Source of the DNA: Octopus bimaculoides
Lineage: Eukaryota
Assembly: GCF_001194135.2 (NCBI RefSeq)
Contig: NC_068987.1
Coordinates: forward strand, 47,426,802 to 47,490,801
Reading direction: 5' to 3'
Length of the DNA: 64,000 nt
Part shown: positions 1-64,000 of the stretch, in pieces
Layout: each line of letters starts with the position of its first letter
Position numbering within the stretch: position 1 is the stretch's first letter
Program-made: the position numbers and the translations under genes
The notes under the pieces: generated by a model
Told to the model about the DNA's origin: nothing
Seen by the model: the letters and a program-made list of their open reading frames with translations, nothing else
Database searches by the model: none

Positions 1-228
1 TAAAAAATAAACATTAAAAACTGAAAGTGAATTTTCGAAATATAGCTGCTACACTGGATCAGTTGAGATAAAATAGGTTTAGATCACGGAAGGAGAAAAA
101 TAAAATCGATAATAAACTCTTAGTGATTTTAAAAAAATTATATTTTAAATTTAAACGTAATGTATCTTTCTACTTTCCACTATTATTTGAATTTCGTTAT
201 TTTTTTCTTATTTTGTCCAGATGTTTAA

Positions 229-288
<60 letters not shown>

Positions 289-412
289 GCGTTAAAGTTG
301 GCTAATGTGATTTGTGACTCCAGTAGTGCGAGGTAGGTTCTGTGTGAGGGAAAGAAACACCTGGGGGAGAAAGAAAAAAAAAAAACAGGTCATCGCTACT
401 ACAGGTTATAAA

Positions 413-449
413 ATGTCCACGATGTCTGAACCACTTACATTAGAGAAAG
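413..449 (+). CDS. LIN7: LIN7 homologue, coding exon 1 (MSTMSEPLTLEK + G, phase 1)
   Basis: ATG at 413 after ataaa; EPLTLEK matches the LIN7 N-terminal EPxxLE[RK]D motif; donor AG|GTATTT at 450; phase 1 joins exon 2 to give KDVNRAIELL. Confidence 0.88.
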
Positions 450-807
450 GTATTTTTATTTCAGTTTTATACATTTATAATATGTATACATATATTTTCT
501 GTACATTAACCGTACACATTCAGTACACCTTTTTTCTCGTATTCTAATTCTCTAACATATATTTATCAGGTTTATATATTTACCTCTAAACTCAACTTTT
601 AAGAAATTACGACACCTTTGCCCAGGACGTCGTGTCTTCTCTATCAAATCACCGATAATTTTTTAATACCGATTGTACTATTATCGTATTTTATTTACTA
701 AACTCTAACACATTTTCATTGATGTTTGTGCGGCCTACTTGCATTTATAATAATACATATAATACACAACACATTCTCCGAAATATTAACATGTGTATAT
801 ATAACTG

Positions 808-863
<56 letters not shown>

Positions 864-1796
864 TCCATTTTACATGTGTTATATGTATTTGTATACTCAT
901 ACACACATATTGAATGAATATATTTGACAATTTAGTTTCTGATGTTCTGTAAAAAAAAAAAAGTAAATGAGATGGTCACGACAGGGACACTTCACTACAG
1001 ATCGGTTTTCTCAGGAGCTAAACAACAACCAAGTCTATTTCAAACCAATGTAGAATGGCTTCGGTGTGGTCGCATGATTTGCTAGAAATAGCAGTTGAAT
1101 CTCCCTATCCTTCAGATTACACCCTCCTGTTTTGAAATAGGAAAGGACAATTAAATACTGTAGCTAATTGTCTTATGTATACGAAAAGACGAGATATATA
1201 ATAAACTAAATGAAAGCGTGTATTATGTTATTATTACTCACACATATCTACCTGATTTCTCTAGATAGCTTGTGTAGTGATTCTATTTTCATGTTAACAT
1301 ACCCATCTGCAACTTCTGCGATGGGTTCGATTCCCGCCCTACATATACATTCAGTTGCTTTCATTTTACTTTTCATGGTGACGTCCTTTTAATTGTTTCA
1401 ACTAATTTTCTAGAAATAGTTTTTGTGTCATGCATGACAATTGTACAAGCTGACAGGTTTTACATTCCACTGTGTGTCATAATGAGACAATTTGTCGTTA
1501 TCGTTTTGTAGGTGTTTAGAATTATCTGAATTATCTGAACATCTTATCAAACTAAAATAAAAGGCAGAGTGCAAAGTTTACCTTTTGAGATTTCAAGAAA
1601 TATACTTATTAATAAAATACCTGTTTCTTATATGAAAATAATAACTCTACTTTGAAAATGAAATTCACTTTTTAAAATTTATTATGAAAAACATTTCGGA
1701 TTGCACTGGTTTAATTTAGGTTTTAGAAATTAATAATTTTAAAGCTTCATAAATCTGAAAATAATATGATAATTAAAATAAAAAAGGAAATGTTCA

Positions 1797-2015
1797 ATTT
1801 CTTTATTGCCCACAAGGGGCTAAACATAGAGAGGACAAACAAAGGGGTTAAGTCGATTACATCGACCCAGTGCGTAACTGGTACTTAATTTATCGACCCC
1901 GAAAGGATGAAAGGCAAAGTCGACCTCGGCGGAATTTGAACTCGGAACGTAACGGCAGACGAAATACCGCTAAGCATTTCGCCCGTTATGCTAACGTTTC
2001 TGCCAGCTCGCCGCC
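1797..2015 (-). mobile_element. tRNA-derived SINE, CpG-intact copy (octopus OR-type; central domain resembles the Meta domain)
   Basis: Minus strand reads GGCGAGCTGGCAGAAACGTTAGC...GAGTTCAAATTCCGCCGAGGTCGACTTTGCCTTTCATCCTTTCGGGGTCGATAAA; near-identical copy at 10569-10783. Confidence 0.8.
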
Positions 2016-2094
2016 TAATTTCAACTCTACTTCCTGCTTAGGGTTAAACATTCCAGAATGCTTATATTTTTAGACTAACACACACATATATATG

Positions 2095-2310
2095 CAAGCT
2101 AGCAGAATCGTTAGCACGCTGGGCAAAATGCTTAGCAGCATTTCATCCATCTTCACGTTCTGAGTTCATCCGTGTTAACCATCTGAGGTCGACTTTGCCT
2201 TTCATCCTTTCGGAGTTGATAAAACAGGTACCAGTTGAGCACTGGAGTCAATCTAATCCACTCAACTACTCCCTCTAAATTGCTGGCCTTGTGCCAGAAT
2301 TTAAAATCTT
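2095..2310 (+). mobile_element. Same SINE family, opposite orientation
   Basis: GAGCTAGCAGAATCGTTAGCAC...GAGGTCGACTTTGCCTTTCATCCTTTCGG. Confidence 0.75.
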
Positions 2311-2329
2311 TAAGGTAAAGACGCCCGTC

Positions 2330-2640
2330 AGTCATGAATGACCATGGGATTGCACCTCGAAAGTTCCCCTCCTAGGCACAAGTCTGGGCAAAGTTGTTTA
2401 TGGAAGCCCAGCAGTCGCCCATGCATACCAGCCTCTGCTCTCCACGCCACCAATGTTATCCAAGGGAAAGGCAAAAGGTGATACAGCTTGGCACCAATGA
2501 AAACTTTTTACTACAACTCAGTGAACTGAAGGAATGTGAAATAAAGTGTCTTGCTGAAGAACGCAACACAGCCAGTCCAGGAATTGAACTCACAACCTCA
2601 TCATTATGAGCCTGATGCTCTAACCACTGAGCCATGTGCC
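2330..2640 (-). mobile_element. Second SINE family with tRNA-like head
   Basis: Minus strand GGCTCAGTGGTTAGAGCATCAGGCTCATAATGATGAGGTTGTGAGTTCAATTCC (A/B boxes); head related to copies at about 29040-29330 and 41120-41520. Confidence 0.65.
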
Positions 2641-2669
2641 AAAATTTGAAACCATTATTATCATTAATG

Positions 2670-3260
2670 TGGAGAGCTGGCAACATTTTTTGCACGTTGA
2701 GTAAAATGTTTAGGGTTATTTTTTCCAGCTCTTATGCTAAGCTCAAATCTTGTTGAGACCAACTTTGCCTTTAGTCCCTCTGGATTTGAGGAAGTAAAGT
2801 ACCAATCAAGTACTGGGATTGATGGTAAAGACTTACCCCGTCCTAAAATTGCTGGTCTTGTGTTACAATTTGAAACCATTATTTGAAATCAGAAATCATT
2901 AGAGGGGCAGAATCATTTGAACATTTGAAAAAAAAAATGTACTTAGCAGTATTTGTTCTGGCTCATTGCGTAACAAGTTCAAAACCCACTGAGGTCAACT
3001 TAGTTCTTCATCTGTTCAGGTCGATAAAATAAAGCACCAGTCAAATATTGGGGTCAATGTAATCGACTAAACTTAATACTCCCCCTAAAATTACAGGCCT
3101 TCTGTCAAAATTTGAAGCACAAAGATGGCAGGTTAAGAGAATCGTTTGAGTATTAAAGTACTTAGTGATATTTTTTTTCTGGCATTTTACATTCTGAGTT
3201 CAAATAATGCCGAGGTCCTTTACTTTTCACCCTTTCGGTGTCAATCAAATAAGTACTTAG
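2670..3260 (+). mobile_element. Cluster of three decayed SINE copies
   Basis: Repeated GAGGTCAACTT...GTACCAGTC...GGGGTCAATGTAATCGAC...AAAATTGCTGGCCTTGTG motifs. Confidence 0.6.
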
Positions 3261-3744
3261 AGCATTAAAAAAAAAATGCAAAGTAAAATCAGATAAGAGT
3301 TGAAAAAGTAACAGCATTACTTGATGACTAATCTATATTTGCATTTGCAAGTATGAGTTTTAAGTATAAGATATCTTTTCACCTTCTTAACATGTATGAG
3401 TATTTTCTTTGATTTTATAGCTGACATAATCTTTAAGGTAGCATGTTAGTACTATCCTTAAGGTTGCATATATCTGTGTGTGTGTGTAAAATCTTTATTC
3501 TTATCTATTTAGATGTGTGTATATCTTTCACATGTATATGTATTTCTCTTTGAGAAAGTGTAGTGTGATCTTGCATAAATCAAATTATTTTAATTTATAT
3601 ATCATCATGCTGGCATGAGATGGATGGTTTGACAGGAGCTGGTAAGGTCGGGAGTCACACCAGGTTCCATTGTCTGTTTTGGCATGGTTTCTTCAGCTGG
3701 ATAGCCTTCCTAATGTCATCAACTTTACAGAGTGTAGTGGGTGT

Positions 3745-4265
3745 TTTTTACATGGCACCAGCATCAGTGCTTTTTTATGTGGGGCCAGCATCACTGCTTT
3801 TTGCATGTCACCAGCACCACTGTTTTCTATGTGGCACCAGAAATGGTGCTTTTTACATGGCACCAGCACCAGTGCTTTTTATGTGCGACCAGCACCAATG
3901 CTTTTCATGTGTCACCAACACTGGTACTTTTTACGTGACACTAGTACCGGTGCCTTTTATGTGTCGCTATTATCACTGCTTTTTGTGTGACACTAAAATT
4001 GGTGTTTTTTAGGTGACAACAGTACAGGTGCTTTTCACGTGGCACCAGCACCAGTATTTTCACGTGGCCCCAGTACCCGTGCTTTTCACGTGGCACCAGC
4101 ACCAGTACTTTTCATGTGGCACTAGCATCGGTACTTTTTGTGTGGCACCAGCACCGGTACTTTTCATGTGGCTGGCCCCAGTACCGGTGTTTTTCGCGTG
4201 GCACCAGCACCAGTGCTTTTCACGTGGCACCAACATCAGTGCTTTTCATGTAGCACCAGCACTGA
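3745..4265. repeat. GC-rich minisatellite, about 26-27 bp unit (ttttcacgtggcaccagcaccagtgc), roughly 20 degenerate units
   Basis: Direct reading of the tandem units; lies within an antisense RTE-type 3' end that begins at about 3603 (CAT tail). Confidence 0.85.
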
Positions 4266-4269
4266 TAGG

Positions 4270-5352
4270 GTCATCAAAAAAATATATAACAGTTTCCATC
4301 ACATGCCAGTGGGGAAAACCAGAAGTAGTTGATAGCTTCCGTTACCTAGGTGACAAAGTCAGTAACGGAGGTGGATGCTCTGAGAGCGTAACTGCTAGAA
4401 TAAGAATAGCCTGGCAAAGTTCAGAGAGCTCGTACCTCTGCTGGTAACAAAGGGCCTCTTGCTCAGAGTAAAAGGTAGACTGTATGACATGTGTGCAAAC
4501 AGCCATGCTTCACAGTAGTGAAACATAGGCCGTGACTGCTGAGGACATGTGTAAGCTTGCAAAAAATGAAGCTAGTATGCTCTGCTGGATGTATAATGTC
4601 AGTATGCATACATGACAGAGTGTAAGCGCCCTGAGAAAAAAATTGGACATAAGAAGCATCAGATGAGGTGTGCAAAAGAGACAATTGAGCTGGTATGGTC
4701 ATGTGTTGCATATGGATGAGGCAGCTGTGTGAGAAAGTGTCACACCCTAGCAGTGGAGTGAATCTGTGGAAGAGGTAGATCCAAGGAGACCTGGGATGAG
4801 GTGGTGAAGCATGATCTTCAAACATTGGGCCTCGTGGAGGCCAACAAGTGACTGAGACCTTTGAGAAGACCTGGCATGCCAATTGAGACCGTAACCGTGG
4901 CCTATGCCTGTGTTGCATAACCGGCCTATTTAAGAGTACCCGTCAATCATTGGGCAATAAACTGTGCTTGCGAAGACCTGTTGAGTCAAGTGAAGTCATT
5001 GTCGTGGCTGATGCCAGTACCGCCTGACTGGCACCTGTGCTGGTGGCACATAGAAAGCACCATTTAACTGTGGTCGATGCCACTCTCACCTGACTGGCTC
5101 CTGTGCCAGTGCATTTAAAAAGTACCATTCGAGCATGGTTGATGCCAGTACCACCTGACAGGCCCTCATGCCAGTGGCACGTAAAAAGCACCCACTACAC
5201 TCTCAGAGTGGTTGGCATTAGGAAGGGCATCCAGCTGTAGAAACCTTGCCTGTTCAAATTGGAGCCTGGTGCAGCCTTCTGGCTTGCCAGTCCTCAGTTA
5301 AACTGTCCAACCTATGCCAGTATGGAAAGTGGACGTTAAACGATGATGATGA
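4270..5352 (+). mobile_element. 5'-truncated RTE-clade LINE (post-RT domain + 3' UTR + (GAT)n tail)
   Basis: EVVDSFRYLGD...CSESVTARIRIAW, GRGRPxxTW-like remnants with stops; ends GTTAAACGATGATGATGAT. Confidence 0.85.
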
Positions 5353-6029
5353 TATATACATATATAAGCATTGGGTATGTTCCTAGTAGTTGACCAATGA
5401 AGCACGTTCACTGCCTATGACTACCTGGCTTCATCCACAGTAATTACGCAATTGTTGCTGGATCTACCTCAGGAATTCCTCAGTGTACATTGAGCGTCTC
5501 ATTAAATGCTGTATTAAATTCAAGCGAAATAGTTCATTTAACAAGATACCTCTTATTACATCACACTTCTGCACCAAGGATGCATCACAACTAGTTGTAT
5601 AGTTTCCTACCTGCAAGGGATTGATGCAGGAATGTGTTGAAATGATTGTTGTGAGCAATAAAGTTTCCCGTGCATTCCATTACCTGACTCTACCATTTAT
5701 TTATATATATATAAAGGTGTGTCAAGCTAAGTAAAATCTGTCATCCATACATACAGGCATGTCCTTTGCAGGTGCCATGTAAAATGCACTCATGCCAGTT
5801 CTGCATAAACACACCCATACCAGTGGCATGTAGAAAGCACCCACCACACTCTGTAAAGTTGTTGGCATTAAGAAGGGCGTCCAGCCATAGATAGTACTTA
5901 CTTTGTAGTGACTTTGTATATAGTTAGGTTATTATTTCACAGATGTCAATAAATAACAGAAAAAGTAAATCTGAAATGTAATCAACATTTTTAATATTCT
6001 AATTGCTAACAATTAGTGACAATGAAATA

Positions 6030-6550
6030 TTTAAAAGCACAAGTTATCGGAGAAAGCAGATGTGCTGGAACAATAAATTCTTAAGAACATGTGGGAAGTA
6101 GATGCCCTCAAAAGCCCAGGAGGATCCCAGAGGTAGTAGATAGTTTCTGTTCTCTTGGTTATCTAATCAGCAATGATAGTGGATGATCAGAAAGTATAAG
6201 TTGCTAGAATAAGAATGGAGAAGGTTTGGGATCTATTACCTCTGTTGGTAGTAAAAGGTGTCTCTCTCAGTGAAAGGCAGACTGTATGATGCTTGTATAT
6301 GAACTACTATGCTCCATGATAGAAACATGGACCCAGCATACAGAGGACCTGCAAGGATGTGAAATAAATGAAGCAAACATGCTCCGCTGGATGTGCAGCA
6401 TCGTTGTGTGTAATTAAAGCAGTAAAAATGTATTAGGAGAAGACTGTGTTGGTGTGGATGTGATGTATATGGATGATCACTCACAGTTGATGGAACCTGT
6501 GGAAGATAGTGAGATAGTGGTGAAAGCTGATCTTGGATTGCAAAGACTCA
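6030..6550 (+). mobile_element. Old RTE LINE fragment
   Basis: GAGGTAGTAGATAGTTTCTG...GCTAGAATAAGAAT...CTCTCTCAGTGAAAGGCAGACTGTATGATGC, homologous to 4320-4500. Confidence 0.65.
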
Positions 6551-9397
6551 TGACAAGAGACTGTGATGGTTGGTGATTTGTTGTACTTGAGAAAACTTAC
6601 CCAGCAAGTCTTCTCAGTCACAACATTGTGAATGAGGCTTTCAAAACATAATGTATCCTGCATGCTATTCATTCAACTGAATCTTTTTTTATCTCAAGCC
6701 ATACTTATTCCTCATTCTTATCATCTGCATTTCTTTCCCATTCTTTGTTAATATTTATCTCTCACTCTTTTCCACTTGCAACCTCTAACTTCACACCTCA
6801 TCACCCAAACACATCCCTCCATCACTCTCCTTATCTACTATATTATTCTGCTATTGTAAGAAACCTGTTTCTATATACCATACTATCATTGTTTTGTTGA
6901 TTTTTGTGTATCCATGCTATAATCTCTTACATATGTTACCATGTAAATTCTGACTCCTTGAAATCACTATTTCCCTCTTTTGAGTCCCACTCCAGCCTTC
7001 CCCATTCACTCAAGTAAAGTGCAAGTGAAGTGCAAATCTATAAATTTGTTCCTGCTCTCCACCAACATAATTCAATTCTTTTGTTACCGTGTTTCTGTTT
7101 AAATATACTATCTTTGTTTCAGTTGATTCTGAAAATAATGAATAATTTATTAAAATAACTTTGTCTTTAAGTTGATGGTTTTAAACAGGAAGTTTGTATT
7201 ATAGAACCAGGGGCGAATTTGTATCAAAATGGTTAAAGCATCCACTCTAATTCTAATCCTTCCTCTCGTTTGAGAGGGCTCTTTAGTCTTGCAAGTTACA
7301 AAGCAACCCTTATAATGCTGGTGCCACAGAAAATGCATGCAATACATTTTGTAAAGTGGTTGGCATTAGGAAGGGTACCCAGTCAGAAATCATACTAGAA
7401 ATCATGCTTGCATAGAAAGCAGATCTGAAATAATGATGATGAGGATACTATAGAATATAATTTACAAAAGTATGACTTGAAATTGCATCTGGTGGTGGGA
7501 ACCTGGTTTGGGAGTTCCAGTGTTTTGAGGAGTGTGGAATAACCTCATAGCTACTAATTGTTCCTAGGTCTACTCCAACCATAAGTAGTAGCACTTGTCA
7601 GTCTCAGCTATAGATTAAATAACATATAACCACTTGAGCTAAGACATGTTGGAATCATGAGATGCAGCATGGTGGATGTGAACTATTTTGGCAGATGAAG
7701 TTATTGAGTGAATTGCAAATATCACGAGATGCTGAGTGGATAAACAGATAACAAATGTCAAGGGTCAGGATCAACCGATTCCAGTTAGCAAACTACTGCT
7801 GTCATCTGTTGAGCTTTTTCTTTTAGCAAAAGACCAATGTGACTGAAGCCTAGGCCAAACATTCACACTCCATTGCTCGATTAGGATAGGGGCTATTCAC
7901 GGGGTCAATAAATGCCTGAAACTGTACATCTACTTCATTATTACCTATTTTTTTTGTACATGCCTGAGGGTCAATGAGAGGTCAAGGATTCCATGAAGGG
8001 GTTGATGGTCTAAAAATTTTTGAGACTCCTAATCTATACACTACATCATGAAATATTGGTGTTCCTTTGGATAATTTCTGAAGCAACCCTAAATACTCAT
8101 GTCATTGTCATGAACAGCTGAGCATCCTCATGAACACCACCTGATACTTGAGATGGAACACCAACAATAACAAAAATTTTCATTCTCAGTAGATATCACA
8201 GGTTAAAAAGATTACTGAGATGCCACTTGACTGCTACTACTTACATGTTTGTTGAACCCATTTTTTCAGTATGTCATTGTAGTAATCACCAGGCAGGCGT
8301 CAGTAGACCAGCAGATTGCTTGGGCTGCTTTCTTCAACAAATTGGCATGAGAGTATTGCATTAGATTAGGATTTAGAGAATAAAATTCATTTTCGTCCTT
8401 AGTATTTTTTTTTTAATGCTTTCAGATGCTTTATGTTCATTTTTTGTCTCCGTAGAAATTTAACTAGCATGTCTGAAAAATGAAAAAGAAAAATATATCA
8501 TTTATAATATGTCCTGGGTATGACTATAAATTGCATCCATTAGTGGGGCTCTGGTACGGTAGTTCCAGTGTTTTGGGGAGTATGGAACCACCTCATAGCT
8601 ACTATTGTTCCAGGTCTACTATGACCCGGAGTAGTATGACCTGTTATGTTCCAACTATGGGTTAACTAGCATATGTGATGACAATCCATCTAAACGCAGG
8701 CATGTAGAAATATCCTTGGTTGGTGTCAGGGCGTGCAGTAAAGCCATCTCACTTCGGCCTGTTACTCGGTACTAAACACAGAGACTCAGAGAGTGGTCCT
8801 CATGTCGTACAAGCATTTATCACTGTAGTTCAGTGACATACCGATGTCTGTCTGATGACCTCATTTGTCATTCCACCTGGCGATGGAAAAGTAGCAACAT
8901 GTGTAGACCAGTTGGAAGCACATAATGAGTTATAACTGTCACCTATACTTGAAAGCACGCTGATCTGCAGCGGGACTGAATAGTCATCTGAGAGGTCAAG
9001 GATGGAAAATCAGAAATGCCATTGGCAACAATGAATTACTAAGAGACGGCAATCACCAAGTATGGTGTTTTATTGCTAACAATATATACTATACAACGGT
9101 AATTAAATCAGTTTAATAGTTTTAATAATCACAAACTCATTAAATATTATTTGCACGAATGTGGAATTCCTGAATGTCTACAAAAATTCTAAACTGTACT
9201 AGTTTGTTAAAAAAAAAAAATCCTACGTTTTAGACGTCAGAGATTATGAATATGCAAAACATTTTTTTAAAATTTTGCCCCCACCGCTACCCCCCAAATT
9301 TTTTATTTTGTTTACTATAAAGAGATCGTAGCGAATTAACGAACATATACAAATCGAAATTAAATACAGACAAGAACATTAAAGTGAAAAGAATTTG

Positions 9398-10036
9398 GGC
9401 ACTATCATGCTATTAGCTGTCAGAAGTGAAAGTGCTCACTGCTAGTGAAGTATCTGTCTGTCTGCCTGCATGCCTGTTGCTGGCCTGTCGATTCTTTGGC
9501 TACTGACAGCTAATACCATGACTGGCCGGAGCGAGCTATATGTCTGTCTGTCTGTCTCTCTCTCTATCTATCTATCTATTACNNNNNNNNNNNNNNNNNN
9601 NNNNNNNNNNNNNNNNNNNNNNNNNNNNNNNNNNNNNNNNNNNNNNNNNNNNNNNNNNNNNNNNNNNNNNNNNNNNNNNNNNNNNNNNNNNNNNNNNNNC
9701 AAACTTCATTTGTTTTCTATTTTGATAAATTCTCTCTGTTGAAAATTATATTTTTATATTTTAAATAATTTGCAATTTCAGGAAATATGTTTTTATATTA
9801 AATTTGTGTTTTCTACTCACGACTAGCTAGCGCGGACGCGCGAACTTTCGAGTGATAGATAGATCGAGAGACAGACAGACAGACAGACATATAGCTCGCT
9901 CCGGCCAGTCATGGTATTAGCTGTCAGTAGCCAAAGAATCGACAGGCCAGCAACAGGCATGCAGGCAGACAGACAGATACTTCACTAGCAGGCAGTGAGC
10001 ACTTTCACTTCTGACAGCTAATAGCATGATAGTGCC
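9398..10036. repeat. Near-perfect inverted repeat, about 180-bp arms (9398-9578 / 9854-10036), enclosing a gap
   Basis: Arms are reverse complements apart from a 4-bp indel and SSR length; each arm has an internal 18-bp inverted repeat (9406-9423 / 9503-9520). Confidence 0.85.
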
Positions 10037-10169
10037 AGAATTTGCGTTTTACTTGTGTCTGCCTTAAATAATTGTAAATAATAATTTTATGTAAATTAAA
10101 TTTATTTCACTTGAAATTCTATAAGTTTCAACAGCGATTTAGCACCGACATCTAGTAAGGCCAAGCTAA

Positions 10170-10212
10170 TCCAGACTGATGAAGGGCAACTACCCTGGAA
10201 CTAGTCTTTGGA
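10170..10212 (+). ncRNA. Minimal type I hammerhead ribozyme motif, core variant GGAA instead of GAAA
   Basis: tccaga-CTGATGA-aggg(caacta)ccct-GGAA-ctag-TC-tttgga: stem I 6 bp, stem II 4 bp, palindromic stem III ACTAGT, GUC site. Confidence 0.6.
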
Positions 10213-10568
10213 CGCTGGCTTTGTTGGTTTGGAGGTGCTTATCTCCCCTGTTTGAAAACTTAAGGACTCAGAACGCTTGTGTCACGTAGCCAACTGGAAA
10301 CAGTGTTTCTTGGGGCTAAATAGTAGCATTCTTCCCTTTCCTGGGACTACCACATTAAGTTGGCTGGCAATAAATCATCACTTTATCGTGCTGCTACTAT
10401 ATAACTCTCTCTGAGAGATTTAGAAATGCAATATTTCTAACTTTAAATATACACCATTTTATGAGAAACAAACATTAATAACTTTAGTTTAATAAGGGGC
10501 TCAAATTCCACTCCGTCCCCAATTTTAAATTTCGAACTTTTTCACCCATTTATTTATCTGTCTATCTT

Positions 10569-10783
10569 ATTTCTTTATTGCCCACAAGGGGCTAAACATA
10601 GAGGGGACAAACAAAGGGATTAAGTCGATTACATCGACCCCAGTGCGTAACTGGTACTTAATTTATCGACCCTAAAAGGAGGAAAGGCAAAGTCGACCTC
10701 GGCGGAATTTAAACTCGGAACGTAACGGCAGACGAGATACCTCTAAGCATTTCGCCCGGTGCGCTAACGTTTCTGCCAGCTCG
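10569..10783 (-). mobile_element. tRNA-derived SINE, CpG-intact, near-identical to 1797-2015
   Basis: Direct sequence match to the 1.8-kb copy. Confidence 0.8.
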
Positions 10784-10827
10784 TATCTGTCCGTTTATTC
10801 ATAAGATATATTTGTCAACTAAATGTG

Positions 10828-11150
10828 GCGGTCCTGTAGAAGACGGTGTTATTGTTGTTTTTAGCCCCAGGAAGACATTCATATCTATCTATTTCTTTAT
10901 ACACACATTTATATGCTTATTGAATTTAAAATTTTGGAAACGTGGTTTTTTGCATATTCGGAATCTTCATCTAAAATATAGGGAAAAAAGATTTCGATAA
11001 AGTTCAAAATTTTCGGGCGGGGGAGGTTAATTATTATTATTTTTTTTTTTGCATATTCGTAATCTCCGACATCTAAAACGTAGGAACCCGAAAATATTTT
11101 TTTCAAAAAATGCATTTTTAAATGAGAGGTGCGAGACTGCTTTAGCTCCC
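10828..11150 (-). mobile_element. Non-autonomous repeat (MITE-like), uninterrupted copy; inverted sister at 13452-13704 + 15165-15245
   Basis: Reverse-complement match of TACGTTTTAGATGTCGGAGATTAC..., TATATGCTTATTGAATT and CCCAGGAAGACATTCATATCTA; a partial third copy at about 9210-9300. Confidence 0.7.
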
Positions 11151-11389
11151 CCCCTCCCATTATAAAAAAAAGCGATAAGCTGGTAATCAACTAGGTGTAA
11201 TTAAACTTAGTGGCGTAAATTTTTTGTAGCATGTCATTTCTATGTAGTAGCTTCCGTTTTGTCCCGGAGGTCATCCTTCGACAACTTTATCGGCGGAGTT
11301 CTTATCCTTTCTACTTCCCTAATGTTGCTAAACATTGCAATTTAATAGCAATACATAAATCTCCTGGATATTTCCCGCTACGAAGATGG

Positions 11390-11740
11390 TGAACTGGTAG
11401 AATTCTTAAGACATCGGGCAAAATGTTTAGCAGCATTTTGTCCGTCTCACGTTCTGAGCTCAAATTGTGCCGAAGTTGATAAAATAAGCACCAGTTGAGC
11501 ACTGGAGTCGATGTAATCAAGTTAGCACTTCCCGAAATTGCTGGCTTTTTTAAAATTTGAGACTAATATTTCTCGCTACAAGACTGAACTATTAGCACGT
11601 CGGAAAAAAATACCTTGGTATATTTGTTCCGGCCTGTTACATTCTGAGTTTAAATCCTGCTGAGATTAACTTCGTCTTTCATTCCTATTAGATCAATAAA
11701 GTAAAGTACCAGTCGAATACTGAAGTCGATATAATTGACA
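11390..11740 (+). mobile_element. Two diverged SINE copies that retain CpGs
   Basis: GACATCGGGCAAAATG...GTCGATGTAATC and GCACGTCGG...GTCGAATACTGAAGTCGAT. Confidence 0.6.
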
Positions 11741-13807
11741 ATGGCTCATTCACCCAAATCTCACTATGAAAACAACCTGACAATTACAGAACAGTATCTT
11801 GTTAAAAACAATATTACATCTAAAGCTATTTCCGGTGTTCTGCTTTATTAATTCCCTTTAATCATTGTCAACTACCTTTGAGTTACCACTATCCATAACA
11901 TAGTAAGAATACTATGAAATATGCATATCCTTGTTGTTACTCGATGTAAATATTGGGGGGAAATCTCCAGAAGTAGAACAAATCTGATAACTGACCATGT
12001 AAGTTGAACCTTCTTTTCTTTAACTATCAATATTAAATTAGTTATAACGATGATGGTAGTTTGTAATTACTTTAAAATAGCTTAGTGCCCGTAAAATGCT
12101 TAGTGCTTAACTAGAGTAAGTTATTAACCCATATGGACTACTGAGCACATTTTATGAAAATGTGACTACCATGCATATATAAAAAAGAAGTTAAAATATC
12201 TGGCAAATTTTACATCATCTGAAAAGTCATTAGTTGAACTATTAGTCCTCTTGCATTCTGAGGAGTATCGGAGCGTTTGGGTGACATTAGACCCTAACAA
12301 ACGCAACATAAATCAAATGCATCTATCTGGGCTACAATCGTGGCCTATCGATCGACCTGTGCCTATCGATCGACCCGTCACGCTTTATTTGTTAACTGGC
12401 TTACAAATTACAAAATAATATTAGCTACTGGCAGATTTTGTTTCTTCTTCGCTGCATAATTATTTTGGCGAAGGTAAATAATACGCACACTAGGAGGTTA
12501 AGGTTACGCTGAAAACGGGTGGTATATGTGTATTCTTTACCTCAGCCATTATTTTCCCTTTAATACTTAAAATAGCTTAGTGACACACAATGGATATATA
12601 CACCTAATAGGCATTTTGTGACATTCGTTCGTTATACCGCGCACAGTTCTGAAAAATTCCTTCAAATAGGACCAAAAGAATGCTGATTTCAGAAAAGCGG
12701 ATATTTTTTAATTAAATTTTCTACAAATACCTTTCAGATAGTATAGATTCCTGCACAATCTGAAAGGTATTTGTGTTAAATCTCACTAATAAAATATCAA
12801 GGGGATGTAATTCTATATTTACGTGCATGTATGTATGTTATGCATACGCATATAAACACACACATACACAAAAATACATAACCAAGCGATTCAGCTGAGG
12901 AAAAAAAAAAAATTACGGTAATTGCCGAACAAATAATTTCACTTTTAATAAACTTTCTGCAGCGAGGTTTGGGTTTCGTATATTACATATTTTCCTACAC
13001 ACATACAGAACAAAAGCCTTGCAAGCTTTTAGTTTGTTATTTGTACACATGCAAAATGAAAGCAGTCGTGATGTGACATGGTTGCAGAGAAGTATACGTA
13101 ACTTTTTCTTTTTCACATTTCCGGGATCTTTTTGGTTAATATTGACACATGTAGTTGTTGCCAATTTCAGAGCCACAATTTTTTTTGAGAAAGAAATTAG
13201 ATAATTTCTCAAAAAAAAAAAAAAAAAAAAAAAAGACGGTTCGAACTTTTAAAGATTGAAATTTTTAGTTGTAATTTTAACCAATCAATTCATTTTCGGC
13301 GATCGCACTTGCCATGTTATTGGTATGTATTCCCATAGCAGCCTGTTGATAGCATCATGGATCAGGGTTTGCCTGCATCGCAGAATTTCATCGTAATTTT
13401 TTTAATATATGTGCTTCTAAAGCTTTATAATGTTATCATTATGGTCAATATTTGGGGCTAATGCAGTTTCGCATCTCTCCTTGAAAAATGCATTTTTTTG
13501 AAAAAAATTTTCGGATCCCTACGTTTTAGATGTCGGAGATTACGGATATACAAACAAACAAAAAAATGTTAACCCCTCCCCCATTTAAAATTTTGAACTT
13601 TTGCGAAATATTTTCCCATATGTTTTAGATGACGAAGATTCCAAATATGCAAGAGACTACGTTTTCAAAATTTTTAATTCAATAAGCATATAGATATGTA
13701 TATAGGGCTTTCCTTAAGTAGGTTATCTCCCTTGGCTAGGCGGCGCTCCATGTAGATAATTAAACTTCCGGAGGCTAACCCACGCCATTGTTATTGTTTT
13801 ACGTCTT

Positions 13808-13926
13808 ATGGATATAAAGCAGCTTGATGATTCAGCTATCGAAGTACTTACTGTGCCTGAGTTAAAGAAATATTTAAGATTATATGGACAGTATGTTACT
13901 GGAAGAAAGGCGGACTTGATTGAAAG
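13808..13926 (+). pseudogene. SAP-domain exon of the transposon ORF (MDIKQLDDSAIEVLTVPELKKYLRLYGQYVTGRKADLIER)
   Basis: LTVxELKxxLxxxGxxxTGxKADLIER is the SAP consensus; donor AG|GTATAA at 13927 (read-through stops at 13960, 50 aa, below the ORF-track cutoff). Confidence 0.8.
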
Positions 13927-14872
13927 GTATAAAAATTCTGTCGATATGTCAACAAAGTAAATTCATCGGACGATACTTCAGACAGGAATAAGCAGAAGCG
14001 GCATAACTACAGGGTTTTATGCCGCTTCGGCATAACTACAGGGTTTTACCCCCCAGACTTTGGGAGGTCATAACTTTCAGAAAAATGAATATTTTTTAAT
14101 GAAATTTTCTATGCATATAGTATTTACTATGTAGAATCCGAATATAGAAAAATTTCCGGTGAAAGTGTTTTGGANNNNNNNNNNNNNNNNNNNNNNNNNN
14201 NNNNNNNNNNNNNNNNNNNNNNNNNNNNNNNNNNNNNNNNNNNNNNNNNNNNNNNNNNNNNNNNNNNNNNNNNNNNNNNNNNNNNNNNNNNNNNNNNNNN
14301 NNNNNNNNNNNNNNNNNNNNNNNNNNNNNNNNNNNNNNNNNNNNNNNNNNNNNNNNNNNNNNNNNNNNNNNNNNNNNNNNNNNNNNNNNNNNNNNNNNNN
14401 NNNNNNNNNNNNNNNNNNNNNNNNNNNNNNNNNNNNNNNNNNNNNNNNNNNNNNNNNNNNNNNNNNNNNNNNNNNNNNNNNNNNNNNNNNNNNNNNNNNN
14501 NNNNNNNNNNNNNNNNNNNNNNNNNNNNNNNNNNNNNNNNNNNNNNNNNNNNNNNNNNNNNNNNNNNNNNNNNNNNNNNNNNNNNNNNNNNNNNNNNNNN
14601 NNNNNNNNNNNNNNNNNNNNNNNNNNNNNNNNNNNNNNNNNNNNNNNNNNNNNNNNNNNNNNNNNNNNNNNNNNNNNNNNNNNNNNNNNNNNNNNNNNNN
14701 NNNNNNNNNNNNNNNNNNNNNNNNNNNNNNNNNNNNNNNNNNNNNNNNNNNNNNNNNNNNNNNNNNNNNNNNNNNNNNNNNNNNNNNNNNNNNNNNNNNN
14801 NNNNNNNNNNNNNNNNNNNNNNNNNNNNNNNNNNNNNNNNNNNNNNNNNNNNNNNNNNNNNNNNNNNNNNNG

Positions 14873-15087
14873 AAAGCAAAGCAACAGTTAAGGAGTGGCA
14901 TATTTTACCACGACAGACACGTACACAGCATCGAATACTACGATGTGAGTGAAAGCTGCTCTCACTGTATTGTCCGGTGTCTGGTAATCCCTTCGATACC
15001 GACATCAAACCCAAAAAAGAATCCTGACCACAGAGTGTGGGTAATTATGTCACTGGCAATGTGCATTCAGCTGATTGCAACTGTTAA
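14873..15087 (+). pseudogene. SWIM-like zinc-finger remnant of the same ORF
   Basis: KAKQQLRSGIFYHDRHVHSIEYYDV...HCIVRCLVIPS...DHRVWVIM, then frameshifted VTGNVHSADCNC*, which resembles the first half (GxVxxAxCxC) of a SWIM finger. Confidence 0.6.
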
Positions 15088-16453
15088 AGCAAGTCACTGA
15101 GCATGCGTACATGTCATACGGGAGAGTTCCAATCAGGGGTGGATAACACCTTATAGGAAAACCCTATAAAGAGGTAGATATGAATGTCTTCCTGGGACTA
15201 AAAACAACAGTAACATCGCATTTATGGTTTTCATAAGACTGCGTACGGAAAGCAAAAACAGCGGTTTCTGTAATGTCACCAGAAAGCCGGTGGGGGGTTA
15301 AGAATGAAGGAATATGATTGGTTAAAATTACAATTTTAATCTTCACAGGTTTGTAACTTTAATTTCTCCCCAAAATAGTTGTAATTTTGCTAATTGATAT
15401 GCAAATTTACATCTGTATAGAAATGTTCAGCGTTGTTTGGTTTTATGCTTCAGAAAGTGAAACTACTGAAGACGGCAAAGATCGTCTTTTGCCGGAAACT
15501 CGGCATTAAAAAGGAAGTGAAAGAATTTTCTTAGAAATGAAATAAACCTGATACAAATTTGATGTAACAAAATGATAATAATAGACTAGAAGACTGTCAA
15601 AGATATTCAACTGCTAATCAACAACACTAAGTTCTACAAGGAACTTTATGAAACGCATTGGTTCATTACAGCCACACCACTGAATTATGAATTAATCCCA
15701 AAGATCCAAGAGAGTTAATTATACTTTCAATGTTCATATTAATTCAGATATCCTGTACGTTATAATTCCTCTCAGTCAATTCATGAGTCCAACAAGAGTG
15801 TGTTGAAAAAGATTTTATTTTACAGCTGGATGCAATTCTTGGCACCATTCTCCAGCTGTTTCCAAGTGAGATGATAATCCCCACATCTATCAAATGACTT
15901 GCTTGTGTTGAGAACTAGAAACAAATGACACCGAAGTGTGCTTTTTGTTTAGGAAGATCATGCTACTTGTTGAGATGTGTTATAAACCTGAGCATATTTT
16001 CATTGTGCGCTGCAAGCAACCTACAAGTGATAAAAGGAAATATGAAACCATACACAAACACTCATTACGGGTTTCTTTCAGTTTCTCTACCAAATCTATT
16101 CCCAAGATTTTAATCAGCCCAGAGCTGGAGTAGAAGTTCCTTGCTCATGCAGTGGGACTGGAACTGAAACCCTGTCAATGGGAAGTGAACTTCTTAACAA
16201 CATAGCTGCGCTTGTCTTGTAACAGGGCCAGCCATTTCTTCTACACATGCATTGTTTTAATACAAACTTCAATTTGAAGAAGAAAATAACAAAAAGTAGT
16301 TCAGTTTCATTGATTACTTTTATTTTATTATGCCAGTCTCTCCTGACTTCAGTAAATTCACTTTCTGGATCATAGAATGAAACATCAAATCAAAAAATAT
16401 CTCATTTCAAATTTTGAAAATTAATTTGAGTAAGTTTTTTTTGCACAATTGTA

Positions 16454-17691
16454 TTAGGTTGTTCTGAAAATAATGGCCAATTTCAGAAACATTTTATTTT
16501 GGAAAAATTAACAAGAGAAATGTTTTGATTAGTCAAAGTATGAGCCGTGAGCATCTATGCCATCGATCAACAAGATTATTTATAAGATGATAAAAGCTTA
16601 TTAGCTTTGATGCAAAGAAATCTTTGAAAGCTGATTCCACCTTTGGTTTGGACCTGAAAGTTTTATCATTTAAAAACTGGTAGTCAGTGGATTGAAAGAT
16701 CAAGAGAATATGGAGGATGTGATAAAGTCTCGTATCCCAAGTCTGTGAGTTTCTGCAGTGTCATTCTTGCAACATGTGGCTTTGCATTATTGTGGAGCAG
16801 AATTGAGCCACTCCCATTCACCAATGCAGGTCTCATTTTTTGCAAGTGAGCATGCATTTCAACGAGTTCATTGCAGTAAACCTCTGCTGTAATGCTCTTA
16901 TTGGCTCCAGAAAGCTGTAATGGACAACACCAATTGCAGACCACCAGACAGTCACCATAATCTTTTGGTGATGCAACTTTGACTTGTGGAAATGTCTGGG
17001 GGACTCATGATCAAGCCATTGACCTGATCATTTACGGTCATCATAAAGGATCCATCATAAGTGACTATTCTGTCAAGAAAAGGATCATTGGTCTTTTGCA
17101 GAAAGAGCATCAAGCGCACTTCAAAACACCAAACTTTTTGACTTTCATTGAGCTCATGTGCTACCCATTTATTGAGCTTTTTCACCTTACCAATCTTCTG
17201 CAGATTGCGTGAGACCATTGCAATACCGACACCAAATGCCTGAGACATTTCTCTAACACTTGACATGGGTTTTGTTCAACCATTGCTTTCAATTGTTCAT
17301 TGTCAAGACTGCATGACCATCCTCTACCTTCTTCATCTTCAAGGCTCTCGTCACCAATATGGAATTTCTGAAACCACTTTTGTACTGTGCGATCACTTGT
17401 GAACCTCTCTCCCAGTGCTCTGTTGATATTGGCAGCAGTTTGGGAGGCATTGTGCCCAAGCTTGAACTCATGCAAGAAAAGTAAGCGAAGGTCCTTTTTT
17501 GTCATGTTCATAATTAAGGGCGCTTATGCTTCACGAATGTTTTCTATCTGAAATAAGTAGAAAATTATTAAAGAGCATACATCAATTATTAAGTATGTTG
17601 AAATTCACCTAAAATATAATTAAAATACTATGATAAAATTGCATTTCAAAACACAACACTTAGAGCAGCCATTATTTTCAGAACAACCTAA
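16454..17691 (-). mobile_element. Full-length decayed mariner (Hsmar1/cecropia-like), 1238 bp
   Basis: TIRs TTAGGTTGTTCTGAAAATAATGGC at both ends with TA duplications (16452-53, 17692-93); transposase remnants HEFKLGHNAS, WVAHELNE, FLDRIVT, NAKPHVA, PYSLDLS. Confidence 0.92.
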
Positions 17692-19227
17692 TAATAATCG
17701 TTTTTTTTTCATATAAGCCAAAAAATAGCACAACTATACAAATAAGTACTTCTCAGAAATTTTTACCCCATGCCACACTTTAATTTTGCAGAAAACAAAG
17801 TGCACTTACCATGAACAAAGTATATATCATCATCTTTTATTTTTATTTCTAATGAAGCTAAAAGCAAGTTTCTCTAAAATTATATTTCTGTATCATTCAC
17901 TGCATTCACCTCTATCCATCTCCTTTTGCACATCTGCAAACTTACCTACCCACTTATCTTGTCCAATCACTTGTACTACTTTTCTTATAGTCACCCTCCT
18001 AAGACTAGGGAGTACAACCTGATACCTCTTCACCACCTTCTCTCATTTTAATCTTGGGTAACTATGTATCTCCTCTGCAGCAAAACACCTATTCCTTGCC
18101 CTCTATCATACTTTAACCTCTCATTAGCTTGCATAAAGCCGCCTCCTTCAATACTATATCACACTCAGTTGAGGAGTCTTGTCTTGTATGTTACTAGATG
18201 ACTTCACTAGTGCCAGTATCTTGTAAAAAGCTGTCAGTACACTCTGTAAAGTGGTTAGTATTAGGAAGGGCATCAAGCCATAGAAACCATGCCAGACAGT
18301 GGTACTTGCTATAGTCCTCTGTACTGCCAGCTGCTGTTGAACTATCCAACCTATGCCAGCATGGAAAACATGTTAAATGGTGATGATAATGATCTTTTAA
18401 CATCCTTTATCTATTCTGGCATGCATGGGATGTTTTGACAGGATCCAGTGGATTGAAGGACTGGATGTCCTTTCTAATGCCAACCATTTTACAACATACT
18501 GGGTACTTTTGTTATGGTACCATCACTAGTGCAGCTATCATGTAGCTTGCAAGACTAAGCTCCCCTTTGACTGAGTGGGGCTACAGTTGAGAAGGATATG
18601 GCTTTATACTTGGAAATAGGATTTAAAAAAATAACAGAACAGGATTCTTACTGTTGAAGAAGTACATGGCTACTCACATAGAAAAGTGAACGGGAAGTTT
18701 TAATTAAAAGTTTATTGCAAGATTTATTAATTTTTACTTAGACCCCATTCTGAAGTCCCACATTCCACCAAAATATTGCCATGCTCTACTTTGAGGAACA
18801 GGTCTTAAAATAAATTTAAATACTTTCTCACTAGTCACCCACAGTCTGCCTCTTCTGTTTGTTGTAAAACTTCAAAACTTAGTTTGTAGAATCTTTTTGT
18901 AGTAAGGATTCTCTGGTGTTCCATAGTGAAATCATGTCAAGTGGGAGAGGGGAGTAAGGCTTTGTTAAATAGATTTAAATTTTATAAGAATGGAGTTTCT
19001 AATTTTGTTGTACTCCCAATTTCTGACTATTATTTGTGCTTGTTTATTTCCACTTCAGAGTAATTGGTGTATATCTCCTTTGAACTAGCCAAGCAGTTGC
19101 TGTGATCATTTGAAAACCATACCATTTTGGACGTCTTGAGGAAGTAGTCTTAATTGTTTTGACTTTAAGTTTGGGAGATTTTCAGTTTCTCCCTTCATCA
19201 TAAAATCTCTTGACCAGATAATCAGCA

Positions 19228-20155
19228 ATGTGGTTTGTTTCTTTCTTAATTTTCCACTTCTTCTTGCAACAAGGTGTATGCATCAACCCATTGTGTTATA
19301 TAATGGACTGCTGTGATCAGGACATTATTTTGAATTCACAACAGTTAAGAACTGACCTTAAAAGTATGCTTCATGGTCAACATTTAGCATGGGGAGCAAT
19401 TGCTAATCATATCATTTCCCACTTTTTGGAGCAGACACCCAGGAAAGCTTTAGTACTGTCATTTCATGGAGAGACTGGGACAGGTAAAAATTATGCAAGT
19501 GAAATCGTAGTTAAAAATTTGTACCGTTCTGGGATAAAAAGTAATTTTGTGCATATTTATCATGCAGCAGTACATTTCCCTCATGTGTCCATGTCTCAGA
19601 TTTACATTGAAAAGTTAAAGCATGAAATTAAAAATGCTGTTTATTTCTGTCCAAGGGCTGTTTTTATTTTTGATGAGTTTCATTTAATGCCACCAAAAAT
19701 TATTGACATTCTTCAAGTCTACTTAGATTTCCATGCTGAAGTGGATGGCATCGACTTCCGTAAAGCTGTATTTATATTTATNNNNNNNNNNNNNNNNNNN
19801 NNNNNNNNNNNNNNNNNNNNNNNNNNNNNNNNNNNNNNNNNNTGATATCAAATTACGAGACTTAGAATTCAGTATTGCACATACTTCACTCACTCAAAAG
19901 GGAGGTTTTTATGGTAGTGATCTAATTAAAAGTCATCTAGTGACTGCCTATATTCCATTTCTACCCTTACAGCGCACACATGTAAAACAATGCATCAATG
20001 ATGAAATGCAACGACGTAATCCTCACAAGATCTACAATGAAGAATTTATGGACAAAGTATTAATAGAATTACATTTTGTAAACGGTTTTTCAGAGACTGG
20101 CTGTAAACGTGTTTTTGAAAAAGTGGCTTTTGCTCTCATTAATGAAGATCTCTGA
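19228..20155 (+). CDS. TOR1-like: Torsin-family AAA+ ATPase (Torsin-1-like), single coding exon, spans a 61-N gap (19782-19842)
   Basis: Hydrophobic N-terminus; CxxxxCC; HGQHLA; Walker A SFHGETGTGKNY; Walker B FIFDE; DFRKAVFIF; DIKLRDLE; YIPFLPL; sensor-II GCK. The frame offset across the gap fits a mis-sized gap covering the roughly 20-24 aa expected there. Confidence 0.93.
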
Positions 20156-20390
20156 CGTTGATGGCTATTGCTCTATTCTCTATTTTTACCACTGAAGACA
20201 TATGAGAATATTTTACTGTTATAAGTCATTATCCTCAGCTTATGTTCCAAAGCAGACATCTCTCAACTGAATTCACTTCGTTGGAAAATCAATTTCACCA
20301 TCGACAATGCTGTTATTTGTATTAAAGTACTTTTTTTTTAAAGGTGTCGTGTTGTGCATCTTCTTTGACTTTTGTTCATGTGTATATATA

Positions 20391-21247
20391 CAAGGTATAG
20401 TCAAAAAGTATCTGACCTTTGGTGAAAAAACAAGTAATATTAAAAAAACTCACCATTTTGATTTAGTTTCCTTCAAAGTATTTGCCTTGGGAGTCTACAC
20501 ACTTCTGCTAGCATTCCTGCCACTGCTGGAAGCATTTCTGGAAATTACTTTTTGGGATGCTGTAGAGCTGTGCCATTGAATTTTGCTTAATGTCCTCTGT
20601 TGACACAAATCTCTCTCTCAGTGATTTCTTGAGCTTTGGGAATAACCAAAAGTCACATGGAGTAGGAGGCCTGACGAACAAGTGGTGTGTTTTGCTTGAG
20701 GAGGAACACTTAGATGGTGTGGGCAGAATGAGTGGGTGTGTTGTCATGGTGGGTTGCCAGTTCTTTGCTCCACACAGGTCAGGTCGTTTTCATAGATGGT
20801 CTTCATAGACTATTCCTTGAACCTTTGCAATCATTTCATCGTTTCTGCTAGTTGATGGTCTGCCACAATGTGGCTCACTGTCCACTGAGGTGCAGCTGTC
20901 TTTGAATCAGTTGTACAACTCCTTTATTTGTGTTTTTCCCATAGCAATCATCTCCGAAGGCCTTCTGAATCTTCTCGATAGTCTGGGCTTGCATATCACC
21001 AAGTTTTTGGCAGAATTTGATACAGTATTTTTGCCCAATGTGCTCTGTCATCTTGACTTAAAAGGAAAAGTCACACAGCACACTCTTCACGTCTGTACTC
21101 AATGTGTCACTGCAGGCAAATGGCACAACCTACAGACAAATATTTTTGCATATGCTCTGGCCTCCTAATACCCATGCAGATTTTGCTCACGCATTATTAT
21201 TTTGTGCAAAAAAGAATCAATGTCGGATACTTTTTGACTACACCTGG
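20391..21247 (-). mobile_element. Internally deleted mariner (irritans-like), 857 bp
   Basis: TIRs CxAGGTRTAGTCAAAAAGTATCYGAC at both ends; PCDFWLFPKLK...FQKCFQQWQEC remnant. Confidence 0.85.
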
Positions 21248-21284
21248 TGTGTGTGTGTGTGTATTTCTTTTACTCTTTTACTTG

Positions 21285-21632
21285 CTTCAGACTGTGACCA
21301 TGCTGGAGCACCACCTTTAGTCGAGCAAATCGACCCCAGGACTTATTCTATTGGTCACTTTTGCTGAACTACTAAGTTACAGAGATGTAAACACACCAGC
21401 ATTGGTTGTCAAGCAATGTTGGGGGGACAAACACAGACACACAAACATATACACACACATACATATATATACATATATACGATGGTTTTTTTTTTAATTT
21501 TCCGTCTACCAAATCCACTCACAAGGCTTTGGTTGGCCCAAGGCTATAGTAGAAGACACTTGCCCAAGGTGCCACACAGTGGGACTGAACCTGGAACCAT
21601 GTGGTTCATAAGCAAGCTACTTACCACACAGC
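21285..21632 (-). mobile_element. SINE with internal (CA/TA)n tract
   Basis: Minus strand GTGGTAAGTAGCTTGCTT...GGTTCAGTCCCACTGTGTGGCACCTTGGGCAAGTGTCTTCTACTATAGCC; further copies at about 37280-37630, 38150-38310, 39640-39775, 40940-41100, 41620-41760, 44720-44880, 58490-58590. Confidence 0.75.
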
Positions 21633-21689
21633 CATGATGCATTTATCTCCTGCAAGAATATTTAAACAATTTCCAATCCTTTCTAAAGG

Positions 21690-22118
21690 CATAAGACCTG
21701 AAACTTTGGTGGAGGGTATTAGTCGATCATATCGACCCTAGTATTTTACTGGTTCTTACTTTATTGACCTCGAAAGGATAAAAGGCAAAGTTGACCTTGG
21801 TGGAAATTGAATTCAGAATGTAAACAAGAACAAAATGTCACTAGGCATTTTGCATACCATGCTAACGATTCTGCCAGCTTTCTGTCCTAATAATAATTGT
21901 AATCCTTTCTCCTATAGGCACAAGGTCTAAAATTTTGGTGGGGGGATTAAGTCAATTACATCAACCTCAGTGCATAAATGGTACTTAATTCATTGACCCC
22001 CAAAAGAATGAAAGGCAAAGTCAACCTCAGCAAAATTTGAACTCAGAACGTAAGGACAGATGGAATGCTGCTAAGTATTTTACCCAGCGTGCTATCAATT
22101 CTGCCAGCTTGCTGCCCT
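21690..22118 (-). mobile_element. Two tandem CpG-depleted copies of the 1797-type SINE
   Basis: GTCAATTACATCAACCTC, AAAGGCAAAGTCAACCTCAGC (CpG to TpG/CpA relative to the 1797 copy). Confidence 0.75.
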
Positions 22119-25100
22119 AATGATATAAATAATAATGATAGACAAAAATTACAGCTGACTGTGTTTGATCACACTATGGACAACATGACTATACCTAGCA
22201 ATGTTTTATGTCATTGTGGGCTAACATGCTTGTGACTGATCCTGTTTGGTGTATTGATTAGGTTATAAGTTAATTTGTGATTTATAACTTGATTATACCT
22301 TTTATGAGGGAGATTTGTGTTGATATTGTCTCTAACTGCACAGCACACATAATTGTGAATCTTGGTCTTGTGATTTACATAAACACATCATTCTCATCTT
22401 TCTAGCTACTCCTACTACCCTTATATATTGTGAGATAGCTATATATCTTCTCTATAGCAAGACCTCTATCACACTTTAGTGTCTCAATTCCTAGTGTAAA
22501 TCTACCTGGACCCTACTCAGTTGAGGGGTTTTCTTTGTCATGTGAGTTACTTAGTGGCATCACTACTGCCAGTGTCATATAAAAAGCACCCACTACACTA
22601 TGAAAAGGATTGGTTTTTAAGAAAAGTTATCCAGCCATAGAAACATTGCTAAAGCAGACATTCTGTCAAATTATCTATGTCAACATGGAAGATGGACGTT
22701 AAATGATTATGGTGAGGAAACTTTTGATGGTACATAGATATATCTCATGTCAAAACCAAAATAAACTCACTCATATTTGGCCATTGTAATCAGGAACGAG
22801 CCACAGAATAAGGTTAATGTTTCCAGCCTGATATATTTAACACATCAGGTTAGAAACATACCTTTACCTTCTTTTCACAACCAGAAATTTCCACATTTTT
22901 CCTTTCTTATTTCTAATGTTTGTATCAAATTGAGTCTCTCTGAATTCTAGTGATTATCATTTAATTACTTATTGTTATCCACTAGTCTGCCTGTCCTCAC
23001 TTTACTGGGTAAACATACACTTTTAATTTTATTTTTTCTTCAGCTCTCATTAAAGGCCTCCTAAAACAAATGAAAAGCTGTAATGTTCTGTATGTGTATA
23101 TAAATATATTTTTCTATATAATAGCCAATATGTTGGGTGGTTGGTTTATTTCATCAGTCTTGCTTTACTTTGTATAAAGAGTAAAAGAGAATTAATGTAA
23201 GTGGTGGAGGATGAGTGCACATACTATGCTTGGTGAAAAGCCATAAGTAAAGGGATACTCTACACACACACAGTAAGAGAGAAATAATCATAGAAACTGA
23301 AGAGGTGGAGAGGAAATTAAGAACAGAGTATTTATGGGAGGTGTTCAAATTTTACAGAGATAAGTTTTTGCTGGAGTAGATTGTGATTATGTTGATAAAA
23401 TGTAGAAAAATATATATTTATTTTAAATATACAAATGAATAGTTTGTTTTATTTCATTTTATTTTCAGGTAACAAATATTTTTCTTTTGAAAATTAGTAT
23501 TCATTTAATTATTTTGTATAATCGCCTAAGAAATTTGATATAAGTTAAATTTCAATTATTATATTTATGCTATATTTCCTGATATTACCCATAGTGGTAA
23601 AAGTATGCTTCCAAAGATATATCATTCAGAATTGTGTATAAAGCTATATATATATAATTTCTAGAAGTTTTCTGACAGATACCCCAACAGACCTGTGGCA
23701 GATGAAGCCCTTCAGTTCTTTATCTCCTCATCTAACAGATAGTAAACTTCATACAAATTCTGCATCCTGATATCTATCAGGTTTGTGGCATTTGTTGCAT
23801 CAGACCAATACAAGTTTCAGGGATGAGAAGTGGGACTGGCTCTGCACAAACCATGCCCACTATAATAATATTCACTTTACAGGTTGTTCATCAAGCCAAA
23901 ATACCAGCACTAACTCCGTCACACTTTCTTCTGTACCAAAGGAGTACAAATAGAGGATGCTGCTGGAAGTCTTCAGCATTGGCCCTGCAGACAGCCATAG
24001 GGTGGCAAGAGAGTCCAGAAAAATGTAATTCTATGTATATAATTCAGCATTGATCCTATATCATCATCTAACATCTGCATTATATGCTGGCATACATGCA
24101 TGCATTTTTATAGTTGTTTTATATGGTCATGTTACTGTTGTGTTGTTATTGTATTATGTTAAATTACATATTATTGTATGCTATTACCATTTAAATATAT
24201 ATTGTTTTTATTTGTCTACTTGAACTACTATCTACCTTTCAATGTATTAGTATACAGCAGCAGATTGAATTGTTAGGTGTCTGTAGCTACTGACAAAATA
24301 AAAAAAGGAATAGCTTGTGAAGGTATGATAAAGAGATACTTCTACTGTTGTGTGATAGTAATATATGGGTATTACCCTTTTAATACCAATCCACCTTAAA
24401 GCCTTCCATCAAAAATTCATGTTAGCTTATTTTCCAAACACCATCTTATTAATGGCAAAGTTATTACTAAATTCTTCATTATTTTCAAAATTAAATTAAA
24501 TAAAGTTTGTGTATTTCATTAGTAATATGGTTTCAAAAGAGTTAAATGTGAAAGACTGGCAAAAGCCGGAGGGAAATGGGTTGGGTTATAATCCATTAGA
24601 GGCACCTGCATGAAAGGCAGACAACAGGTAAGTTAAGAGGGTGATTGGGTATTAAAGACTTCAGCTGATGGATGATGCAGGAGATAGTTGTGCTGTATTG
24701 GAAAAAATTTGTGGAAGGATCAGTTGTTCAAATGTACTTTTATACAAGAGATATTGGAAACCTGAGACAAGTGGGAATATACTATGAAATTGACACGTCT
24801 TTTTGTCCCAGCATTAAAAAAAAAAAAAGATATTGTTCATAAGTTCTTTTAAAGCTTATAAATACTTCTGACTGACCTACTTACTTTAATGAGTGAACCC
24901 TGATAATTCTTTTAGGTGAGCAATGCTGTAGATATTGTTGGGTTTTTCCTCCCCCTCTTCAAGCTGTGACCCCACTTCAGTCTATGTTTTCCCTTTTCTT
25001 CATGTTCATCTGTGTACACACACCCACATCATGTTTGGAAGCACTCTTATTCACATCTATATACAGGTATACGCACATAAACACGAACACCACCACTAGT

Positions 25101-25244
25101 ATTAGAACATAAGCTAACTCTATGAGGAGTGACTTTAAAAGCATTGTCCAATGGGGATATGTCTCTTACAATCTTGTCTCTTACAACAGCAAAAAAATAC
25201 AAATGCTACTCTTTTCAAGCAAACATCATCACATTACAATTCTC

Positions 25245-26290
25245 TTAATTGGAAGGTGCACAGGTACATTTAACACTAAAAATGTACAGAAAATAGACTC
25301 TATCAAATGCCAGAGAGGAAAACTAGAAGTAGTTGATAGCTTTCATTACCTAGGTGACTAAGTCAGTAGTGAGGGTGGATGCTCCAACAGCATAGCTGCT
25401 AGAATAAGAATAAGCTGGGCAAAGTTCAGAGAGCGTCTACATTTGTTGGTAACAAAGGGCCTTTCCCTCAGAATGAAAGGCAGATTGTATGATGTCTGTG
25501 TGTAACAGCCATGCTACATGACGGTAAAACATGCGCTGTATCTGCCAAGGACATGCGTAGGCTTGAAATAGATGAATCTAGTGTGCTCCACACTGGATGT
25601 GCATGTACAATAAAGTGTAAACATCTTGAGAGAAGAGTTGGGCATAAGAGGCTTCAGATGTGTGCAAGTAAGACGACTGCATTGGTATGGTCATGTGATA
25701 TGTATGGATGTGGACAGCTGTGTGAAGTGCTGATCTCAAGCTGTGGAAGAGGGAGACCCAGGAAGATATGGAATGAGGTGGTAAAGCATGATCTTCAAAT
25801 GTTGGGCCTCACGGAGGCATTGACTAGTGACAGATCTTTGGTGATATGCTATGCTTGAGAAGACCTGTCAGGCTAAGTGAAATCATAGTTGTGGCCATTG
25901 TTGCTGTCACGTAACTGGCATGTAAAAAGTACCTTTCTAGCGTTGGGTCTCACGGAGGCAATGTGGCTGATGCTAGTGTTGTGTAACTAGCACATAAAAA
26001 GCACCTTTCAAACGCTGCACCTCATGGAGGCAATCACAAATGACCAAGACCTTTGGCAATATGCTATGCTTGAGAAGACCCATAGAGCCAAGTGACATCG
26101 TAGTTGTGGCAGATACTGGTGTCACACAACTGGCACTCATTACACTCTCAGAGTGGCCGGCATTAGGAATGGCATCTAGCCATAGAAACTATGCCATTTC
26201 AGACTGGAGTTTGGTGCAGCCCCTCAGCTTACCAGTCCTGGTCAAACCGTTTAACCCATGCCAGCATGGACAACGGATGCTAAATGATGA
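25245..26290 (+). mobile_element. 5'-truncated RTE LINE with (GAT)n tail
   Basis: KLEVVDSFHYLGD, CGRGRPRKIWNEVVKHDL; tail at about 26283-26296. Confidence 0.85.
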
Positions 26291-28581
26291 TGATGACATA
26301 TGCCATCATCAGCATTATAATTATTAGTTTTGTGTTCATTTTGTTCCATATTGGCAGAAGTTGGATGAACATTCTGGTGGCTGTATTCTTCAGTATTAGA
26401 AAACACTGAAGGAGGTCATTGGTTAAATCTTAACAAAAGAAGACTCTTCTGCTAGTAACATACTAACATCCTAACGAAGGCCATGATTGGCAGTGTGTAA
26501 TTTTTTTCTTTTTTTAAACTAAGTTTTTTTCCTCCATTACTTTACCTGTCTGCAACGCTTTCACATAATTAGCTGAAGAGAAAGATGGAGTGCGAAAGAA
26601 AAAGGAGAGAGAAAAAAAGGTTAAGGCAAGTAAAAGAGAAAGTGGGAAAGTGCTCGAAATTAAGTCTAAAATTGTGCATAAAGTATATAATGTGCATTAA
26701 GTAATCGTTGTATTCCAATTTCCTTCACTTTTCAATGATTAGCAGATGAGCAGCTATCTTTTGATATAAACACAATACAGGCTACACTTTTAGGTTTTTT
26801 TTTTTTATTATTTATAAAGTTTTCAGAAATAACCTGATAAGTTTACCATTAATCCCATGGAATATTCACAGGTCTCGCTAGTATTGATAATTACTGAAGA
26901 GAGAAAGAGTAAATGTGTTGAAGAAAGTGTTTGCTAACCATTTCCATCACATGTGAGATGTTAGAAATGACTGATATCAATTAAAGTGATTGCTAATACA
27001 ATGAGGTGTCATTACTTTTTGATGTAGTTAGCTAATATGTATATAAGACACCAAATGTAAATAAGTGAAATGCTAGGTTACATACATTAGCTGGATGATT
27101 ATTTAATACCTGCAGTAGATTGGCATCATCTTTTAATGTCTGTCTTCCATGCTGGCATGGATTGAATGGTTTAACAGGATCTGACAAGTTGAAAGGACTG
27201 CATTTTGCCCCAGTGATTATTTTGGTATGATTTCTGCTGCTAGACGCCCTTCCTAACATCAACCACTTTGCAGAGTGCACTTATGAGGTTATCATATAGC
27301 TTATAAGATTAAAATCCCTCTTAACTGAGTGGAGAAACAGTAGAAAGGAAGGCAGCTTTATGCTTGATGGAAGGTTAAAATATGGGGGAAGGATTCAGAA
27401 CAGATTTCTTGCTGTAGAGAAGATAAAATGCTGCGTGTATTATACAACAGTGAGTGGAAATAATCAGGGTGGAGCTGGAAAGAAAGATAAAAGATGGTGA
27501 CAAGGTGCCAGAGTGGACCACAGGGGCAGAACAGGATCTAGAAAGAAATTTATTTCCCATCTACTTAACCCATGAGACTAGACCTTAGCAAGGTCCTTAG
27601 GTACACTTATAGTACCTTTTCATTACATCATTCTGTCTACTACACTATTATAGATTCCACCAATCTATTGTTGAATCTCTACACCACTGGATTTCACAAT
27701 AGATACAGGTATAGTTGTATAGTTGAGAAATTGTAATTGTGTAGTTTTGAGTTTTATCTCATTGCATGGGTCCTTGGGCAAGTAGTGACATTTATCATAG
27801 ATCTTCAGGTTAACCAATACCACCTTGTAAGTGGAATTTGGTAGATGGAAACTGCAGAAGATTGTGTGCATGTTTGTTTAACTCTGTTGATACCAAGCTG
27901 TCCCTGGTTTTATGATACAAATGCCCTGTTTAAGAGCATCTAGTCATAGAAACCATAGCAAAAATGGAAGTATGAATGAATGTTGTCCTTCACCTTGTCT
28001 AGAAAAGCAGTAATCTACTATAATAATACTCTTGTGTTTTTCTCTGTCACAACATATGAATGAGAAAGGAAGGAGTGATGGCAAACTGGTGGGGTGGTGA
28101 ACATTCAACACCGAAAAGAAAAATCAAACAGTGTTTCAATTCTGTGTGAGTATATGTGTGTATGTGTACAAGGGAAGTATGTAAATGTGTGTGAATATTG
28201 ACAAGTGTATTAATTTGATTTACCATCCATATTTACATATAAAATACTACAATTAGCCATCATTTTTGACGGCACTGGGCCAGCTAGTTCCTAATAAGAA
28301 GCGACTTAGGTTAAGACTGGCCATCACAATCTATGTTAGCATGGAAAGAGGACATATGATGATGATGGTGTTTATTTACATGCTTGCCAACAGTTTATCC
28401 CTAAAGAAATATTTGATTCATGTTATTTTATACTTCTAAAACAAACAAAAAAAATGAGGTGAATTTGGTTGAGTTAACCATGACTAATGATTTATGCTTC
28501 AAGATTGCCAAGAAGCAATTACATAAGTTCTGTCAAATCAGTTCAATGTTCATAAAATAACAAACATCAGGAGTTCACATA

Positions 28582-28798
28582 CAAGGGAGTACTGAAAAGT
28601 TCCTTGCTTTGGGTAAAAGAAAATACAGGAGAATCAGTTAATAATGATTTTATCCAACATTTTCCCCTCTCAGATTCATACACTAATTGCAGCAGTCCTT
28701 TAGGCTTTCTAAGCCCTGTAAAAGAACTTGGATGCTTGGGCCTCCAACCAGGCCTTTCATGATACCCTTAAAGCCAGAAATTTTTCAGCACCCCTTTG
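28582..28798. mobile_element. Mariner-type MITE, about 217 bp
   Basis: TA|CAAGGGAGTACTGAAAAGTT ... AATTTTTCAGCACCCCTTTG inverted ends. Confidence 0.65.
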
Positions 28799-29344
28799 TG
28801 TGTTTCCCATACTAACAGTTGCCTGAATGTAACATCCATGGAAAGAATCACTTTCTGCCATCCCAACAAACACCAAACAACATGGAATATTCTCATTATT
28901 TAATATTAATGAAGTCTTTTCTTTCAGCAGGATACTACTTTTAAAACTTCTTAATCATGATTGATAATATTGAAGTATATTTCTTTGTTCTTTTCACACT
29001 GTGATCAATATATTGTTTATGGACATGTGGTAAATCATAGAGGGCACATGGGTTAGGGTGTTGTATTCACAATTGCAAGATCATGATTTCAATTCCTAGA
29101 CCAGGTGGTGCATTGTGTTCTTGAGCAAAACACTTCGTCTCACATTGCTCTGTGATCACTCCAACACCAGATGTGTGGCACACAGTACACCTGTTCAGAT
29201 AATGTCTATTTGATGGAGAGACTGAGTTAATGTGTGGCACAAACATTTGATAACTATAAACAAATCATTTGTGCAGGTTGTTCAGCACAAAGCTGAACAC
29301 TCATATGTCATCTTAGACAGGAGAGTCCATCACATATATTATTA

Positions 29345-29690
29345 TCATTATCATCATCTTTTAATGTTCGCTTTCCATGCTAGCATGGGTTAGATGGTTT
29401 GACTGAGGACTGGCAAGCCCGGAGGCTGCACCAGGCCCCAGTCTGATCTGGCAAAATTTCTACAGCTGGATGCCCTTCCTAACACCAACCACTCTGGGAG
29501 TGTAGTGGGTGCTTTGTATGTGCCACCAGCATGGGGGCCAGTCAGGTAGCACTGGCATCGACCATGCTTGAATAGTGCTTTTTACATACCACCAGCACAG
29601 GAGGCAGTCAGGTGTCACTGGCATTGGCCATGCTCAAATGATGCTTTTTATGTTCCATCAGCACAGGTGCCAGTCAGGTGGTACTGGCAT
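29345..29690 (-). mobile_element. RTE 3' UTR, antisense
   Basis: (CAT)n tail followed by the reverse complement of the RTE 3' UTR seen at 5000-5350. Confidence 0.75.
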
Positions 29691-29692
29691 AT

Positions 29693-30838
29693 GCATCAGT
29701 CCTCAGCCCTCTCTTGTTCATCATAGACTTCTAGGCAATAACATGGATTTAAGTTGGGCTACCTCTGGGAGATCTTCTATGCTGATGACCTTATTCTTAT
29801 AGTTAAATCACTACAGAACTGGAGAGAAAATTTTATGAGTGGAAGCAAGGTTTGGAATCAAAGGGCCTTAGAGTTAATTTAGCAAAAACCAAAGTCTTAG
29901 TACGTAGGGAAGCAGACAACTCACAAATCCCTTCTGGTTGACGGCCCTGCTTGATATGTAGAAAAGGCATAGGTAGAAACTCCATAAAGTGTACCTGGTG
30001 CAAGCTATGGACACATAAGTGCAGCAGTATCAGAGGAAGGTTAACAGGGAAAATAGTCTCACTGTGTGGCTAATGCACAGGTACAATAAACACTAGAAAT
30101 ATACAGAAAATAGACTCCATCAAGTTCCAGTGGGGGACACCTAGCAGTAGTTGATAGCTTTCGTTATTGAAGTGGGTGCTCTGAGAGTGTAGCTACTAGA
30201 ATAAGAGTAGGCTGGGCAAAGTTCAGAGAGCTTCTACCTTTGTTGGTAACAAAAGGCCTCTCTCTCAGAGTGAAGAACAGATGCCTGTATGTGAACAGCC
30301 ATGCTACACAGCAGTTAAACATAGGCTGTGACTGAAGAGGACATGAAGGCTTGAAAAAAATTAATCTAGATGTGCAATGTCAGTGTGCATGTATGACTGT
30401 GTTTTGAGAGAAAAATTGGGCATAAGAGGCATCAGATGTAGTGTGCAAGAGAGACAACTGCATTGGTATGGCCGTGTGATGTGTATGGATGAGGACAGCT
30501 GTGGAAGAGGAAGATATGGGACGAGGTGGTGAAGCATGATCTTCAACTATGGGGCTCAAGTGATCATGACCTTTGGCAGTTTGCTGTGCTTGAGAAGACT
30601 CATTAAGCTGAGTGAAATTGTAGTTGTGGTTGGTGCCAGTGACATGTAACAGCATTCATGCTGGTGACATCTAAAAAGCACCCACTACACTCTCAGAGTG
30701 GTTGGCATTAGGAAGGGCATCCAGCCACAGAAACCAAGCCAAAATCAGACTGGATCTTGGTGCAGTTCTCCAGTTTGCCAGTTCCAGTCAAAACCATCTA
30801 ACCCATGCCAGCGTGGAAAGCAGATGCTAAATGATGAT
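29693..30838 (+). mobile_element. 5'-truncated RTE LINE including RT C-terminal motifs
   Basis: SVLSPLLFII...LYADDL remnants, VVDSF, 3' UTR and GATGAT tail. Confidence 0.85.
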
Positions 30839-30914
30839 ATTTATATATTGGATTGGAACAAAAGTTTGTACTATTTTTTAAGTAAAATTCAAAATTAATG
30901 TTTAGATATTTGTA

Positions 30915-31290
30915 TATACTTTTATTCAACCACATGTCTCATTTTGTTCCACCACCTTTTGCTATCTTTGAGGCAGCTTCATGATCCCATCATCCCTGAA
31001 CTTGGCATCTTTCTGGGTCATGAACTGATCTAAGTAGCTTTAGTCTTCCAAAGAATTAAAGTTCTTCTCATTAAGAGAATTCTTTAGGGATCAAAGTAGA
31101 TGGTAATCCAAAGGTACATGGTCAGGTGAGTTCAATGGATGTGGTAGGACATCCCATCTAAGCTGTACCAATTTTTGCTGGGTTTGCACAGATACAAGAG
31201 ATTTAGAATTGTCCTGAAGGAAGATGACATCTTTCCAATTGGCCAATTCTGGACATTTTTCATTGATTACCTCTTTTAATCAGTCTAATT
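30915..31290 (-). mobile_element. Mariner transposase 3' fragment
   Basis: Minus strand remnants DYHL...NSLNEKNFNSLED...GIMKLPQR.QKVVEQN. Confidence 0.65.
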
Positions 31291-31329
31291 TGGAACAATA
31301 ATTCTATACTTTGTGAGTCATGTAGATGG

Positions 31330-32590
31330 AAACCATATAGAAACCTGTTGATTGGATTGTACCTGTAATTCCAAGAGGTACTGGCATGTTTCTCGCATGC
31401 TGATTCTGCCTTAGAATTACATTAAGTGTAGGCATGTCTTTGGAATAATATTTGACTGACCAAATTCCAGCCCAAAGTCCTTCCATGTCTTAACCTTGGA
31501 TCCCTTTACCATCTGTGCTGCAACTTTTCATGTCTGCTTGTATTGCAAGCGCAAAGAGAACTTATTTCCAAACCAAGCTTTGTAAGCCCCCTTCTTTGCT
31601 CAGATGGCATCTTCAACCTCTTGAGTGAATCAAGGGGTCCTCCTGCCACCCAGCACCGTACTGATTTGCTTTTCCCAGCAGTTTTCAACTGTTGAAGCAG
31701 AAACTGCCAAACTGAACGGTCTCTACTCCCTTTCAACATCCTTAGTTTCTTCAAAGAGTTATCTGAATTTGGATGCAATTGTATCTGCATACCTGGTCCT
31801 GACTTCTTTATCAACCAGTGCTTCCCACTTTATCCTGTTGATCAAACCAGTTTTGTGGGTCTTCCTGGTTTGGGACTATCTCAGGTTGCAGACAACTAGA
31901 TAGTGATCAGTTGGCAGCTCAGCTTCTCTCTTAACATGATCATCCAGCACAGAACCAGAGAGATCAAAGATGATAAAATCATTTACTGATCTCTGTCCAT
32001 AATTTCCTTTATACCATGCGTATTTATGGATGTCTTTGTGCTGGAAGAAGATGTTCATATAGAGAGCCTCTTACTAGAACAAATTTGATAAGGCCTCTCC
32101 ATTTGTATTTAGGTAGGGATCACCATTCCTTCCAGTTACTCCTTTCCATGTCAGGTCATTGGTATTAACATGTGCATTCAAGTCTCTCATTAGGTTATAT
32201 GGCTCAATCTTAACTGCATCTAACGCTGCAGTGACTTCATCAAAGAAGAATCTGCATTCGGACTCTCTGTTTGCTGCATAAACTTGTACCCACAGAGGCC
32301 TATCTGTCAGCCTAAACTTCCAGAAGCAAATCCCTCTTCTCAATATGATGCAGTCCATAATACATTCTGACAGCCAGGGACTTGTGAGTATCCTCACTCC
32401 AACCTGTGTAGTCATTCCTGACACCATAGCTGAATAGTGGAGTTTCCATCCTCCATCGAAATCTACAATACCAGGACCACAGAACTTTGCTGAGGAAACC
32501 CCCAACTATATGTAGCTGGTAACATCTGACCTCCTGCAACAGTTCCCTGCCTCTTATCTGTAAAGGTTTTGACATTCCAGTTACCAACTG
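31330..32590 (-). mobile_element. RTE-clade LINE 5' half (AP endonuclease + linker), inverted
   Basis: ELLQEVRCYQLHIVG, GGWKLHYS, QVYAAN, DLNAHV, WKGVTGRNGD, NDFII, TDHYLVVCNL. Confidence 0.8.
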
Positions 32591-32619
32591 TCAAGATTTG
32601 CTCCCTTCTAGACACTCTT

Positions 32620-33215
32620 TGGGGTCTTGAAGTACATAAACTTTGTGTGTCCCTCCTATGCTTCCCTAGTATTTGTGTTCAGATAAATGGTGCTAAGTCG
32701 AAACTATTCAATGTGGGTGTCGGACTCCACCAAGAATGCATACTGTCACCTCTCCTGTTCATAATCTTTATGGACAGGATCGACATGTGCACCCAGGCTG
32801 GAAATGGTTTCAAGACCAGCAGTTGTAAGATCAGTCAGTTGGAATTTGCAGACAATATTGTACTACTCAACTTGTTGGAAGGTGAACTCTGACATGCATT
32901 TGATAGGTTTGCTACCGAATGCTGCTTAGTAGGACTAAAAATTAGTGCTGCAAAGACTGAGACACTCGTCCTCTCAAGGAGGCCTGTTCAATGCACTCTA
33001 CACGTGAGTGGAATTCCACTGAAGTAGATGGAGAAGTTCAAGTATCTCGGGGCCATTTTCATGAGTGATGGAAGGCATAAGCTGCTGCAGTAATGCACCA
33101 GCTTTACTGTTCAGTCATTAGGAGAGAGGAGGAAGGTATAAAAATCAAACTTACTCCCTTCAGTTTGGTGTTTGTACCTACCCTTGCCTGTGGTCATGAA
33201 TCATGAAAACAAGAT
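32620..33215 (+). mobile_element. RT portion of the same LINE type, sense orientation
   Basis: VQINGAKSKLFNVGVGLHQECILSPLLFIIFMD...LEFADNIVLL, FKYLG, FVPTL.CGHES. Confidence 0.8.
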
Positions 33216-33379
33216 GCAGTGGTATATTTTTAATCTCGCGCATGTGCATTGTTTGTTTTTGATTTTGTCAACTACACAGTATAGTAGGGTCAGTTGGGCA
33301 CCATCTGTAAAAAAACAGTATCGTGATGTAGTTCACTCTGCCAGAAATTTGGAAACAACATGCTGTACTGGAAGCTCTA

Positions 33380-34062
33380 ATATGAACAGATGGTGAACAC
33401 TCAGAACAACTTTTGGCTTGCCATATCCCCAAAACATGTACCGAGAATGATAAAAATCAAACATCCAGTCAACATCGTGGTGTTTGTAGTGTAGTGATTG
33501 TGACGTTATGCCTCCATTCATCTTCCTACACAGCCTCAGACTCAACATGGAGGCCTACATCAAGTGCCTGGAGGAGGTAGTGCTGCCCTGGGCCACAAGA
33601 GGGTGGCTGCTGGAAGACCCTATATCTGGCAACAAGACTCTGTACCATACTACACAAGCAGGAGAACCCAGTCATGGTTGTCAGACAATTTCTGCAACCA
33701 CATTACCCCTAGCATCTGGCCACCTAACTCCCCAGACTCTAATTCCCTTGATTATTATGTGTGGGATGCAGTTGAGTGAGAGACCAACAAAACTTCTCGT
33801 AACACCAAAGATGAACTGAAGGCAAAGATTATGGCAGCATTCACCAACTTAAACAAAGGGACCATTCAGAAGAGTTGCAGGAGACTCCAAAGTCGTCTGG
33901 AGGCCATGGTTGATGCCAATGGCTATTTTATTGAATAAATTTACTCTTTAGTATTTCAAGATATTTTATGTAATTTTGGTCAATACATCTGTTAAAATGA
34001 GATGTCAGTGGTATTTTCATTTTTGCGTAACTTAGGCAACAATATAGTCACCACACCCAGTA
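33380..34062 (+). mobile_element. Tc1/mariner (maT-like) transposase 3' half
   Basis: MPPFIF, WQQDS, WPPNSPDSNSLDYYVW, ...DANGYFIE*; ends CACCACACCCAGTA. Confidence 0.8.
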
Positions 34063-34970
34063 CAGTTGCAAATGCAAGCAGCTGAGATGGGGGTCTTTCC
34101 AAAATGTCTTTGGAGTAACATTACTTGATAAAGTGCATAGCTGAGAGATCAGGGAAGCACTCCAGGCAGAGCTGCTACTTCTCTGAATTGAGAGATCACA
34201 ACACCAATACTACAGACATATGGTAAGATTGTCATAGAAAGAATCACTGAATAGGTTTTTATGGGCAAAACTGACTGCCAGGAAATTCTGACGTAGACCA
34301 CAAGCAAGATTGTTGGATGACATCCATGAGCTCACTTGGGGATCCAGCTAGATCAATTGGAGTTGGTTGCTTCTGACAGGACCTGATAGAAGGTGTACTT
34401 GAGGACTCTGCTCCCACAACCCTCCCAGGAATAAGTGGGCAAAGACAATAAGATAAAAGTAGTGAACTGACAGAATCTTTAGTGCATTTGACAAAATGCT
34501 TGGCAGCATTTCTTCTATTCTTTTCATTCTATGTTCAAATTCTACATTCAACTTTGCCCTTCACCCTTTTGTGGTAAATAAAGGAATATCAGTTGAATGA
34601 CTAACCCTCTTCTACCAAAATTGCTGTACTTGTGTCAAAATGTGGAACAATTATTATTATCATCATCATTATTCCAGCTGAAGTCACCGTTTCATTCTTC
34701 TAGAGTCAATAAAATAAAATATCAGTCAAGTACTGGTTTCAAGTTAATTGAATTATCCTTGTCTCCATGTTTTTGACCTTTGCCTATATCCAAAACAATA
34801 ATTTCTCTTCTGTTCTACATTTCTACCTGCCTACCAGTAGCTTGTAAGTTTGTGCCCCACTTCAAGAAATACTTTCACCGTAAACAACATATTTAACTCT
34901 ACTTCCTTAATAGTTTGCATCATTCATTATTTCCTTCAGATTTAATAGTTTTGTTTGTTTTCTATTTCAG

Positions 34971-35012
34971 ATGTTAACCGGGCAATTGAATTATTGGAAA
35001 TTCTTCAAATGA
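34971..35012 (+). CDS. LIN7: LIN7 exon 2 (DVNRAIELLEILQM), start of L27 domain
   Basis: Acceptor tttctatttcag at 34970, donor A|GTGAGT at 35013; 42 nt, phase 1-1; matches LIN7 DxxRAIELLE. Confidence 0.93.
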   Translation: MLTGQLNYWKFFK

Positions 35013-35079
35013 GTGAGTTCTTGTTTCTTTTGTACTTGGATTAAACCCTGGTTCTGTGATACAAATTTAAGTGATTTAA

Positions 35080-35297
35080 CTCTTTAGCATTTAAACCAGC
35101 CATATCTGGACCAAATATTCTACCGGTTTTATGTTCCAGACAACCAGATCGAGCCTCTCCACCTACCCTACAATGTCATTCTAAAAATAGCAATCACATC
35201 ATTGAAATCTTGAGGCTAATAAATAATGCTGGATTAATTCAAAACAATGTTAATAAATAAGCATTACATTTGACGGAGTAGTCTGAATGCTGAAGGG
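35080..35297. mobile_element. piggyBac-type MITE
   Basis: TTAA|CTCTTTAGCATT ... AATGCTGAAGGG|CTAA; inverted sister copy at 49405-49603. Confidence 0.7.
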
Positions 35298-35665
35298 CTA
35301 AATCCAAACTTTCCATTAAAATTTCATATTTATATTTCAAACAACAGCTTAATAATGCCAAAGTTATTTTATTAAATTCATTATTTTCAAAATTGATTGA
35401 AACACAAGCAGTGTATTTTAATAGAAATATGGTAACAAAAGTGCTAAAATGCTCTAAATTTAAAGTCATAACCTTATCCATCTATTGTTTTCATAATCGG
35501 TCATAATGTCTTACGTTTAAGATGATTCCCATGCTTTCCCTGATGAGAAGGTTACAATTTTAATATCAAAGATCCCTATGGATCACACAGGTTGTAATCC
35601 TTTGAAACATATGTAGGAATAAAGTATGCAATTATAACATGCATTTTCTCCAATCCTTAAATTCT

Positions 35666-35697
<32 letters not shown>

Positions 35698-37691
35698 TAT
35701 ACATGATTTACAAATGTATGTATATATATATATGTGTGTGTGTATATCTGTGTTACTTCCCCACCTTCTTGCTTGACAATCAATGTTGGTTTGCTTTTTG
35801 TCCCTATAACTTAGCAGTTCAGCAAAATGGACCATTAAAATAAGTACCAGATTTAAGATATAAAAAACAAGTACTTAGGTCAATTTGTTTGATATAACCC
35901 TTCAAGATAGTGCCCTAGTATGACTACAGCCAAATGACCGAAACTAGTAAAAGGTGGAAGATTACTTTAAATAATACACTACCTTTGTTTCAGGTCATTA
36001 CCTGAAACAAAGGCAGTGTATTTCAACTGAAGAATAGTAATGCAGAGTTTAAAAGCACAAAAGTTGGGTTCAGTTACAGTCAACACTTACTATTACATTT
36101 ATTATCAGAGAGTTTTCATTGACATCTTATTAAATGTTACTTGATGAGAAGACAATAGTTATTGTGGGTTTAAGCCAAAGTCATGAGTTTAATCCTGACT
36201 AAACCATTGTTTTGGTGGTAGGCTGTAACTGTTATTAATTTGAATGTTGAGCAATGGATTGCTAGAATCCCTAGAGCATCAGACAAAATATTTTGTGGTA
36301 TTTGTTCCAGCTCTTTATGTTCTGTATTGAAATCCTGTTGAAGTCAACTTTGCCTCTCTTCTCTCTTGTGTTGACAAAATAAAATACCAGTTAAAAATAA
36401 TTGATGTAATCAACTAGACCCATCCCCTCAAAAATTGCTGGTCTTGTGCCTAAATTAGAAACAATTACACTGTGTAATGCTATTTTTGTCCATGGGTAGC
36501 AGCTGTTATTTCCTGTTTGCTTGCCCTTAGAAAGTATGACAAACGGTTAATATTTCCTTCAAACTTTGCTTTCCTCAAACTTGTTTCCACTTGGACAGCT
36601 AGAAGTAAACTGAACTGTTGAGCTTATGATTCCTGTGTATATACTGCTATCTATGTTGCCAGAATGTTCTAGAAATTCTTGAAACTTTTAGAAAGTTTAA
36701 GAAAATTCTGCTTCAGCATCTTGGTGCTGAATCTGTCTGAAATGTAATGGAAAATAGGTCAGTTTCAAAACATTGATGTCCAGGTCACAAAAGCGAAGTC
36801 TGATGGGAACGGTAGTCATTTCCTTTGAAAGAAACAAATAGGAAATAGCAGTTACTGGCCAAAGACAAAACACAAATTTGTTACAGTGTTATTAAATGTG
36901 GAGGTAATCTTTAACATTGAGTGAACAAAAATTTAAAAATTAAACTCATTTAAAAGAAAATTTTAGTACTTCCAATTTACAAAAAAGGTCATTTATTTAT
37001 GAAAATTTTTTTTCTATCTTTAACAATCATTTAAGTGTGTAAAATATCTCTTTGAACCTTTCTGGATTTTTTTATCTTGAACAACATTATCTCAATTTCA
37101 CTCTCACTTCATAGTTGAATATTAGGTATTAAAAAGGGAATTCAGCTGAATAAACAGTTGATCCTACAATAAAAAATAACTTTTCATAAATCGTATAGCT
37201 TGTAAGTCCCTTTTAAGAATAAATAGATATGGTGTTGTTTGGATTCTCACTGTTCTGCATGTACCCTATGAAATATCTTTCTTTTACTTGGTTCCATCAT
37301 TAGACAGTGGCAATGCTAGGACACCACACTGGAGGGTTCAGTCGAACAAAATGATCCTAGTACTTATTGCTTTAGCCTGGTATTTATTCTATTAGTCTCT
37401 TTTCATTGAACTGTTAAGTTACAGGGAATGTAAACAAACCAAACACTGTTTGTCAAGCAGTAAGGAGGAACAAATACAAAGACATACACATTCACACACT
37501 TGTGTGTGTGTATGTATACAACAGACTTCTTTCAGTTTCTATCTACCAAATCCACTCACAAGGCTTTGTTTAACACAGGGGCTATAGTAGAAGACACTTA
37601 CCCAAGGTGCCACATAGTGGGACTGAACCTAAATGTGTGTGTGTGTGTGTGTGTGTGTATGAACACTTAGCCTATGTTTGTTATTTTTCAG

Positions 37692-37840
37692 AGGGTGAAA
37701 TTGCTACACCTAATATGTCTGCCCTACAGAAGGTATTACAGAGTGACTTCCTACAGACTGTGCGAGAAGTGTACGAACATGTGTATGAAACAGTCGATAT
37801 CTCTGGCACTCGTGAAGCCCGTGCCAATGCTACAGCAAAG
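37692..37840 (+). CDS. LIN7: LIN7 exon 3 ([50 protein letters not shown])
   Basis: Acceptor ttatttttcag at 37691, donor AAG|GTTGGT at 37841; [28 protein letters not shown] is diagnostic of the LIN7 L27 domain. Confidence 0.96.
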
Positions 37841-38621
37841 GTTGGTGTAAAAGTTTTATTTCAATTGTTTCTTAGGTAGGTGTTGACTATTGTTGGGTGG
37901 CAGAGTAGCTGTGCATGCATGTGTGTCATCGTCATTGTTTTAACATTCACTTATTAGTGAACATGGGTCAGACAGAATTTATTCAGGTAGATTTTCTATG
38001 ACTGGAGGCCTTTCTTGTCATTAACCCTCATATGTTTCAAAGCAAAGTAATATTTCCCCGAGACCTGACATGTTTTCATGGGAGATTGAAAATGAAGGAC
38101 AGAGAGAGATAGTAACACACTCACTCAGACATGCATATATTCATAAATACACACACACACACTTTAGGTTTTTAATTTCCATTGATCAGATCCATTCATA
38201 TGACTTGGCTTGGCCCAGGGCTATAGTAGAAGACACTTGCCCAAGGTGCCACAATGTAGGACTGAACCCAAAGCCATGTGGTTGGAAGAAAACTTTTTAA
38301 GCACTTAGCCACACCTGCATGTATGTAGTTTATTGTGAGGCTTTGTGTGTGTATAGAGGTGACTGCTATATAGTGGAAATGTCTATGCTTGAGAGGTTCT
38401 AAGAGTGTATGTGTATGTGTGTGTGCATGCATATTTGTATGCACACAAGTATAGTTCTATGGAGGTGGCATGGTATATCTGGATAGTTTTGTGAGTTTAT
38501 ATGTTTTGTGAGTTTATATATGTTTATATGTAGTGTATATTGTTATATGAGTTTATATGTAGATATGTCAGAATGTACTGAACTGGTTTCCTCCTATTTT
38601 ATTATTTTTGGTCAATTGCAG

Positions 38622-38831
38622 GCAACTGTAGCTGCATTTGCTGCCAGTGAGGGACATGCCCACCCTCGTGTTGTAGAACTGCCTAAAACTGAAGATGGTC
38701 TTGGTTTCAATGTGATGGGAGGAAAGGAGCAGAACTCTCCTATATACATATCCCGAATTATTCCTGATGGTGTGGCAGCAAGAGAAGGTGGCCTTAAACG
38801 TGGTGACCAACTGATATCAGTCAATGGAGAG
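38622..38831 (+). CDS. LIN7: LIN7 exon 4 ([70 protein letters not shown]), PDZ domain
   Basis: Acceptor ttgcag at 38621, donor GAG|GTAAGT at 38832; 210 nt, phase 0-0; GLGF loop and [14 protein letters not shown] are LIN7-specific. Confidence 0.97.
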
Positions 38832-40429
38832 GTAAGTCTTACTTATAAACGTTTAGATTCAGTGGCAATTTACTAAAAGTATAGATTTGGTGATAGTTAA
38901 ATAATATTTATTTTATAGAGATTACCACTGATTTGAGTGATGGTAAACTAAGCAGCAATTGATTCTGCACCAGATGAGGAAATAATCTTAAGAATCTAGA
39001 ATTCTATAGAACTGACACACTTTTAAAAAAAATACTCAAAGTGAAGATAATTTCATTAAATCAGTAACTTTTCTTCTATGGTAATAAATATACTCTTAAT
39101 CATCTTTGCTGTCCAAATTCATGGCACTAGTTGCTCACAGTTATGTCTCATAACACCTTTTCTTATTTAATTATGCAAATTGTTCCAGGCTGTAAATGTC
39201 CTCCACTCTTTTCCTCTGTGTCTATGTCTAATATCTGGTTGGAGTCAAGGTAGGACAGTCACTGTGTTGTTATAGAAGAATGTGTCCAAAGCTATCCTCA
39301 TGTCTTCAGGAAAAACATTGTCTTTTCTTTAATGGTATGTCATGTGTGTAGGTGGATGGGTGTTCACCTTCCTGTCACCAACTTCCACTTGTTTCCAAGT
39401 GAGGGAATAATTTCCCAGCCTGGACTTGTTTACATGGAAAACTATATGAGCCCTGTATGAACAATCCTTTTGTTTAGAAAGATTGTGCAACATGTTAAGA
39501 TATGTCATGAAACTAGGACATGATTTACAAACCCATTGTTTTCAATTAATGAACACGGATATATGTAAACAAGGAAAATAGAAATTCACTCACACAAATA
39601 CACACACACATACACACACATATAGACACATACACATATAGTTTTTCTCTACTGAATACACTCAGTAGGCTTTAGTTGGATCAGGACTATTGTAGAAGAC
39701 AACTGTGCAAAGTCCCACAGTGGTACTGAACCCTAAACCACTTAGTTGAGAAGCAAACTTCTTAACAACACAGCTGTGTCTATATATATGATGCTATGTT
39801 TTTATCATGGAATCTTCATGAGGGAAACACAGAGGTGGTTACAGTTGTTTTCCTCTGAGTATTTTTTATGGAACACCAGCTTGTTTGCTAGAGACAGACA
39901 AGCTTGCCACATCTATCTGGGCACTCATAAAGTAAAGAGCTAAAATGAATGAAACAAAATATTTTGTCCCATTCTCTGTCAATCTAATGCTTTGAACTCC
40001 TGTTTAATTTTACTGACCCCAGAAAAGTGAAAAGCAATATTAACTTCAGTAGGTGTTGAACTCAGAATGGAAAATGCCCAATCAAATTTACTACCAGTTT
40101 CAGAATTGACTTTTCAATGTACTTTCTTTCTGTTTGAGGTCAAGAGACTGGTTTGAGGAAGAAGGGCTGCTAGAATGTTGACCAATGAAATGAAGATTAA
40201 TGACTTGTAGGCACGTAGTATTTCGTTATGCAACCATGATATACTATAAAGTATATTAAATGTTTTTTATGAGTCAACACCACATTCTACTGTGTTTGCA
40301 GTGCTCTTTGCATTATTTTGTGAAGGTTATTTCTCCAGAAATTATAGCCAGCACTGATTTTTTGCTACAACGTTTTGTATCAAGACATCAGATGTAAACA
40401 AACAATGAGATCGGAGATAAAACTGGGTA

Positions 40430-40480
40430 ATGAGTGTATATGCCATATTTCAGGGGTTTTGCTCCTTCATCAGCACTCAT
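40430..40480 (-). ncRNA. Minimal type I hammerhead ribozyme motif with intact catalytic core
   Basis: Minus strand: atgagtg-CTGATGA-aggagcaaaacccct-GAAA-tatggcata-TA-cactcat. 7-bp stem I; near-palindromic stem III ATATGGCATAT; AUA site. Confidence 0.72.
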
Positions 40481-40749
40481 CTAACCTACACTTGCCTCCA
40501 AACACATTGTTTATATAGCCACCACATGCAGCGGTGTTAAGTTATTGGATGTACCAATTTACATATTAAACACATTCCTGGGGCTGGTGTGGTGTTACAT
40601 AACAAAATACCACATGCCTACAAGTCATTAATATCTACATACCAGCCCCAAGAACGTGTTTAATATGTAAATTGGTATATCCAATACCATAAACAGAACT
40701 GAATGTGGTAGCTATATAAACAATGTGTTCGGTGGCAAGAGTGGGTTAG

Positions 40750-40800
40750 ATGAGTGCTGATGAAGGAGCAAAACCCCCCAAAATATGGCATATATGCTCA
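40750..40800 (+). ncRNA. Mirror hammerhead copy with core mutation (GAAA to AAAA)
   Basis: atgagtg-CTGATGA-aggagcaaaaccccc-AAAA-tatggcata-TA-tgctcat. Confidence 0.55.
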
Positions 40801-41119
40801 TTACCCATTTTTGTCTCCAGTCTCATTGTTTGTTTACATCTGACATCTTGATACGAAGCATAGCAAAAAATCAGTGATGGCTATAATTTCTGTATAAATA
40901 ACTTTAAAATAATGAAATGATGCTCCTACATAATGAAGACATGGCTATGTGGTTGATAAGTTCGCTTTGCAACCGCATGGTTTCGGGTTCGGTCCCACTG
41001 CATGGCACCTTGGACAAATGTCTTCTACAATAATAGCTCCTGGTTTACTAATGTCTTATGAGTGCATTTGGTAGAATGAAATTGTGGGGAAGCCTGTGTG
41101 TGTGAGAGAGAGAGAGGGT

Positions 41120-41520
41120 GAAAGTGTGTGGTTAAGTGGTTAGGATAGTCAACTCAAGATCGTAAGGTTGTGAGTTCGATACCTGGCAGCGCGTTGTGTC
41201 CTTGAGCAAGACACTTTATTTCACGTTGCTCCAGTCCACTCAGCTGGCAAAAATGAGTAGTACTTGTATTTCAAAGGGCCAACCGTCCCACATTCTCTGT
41301 TATGCTTAGTCTNNNNNNNNNNGCAAAAATGAGTAGTACTTGTATTTCAAAGGGCCAACCGTCCCACATTCTCTGTTATGCTTAGTCTCCTTGACAATTA
41401 TGTTAAGGGTACGCATATTTGTGGACTGCTCAGCCACTTACATGTTAATTTCACGAGTAGGCTTTTCTCTTGATCAAATCAAGTGGAACCCTGTCTTCAT
41501 AACTGACAGAGTGCCAGTGT
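41120..41520 (+). mobile_element. SINE with tRNA-like head and CORE-like centre
   Basis: GTGGTTAAGTGGTTAGG...GTGAGTTCGATACC...TTGTGTCCTTGAGCAAGACACTT; related copies at about 58230-58370 and 59100-59350 (-). Confidence 0.65.
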
Positions 41521-41534
41521 GTGTAGTATGCATA

Positions 41535-41584
<50 letters not shown>

Positions 41585-42952
41585 CACACACACACACACA
41601 CAGGTGTGGCTGTGTTCTTGAGAAGTTTGGGGTTCAGTCTGACTGAGACATCTAGGGCAAGTATCTTTTACTGTAACCCCATGCCAACTAAAACTTTGTG
41701 AGTGAATTCTTTTGATGAAAATTGAAAGAAGCCTGTTAAATATATTTATACATGTGTATGCATATGTATGTGTGTTACTATCTTTGTCATACATGTGGTG
41801 TTCTTATTTCCAATCTTCTGTGAAAATATGTCCAGCTAGAGTAACATATTACCTTACTTAAACAGTTGAAGGTTGGTGTCAGGAAGGTCATCCAGTCATA
41901 GAAAATCTGCTTCAACAAAATCAGCCCAACCTGTGCAAGCCAGAAAAGTGGACCTTAAAATGATATGATGATGAAGATTGTGATTATATACATGGTTATT
42001 ACAACTGGTACCTCACATCTAGTTATTCAGATTCCATGTTCTCAATCATCTGAGTGAATATGAAGTCTGATGACCAGAAACATGAAATTTGAATAGCTAT
42101 ATGCTGAGTGTCATCTGTCATAAACATAAATACACTTGTTCCTTGGCATTGAGTGTTGTTTTTCACTTCTCCCCAGTGCTTACCGTATTTTCTGGCATAC
42201 AAGTTGAATTTTTCAAACCAAAATTTACAGCCAAAAAAAGTAAGTTGACTTATGTACCAAGATAACTTTGGAGCACCAAAAATTCCATGTGAAATTGAGT
42301 AGAATTTGGAAAGATAGTGACAACATTTGAATGTTTACTCTAGGCTTGTGTCAATTTATATGCTGGGAAATGTGTTTGTCGCTCCCATCATTTGACAACT
42401 GGCGTTGGTTTGTTTACATCCCCTTAATTTAGAAGTTTAGCAATATGTACCAGTCTTAAAAATAAATACTAGCATCAATTTGTGTGATTAAACTCATCTA
42501 AGCAGTGCCCCAGCTGCAGTCTAATGAACTGAAAGAAGTAAAAAGCTAAAAGAATTAGCTCAAAGCACTGTGCTGAGATACAAAGCACCAGAAACAATAA
42601 TCAAAGAACAATAATTGATGCACTCTAAGTCAGACCTTTTTACCTGTCTCTGCAATGACAACCGCCTGAAGTTGTAAGTACACAGAAACAGAGTGGACCA
42701 TTGTGGAAACACTATATGTATGCCCACACTCATGTTTTCTTGTACTATTCAACACTATAGTATCTTGTAGTGAAGATTGTTTGCCAACATAACATGGCAA
42801 ACAATCTTTACTACAAAGTACTGTTGCTGAATATCTCACATTGTGAGATTTAAAAATAGCAATTTTCTAACTAGAGTATCTCTTCATTTGGAAGAGGCAT
42901 GAGATAACTGGAACATTCTTTCTGTAGACCACATCTGCTTGTCATGTGTGTT

Positions 42953-43000
<48 letters not shown>

Positions 43001-44563
43001 TACATATGTGCATGCGCGTGCCCACACACACATGGCAGGCCACTCTTAGTGCTATTTGTAACACGTAACCCAGTACAACCTGTTGCATGGTTGGGTGTCA
43101 GCAACTGTTTGACAACCCCATCAAGTCTGCTGGTTATGGACGATGAGTTTTGTTGGACACTCTGCAGGATGAAAAACAAAACCTGTCAAAAGGATAGAAG
43201 AACTCAACAGAGTCAGTAGCCATCCAAAATCTTGGAATGAGAAACCTCAAGTCTTTGTTTAGACATCTCTCTAGAAGAAGGAAATTCCGAAATAACACCC
43301 AAGTCATTGTGAATCCAGAGATCTTGCTTGTTTCTGTTGGTGAGAATCTTAGTGGTATTGTACAAGCTGTTGTTAACTTTAAATTTCAACATGGCCATTG
43401 TGACAGCCATTGTTTTTAATATTTAAGATAAGATAATTTGTGAGCAATGGTTGTACTTGTTTACAAGTTGACAGCCACCATGTATATACGTGTATATGTA
43501 TGCATGCAAACGTGTTTGTGCTTCCTTGTCTTAACATCATGTGATAGTTGTAAGCGAGTCACTGTCATAAAGACAGTGTCATTCATTTCCAGTCTTCTGT
43601 GAAAATATGTCCATTCTGACCAAGGGGGAATATTACTTTACTTGGAAACACATGAGGAAGGGCATCCAGCTGTAGAAAATCTGCCTTAGCAAATTCCATA
43701 TAACCCATGCAAGCATGGAAAAGTGTACATTAAGTGATGAGGATGAATGCATAAAATAATCCAATCACTAAAAAAGGAAGCCTCTAGGAAGTCATCAGGT
43801 CCACTAGAAGCTCGATATCTCTCTGGTTCATTTTCCACTGTTTTAAAACAGTGGGGTTGGGAAAGAACAGGATAAAGTAGTAGTATTTAAAAAAGAAAAA
43901 AAAGTAGGAGGGTCATTTTGGAACAGGTTTAATCATAGTTTTGCTGTATGAAGATTGACATAGGGTGGTCATACTAAACAATGATATTTATTCTACCTCT
44001 GTCTGAAAACATGGTGACAAAACGTTTTGATGATGAATGTTTTTTGAACTGAGAGAGGACATTATCAGGTTTATACATGAAACCTGACTTAGTGAAACAC
44101 AGTATATATTCAGTGCTGAACTGGTGTCAAACAACATTTTATAAGTAAATGAACATATCTTATTGTTTCTTGGGAGGGTCATCATGCCAATAATATTAAA
44201 CACATACACTGACCCAATTTCACTTCTTTATTGTTAGTCAATTGGTTAGTCATCACTTGTTTGTTTACCCTGTTGGTTAAACAATCAGTTGTTTGTCAAA
44301 GTCCTGGGGCATATCATTGATGAGGTTGCAAATGTCAATGAAAGGACTTTGACAAACAATTGATTAGTTAGTTGGTTAGGTAACTAACCAATTTACTTAC
44401 AGTAAAGAGGTGAAATTGAACCAGGGCATGTGTGTTATTATTATTGGTGTAAAGACTTTCCCAAGATACTAGATTTGTTCCAACACACAAGTTTACATCA
44501 AGAATTTTGGAAACCAAATACAAAAAGAACCAAATAAATTTACTTTCTCCTCGTATTTTACAG

Positions 44564-44618
44564 AGTGTGGAAGGAGAACACCATGAGAAAGCTGTGGAAC
44601 TGCTCAAGAATGCTGTGG
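44564..44618 (+). CDS. LIN7: LIN7 exon 5 (SVEGEHHEKAVELLKNAV + G)
   Basis: Acceptor tattttacag at 44563, donor G|GTAGGT at 44619; SVEGEHHEKAVELLK is the LIN7 PDZ helix B. Too short for the ORF track. Confidence 0.95.
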
Positions 44619-45028
44619 GTAGGTGTCTTCTTTCACAATCTCCCATACTGGAAGGTTTTCTTTTGTGATTTAAATATTTCCAATTGCTAGAGCTATGATG
44701 TTTTAGCAAAGTCATACAGGCATAGGCATGGCTATGTGGTTAAAACTTCCTAACTACATGGTCTTAGATTCAATCCCATTGTGTAGTACCTTGGGTAGCT
44801 GTCTTTGATTCTAACCTTGGGCTGATCAAAGCCTTGGGAGTGGATTTGGTGGATAGAAGCTGTTCACAGTTTGCTGCCCAGACTCTTGTATTCTGTCACA
44901 TCATATTCGAAGTTCAAATCCCACTAAGGTTTATATTTACCATAGTTGCATGGCATAATTAATGAATATTAAGATAGTTATTAAACAATTGTTTCCAATA
45001 TTTTATATATTTTTTTCATCCGTTTCAG

Positions 45029-45129
45029 GTACAGTTCGATTGGTTGTGCGGTATACACCTAAAATTCTTGAAGAAATGGAAGCCAGATTTGATAAAACCC
45101 GTTCTGCTAGACGAAGAGCTTCACCTTAG
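45029..45129 (+). CDS. LIN7: LIN7 exon 6, terminal coding exon ([33 protein letters not shown])
   Basis: Acceptor ccgtttcag at 45028; [14 protein letters not shown].RF matches the LIN7 C-terminus; TAG at 45127-45129. Exon lengths sum to 594 nt = 197 aa + stop. Confidence 0.95.
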
Positions 45130-45524
45130 ATTCTTCATCAAGTTCAGGAGGGATTTATATTTCCAACCATTCCACCCATGTGATTAATTTCCATGGGATC
45201 ATCTTCAAATGCCTCCCACCCTCCTCCATTTCTTTTGTTAACTTTTCGGATGTAGTTAGTTGGTCTTTTCAATAATTTGTATATCTTTGTAAATTGCCGA
45301 GTTAACCCACTTCATATGAGACACATATTTCAAGAAAATTTTATCATCAAGGTTTTCCCTTTCTTTTCCTTTTTATTCTAGAAATGTATTCTTGTCTTCT
45401 TCACAAGATGTAAAAATTGATTTCTGCAGTCCTCTTTTATAGAGGCAACTTCTCAACAAGGAAGAAGACTCACATATAAATGTATGCATGTATATGTGTG
45501 CAATCATGCATGTGTTTGTGTATA

Positions 45525-45592
<68 letters not shown>

Positions 45593-46341
45593 CATGTATG
45601 TATATGTGCAGATATATGTATACACACACACATATGCATGCATATTTACAACAATACTCACTAACGTGTGTCTATATATACATGCTTACATGCATGTGTA
45701 TCATTCTATATGCATACCTGTGGTACATGTTGAATACATTAAAATTTATTATAAAACTTATAAGAAATGGTCTTTTGTTTCTTAATGTTGCAAACACTTG
45801 AAGATGTTATTCTAAACAGGTCTTAAATGAAACAAATCTGTCATTTCAACCAAGCAGCAACTATCTCCTTCTGTAATGTACCAAACAAGAAATTACAACA
45901 GCTGGCAGCCATTCCATAACATGCTGAGATATCCCATTAACATCATCAAATATATTGACTTCATACCAATATGGATAACCTTACACAGGCTGTGAACTAA
46001 GCTATTCAATGGTAAAGTAGAATATGACTTAAAAAGCAGTCTTGCTTGATCTGACAATTACATCCATCAAAAGTGTATGAACATAGTTATCATTCTTAAC
46101 AGAGCAAGGAAATTATGTTCTAAAATTCAAAACCAAAGGTTACAATTTCAAATTTTGCTGATGGTTGTGTACCATTATTTAAATAAAATGGATGACATTA
46201 AGAAAGTGTTTCTGTTTACATAATATAAAGGTGATATTTTTTCCCAGATTATCATCATTGTTATTGTTTCTCAGGAGGGCCATTATGCCAATAATGAACA
46301 CACTCACCAGTTCTACTACAAATATTCTTTATTTTTATATT

Positions 46342-46776
46342 TGCCAATTGGTTAACCGTTTAATCACTAACTAATCAGTTGTTTGATTAATCATTCAGCC
46401 AACCAATCAATCAGCTGGGCTTTTGGTAAAATCCTTTTGTCACCTAATCAATGACATGCTCTCCATATCTGCTTCAGATCTGTCTGTCTGTCTCCTAGTT
46501 TACAGGTTCTGTATATTTATATGGATATGAATGAGAATGTGAGAGAGAAAGAGAGACCATGTCTGTGAGTGCATGTTTGTGCATGTGCACACACATATAC
46601 ACATACTTAGTCATAATATCCTCACCTTACACAGACAGGAACATGCACACACATTTACACACGTCCTCTCTCACACATATACTCACATAATTCACTGCCA
46701 CACAAATGCACATCAGTACCTACAAACATGTGCACGCACACACACGCACACACACACACGCACACACACACACACA

Positions 46777-46835
<59 letters not shown>

Positions 46836-46911
46836 ATTGCAAATAACTATGAAAGGACTTTGATAAACCTAGCTGGTTATTGATTGACTGAATGATTGGC
46901 AAATAAAGATA
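46342..46911. mobile_element. MITE-like element with inverted ends and internal CA/CT microsatellites, downstream of the LIN7 stop
   Basis: AATCATTCAGCCAACCAATCAATCAGCTGGG...AAATCCTTT is the reverse complement of AAAGGACTTTGATAAACCTAGCTGG...GAATGATTGGCAA; related hairpin at 44283-44365. Confidence 0.55.
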
Positions 46912-47024
46912 AAGAAGCGAAACAGAATGTGTTTATTGACATGTTGACCCTTCCAAGATACAACAAAATATGCTACAACAGAAGTTCACATCAAAACCAA
47001 ATACTAAAACAAAATATCATTGTA

Positions 47025-48295
47025 TTAGGTTGTTTGGAATATAATGGCCGATTTTAAAAATAAGCCTATATTGTTAAAAAACTGAACTTGTACAAAGGTT
47101 TAATTATTCAAAATATGATCCCTGAAGAGCTATGTATTTCTCCAATTGCTTAACAGGGTCATTTATGCCTCTTTGGATAAAAATCCAAAGGTTTTGATGC
47201 TAAGAAATCCTTGAATTCAGTGTCACCTCAGTTTTGGAACTGAAGGTTCTTTGCCTTAAACAAGTGTCTAGATACTTTAAAAAGTGGTAGTTGGTGGGTG
47301 AGAGATTTGGAGAATGTGGTAAAGTCTTGTATCCCAAGTCTGTGAGCTTCTGTAGCATCATTCTGGAAATGTGTAGTCGAATGTTATGGAGCAGAATTGA
47401 ACTGCATCGATTAACAAGTGCAGGTCTTATTTCGCTCAATTGAACATGCGTTTCTTCCAGTTGCTTACAGTAAACTTCCAATGTAATGCTCTGGTTAGGT
47501 TCCAGAAAGCTGTAATGGATGACACCAACAGTAGATCACCAGACAGTCGCCATAATCTTCTGCTGATGCAACTTTGGTTTTGGGAAATGTTTGGGTGATT
47601 CATCACGATCTAGCCATTGACTTGATCACTTACGATTGTCATAAAGATCCATTTTCCATCACAAGTCACTATTTGATCAAGAAATGGGTCGTTAGAATTT
47701 CACAGAGAGAGCATCGAACACACTTGAAAACGCTGAGGTCTTTGATTTTCATTGCAGTTGTGCGGGACCCATTTATCAAGTTTTTTCAAGTTGACAATTT
47801 TCTTCAGGTGATCTGATACTGTTGAAACACTGACGCCAAGTATATGAGACATTTCTCTGGCACTTTGTCATGGCTTTTGTTCGACTATTGTTTTCAAATG
47901 CTGATCATGGAGGGCAGATGGACATCCTCTACCTTCTTGATCTTCAAGGCTCTCATCCCTACTACAGAATCTCACAAACCACCATTGTACTGTCATATCA
48001 CTATTGGACCCTTCATCCCATGCTCTGTTGATATTGGCAGCTGTTTGGGAAGCATTGTGTCCAAGCTTGAATTCATGCCAAGAAAGTAAATGCATTTCTT
48101 CTTTTTTCATGTTTGGAATTAAGGATTTCTACACTTCAAAAATATATTCTGAAAGAAATCAACAAGAATGTATTAGAGTACACATCGATTATTAAGCAAG
48201 TAAAACTTTGTCTAAAACACTACAAAAATAATATCTTAAATTGAATTTGAAGAAATGTTTCTGAAAAATCGGACAGTATTTTCCAAACAACATAA
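47025..48295 (-). mobile_element. Second full-length decayed copy of the 16454 mariner family
   Basis: TA|TTAGGTTGTTTGGAA left TIR, degenerate right TIR TTCCAAACAACATAA; HEFKLGHNASQTAANINRA and LGYKTLPHSP remnants. Confidence 0.88.
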
Positions 48296-48599
48296 TGTTT
48301 CCATGCTAGTATGGGTTAGATAAATCTGCTTCATCACAGCTCCATTCTGTTGTCATGTCTTTCTCAAGGCTCAGTAGCAAGTGATTATCCTTCATCGGAT
48401 CTTCCGATGTTTTCCTCAGTCTTCCTCTTCCATAAACTTGTTCCATTTTGACCACTGGACTTTTCTTCACCCAACTATCATCCTTCATACTGGGTGTTTG
48501 GGCTAAATTTGACAGTTTGTATAAAAGGAAAAAATATATATACCATCCAGAAGTAAAAATATTTTTTAAAAATTCAAAAATATGTAGAGTGGCATGATA

Positions 48600-48800
48600 C
48601 AGTCAGAACACCTGCTGTGTTCCTTTCAGCTGGCCATGGGTTTTATAGTCTCTATTGCAGCTGCCCATGTCATGTCTCACTGCCTTTAGTGTGTTCACAA
48701 AGCACTGAGCTGCAGTCATGATGTTGGCCCTTTGATACCCAGCACAAATTATCATAATACAAATAGCTCTTTTCCAATATTCTGATGGTCTCCAGTCCAC
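48600..48800 (-). mobile_element. Probable N-terminal fragment of a maT-like transposase
   Basis: EYWKRAICIMIICAG...IMTAAQC resembles a Tc1/mariner N-terminal HTH; weak recognition only. Confidence 0.35.
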
Positions 48801-49404
48801 TGTGTCAGCTAACTTTTTCTCAACAGTTAATCTTTATGCTTTTTAATGCCTTTGACTGTTCACTAAAACATAAAGCTGTTCCTGAAAATAAAAGACATAA
48901 AAAATCATCAAATTTAGCCCGAACATCCTGTATACATTATATTTACCAAATATATTACATATATCACTATATTTACAAAATATATTACATATACCACTAT
49001 GGTTTGATCTGATTATCAAGAAGTTTCTTACTGCTGAATAGACATAAAATGTAGTGTATATATAAATATTGTAAATATACATTCTGAAAACAATAAACAA
49101 CTATCAAAGATTTATATAATTAATGACTCTAATATCTTAATAAAACTATTAGACTATTATATAGGGTGATTCAAATGTGCTCTTAGTAATAGTGGTTTGA
49201 AATTTTGGCACAAAGCCAGCATTTCAGGGGAGTGGGTAAGTTGATTACATTGACCCCAGTGCTCAGCTGATACTTATTTTATCAATCTTGAAAGGATGAA
49301 AGGCAAAGTCAACAATGATGGAATTTGGTCTAGGAATGCCGCTAAGCATTTTGCCTGGCATCCTAACAATTATGTCAGCTCATCATCTTCACTCTTATTA
49401 TTAA

Positions 49405-49603
49405 CCCTTTAGCATTCAGATTATTCTGTCAAATGTAATTCATATTATTTTGCACTATTTCTTAGCTTTAAGATTTCAATGATGTGATTGTTTGTTTTTA
49501 GAATGACATTGTAGGGCAGGTGTAAGGGGCTAAATCTGGCTGGTTTGAATGTAAAATAAGTAGGATATTTGGGCTGGATATGGCTGGTTTAAATGCTAAT
49601 GGG
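49405..49603. mobile_element. piggyBac-type MITE with perfect TTAA duplication
   Basis: TTAA|CCCTTTAGCATT ... AATGCTAATGGG|TTAA. Confidence 0.8.
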
Positions 49604-49739
49604 TTAATATTAATAATGAATGTAAGAAGAACAACTCTAAGAATGTCAAATAAATGAAGAAAATTGTTCTATGAGGTTCTCTTGCAGACTACCTCACTAA
49701 TGAATAGCAGTGATCTCTTTATCACAGCTCTGCCTATGG

Positions 49740-50490
49740 ATATAGTACAAGAAATGAGGAAGGGACAAGGCTTTGGAAACCTGGTCAGTCATCTGATAGC
49801 CTACAAATAATGTGAACATGCAAATTAGAGACTTCCTAGTCATCGGGAAATGGGATAAGTAAATGGTTGTGAATACTAAGTCTTTTTTTTCTAAAGAATA
49901 TACCACTCATCATAGTCTAATGATCAAAGACCTCAATATAAGAGCCAGATTGACTTAGAGGCACAAGGCAATCAAAGGGAGGATATGGAAGCTAAATCCT
50001 TTGGCTAGACTTAAGTTCAAACAAATAGCTGATGTATATGACAAGGAGAAAGAGAAGGAGATAGACTTATAACATAGACTTTCTGTAAATCGACCTGATG
50101 TGAGTCATAGACTAAATCTGTGGATGAAGCAAAATGGAAAGTAACATGATAATGGAATGGTTGAATACATGCTCATAAAAGCTAAAAAGATTAGAAGAAA
50201 GGTAGGAACAAGGAACAATATAAGATAACTAGAGAAGCTAGATATGAAGTATATATGTTGCAATGAGAGGAACTAAAAGTGGTTTATCAATGTTTTGTAA
50301 TGAGAGGATCAGATATGTGAGGTGTTATAGATTGCAAAGCAAGGTGTCAGTAAATCAAGGTGATGTTAAAGAAAAGTGTGTCAGGATGATAGCTGGTACA
50401 GTTTCCTTTATTGATGCCGAAACAAAAGAAAGACATAGAAATGTTGTCATGAGAGTTCATTGGACTAGGAGAATACATGAGATATAGTTC
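49740..50490 (+). mobile_element. Highly decayed RTE endonuclease/linker fragment
   Basis: VSHLIAYK..EHA and VKEKCVRMIAGTVSFIDAE remnants. Confidence 0.45.
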
Positions 50491-50534
50491 ATGTCTGTGC
50501 CCATAAGTTGTTGGTACTTGCAGATACTGTACTT

Positions 50535-51400
50535 TTTCTGAGTACCCAATTTTTTCAAATGCTTGAAAGTGCTATATTAACCTGGTACTCTATCAAATTC
50601 TGCCTTGCTGGAGGACAATGATGACATGTGTTTTAGGTGGGTACTAAGTCTTGGAGGATGTTTAGAGGTGGGTAGAATGCATGTGGAGGAACAACAATCT
50701 TTCAGTAGGTTTATGGTAAAAGTAAAATTTATCTGTTTCTAGATTTAAGGTGACATTTAAAATTTACCTTAGAATGATTGCTATCCAGTTATTCTCTGTC
50801 TTGAATTCTTGAAGAATGTGATGAGACCTTTTAAAATATGTGCAGGGTACAGTTATTCATGTCCCTCAAAAGGATCAGACCATCATCTAGATATATCCCC
50901 ATATCAGTCTCCAAGAATTACTTTTATGTGTTTCATTGAGGATGTATAGGTAAATGCTCACATATTTTGGCTCCATTTTTGGTAGGCATTGTCACATCAA
51001 ACAATTACTCAGTGTTCTTTTTTGTCCATGTGGTATTTTAAAAAATCAAAGAATATCTTGGTATGTAGTATGATCTTTTTCTCTGAATTACTAATTGGGA
51101 AAATGTTACTGACAAAATTCAGTCTTAAGTACAAGTGGCTTTGTAGCTTCATGATTGATGGACAAAAATCCATTGTCAAATTAAGGAAATCTGCTGTTCT
51201 TTTTATCCAGAATTTCCTCTAGCCATGATGTTACTGAGAGACTGTCCCTCTGCAAAGGAAGGTTTACAGCCCTTTTCGGTTTGAGTAAGATACTGTCAAA
51301 TATCCTTTTTCTTGCTAAATCCAACTCTGTTTTTGCTGGGTTTATCAAATAGCAATCTAGGATTGTTGGCATAGTCTGATATGTAGTCTTCTACTGTAAT
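50535..51400 (-). mobile_element. Penelope-like element reverse transcriptase fragment
   Basis: Frameshifted minus-strand remnants LINPAKTEL, WTKKN..LFDVTM, GAKIC, MGIYLDDGL, NFLNVTLNL: the PLE RT motif order. Confidence 0.72.
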
Positions 51401-51759
51401 TTGAGTGGGAATGTATAGCTAAGGATTTTATCTTGTTATTGATCCCCAAACCTGTGGTATTGTCCATGGCCTCCAGGTTAATGGAATTGTAGGCATTAGT
51501 ATGGTTTTCGTGTAAGTATTTGTGATATTATTAGATAGGAGTCTCATGTACATTTTGTGGTCTATATAGAAGTAATGCATTCCTGAAAATCTGACTGTGG
51601 CATGGAATACCATAATGCAAAATTAATTTTCCTGTTGATTTTCATATCAAATGAGATTGTGTTCCTACATGCCTTTTTGAAAAAAAGAAAATAAAGAAGC
51701 ACAAGAAAACAACAAAGAACAACACATTTATACGTGAAAATAACAATTTTGGGACATAC

Positions 51760-52570
51760 ATAGTACAATATAGACACATAAAAACACAAAAACATTTCAA
51801 GAGGAATACATCAGGGAATTAATAAAAACCATAATATCATAAGAACATTCTTACCACAAAAGATGTTGACTACAGTGTGAGGGATTGTTACTAGGAGGAT
51901 GAGGGCTGAAGAGCTTATCCGAAGTTGTTTGTTGTTTATGATGCACATCTCTTTATACAACACTATATAGGTACTGAGCTCATTGTAAACTCCTCTTGTA
52001 ATTTTTATGTTATGTTCACAATTAGGATCATTATCAGCAAAAGCCTGTAGACCTTCTATAAGTGCCAACCCTTTAGCAATAATTTTTGTAGTCAATTTAA
52101 GTGGTGCAGATGGAACTTCCTTCATTTCATCTGTATTTTCAACTTGTTCTTTTTCTAACAGCATCTCTTCTTCATTAAACTTTCTCTTGGGACACTGGCA
52201 ATTCAATTGCATCATCCTCTACAATTTGTTCAAATCCTACATCCTTTGCAAGTTTGATGTAGATTTTCTTCTTGAGGAAAACCTGTGATGTCATGGATAC
52301 AGTGAGGCCATCGAGTAGTATTCTAAGTTGAAGGTTTCACTTCATCCAGTGACTCAGCTATATTATCCACAGCATCCATTATGTTGAATTTCTTCCAGAA
52401 ATCTCTAACTGTAGGTTTATCCTCCCAGTCAGTTGCTTTCATAATTTTCTTGAAAGTTCTCATATAATATGCCTTGAAGTTACCTTCATCCATTGGTTGG
52501 AACAACAAAGTTGTATTCTTGAGGTTATATTCTACTCTCACATTATCAGAAAAGTCATCTAAGTTCAGTG
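51760..52570 (-). mobile_element. pogo/Tigger transposase 3' half
   Basis: TTLLFQPMDEG.FKAYYMR, FWKKFNIMDAVDNIAESLDEVK, acidic C-terminal region. Confidence 0.8.
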
Positions 52571-53199
52571 GGTGGCTTGGTATATTGTCTAAAAGAAGCC
52601 ATGCTTTGTTGGAAATATGTTTGACACTGTACCTTTCTTCCTTCAGATCACACTATGCTATCTTTAATAAAATCTAGGACACACTGGTTAATGTAGCCTT
52701 AGAAACTTTGAATATGAAGTGAGATGGTGGTGACTGGAGTGCCTGTGATCATAGATTTGTTCTAATATTACTAACCAGAGCTAAATAATATAACAAGCTC
52801 ATGAGAGATTCTATATGCAATCTCTTGACCTGCTAGAAGGAGCACCTCTCATTTTGCACACTGCCATCTTAAAACTGGAAGGACATATTAGATAATGTAG
52901 TCCTTGATACTCTATACCAGAAAAGAAGACATGATGGTCTTGGCTGAAACACCTTCAATCATAGATCTACTGAATCTGACCCAGGACTAAACAAGTTTCT
53001 TTGTCTGCTATAAATCACATCCAACTATCTTAAGAAATGGAAGAGCACTTTAGATACTTAGTATTAGATACTGTTTGAATAAAAGATTTGATGGTCACAG
53101 CATTAACACCCTTGATTACCTTGAGATAAAAAGAAGAATCTTATATGCTATAAATTTTTTCTGAAATCTGTTCTGGATACTATGCAGCAATGGATTGTT

Positions 53200-53550
53200 G
53201 ATTAGCAACTCAAGTTGGATGTTGACAAGTGTACCTCTATACATTTTGGGAGAAATAGCTCAGAGCTTATCAACTTTCTCAACAACACCAATCTCAAGAA
53301 ATTTGGAGCTGAACATGACCCACGCATTATTGTCAACAACGTTCTGCACTGGACAAACCACATTTCTAAAAGTATTAAAAAACCCCAAAAAAACAAAGGT
53401 GTCTTAGCATTACTCATTGAGAACATCGAGACCATTGTCAACTGTTCACTGGTTGTTTATTTAAAGCTATATATATATAAATATAGCTATGCTACATCTA
53501 CACTTTGAGTTTGCATTGCCAGTTTGGAATCCTCATCTTGCCCAGAATAT
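53200..53550 (+). mobile_element. CR1/L2-type LINE post-RT fragment
   Basis: DVDKCTSIHFG...EHDPRIIVNNVLHWTNHISK resembles FNxDKCxxMHxG...ERDLGVIV...W..HI. Confidence 0.6.
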
Positions 53551-55459
53551 TGATTTGCTGGTAGCTCATTCAGAGATGTGCAACCCATCAAATACCTTCT
53601 GTCAGTCACTAACCATATCATGAACATCTTGCTTGTCTGGGCATTGAGATACTAAAAGTATTAATATTTTGTGGCTGATTTGGTAGAAGCCCTCAAGATT
53701 AGCTACTATTTTTCCAACAACAACTTTTGGCCACTTTTTAAACTTCAATCTCTCTACTATACATGGACATGCATATAAATTCAAAAAACAGTGCAGCACC
53801 CATGACTTTCATTAAAAATTTTTGACACTCAGAAATATTGAATCATGGAATAAACTACTCACATCAATTGTAAGCTGTCATCCTTTAACAATGACAATGC
53901 TTTCTGAAATTCACCAACACTACTCCTGATGTACCTATGCACCCTTTACTCTTCATGGTGCTTTTAATGATCACTGTTCTGTCTTCTTCCGTTTTATCCT
54001 GAGTACCATGGATGCACTTTCCACTATCATTGTTGTCTACTTTTGACTTATATGCTACTTTCTGTCCACTCTTTTATTCTTTTCTGACATGTTGTCGTGC
54101 ACTTGAGCATTGTATACAATCAACTTATCATTTTTATTACATGAATCTTTTTAGATTGTGATTAAATAACAATGTATTGTCCACTGGTATGGACTGATCC
54201 TGCATATATTTACATCTTTATATCTATGTTGGCTGATCTAGTGACAGAGATATCTTATTAACATATAACTAAAACATTGATGTTAAAATCTGTCATACCT
54301 AGATCATGTTCACTAAGCATAGAAACTGAGGTAAGCCTCACTGAAGTAAGCCCCAGTTTCCAAGGCATATAAGCAACTAAGCGTACAGGATTCCCCATGA
54401 AACAAGACACCAGTCTACTACAATGTTTACTGCCAGTTACTGACAGTTGATAATCTTTGCAGCTAAGTTGACAGCAAATACAGGAGACAAAGTGTATGTT
54501 CAAGGTCACAGTGTGCCACCTGGTGCAGGAATTTAACCTACAACCTTATGATAATGCACTCAACACTCTAATCACTCTAATCATTAGGCCACAGGCTTTG
54601 ACAATTGAAATTTAGTATATTGAATTCACTGGAAACTGAATAAATTGTGAATTCTGTTATGCTTATTACATCCAAATGAAACAAAAAGATTGAGTATTCA
54701 TTGCAAATATCAATAATTATAGAGATACAAGAATATTACCCATCATATGACAGGTAACTTTGAAATTATACTTTTGCCATCAGGAAATATAGCATACATA
54801 GAAATAATTACAATTTAAAGTCTATAAAATATTTCAGTGTGTATACAGAATTAGGAAATGAATATTAATTTTCAATAAGACAAAATATTTATTACTTTAA
54901 GATCAAATCAAAAAAAATTCAAAAAGTAAATAAAAAATGAAAACCATATTCTTTGCATTGATTTTATAGTATGTTAGTTTACACTCTCTTTCTGCACACA
55001 CACACACACACACACTTTAACTCTCTCTGTATCTGTTTTTTATTCTCTCTCCCCATCTCTATACAATGTAAAGCATAACTGAAGATATCAATCAACCAAC
55101 CAACATTTATATCAGCTCTTTTTATTATATGGAGGTAATTAAAATTTCTAAATATAATATGTTTTCCCAATTCTTTCCTTCTCCATTTTTTGAACTACAG
55201 CCCATTATCTTGTTTGAATTCCCAAATTTAATCTTAAATTAGATCATGGTAAGATTATAATTTCAGAAAATTGCCTTTCTGCCAAAAATTAGAGTTTTGG
55301 CACTTAACACGTTGAAATGTTGAAAATCTACTGAATTTGCTAGGAATTGAACACTTGACAGAAACCTTATGAACATGAACTCTGTAAAGGAAAATTGGTT
55401 AAAACATAAGTTTAGAAATATAAGTTTGGTAAATTTACTTGCTAAACTTATCTTACTTC

Positions 55460-55466
55460 AAGTGCG

Positions 55467-55503
<37 letters not shown>

Positions 55504-56813
55504 TTTATGTATACACACTCACAAACACACACACACATGCACACACACATGCACACACACACATTCACATATGTTCACACACATACACATTCACACACAC
55601 ACACATGACACTCACACACACACACATCACACACACACTCATGTAAACTATATATATATATATATATATATATNNNNNNNNNNNNNNNNNNNNNNNNNNN
55701 NNNNNNNNNNNNNNNNNNNNNNNNNNNNNNNNNNNNNNNNNNNNNNNNNNNNNNNNNNNNNNNNNNNNNNNNNNNNNNNNNNNNNNNNNNNNNNNNNNNN
55801 NNNNNNNNNNNNNNNNNNNNNNNNNNNNNNNNNNNNNNNNNNNNNNNNNNNNNNNNNNNNNNNNNNNNNNNNNNNNNNNNNNNNNNNNNNNNNNNNNNNN
55901 NNNNNNNNNNNNNNNNNNNNNNNNNNNTATACATGTACATCTATACAAACATATACACACATACACACATATGTATATATATGTATGTTTACATATATAA
56001 CTATGTATATATGTGTATATATATATGTATGTATATACATGTATATATATGTATATGTATGTATATGTATATGTGTGTATATATAAATATATATATATAT
56101 GTGTGTGTGTGTGTATAAATACAGACATACATTTTATATTATATATTATACACATTAACATATCTATATATTTATATATCTATCTATATACAGACACACA
56201 TATATACATACATGTATACATAAATGCGCACATGCACACACACTCACACACACACACTCACACACACACACATACACATGCACACATGCATGCCCATACA
56301 CAAATGCATGTTAATGTATATACATATGTGTGACTGAATATGTGTGAGCATACATTTATGTATATGTGTGTGTGTGTGTGTGCATTCTGTTTTTTTTTCT
56401 CTCCTTGTTATTGCACATTACTCTTCTAAACAGATTTCAAATATTGGTGATAGAAAACTTTGTACAAACTATTAAACCTAAATACATACATGTGTGCACA
56501 TTTACACACACGTTCACACTTATACATGCACACATACATATGTGCATGCATAAGTGCACATATATCTTTTTATAATCTTTAGGTTTATTAATTTGTACAA
56601 AGTTTTCAATCAATAATATTTAAAATCTGTTTAGAAAAGTCATGTACAAGTGCTGTAACAAGGAGAGAAAAAAACATAAATGTTCTTACACACACACACA
56701 CACACACACAAAGACATCTAGTTCTGTGTATATACACACATAAACATGCGTTTTTGTGAATGTGTATGTGTGTGTGTGCGTGCATGTGCATATACACACT
56801 GAGAGGATAATAC

Positions 56814-56851
<38 letters not shown>

Positions 56852-57104
56852 ATCTATATATATATATATATGTATGTATGTATGTATATATATGTATGTA
56901 TGTATACATGCATGTATGTGTATATATATATATATATATATACACACAAACACACACATGCACATACACACATGCACACTCACACACACACACACACACG
57001 CATGTATATACATCTGTATAACACATTATATAAAAAAACTGAAAGAAAACCAGGATGTAGGGAAGTTGGTGATAGAAATGTAAGAAATGGATGGGAAAGT
57101 AAGT

Positions 57105-57148
<44 letters not shown>

Positions 57149-57798
57149 CAGAGAGAGAGAGAGAGACAGAGAGACAGAGAGAGACAGAGGGAGTTGAGAG
57201 AAGGAAGTTGGGAAGTAAGTAGGTAAGACAGATGAACAGAGAAGGTGCGATAAGCTAATGGATTCATATATTGTATGGATTCCACTGCCTCTCGCACCTT
57301 TTCTAACCCATCACTGCTGGCCAGAAAGTAACTGATGGAGGATGCTACAGAATGGGGAGAACTTCCACTTAACTTCCACATCATCCTATCTTAACAGAAA
57401 GTGTTTCATTCATCTTATATTTACACCCATATATTAGCTGAATGTGCACCCTCGCATGCACGCACACACACACACACACATTCATGAATACAGTGAACAG
57501 ACATTCAGATGTATATACACATGCACACAGTCATGCATATATGGTATTGAATGCATGTGCAAGCACACATACATAAATGTGTTCATAGATTCAGTCAGAC
57601 ATATGTGTGTGCATACACACACACACTTGGTAAACAAGATTTTCTACACTATATGGGTTTGTGTGTGTGTGTGTATGTGTGTGTGTACGCGCGCACACGT
57701 GTGTCGTGTGTGTGTGTGTGTGCGTGTGTGCGTGCATGTGTGTGCATGCATATGCATGTGTATTTGTATGTGGGTGGCTGTAGATACACACACATACG

Positions 57799-57830
<32 letters not shown>

Positions 57831-58220
57831 AACACATATTATCATCATCTTCATTTAATGTCCATGTTTTGTGTTGGAATAGGTTGGACGATTTGACAGG
57901 ATCCAATCAACCCAAGCACTGCATCATATTCCTGCATCTGCTCTGGCGTAGTTTCTATGGCTGGTTACCCTTTCTCATGCCAAATACTTGACAACATGCA
58001 CTGGGTGCTTCTTTTTTTGTGCAATCAGCACAATATATATAAAACAATGCTTCAATAATATATCCATCTAACCCATGCTACCATGGAAAAACTGATGTAA
58101 AATAAAACAAATGTGTGTGTGTGTGTGTGCGTGCGTGCATGTGTGTGTGTGCATGTGTGTGTGCTTGCGTGTGTGTGTACATGTGTGCGTGCATGCATGT
58201 GTGTGTGTGTGTGTGTTGAA
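55460..58220. repeat. Dense compound microsatellite field ((CTAT)n, (CA)n, (TA)n, (GA)n, (TG)n) including a gap
   Basis: Direct reading. Confidence 0.95.
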
Positions 58221-59454
58221 GGGAAATAGCCAAATGGTTAAATTGCTAGTTAAATTGCTGGTTAAATTGTGAGGAAGGTTGTAGATTCAATTCACAGAAC
58301 AGGTGGCACATTGTGCTCTAGCACAAGAGACTTTATTTCACATTACTTTTGTCTACCCAGCTGAAAAATGACTTACCACTGCTGCAGAATATTAGCTCTG
58401 AATCTTACAAATGCAAAACTTCAATGACTTATAATGGAGATGGCAAAATGAGGGAATGAAGTAGTGAATAGATGGATGGATGGTAGCTGTGTCATAAGAA
58501 GTTTGCTTCCCAGCTACATGGTTCCAGGTTCAGTCCTACAGCATGGCACCTTGGACTTTTACCAAAGCCCAGGACTGACCAAAGCCATGTGAGTGGCATA
58601 AAAATGAACATTAACACAAACACACACACACACACACACATCACCATCGTCATCATCATCACTTAATGTCCATATTCTATGGTGAAATTTGGTGGACATA
58701 TATGAATGTATGTGTGTGTGCATGTGTGAGTGTACATATGTGTGTAGTATGGCCAAATGTTTAAGAAGTTCTTGTAAGCATGTGGTACCAGGTTTGATGC
58801 TCATTCTATTCAAACAACTTTGTCAAACTGTCTCTGAAACTTGCTGATAGTCATTGAAATTAGACAGTGCTACTGGAAACTGAAGGTATTTGAACTGAAA
58901 TAGCATATCTAATGAGGGGCAGAGTATGTATAGAATAAAAACAACCAGTCATAATGATGACTTTGATCATATGGAGCATTAAAGTTTTAAAAGCTAGTCT
59001 TACACTGTTACAGAGTTTTGGTGCATCTGGATTTCTAAGCAACATAGTAGATGGCTCCTACCTTCACTTGCAGATTATAAGGATGGACACCAGTTAAAAA
59101 AAAAAGGTAAAGTTACCTTCTCAAATCATGCCAACTCATAAGGGTCGGTTTCCCGGTTTCATGATGTGTGTATTCCCCACCAGGACAGGACATCAGTCCA
59201 TCACAGGATTACTCATTTTTGCCAGCTGAGTGGACTGGAGCAACATGGGATGAAGTGTTTTACTCAAGAACACAATGCATCACCTGGTCCAAGAATCAAA
59301 ACCACAATCTTATGATCATGAGTCCAACATCTTAACCACTAAGCCATGTGAGTCCGAGGGGCACCAGTGGACTGAAGAGAATAAAAAAAAACTCTGTTGG
59401 ATAGTTCATAACATCATTATTGTTAACTACAGTTTAAACTAACTTTTACCACCT

Positions 59455-59745
59455 AGATTAGGCTAGTCCCTGTTGGATTAGGGTGACATTGATATCCTGC
59501 ATAATGTTATTTATCTGAACTAAGATGGCACTCTCACAAAACCACTCCTGGTTTCTGTAATTCTGAGTGAGGTCAGGATTATCTTTTAATAGCATTTCTT
59601 GAAATGTGTTAATGATTGTTATACAATCATTTTGGTATTTTGGAATCTCCATTCTCAGTGTCACCCTTAAATGAAATAAAACTTTCACAAACTGGGCCTC
59701 TGAGATATCACTATCATAGGTTTCTTTGATGCATGCTCTCAACTC
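59455..59745 (-). mobile_element. Helitron PIF1-like helicase fragment
   Basis: PDLTQNYRNQEWFCESAILVQINNIMQDIN matches the Helitron helicase segment NY....WL.ERAILAPxN..V..IN. Confidence 0.7.
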
Positions 59746-59955
59746 CTCAGTAGATATACTTTAGGATCATTGCTAAACTTTGTCAGAAATCCTCAGAAAG
59801 TAAAACTGTAAATCCACTTTTGATATTAAGGTTACCTCTGAGATCTGAGGTACAACCTAGAACTTCAAATGCAAGTCTGTGAGACACATACGTCTCATGC
59901 ATTCATCTAGGTTTACTTCACAGAGAGAGGGGGAAGAGAGAGAGAGGGAGAGGGA

Positions 59956-59986
<31 letters not shown>

Positions 59987-60338
59987 TAAGAGAGATATTG
60001 AAGAAAGACTGATAGAGAAAGAAAAACAAACTGACAATGTTTCATACTTCAAACTAACACTCCTACTCAACTACTACTCCATTACAACTTTCAGTCTCTC
60101 CTTACAAATCATTCCTTGAAGCATTCATATTTTATCTCTTGATATGTATATAATGTAGTAAAATTGATAAAAAAAAAGTACAGCAAACTTGTTGTGAGGA
60201 GTGGAAAATCCAACATTCTTTATGATAGAATTTGCTAAAATAATTAATGCTTTATGTCTATTTATTTCACTGAAGAGTGAGGAACATGATTTTTTTAATT
60301 GTAAACCTTTAGGTGTGTTTGTTTGCTTGTGTGTGAGT

Positions 60339-60393
<55 letters not shown>

Positions 60394-61111
60394 GCGTATG
60401 TGCGTGCATGCGTGTGCACACACACGTATGTATGTGTACATGCGTTCATGTCTGTATGTACTTACGAATGAGTATCTTTTGGTCAAGACTTGTTTTTGAC
60501 TTGTGCATCAATCTATATGCTTCAATCTATCGTTTTCGATTTTATATTTTAATATATCATCAGTCAAAGAACTGTGACTGTTCCCACCAATACCACTTCC
60601 ACATGCCTAAAACTATGAAAATATCAGGTATGTGGGATATCCCAACCATCCCAATGAGACTATTTGACTCTAAGCTGGAAAACTGTTTATCATGTGTCAC
60701 CATGTAGTCCATTTCAAAATAAAACTGCATGGCATATTGATAACATTGGGTTTATATTTGGAGTTTTCCATCACTTAGATGCATGATGTACCTACAATTA
60801 GAGGGTCTACCAATCCCAATTGTCTCATTGAACACTCAGTCACCAACTTGTATATTTCAATGTCTCCACATAATTTTTTTAGTGAGGAAAATACATAAAA
60901 ATTTTCAAAAATCAAATGAGAAAAAGAAAGCCAAGTAGATAGTGGTGGTGTATTAATAAATGTTTTTTTCTTAAAGTGAGAAAGCTTTCCCTTCTTATAC
61001 AAGTGGCATAATGCAGTGAAAAGTAGATGTGAAGATATCAAATTGGTAAGAGGGGTAAGCAAATGGAGACGCTTAGCACATACAGAATGGGAAAAGGGCT
61101 CAGCGGTACAT

Positions 61112-61151
<40 letters not shown>

Positions 61152-61224
61152 CTACACCTTATTAAACAAACTTTACCAGAACCAAAATTTCAGGTCAGGT
61201 TTTGTCCAAAACTCCTTGTTGCCA

Positions 61225-61230
61225 ATAGGC

Positions 61231-61277
<47 letters not shown>

Positions 61278-61450
61278 CCAACAGCATCATCATCATTTAA
61301 TGATCTCTTTCCAAATTGTCATGGATTGGTTAGTCTGGAAGGAGCTGGCAAGTCAGAAAGCTGTGCCAAGCTCTACTGTCTGCTTTGGCATGGTTTCTAT
61401 GGCTGGATGCCTTTTCTAACACCAACCACTTCACAGTCCGTACTGGGTGC
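61225..61450 (-). mobile_element. RTE-type 3' end with expanded (CAT)n tail
   Basis: More than 20 CAT units followed by the antisense 3' UTR shared with the 3603 and 57840 copies. Confidence 0.75.
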
Positions 61451-61561
61451 TCTCTCTCTCTCTCTCTCTTTCTCTCTCTACATATATATATATATATCAA
61501 ACAATGAGAATGAATGCTCAACACTGCATTGGTGGATAATGATTCTTTACTTGTGTATTAA

Positions 61562-61755
61562 GGCTCCCACTTGTTTCGTGTTAAGAAAAATCTTAACAAT
61601 TTTTCACATAGGAACATTGGTGTTCATCTCCATTTTGGATTAAAATATGGTGACTTTTTGTGCTTCAATCCAAAATGGAGACAAACACCAATTTTTCTAT
61701 GGGATCAGCTTGAAAAATTGTTAAGATTTTTCTTAACATGAAACCAATGGTAGCC
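61562..61755. mobile_element. Palindromic MITE, TTAA duplication, GG...CC ends (Kolobok-like)
   Basis: TTAA|GGCTCCCAC...GTTAAGAAAAATCTTAACAATTTTTCA mirrored by TGAAAAATTGTTAAGATTTTTCTTAAC...GGTAGCC|TTAA. Confidence 0.75.
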
Positions 61756-62809
61756 TTAATATTCAAACAAAGTATGTATAAATATATATATATATATATA
61801 TCCTCATCATCATCATCATCATCATCATCATCGTCGTCATCGTCATCATTTAACGTCTGTTGTCCATGCTGATATATATATATNNNNNNNNNNNNNNNNN
61901 NNNNNNNNNNNNNNNNNNNNNNNNNNNNNNNNNNNNNNNNNNNNNNNNNNNNNNNNNNNNNNNNNNNNNNNNNNNNNNNNNNNNNNNNNNNNNNNNNNNN
62001 NNNNNNNNNNNNNNNNNNNNNNNNNNNNNNNNNNNNNNNNNNNNNNNNNNNNNNNNNNNNNNNNNNNNNNNNNNNNNNNNNNNNNNNNNNNNNNNNNNNN
62101 NNNNNNNNNNNNNNNNNNNNNNNNNNNNNNNNNNNNNNNNNNNNNNNNNNNNNNNNNNNNNNNNNNNNNNNNNNNNNNNNNNNNNNNNNNNNNNNNNNNN
62201 NNNNNNNNNNNNNNNNNNNNNNNNNNNNNNNNNNNNNNNNNNNNNNNNNNNNNNNNNNNNNNNNNNNNNNNNNNNNNNNNNNNNNNNNNNNNNNNNNNNN
62301 NNNNNNNNNNNNNNNNNNNNNNNNNNNNNNNNNNNNNNNNNNNNNNNNNNNNNNNNNNNNNNNNNNNNNNNNNNNNNNNNNNNNNNNNNNNNNNNNNNNN
62401 NNNNNNNNNNNNNNNNNNNNNNNNNNNNNNNNNNNNNNNNNNNNNNNNNNNNNNNNNNNNNNNNNNNNNNNNNNNNNNNNNNNNNNNNNNNNNNNNNNNN
62501 NNNNNNNNNNNNNNNNNNNNNNNNNNNNNNNNNNNNNNNNNNNNNNNNNNNNNNNNNNNNNNNNNNNNNNNNNNNNNNNNNNNNNNNNNNNNNNNNNNNN
62601 NNNNNNNNNNNNNNNNNNNNNNNNNNNNNNNNNNNNNNNNNNNNNNNNNNNNNNNNNNNNNNNNNNNNNNNNNNNNNNNNNNNNNNNNNNNNGAGAGAAA
62701 TGAAGGTAATTAAGGTATACTGATATACAATATATGTGTATGAAGATTAGGCACTCTATGAAAATTTAGATTTAAATCTAGTAGAGGCTGGAATATTTAG
62801 AAAAATCAG

Positions 62810-63310
62810 TCTCAGTTAAGGGAATAAGTTTTAATATATATAGCAATTAAAAATGGAATGGGCTTTGAGCTTTATATTAGATACAATGGGTTTACTAGTT
62901 TTAAAAAATCAACTAGTTTAATAAAAATGATAAATTAAAGAAATATATCAAGTGTGTTATAAACAATGCAAATGTTTTATTTGTAGGCAAGTTTTATTTG
63001 TAGGCAATTTAGTGATATTACTATGGGGGTGTAATTATAGTCCTCTTTTAGCTGACTATACTTGGCATCTTGTAAGTTTAGCTTTTTTAATGATTTATAG
63101 AAAAAGAAGTTAGGTTTAGTTATGCAGTTAAGTGGCTATTATAGAAAAAAATATGGATGGTATTTTCATTCCAAATTATAGTTTATTTTAGTGATTATTA
63201 TACAAAATTCATCATAGGCATTAGATAGCTAGCAGAAATGATGAGGATGTTAAGCTTTATTCTCTAGTTGTTTCAGTTGATATTTGTAATAAATCTTTTG
63301 TTACTAATAA
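62810..63310 (+). pseudogene. Probable decayed mitochondrial ND4 insertion (NUMT)
   Basis: T/G-skewed, C-poor segment; in invertebrate mitochondrial code gives SFMLDTMGLLVL, ASF, TMG, PLL and MWMVFSFQIM in ND4-like order, with frameshifts. Confidence 0.4.
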
Positions 63311-63699
63311 GACTTAAGAATTTAATTTTAAAGTAACTACTATGCTGTACATGGACAGCTGTACATGCCTATTAGACTAGTATATTACATATTTACTGCA
63401 TATGTTGAGGTCAATTTGTTCAAGGCTTGGCTGATATACCCATAAGTTGTTTCTCTTCCTCCTGCTCATTGGTTTGTGATGATCATTTCTAATTTGGTGT
63501 CCAATGACTGAAACAAGTAATACAAGTAATAATTTTATAATATGTATGATTAGTTAAGTTTGTATTGCAAAAAGATTACATTCATTGAAATCTAAATTTA
63601 CTTAGTAATACTTTTAGTGAGTCTGTAGTTATTTCATGTTTACAAACAAAGTAGAAAATTTGAAATTTAAGATTGATAATAAATTATTGCTAATTTTTA

Positions 63700-64000
63700 G
63701 AGCACAAGAAAAGCTGAACATAAGAAGCATCAGTTGTGGTGTGCAAGAGAGGCGATTGCGCTGGTATGGACATGTGGTGAGAATGGACAAGGATAGCTGC
63801 GTGAAAAAGTGCCACACCCTAACAATTGAGGGAACCCGTGGAAGAGGTAGGCCCAGGAAGACTTGGGCTGAGGTGGTGAGGCAAGACCTTTGAACATTGG
63901 GCTTCACCGAGGCAATGACTACTGACCGAGACCTTTGGAAATGTGCTGTGCATGAGAGGACCCGGCAAGCCAAGTGAGACCTAAATCCAAGGCCTCTGCC
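63700..64000 (+). mobile_element. Well-preserved RTE LINE 3' fragment running off the window
   Basis: EKLNIRSISCGVQERRLRWYGHVVRMDKDSCVKKCHTLTIEGTRGRGRPRKTWAEVVRQDL with CpGs largely intact. Confidence 0.88.

Follow-up and report, generated by a model that had tools for sequence, protein, structure and literature searches.

The ISL2EU group, DNA transposons of the PHIS or PIF/Harbinger-like superfamily, is characterized by a 2-bp AT target site duplication (TSD), a transposase with THAP, HTH and DDE domains, a YqaJ protein and terminal inverted repeats (TIRs) that usually start with GG (PMC4482050; PMC4122938; PMC9179366). In PIF/Harbinger elements a 3-bp TWA sequence is duplicated and the second ORF is of the Myb/SANT type (PMC4482050). 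The sister clade of ISL2EU by transposase phylogeny, Spy, occurs in invertebrates and has a palindromic AT-rich target (PMC4122938). Spy elements are inserted at AAATTT without duplication and possess a single ORF. Zisupton elements produce an 8-bp TSD and encode a large transposase that itself carries SWIM/SAP modules, and Kolobok elements are normally flanked by a TTAA TSD, a 4-bp palindromic target.

The locus described here lies in a 64-kb stretch of Octopus bimaculoides DNA, referred to below as the window. From sequence comparisons, the unit at 13705-15164 was assigned, with a probability of about 0.85, to the ISL2EU group as a DNA transposon copy that is non-autonomous, carries an internal deletion and has decayed further. 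The assignment was based on protein and TIR homology to the elements of other molluscs, because neither an O. bimaculoides transposase gene nor a second complete copy was retrieved. The unit was bounded by imperfect TIRs of ~24 bp (GGGCTTTCCT-TAAGTAGGTTAT-C paired with GGGTTTTCCTATAAG-GTGTTATCC) and by TATA at each side. The left and right junctions read TATA-GGGCTTTCCT... and ...AGGAAAACCC-TATA, respectively, exactly as in the original prediction. When the flanks were joined with one TATA, they aligned to the minus strand of a sister repeat in the same window with 83% identity over 312 columns (E 3e-76). The alignment ran through the insertion point and was gap-free on its left side, hence the empty site proposed earlier was recovered. 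Together, the imperfect TIRs, the TATA flanks and the empty site supported the insertion of a TIR-bounded DNA transposon. A degenerate terminus pattern was found in the 64 kb at both ends of the unit and at one unrelated position with two mismatches, and no additional copies or termini were detected in the window. Tandem Repeats Finder reported no repeat in the 13400-15500 region. The features of the locus are listed in Table 1.

Table 1. Features of the transposon copy, its insertion host and the paralogous empty site (positions are those of the window).
Feature	Position	Strand	Remarks
Uninterrupted sister of the host repeat (paralogous empty site)	10844-11150	-	Single TATA at 10898-10901
Older interspersed repeat, left half (insertion host)	13451-13700		83% identity to the sister at 10844-11150, minus strand
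Left TATA	13701-13704		Register favoured from relatives: 13701, target T; 13702-13703, duplicated AT; 13704, first element base A
Left TIR (GGGCTTTCCTTAAGTAGGTTATC)	13705-13727	+	Core CTTTCC..TAAG..GTTATC common to bivalve elements
Start of the accessory gene: ATG and SAP (MDIKQLDDSAIEVLTVPELKKYLRLYGQYVTGRKADLIER..)	13808-13933	+	Pfam SAP, E 2e-8; 95% amino acid identity to the O. bimaculoides paralogue P0002
Linker remnant VNKVNSSDD..TSDRNKQK	13948-13998	+	Other frame; 21-bp deletion relative to paralogues; from tblastn of P0002
Foreign sequence running into the gap; probable nested piece of a different octopus repeat	13999-14174		No match to L001 or to paralogue proteins
Assembly gap	14175-14871		~700 bp; length only an estimate
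Pre-SWIM region (KAKQQLRSGIFYHDRHVH...DHRVWVIMS, then VTGNVHSADCNC past a frameshift near 15049)	14872-15084	+	Ends at the first Cys-x-Cys of the SWIM-like motif; stop at 15085-15087
Internal deletion junction	15083-15084		Homology to the full-length gene ends at 15083; paralogues P0012 and P0005 read through the same junction
3'-terminal 81 bp including the right TIR (~15140-15164, ...GGATAACACCTTATAGGAAAACCC)	15084-15164	+	
Right TATA	15165-15168		Favoured register: 15165, last element base T; 15166-15167, duplicated AT; 15168, target A
Interrupted older repeat, right half	15169-15240		

The coding remnants were found to cover the initial third of an accessory gene, with the SAP domain and the region as far as the Cys-x-Cys that opens a SWIM-like motif. 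The translation starting at 13808 matched Pfam SAP PF02037 with 34.1 bits (cut-off 23.9), so the domain predicted at that position was confirmed. The SWIM claim was upheld in part. The peptide GNVHSADCNC was indeed encoded at 15055-15084, directly before a stop codon, but it represented only the first half of the motif, which reads C-x-C-TAG-x-GE-x-C-N-H in the homologues, and the translations of the right arm gave no match to Pfam SWIM. Even in the Sinanodonta homologue the Pfam SWIM match was below the threshold (E 0.003, 17.5 bits, cut-off 19.6). The peptide ACVHV (15109-15123) was considered as the SWIM motif's second half, displaced by a frameshift, and was rejected, as the gene homology ended at 15083 and the paralogues shared the same junction. 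Since the homology to the full-length gene ended there, the copy lacked the remainder of the SWIM motif, the YqaJ nuclease domain and the entire transposase gene. The earlier view of the unit as a deletion derivative was thus supported. The reading frame was broken across the unit in the order +2, +1, gap, +2, +1. The accessory frame was lost past 13933, and the open frame continued to a stop at 13958-13960.

The join across the assembly gap was examined by aligning both arms to a related 1990-bp contig (L001), which began at the homologous left end. Positions 4-219 of the element aligned to 5-226 of this contig and positions 1168-1379 to 446-664, with strand and order preserved. The paralogue proteins of O. 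bimaculoides likewise contained both sides of the gap in a single chain, therefore the join was consistent with one element. It was also considered that two different copies had been fused in the assembly, one contributing its 5' and the other its 3' part, in which case the unit and its TSD would not represent a single insertion. Such an artefact would accommodate the 176 bp of non-element sequence left of the gap and the gap length, which is an estimate only. However, the outer flanks were halves of one repeat that rejoined without a gap at a single TATA, and the order and orientation of the arms were correct against both the contig and the paralogue proteins. A mis-join was thus judged very improbable, and the unit was treated as one element. 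The non-element sequence at 13999-14174 weakly resembled other repeats (12687-12723 and 13483-13512) and contained a 21-bp direct duplication (13999-14019 and 14028-14048). The gap itself is expected to hold the remainder of this nested fragment and ~100-130 bp of the element linker (approximately L001 320-445).

The part lost from the window copy was recognized in full-length relatives. In the 1990-bp contig the gene continued as ..CNCTAG, an intron and QGEACNH.. into a YqaJ domain (PF09588, E 1e-19), and the continuation into YqaJ was also observed in 116 homologues. The YqaJ domain of the Sinanodonta homologue matched, besides Pfam YqaJ and Viral_alk_exo, the sequence of structure 3syy (E 6e-8), annotated "Exonuclease", and thus resembled the alkaline exonucleases of the lambda-exonuclease type. 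Unlike such enzymes, the transposon protein carries additional N-terminal SAP and SWIM-like modules, and in the window copy the nuclease part is deleted. In Mya (eight loci), Sinanodonta, Pecten and Mercenaria the SAP-SWIM-YqaJ gene was accompanied by a convergent gene with THAP, HTH_Tnp_4 and DDE_Tnp_4 domains, and both genes were enclosed by TIRs homologous to the octopus ends. The Sinanodonta transposase P0146 matched DDE_Tnp_4, HTH_Tnp_4 and THAP with E values of 1e-43, 3e-14 and 6e-7, respectively, and the Mya protein P0189 gave similar results. The TIR cores were alignable across the octopus, Sinanodonta, Pecten, Mercenaria, Mya and metagenome elements; for the metagenome elements L018, L019 and L024, the far ends were not on their contigs. 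The conservation of the TIR core between cephalopods and bivalves might conceivably reflect horizontal spread, a reading of low probability.

The relatives resembled the published ISL2EU elements in having two ORFs, for a THAP, HTH and DDE transposase and a DNA-binding YqaJ exonuclease protein (2015, PMC4482050; Han et al. 2014, PMC4122938), in their short TIRs with G-rich starts, in an AT-rich target with a duplicated AT dinucleotide and in their occurrence in animals, molluscs among them. At the window locus the ORF pieces corresponded to the N-terminal third of the YqaJ protein and GGG...CCC stood directly inside TATA, the favoured register placing one A/T pair before it. The DDE, HTH and THAP domains of the transposase were found in the full-length relatives, the window copy having no such gene. 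Several differences were also noted: as a deletion derivative, the window copy has no transposase, AT is bordered by T and A (target TATA) and not as in the published target A-AT-T, the TIR start is read as A-GGG rather than GG, and the SAP and SWIM-like modules of the YqaJ protein are absent from the cited ISL2EU descriptions.

The original prediction had suggested a family that could not be named, possibly undescribed, with SAP and SWIM domains known from Zisupton and with Kolobok considered for comparison. It had also named ISL2EU among the homes of SWIM/YqaJ proteins. An undescribed superfamily, or an element related to Zisupton or Kolobok, could account for the combination of SAP and SWIM, known from Zisupton transposases, in a copy that has no transposase of its own, and Kolobok shares the 4-bp palindromic target. 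However, the SAP/SWIM piece belongs to the YqaJ exonuclease accessory protein and not to a transposase, in four mollusc species TIRs homologous to those of the octopus copy enclose the gene for that protein together with one for a DDE_Tnp_4 transposase, and the TSD corresponds neither to 8 bp nor to TTAA. Zisupton was rejected because an 8-bp duplication was absent at the window site and SAP/SWIM occurred in the accessory protein; Kolobok was rejected because the flanks were TATA and the partner transposase of the relatives, of the IS5/PIF type, was DDE_Tnp_4. An origin of this kind is hardly credible, and the claim of a nameless family was abandoned, as the relatives displayed the published ISL2EU architecture. 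PIF/Harbinger sensu stricto shares with the relatives the same Pfam DDE_Tnp_4 and HTH_Tnp_4 matches and an AT-rich target; it was excluded since the flanks were not TWA direct repeats and the second ORF was SAP-SWIM-YqaJ. Spy was excluded by the TATA/WATW target, the two ORFs of the relatives and the duplication of AT in Mya.

The original prediction described a 4-bp TATA duplication. TATA was present on both sides, but four base pairs proved to be one of several readings, and the relatives favoured AT. As TATA is a palindrome, a 4-bp TSD with ends GGG...CCC and a 2-bp AT TSD with ends AGGG...CCCT are indistinguishable at the window site, which is equally compatible with both. In eight Mya copies with more than 99.9% identity the junctions were [A/T]AT-TGTCC...GGACA-AT[A/T], a 2-bp AT TSD with no other reading, and AT was also duplicated in a Mya tandem dimer and its flanks. 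The flanks were AATA/TATA in a 99.7% identical Sinanodonta copy (L012) and AATA/TATT, i.e. A AT [A...T] AT T, in the metagenome locus L023. A subfamily with ACAC ends read xAT-ACAC...GTGT-ATy, with x and y variable. Because AT alone fitted all of these relatives, the apparent 4-bp TATA duplication is most likely, from these alignments, the usual 2-bp AT duplication of the group at a TATA target.

Other registers were rejected. A 2-bp TA TSD with ends GGG...CCC predicted an empty site of 14 nt, when 12 nt were observed, and with ends TAGGG...CCCTA the predicted site was 2 nt too short. A 0-bp reading (ends TAGGG...CCCTA) and asymmetric 3-bp readings fitted the window, but failed on L023 and Mya or had no counterpart in the relatives. 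It was further considered that the molluscan sublineage with ends GGG/GCC..., although related to ISL2EU, cuts with a 4-bp stagger and duplicates TATA as a new TSD variant. Exactly one TATA is present in the empty site, and in this sublineage with G-S-S-C ends TATA was found on both sides in 6 of the 8 independent complete insertions (the window, Sinanodonta L010 and L011, Pecten, Mercenaria and the metagenome locus L037), the two exceptions being the young copy L012 and the old copy L023. The empty site, however, is explained equally well by an AT TSD with ends A...T, and both exceptions depart from TATA. Moreover, the duplication is unambiguously AT in the Mya elements, whose TIRs are homologous and whose transposase is 55% identical, and the first element base varies by family (T in L024 and Mya, A in others), when AT is constant. 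The 4-bp stagger was thus considered unlikely. It is similarly doubtful that the GGG/GCC-ended sublineage of octopus, Sinanodonta, Pecten and Mercenaria has shifted to a strict TATA target with a true 4-bp duplication; if it had, the PIF/Harbinger-ISL2EU-Spy superfamily, otherwise known only for 0-, 2- and 3-bp duplications, would gain its first 4-bp TSD. At a palindromic target such as TATA, a 2-bp duplication takes on the appearance of a 4-bp duplication, which can mislead the classification of transposable elements by TSD length.

With the AT duplication adopted, the following history was proposed. In autonomous elements of the lineage, short TIRs enclose two genes in convergent orientation, one for the accessory protein with SAP, SWIM-like and YqaJ (lambda-exonuclease-type) modules and one for the THAP, HTH and DDE_Tnp_4 transposase. 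By analogy, the transposase would bind the TIRs, excise the element and insert it at an AT-rich target, where a 2-nt staggered cut would give the AT duplication. The molluscan sublineage would prefer the target T-AT-A, its element starting with A and ending with T; consequently, the junctions would read TATA-GGG...CCC-TATA and simulate a TSD of 4 bp. Apart from its two TIRs, the window copy retained only the initial third of the accessory gene, hence it could be mobilized only by proteins supplied in trans. The deleted form was presumably amplified in the octopus genome, and the window copy would have been inserted into an older repeat at TATA and later have acquired frameshifts and, probably, a nested repeat fragment. 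To the little-studied ISL2EU group, whose SAP/SWIM/YqaJ accessory nuclease may have a role in transposition, a cephalopod family and a preference for T-AT-A targets would be added.

The importance of the locus lies mainly in annotation, as at least 20 short O. bimaculoides gene models in UniRef look like fragments of an amplified non-autonomous transposon and not like host genes. No octopus-named protein was present among the best 120 homologues of the transposase, and no papers were found in the literature on ISL2EU together with Octopus. Compared piecewise, P0002 and P0012 were 93-97% identical to the window copy, one short linker piece excepted. Many of the paralogues stopped at ..DCNC, and P0012 and P0005 continued through the deletion junction. 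Among the 20 matches of the window peptides, 19 were named and all of these belonged to O. bimaculoides, with lengths of 93-278 amino acids and the labels "SAP domain-containing" or "uncharacterized"; the remaining one, P0004, came from a Logan read-set assembly.

Based on sequence comparisons, the unit was assigned to the known transposon group ISL2EU as an ordinary non-autonomous member. Its ends formed an imperfect inverted repeat of ~24 bp, and a degenerate terminus pattern matched both of them and one unrelated site over the 64 kb, with nothing further. The outer flanks were the two halves of one older repeat and, once rejoined through a single TATA, aligned through the junction to an uninterrupted sister copy (83% identity, E 3e-76) containing a single TATA. 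Hence, the TATA-bounded unit and its in-window empty site were borne out, coordinates included. The anatomy of the window copy, its internal deletion and its insertion into the repeat at a TATA site were read directly, as was the gene content of relatives, and the octopus junctions are known here from this one flanked copy.

Features in the window (hyphens within sequences mark element ends)
Feature	Position (strand)	Details
Unit	13705-15164	left TATA-GGGCTTTCCT..., right ...AGGAAAACCC-TATA
SAP domain	13808-13933	Pfam, E 2e-8
Foreign sequence, not ISL2EU element	13999-14174	176 bp, left of the gap; resembles other octopus repeats
Assembly gap	14175-14871	
Conserved stretch	14872-15084	ends ..GNVHSADCNC, then stop
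Sister copy (empty site)	10844-11150 (-)	single TATA at 10898-10901
Torsin-family ORFs	19228-20155 (+)	two ORFs, separated by gap 19782-19842
PDZ domain exon ORF	38508-38876 (+)	Pfam PDZ, E 6.6e-13
Simple sequence	55400-62700	(CA)n/(TA)n-type, three assembly gaps
Retroelement-like ORFs	3620-4918; 32074-32505	

The gap was checked for a mis-join by means of L001, a related contig of 1990 bp from a public read-set assembly, whose left end is homologous and whose 5' gene region is intact. Element positions 4-219 and 1168-1379 corresponded to L001 5-226 and 446-664 in identical strand and order, and O. bimaculoides paralogue proteins, e.g. P0002, carried both gap sides in one chain, ~30 residues apart. 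Since the arms were colinear in the paralogues and the host repeat rejoined, both sides belong to one insertion. The coding pieces lay in frames +2, +1, gap, +2, +1, so that the reading frame was broken, and the linker had a 21-bp deletion. The foreign sequence is probably a nested insertion or fragment running into the gap, with its other end inside it. It was also observed that this sequence carries a 21-bp direct duplication and weakly resembles local repeats at 12687-12723 and 13483-13512, the host repeat among them.

The SAP domain of the original prediction was recovered by Pfam. The SWIM-like GNVHSADCNC proved to be a real start of such a motif, but the remainder was absent, a stop following the first Cys-x-Cys. 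Past the same point, the L001 gene read CNCTAG, an intron, QGEACNHIGALL and a YqaJ/viral alkaline exonuclease domain (PF09588, E 1e-19), and C-x-C-x-AG-x-GE-x-C-N-H was conserved in the aligned mollusc, amphioxus and cnidarian homologues as a SWIM-like motif. The Sinanodonta protein is named 'SWIM-type domain-containing' in UniProt, and its Pfam SWIM score was slightly under threshold. The window copy retains the first Cys-x-Cys only, because L001 and the homologues continue into the full motif and YqaJ. Homology to the full-length gene ended at 15083, the final 81 bp being the element 3' end. An identical deletion junction was read through in paralogues P0012 and P0005; therefore, the deletion is typical of an amplified non-autonomous subfamily and not of this copy alone.

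Full-length proteins of 565-615 aa, combining SAP, SWIM-like and YqaJ parts, were widespread in molluscs. In Mya arenaria, a 6485-bp element occupied eight loci with copies >99.9% identical, and the SAP-SWIM-YqaJ gene was called beside a convergent THAP + HTH_Tnp_4 + DDE_Tnp_4 gene in seven of them, the eighth (L008) having the same element DNA without a gene call. The closest full-length relative (54% identity) was that of Sinanodonta woodiana, a 4562-bp element with both genes, and the same pair was present in Pecten maximus and Mercenaria mercenaria. A direct Pfam scan of the relatives' transposases gave DDE_Tnp_4 (E 1e-43), HTH_Tnp_4 (E 3e-14) and THAP (E 6e-7). The octopus ends shared with the TIRs of all four species' elements an aligned core, CTTTCC..TAAG..GTTATC..CCC. 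ISL2EU elements have been described with a THAP/HTH/DDE transposase, a YqaJ-domain protein, usually GG-initial TIRs and a 2-bp AT duplication at A-AT-T (PMC4482050; PMC4122938; PMC9179366), and this architecture equals the two-gene layout of the relatives. An undescribed family, as originally suspected, was thus not upheld, the relatives with homologous TIRs being of the published type. None of the best 120 transposase homologues carried an octopus name, and in the library searched no paper named both ISL2EU and Octopus.

The TATA had been taken for a 4-bp duplication. It did stand on both sides of the unit and once in the empty site, but only a 2-bp AT duplication fitted every relative. Because TATA is palindromic and the base pair just inside is complementary, the filled and empty sites fit both readings equally: a 4-bp TATA duplication with GGG...CCC ends and a 2-bp AT duplication at T-AT-A with AGGG...CCCT ends both regenerate ATGTATATAAAG, as formally do 0-bp or asymmetric 3-bp readings. 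In the eight Mya copies, the junctions (A/T)AT-TGTCC...GGACA-AT(A/T) made a 3- or 4-bp direct repeat impossible. Two full-length Mya copies lay head to tail in CP111013.1 (L003, ~9913-22559), sharing one AT (...GGACA AT TGTCC...), which is consistent with AT duplication and expected if the second copy entered the TSD of the first. Five elements of an ACAC-ended subfamily (xAT-ACAC...GTGT-ATy) varied independently in their outer bases (C/T, T/C, T/T, T/T, C/A), and element base 1 was T in Mya and L024 rather than A as in the others, AT being constant and the first base family-dependent. T and A lay outside the AT in 6/8 complete independent insertions of the octopus element's sublineage; therefore, TATA is a real target preference. 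A genuine 4-bp duplication was considered improbable for the sublineage: Sinanodonta L012 (99.7% identical to L010) read AATA...TATA, in contradiction to a 4-bp direct repeat, and the metagenomic L023 with Pecten-type ends read AATA-GCCC...GGGC-TATT, which, parsed as A AT (A...T) AT T, matches the target published for ISL2EU. Judged from these junctions, the 2-bp AT duplication is the sole reading compatible with every case. The target preference, with the possible 4-bp alternative, is mildly new.

TG replaced AT at one terminus in each of two elements, the right end of Mya L006 (~16395, GGACA-TG) and the left end of L074 (~788, atg-ACACCC), where mutation, an imprecise event or truncation could be responsible. 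The Sinanodonta woodiana loci L011/L013 and L014/L015 had identical flanks on one chromosome, ~1.2 Mb and ~12 Mb apart, respectively; each pair is one insertion copied by segmental duplication and was counted once. L014 and L015 were truncated at element position 1319.

By family resemblance, a DDE transposase would recognise the TIRs via THAP and HTH domains, excise the element and reinsert it with a 2-nt stagger, and the window copy, without transposase and nuclease, would be mobilised in trans. The YqaJ nuclease domain resembles lambda-exonuclease-type enzymes by sequence (3syy, E 6e-8), and the SAP/SWIM/YqaJ protein might plausibly serve in resecting ends or in repair, at either the donor or the target site. 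Distant YqaJ homologues (P0086, P0089, P0091, P0119, P0131, P0134, P0135) were fusions with PHD (PF00628), PF20700 or Ulp1 protease (PF02902); therefore, the nuclease module seems to have been recruited by other element types too.

A search with the unit's translated peptides gave 20 protein matches. All 19 named ones were UniRef entries from O. bimaculoides, 93-278 aa long and labelled 'SAP domain-containing' or 'uncharacterized', and the unnamed P0004 came from a Logan read-set assembly. These ~20 short gene models (P0001-P0020) appear to be translated copies of this non-autonomous transposon, and such a likely TE origin is mildly new. Some were fused to unrelated exons, such as a Kazal-like domain in P0014 and a lysine-rich N-terminus in P0017.

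Elsewhere in the window, the several retroelement-like ORFs were judged by eye only to resemble decayed fragments, and a Pfam scan of 32074-32505 gave no match. The long simple sequence produced many spurious Cys/Val/His/Thr/Tyr-rich ORFs. The torsin ORFs correspond to a torsin-family AAA+ protein (Pfam Torsin, E 5.5e-41; TOR1A_C, E 2e-5, slightly under cut-off), which looks like the host gene closest to the element.
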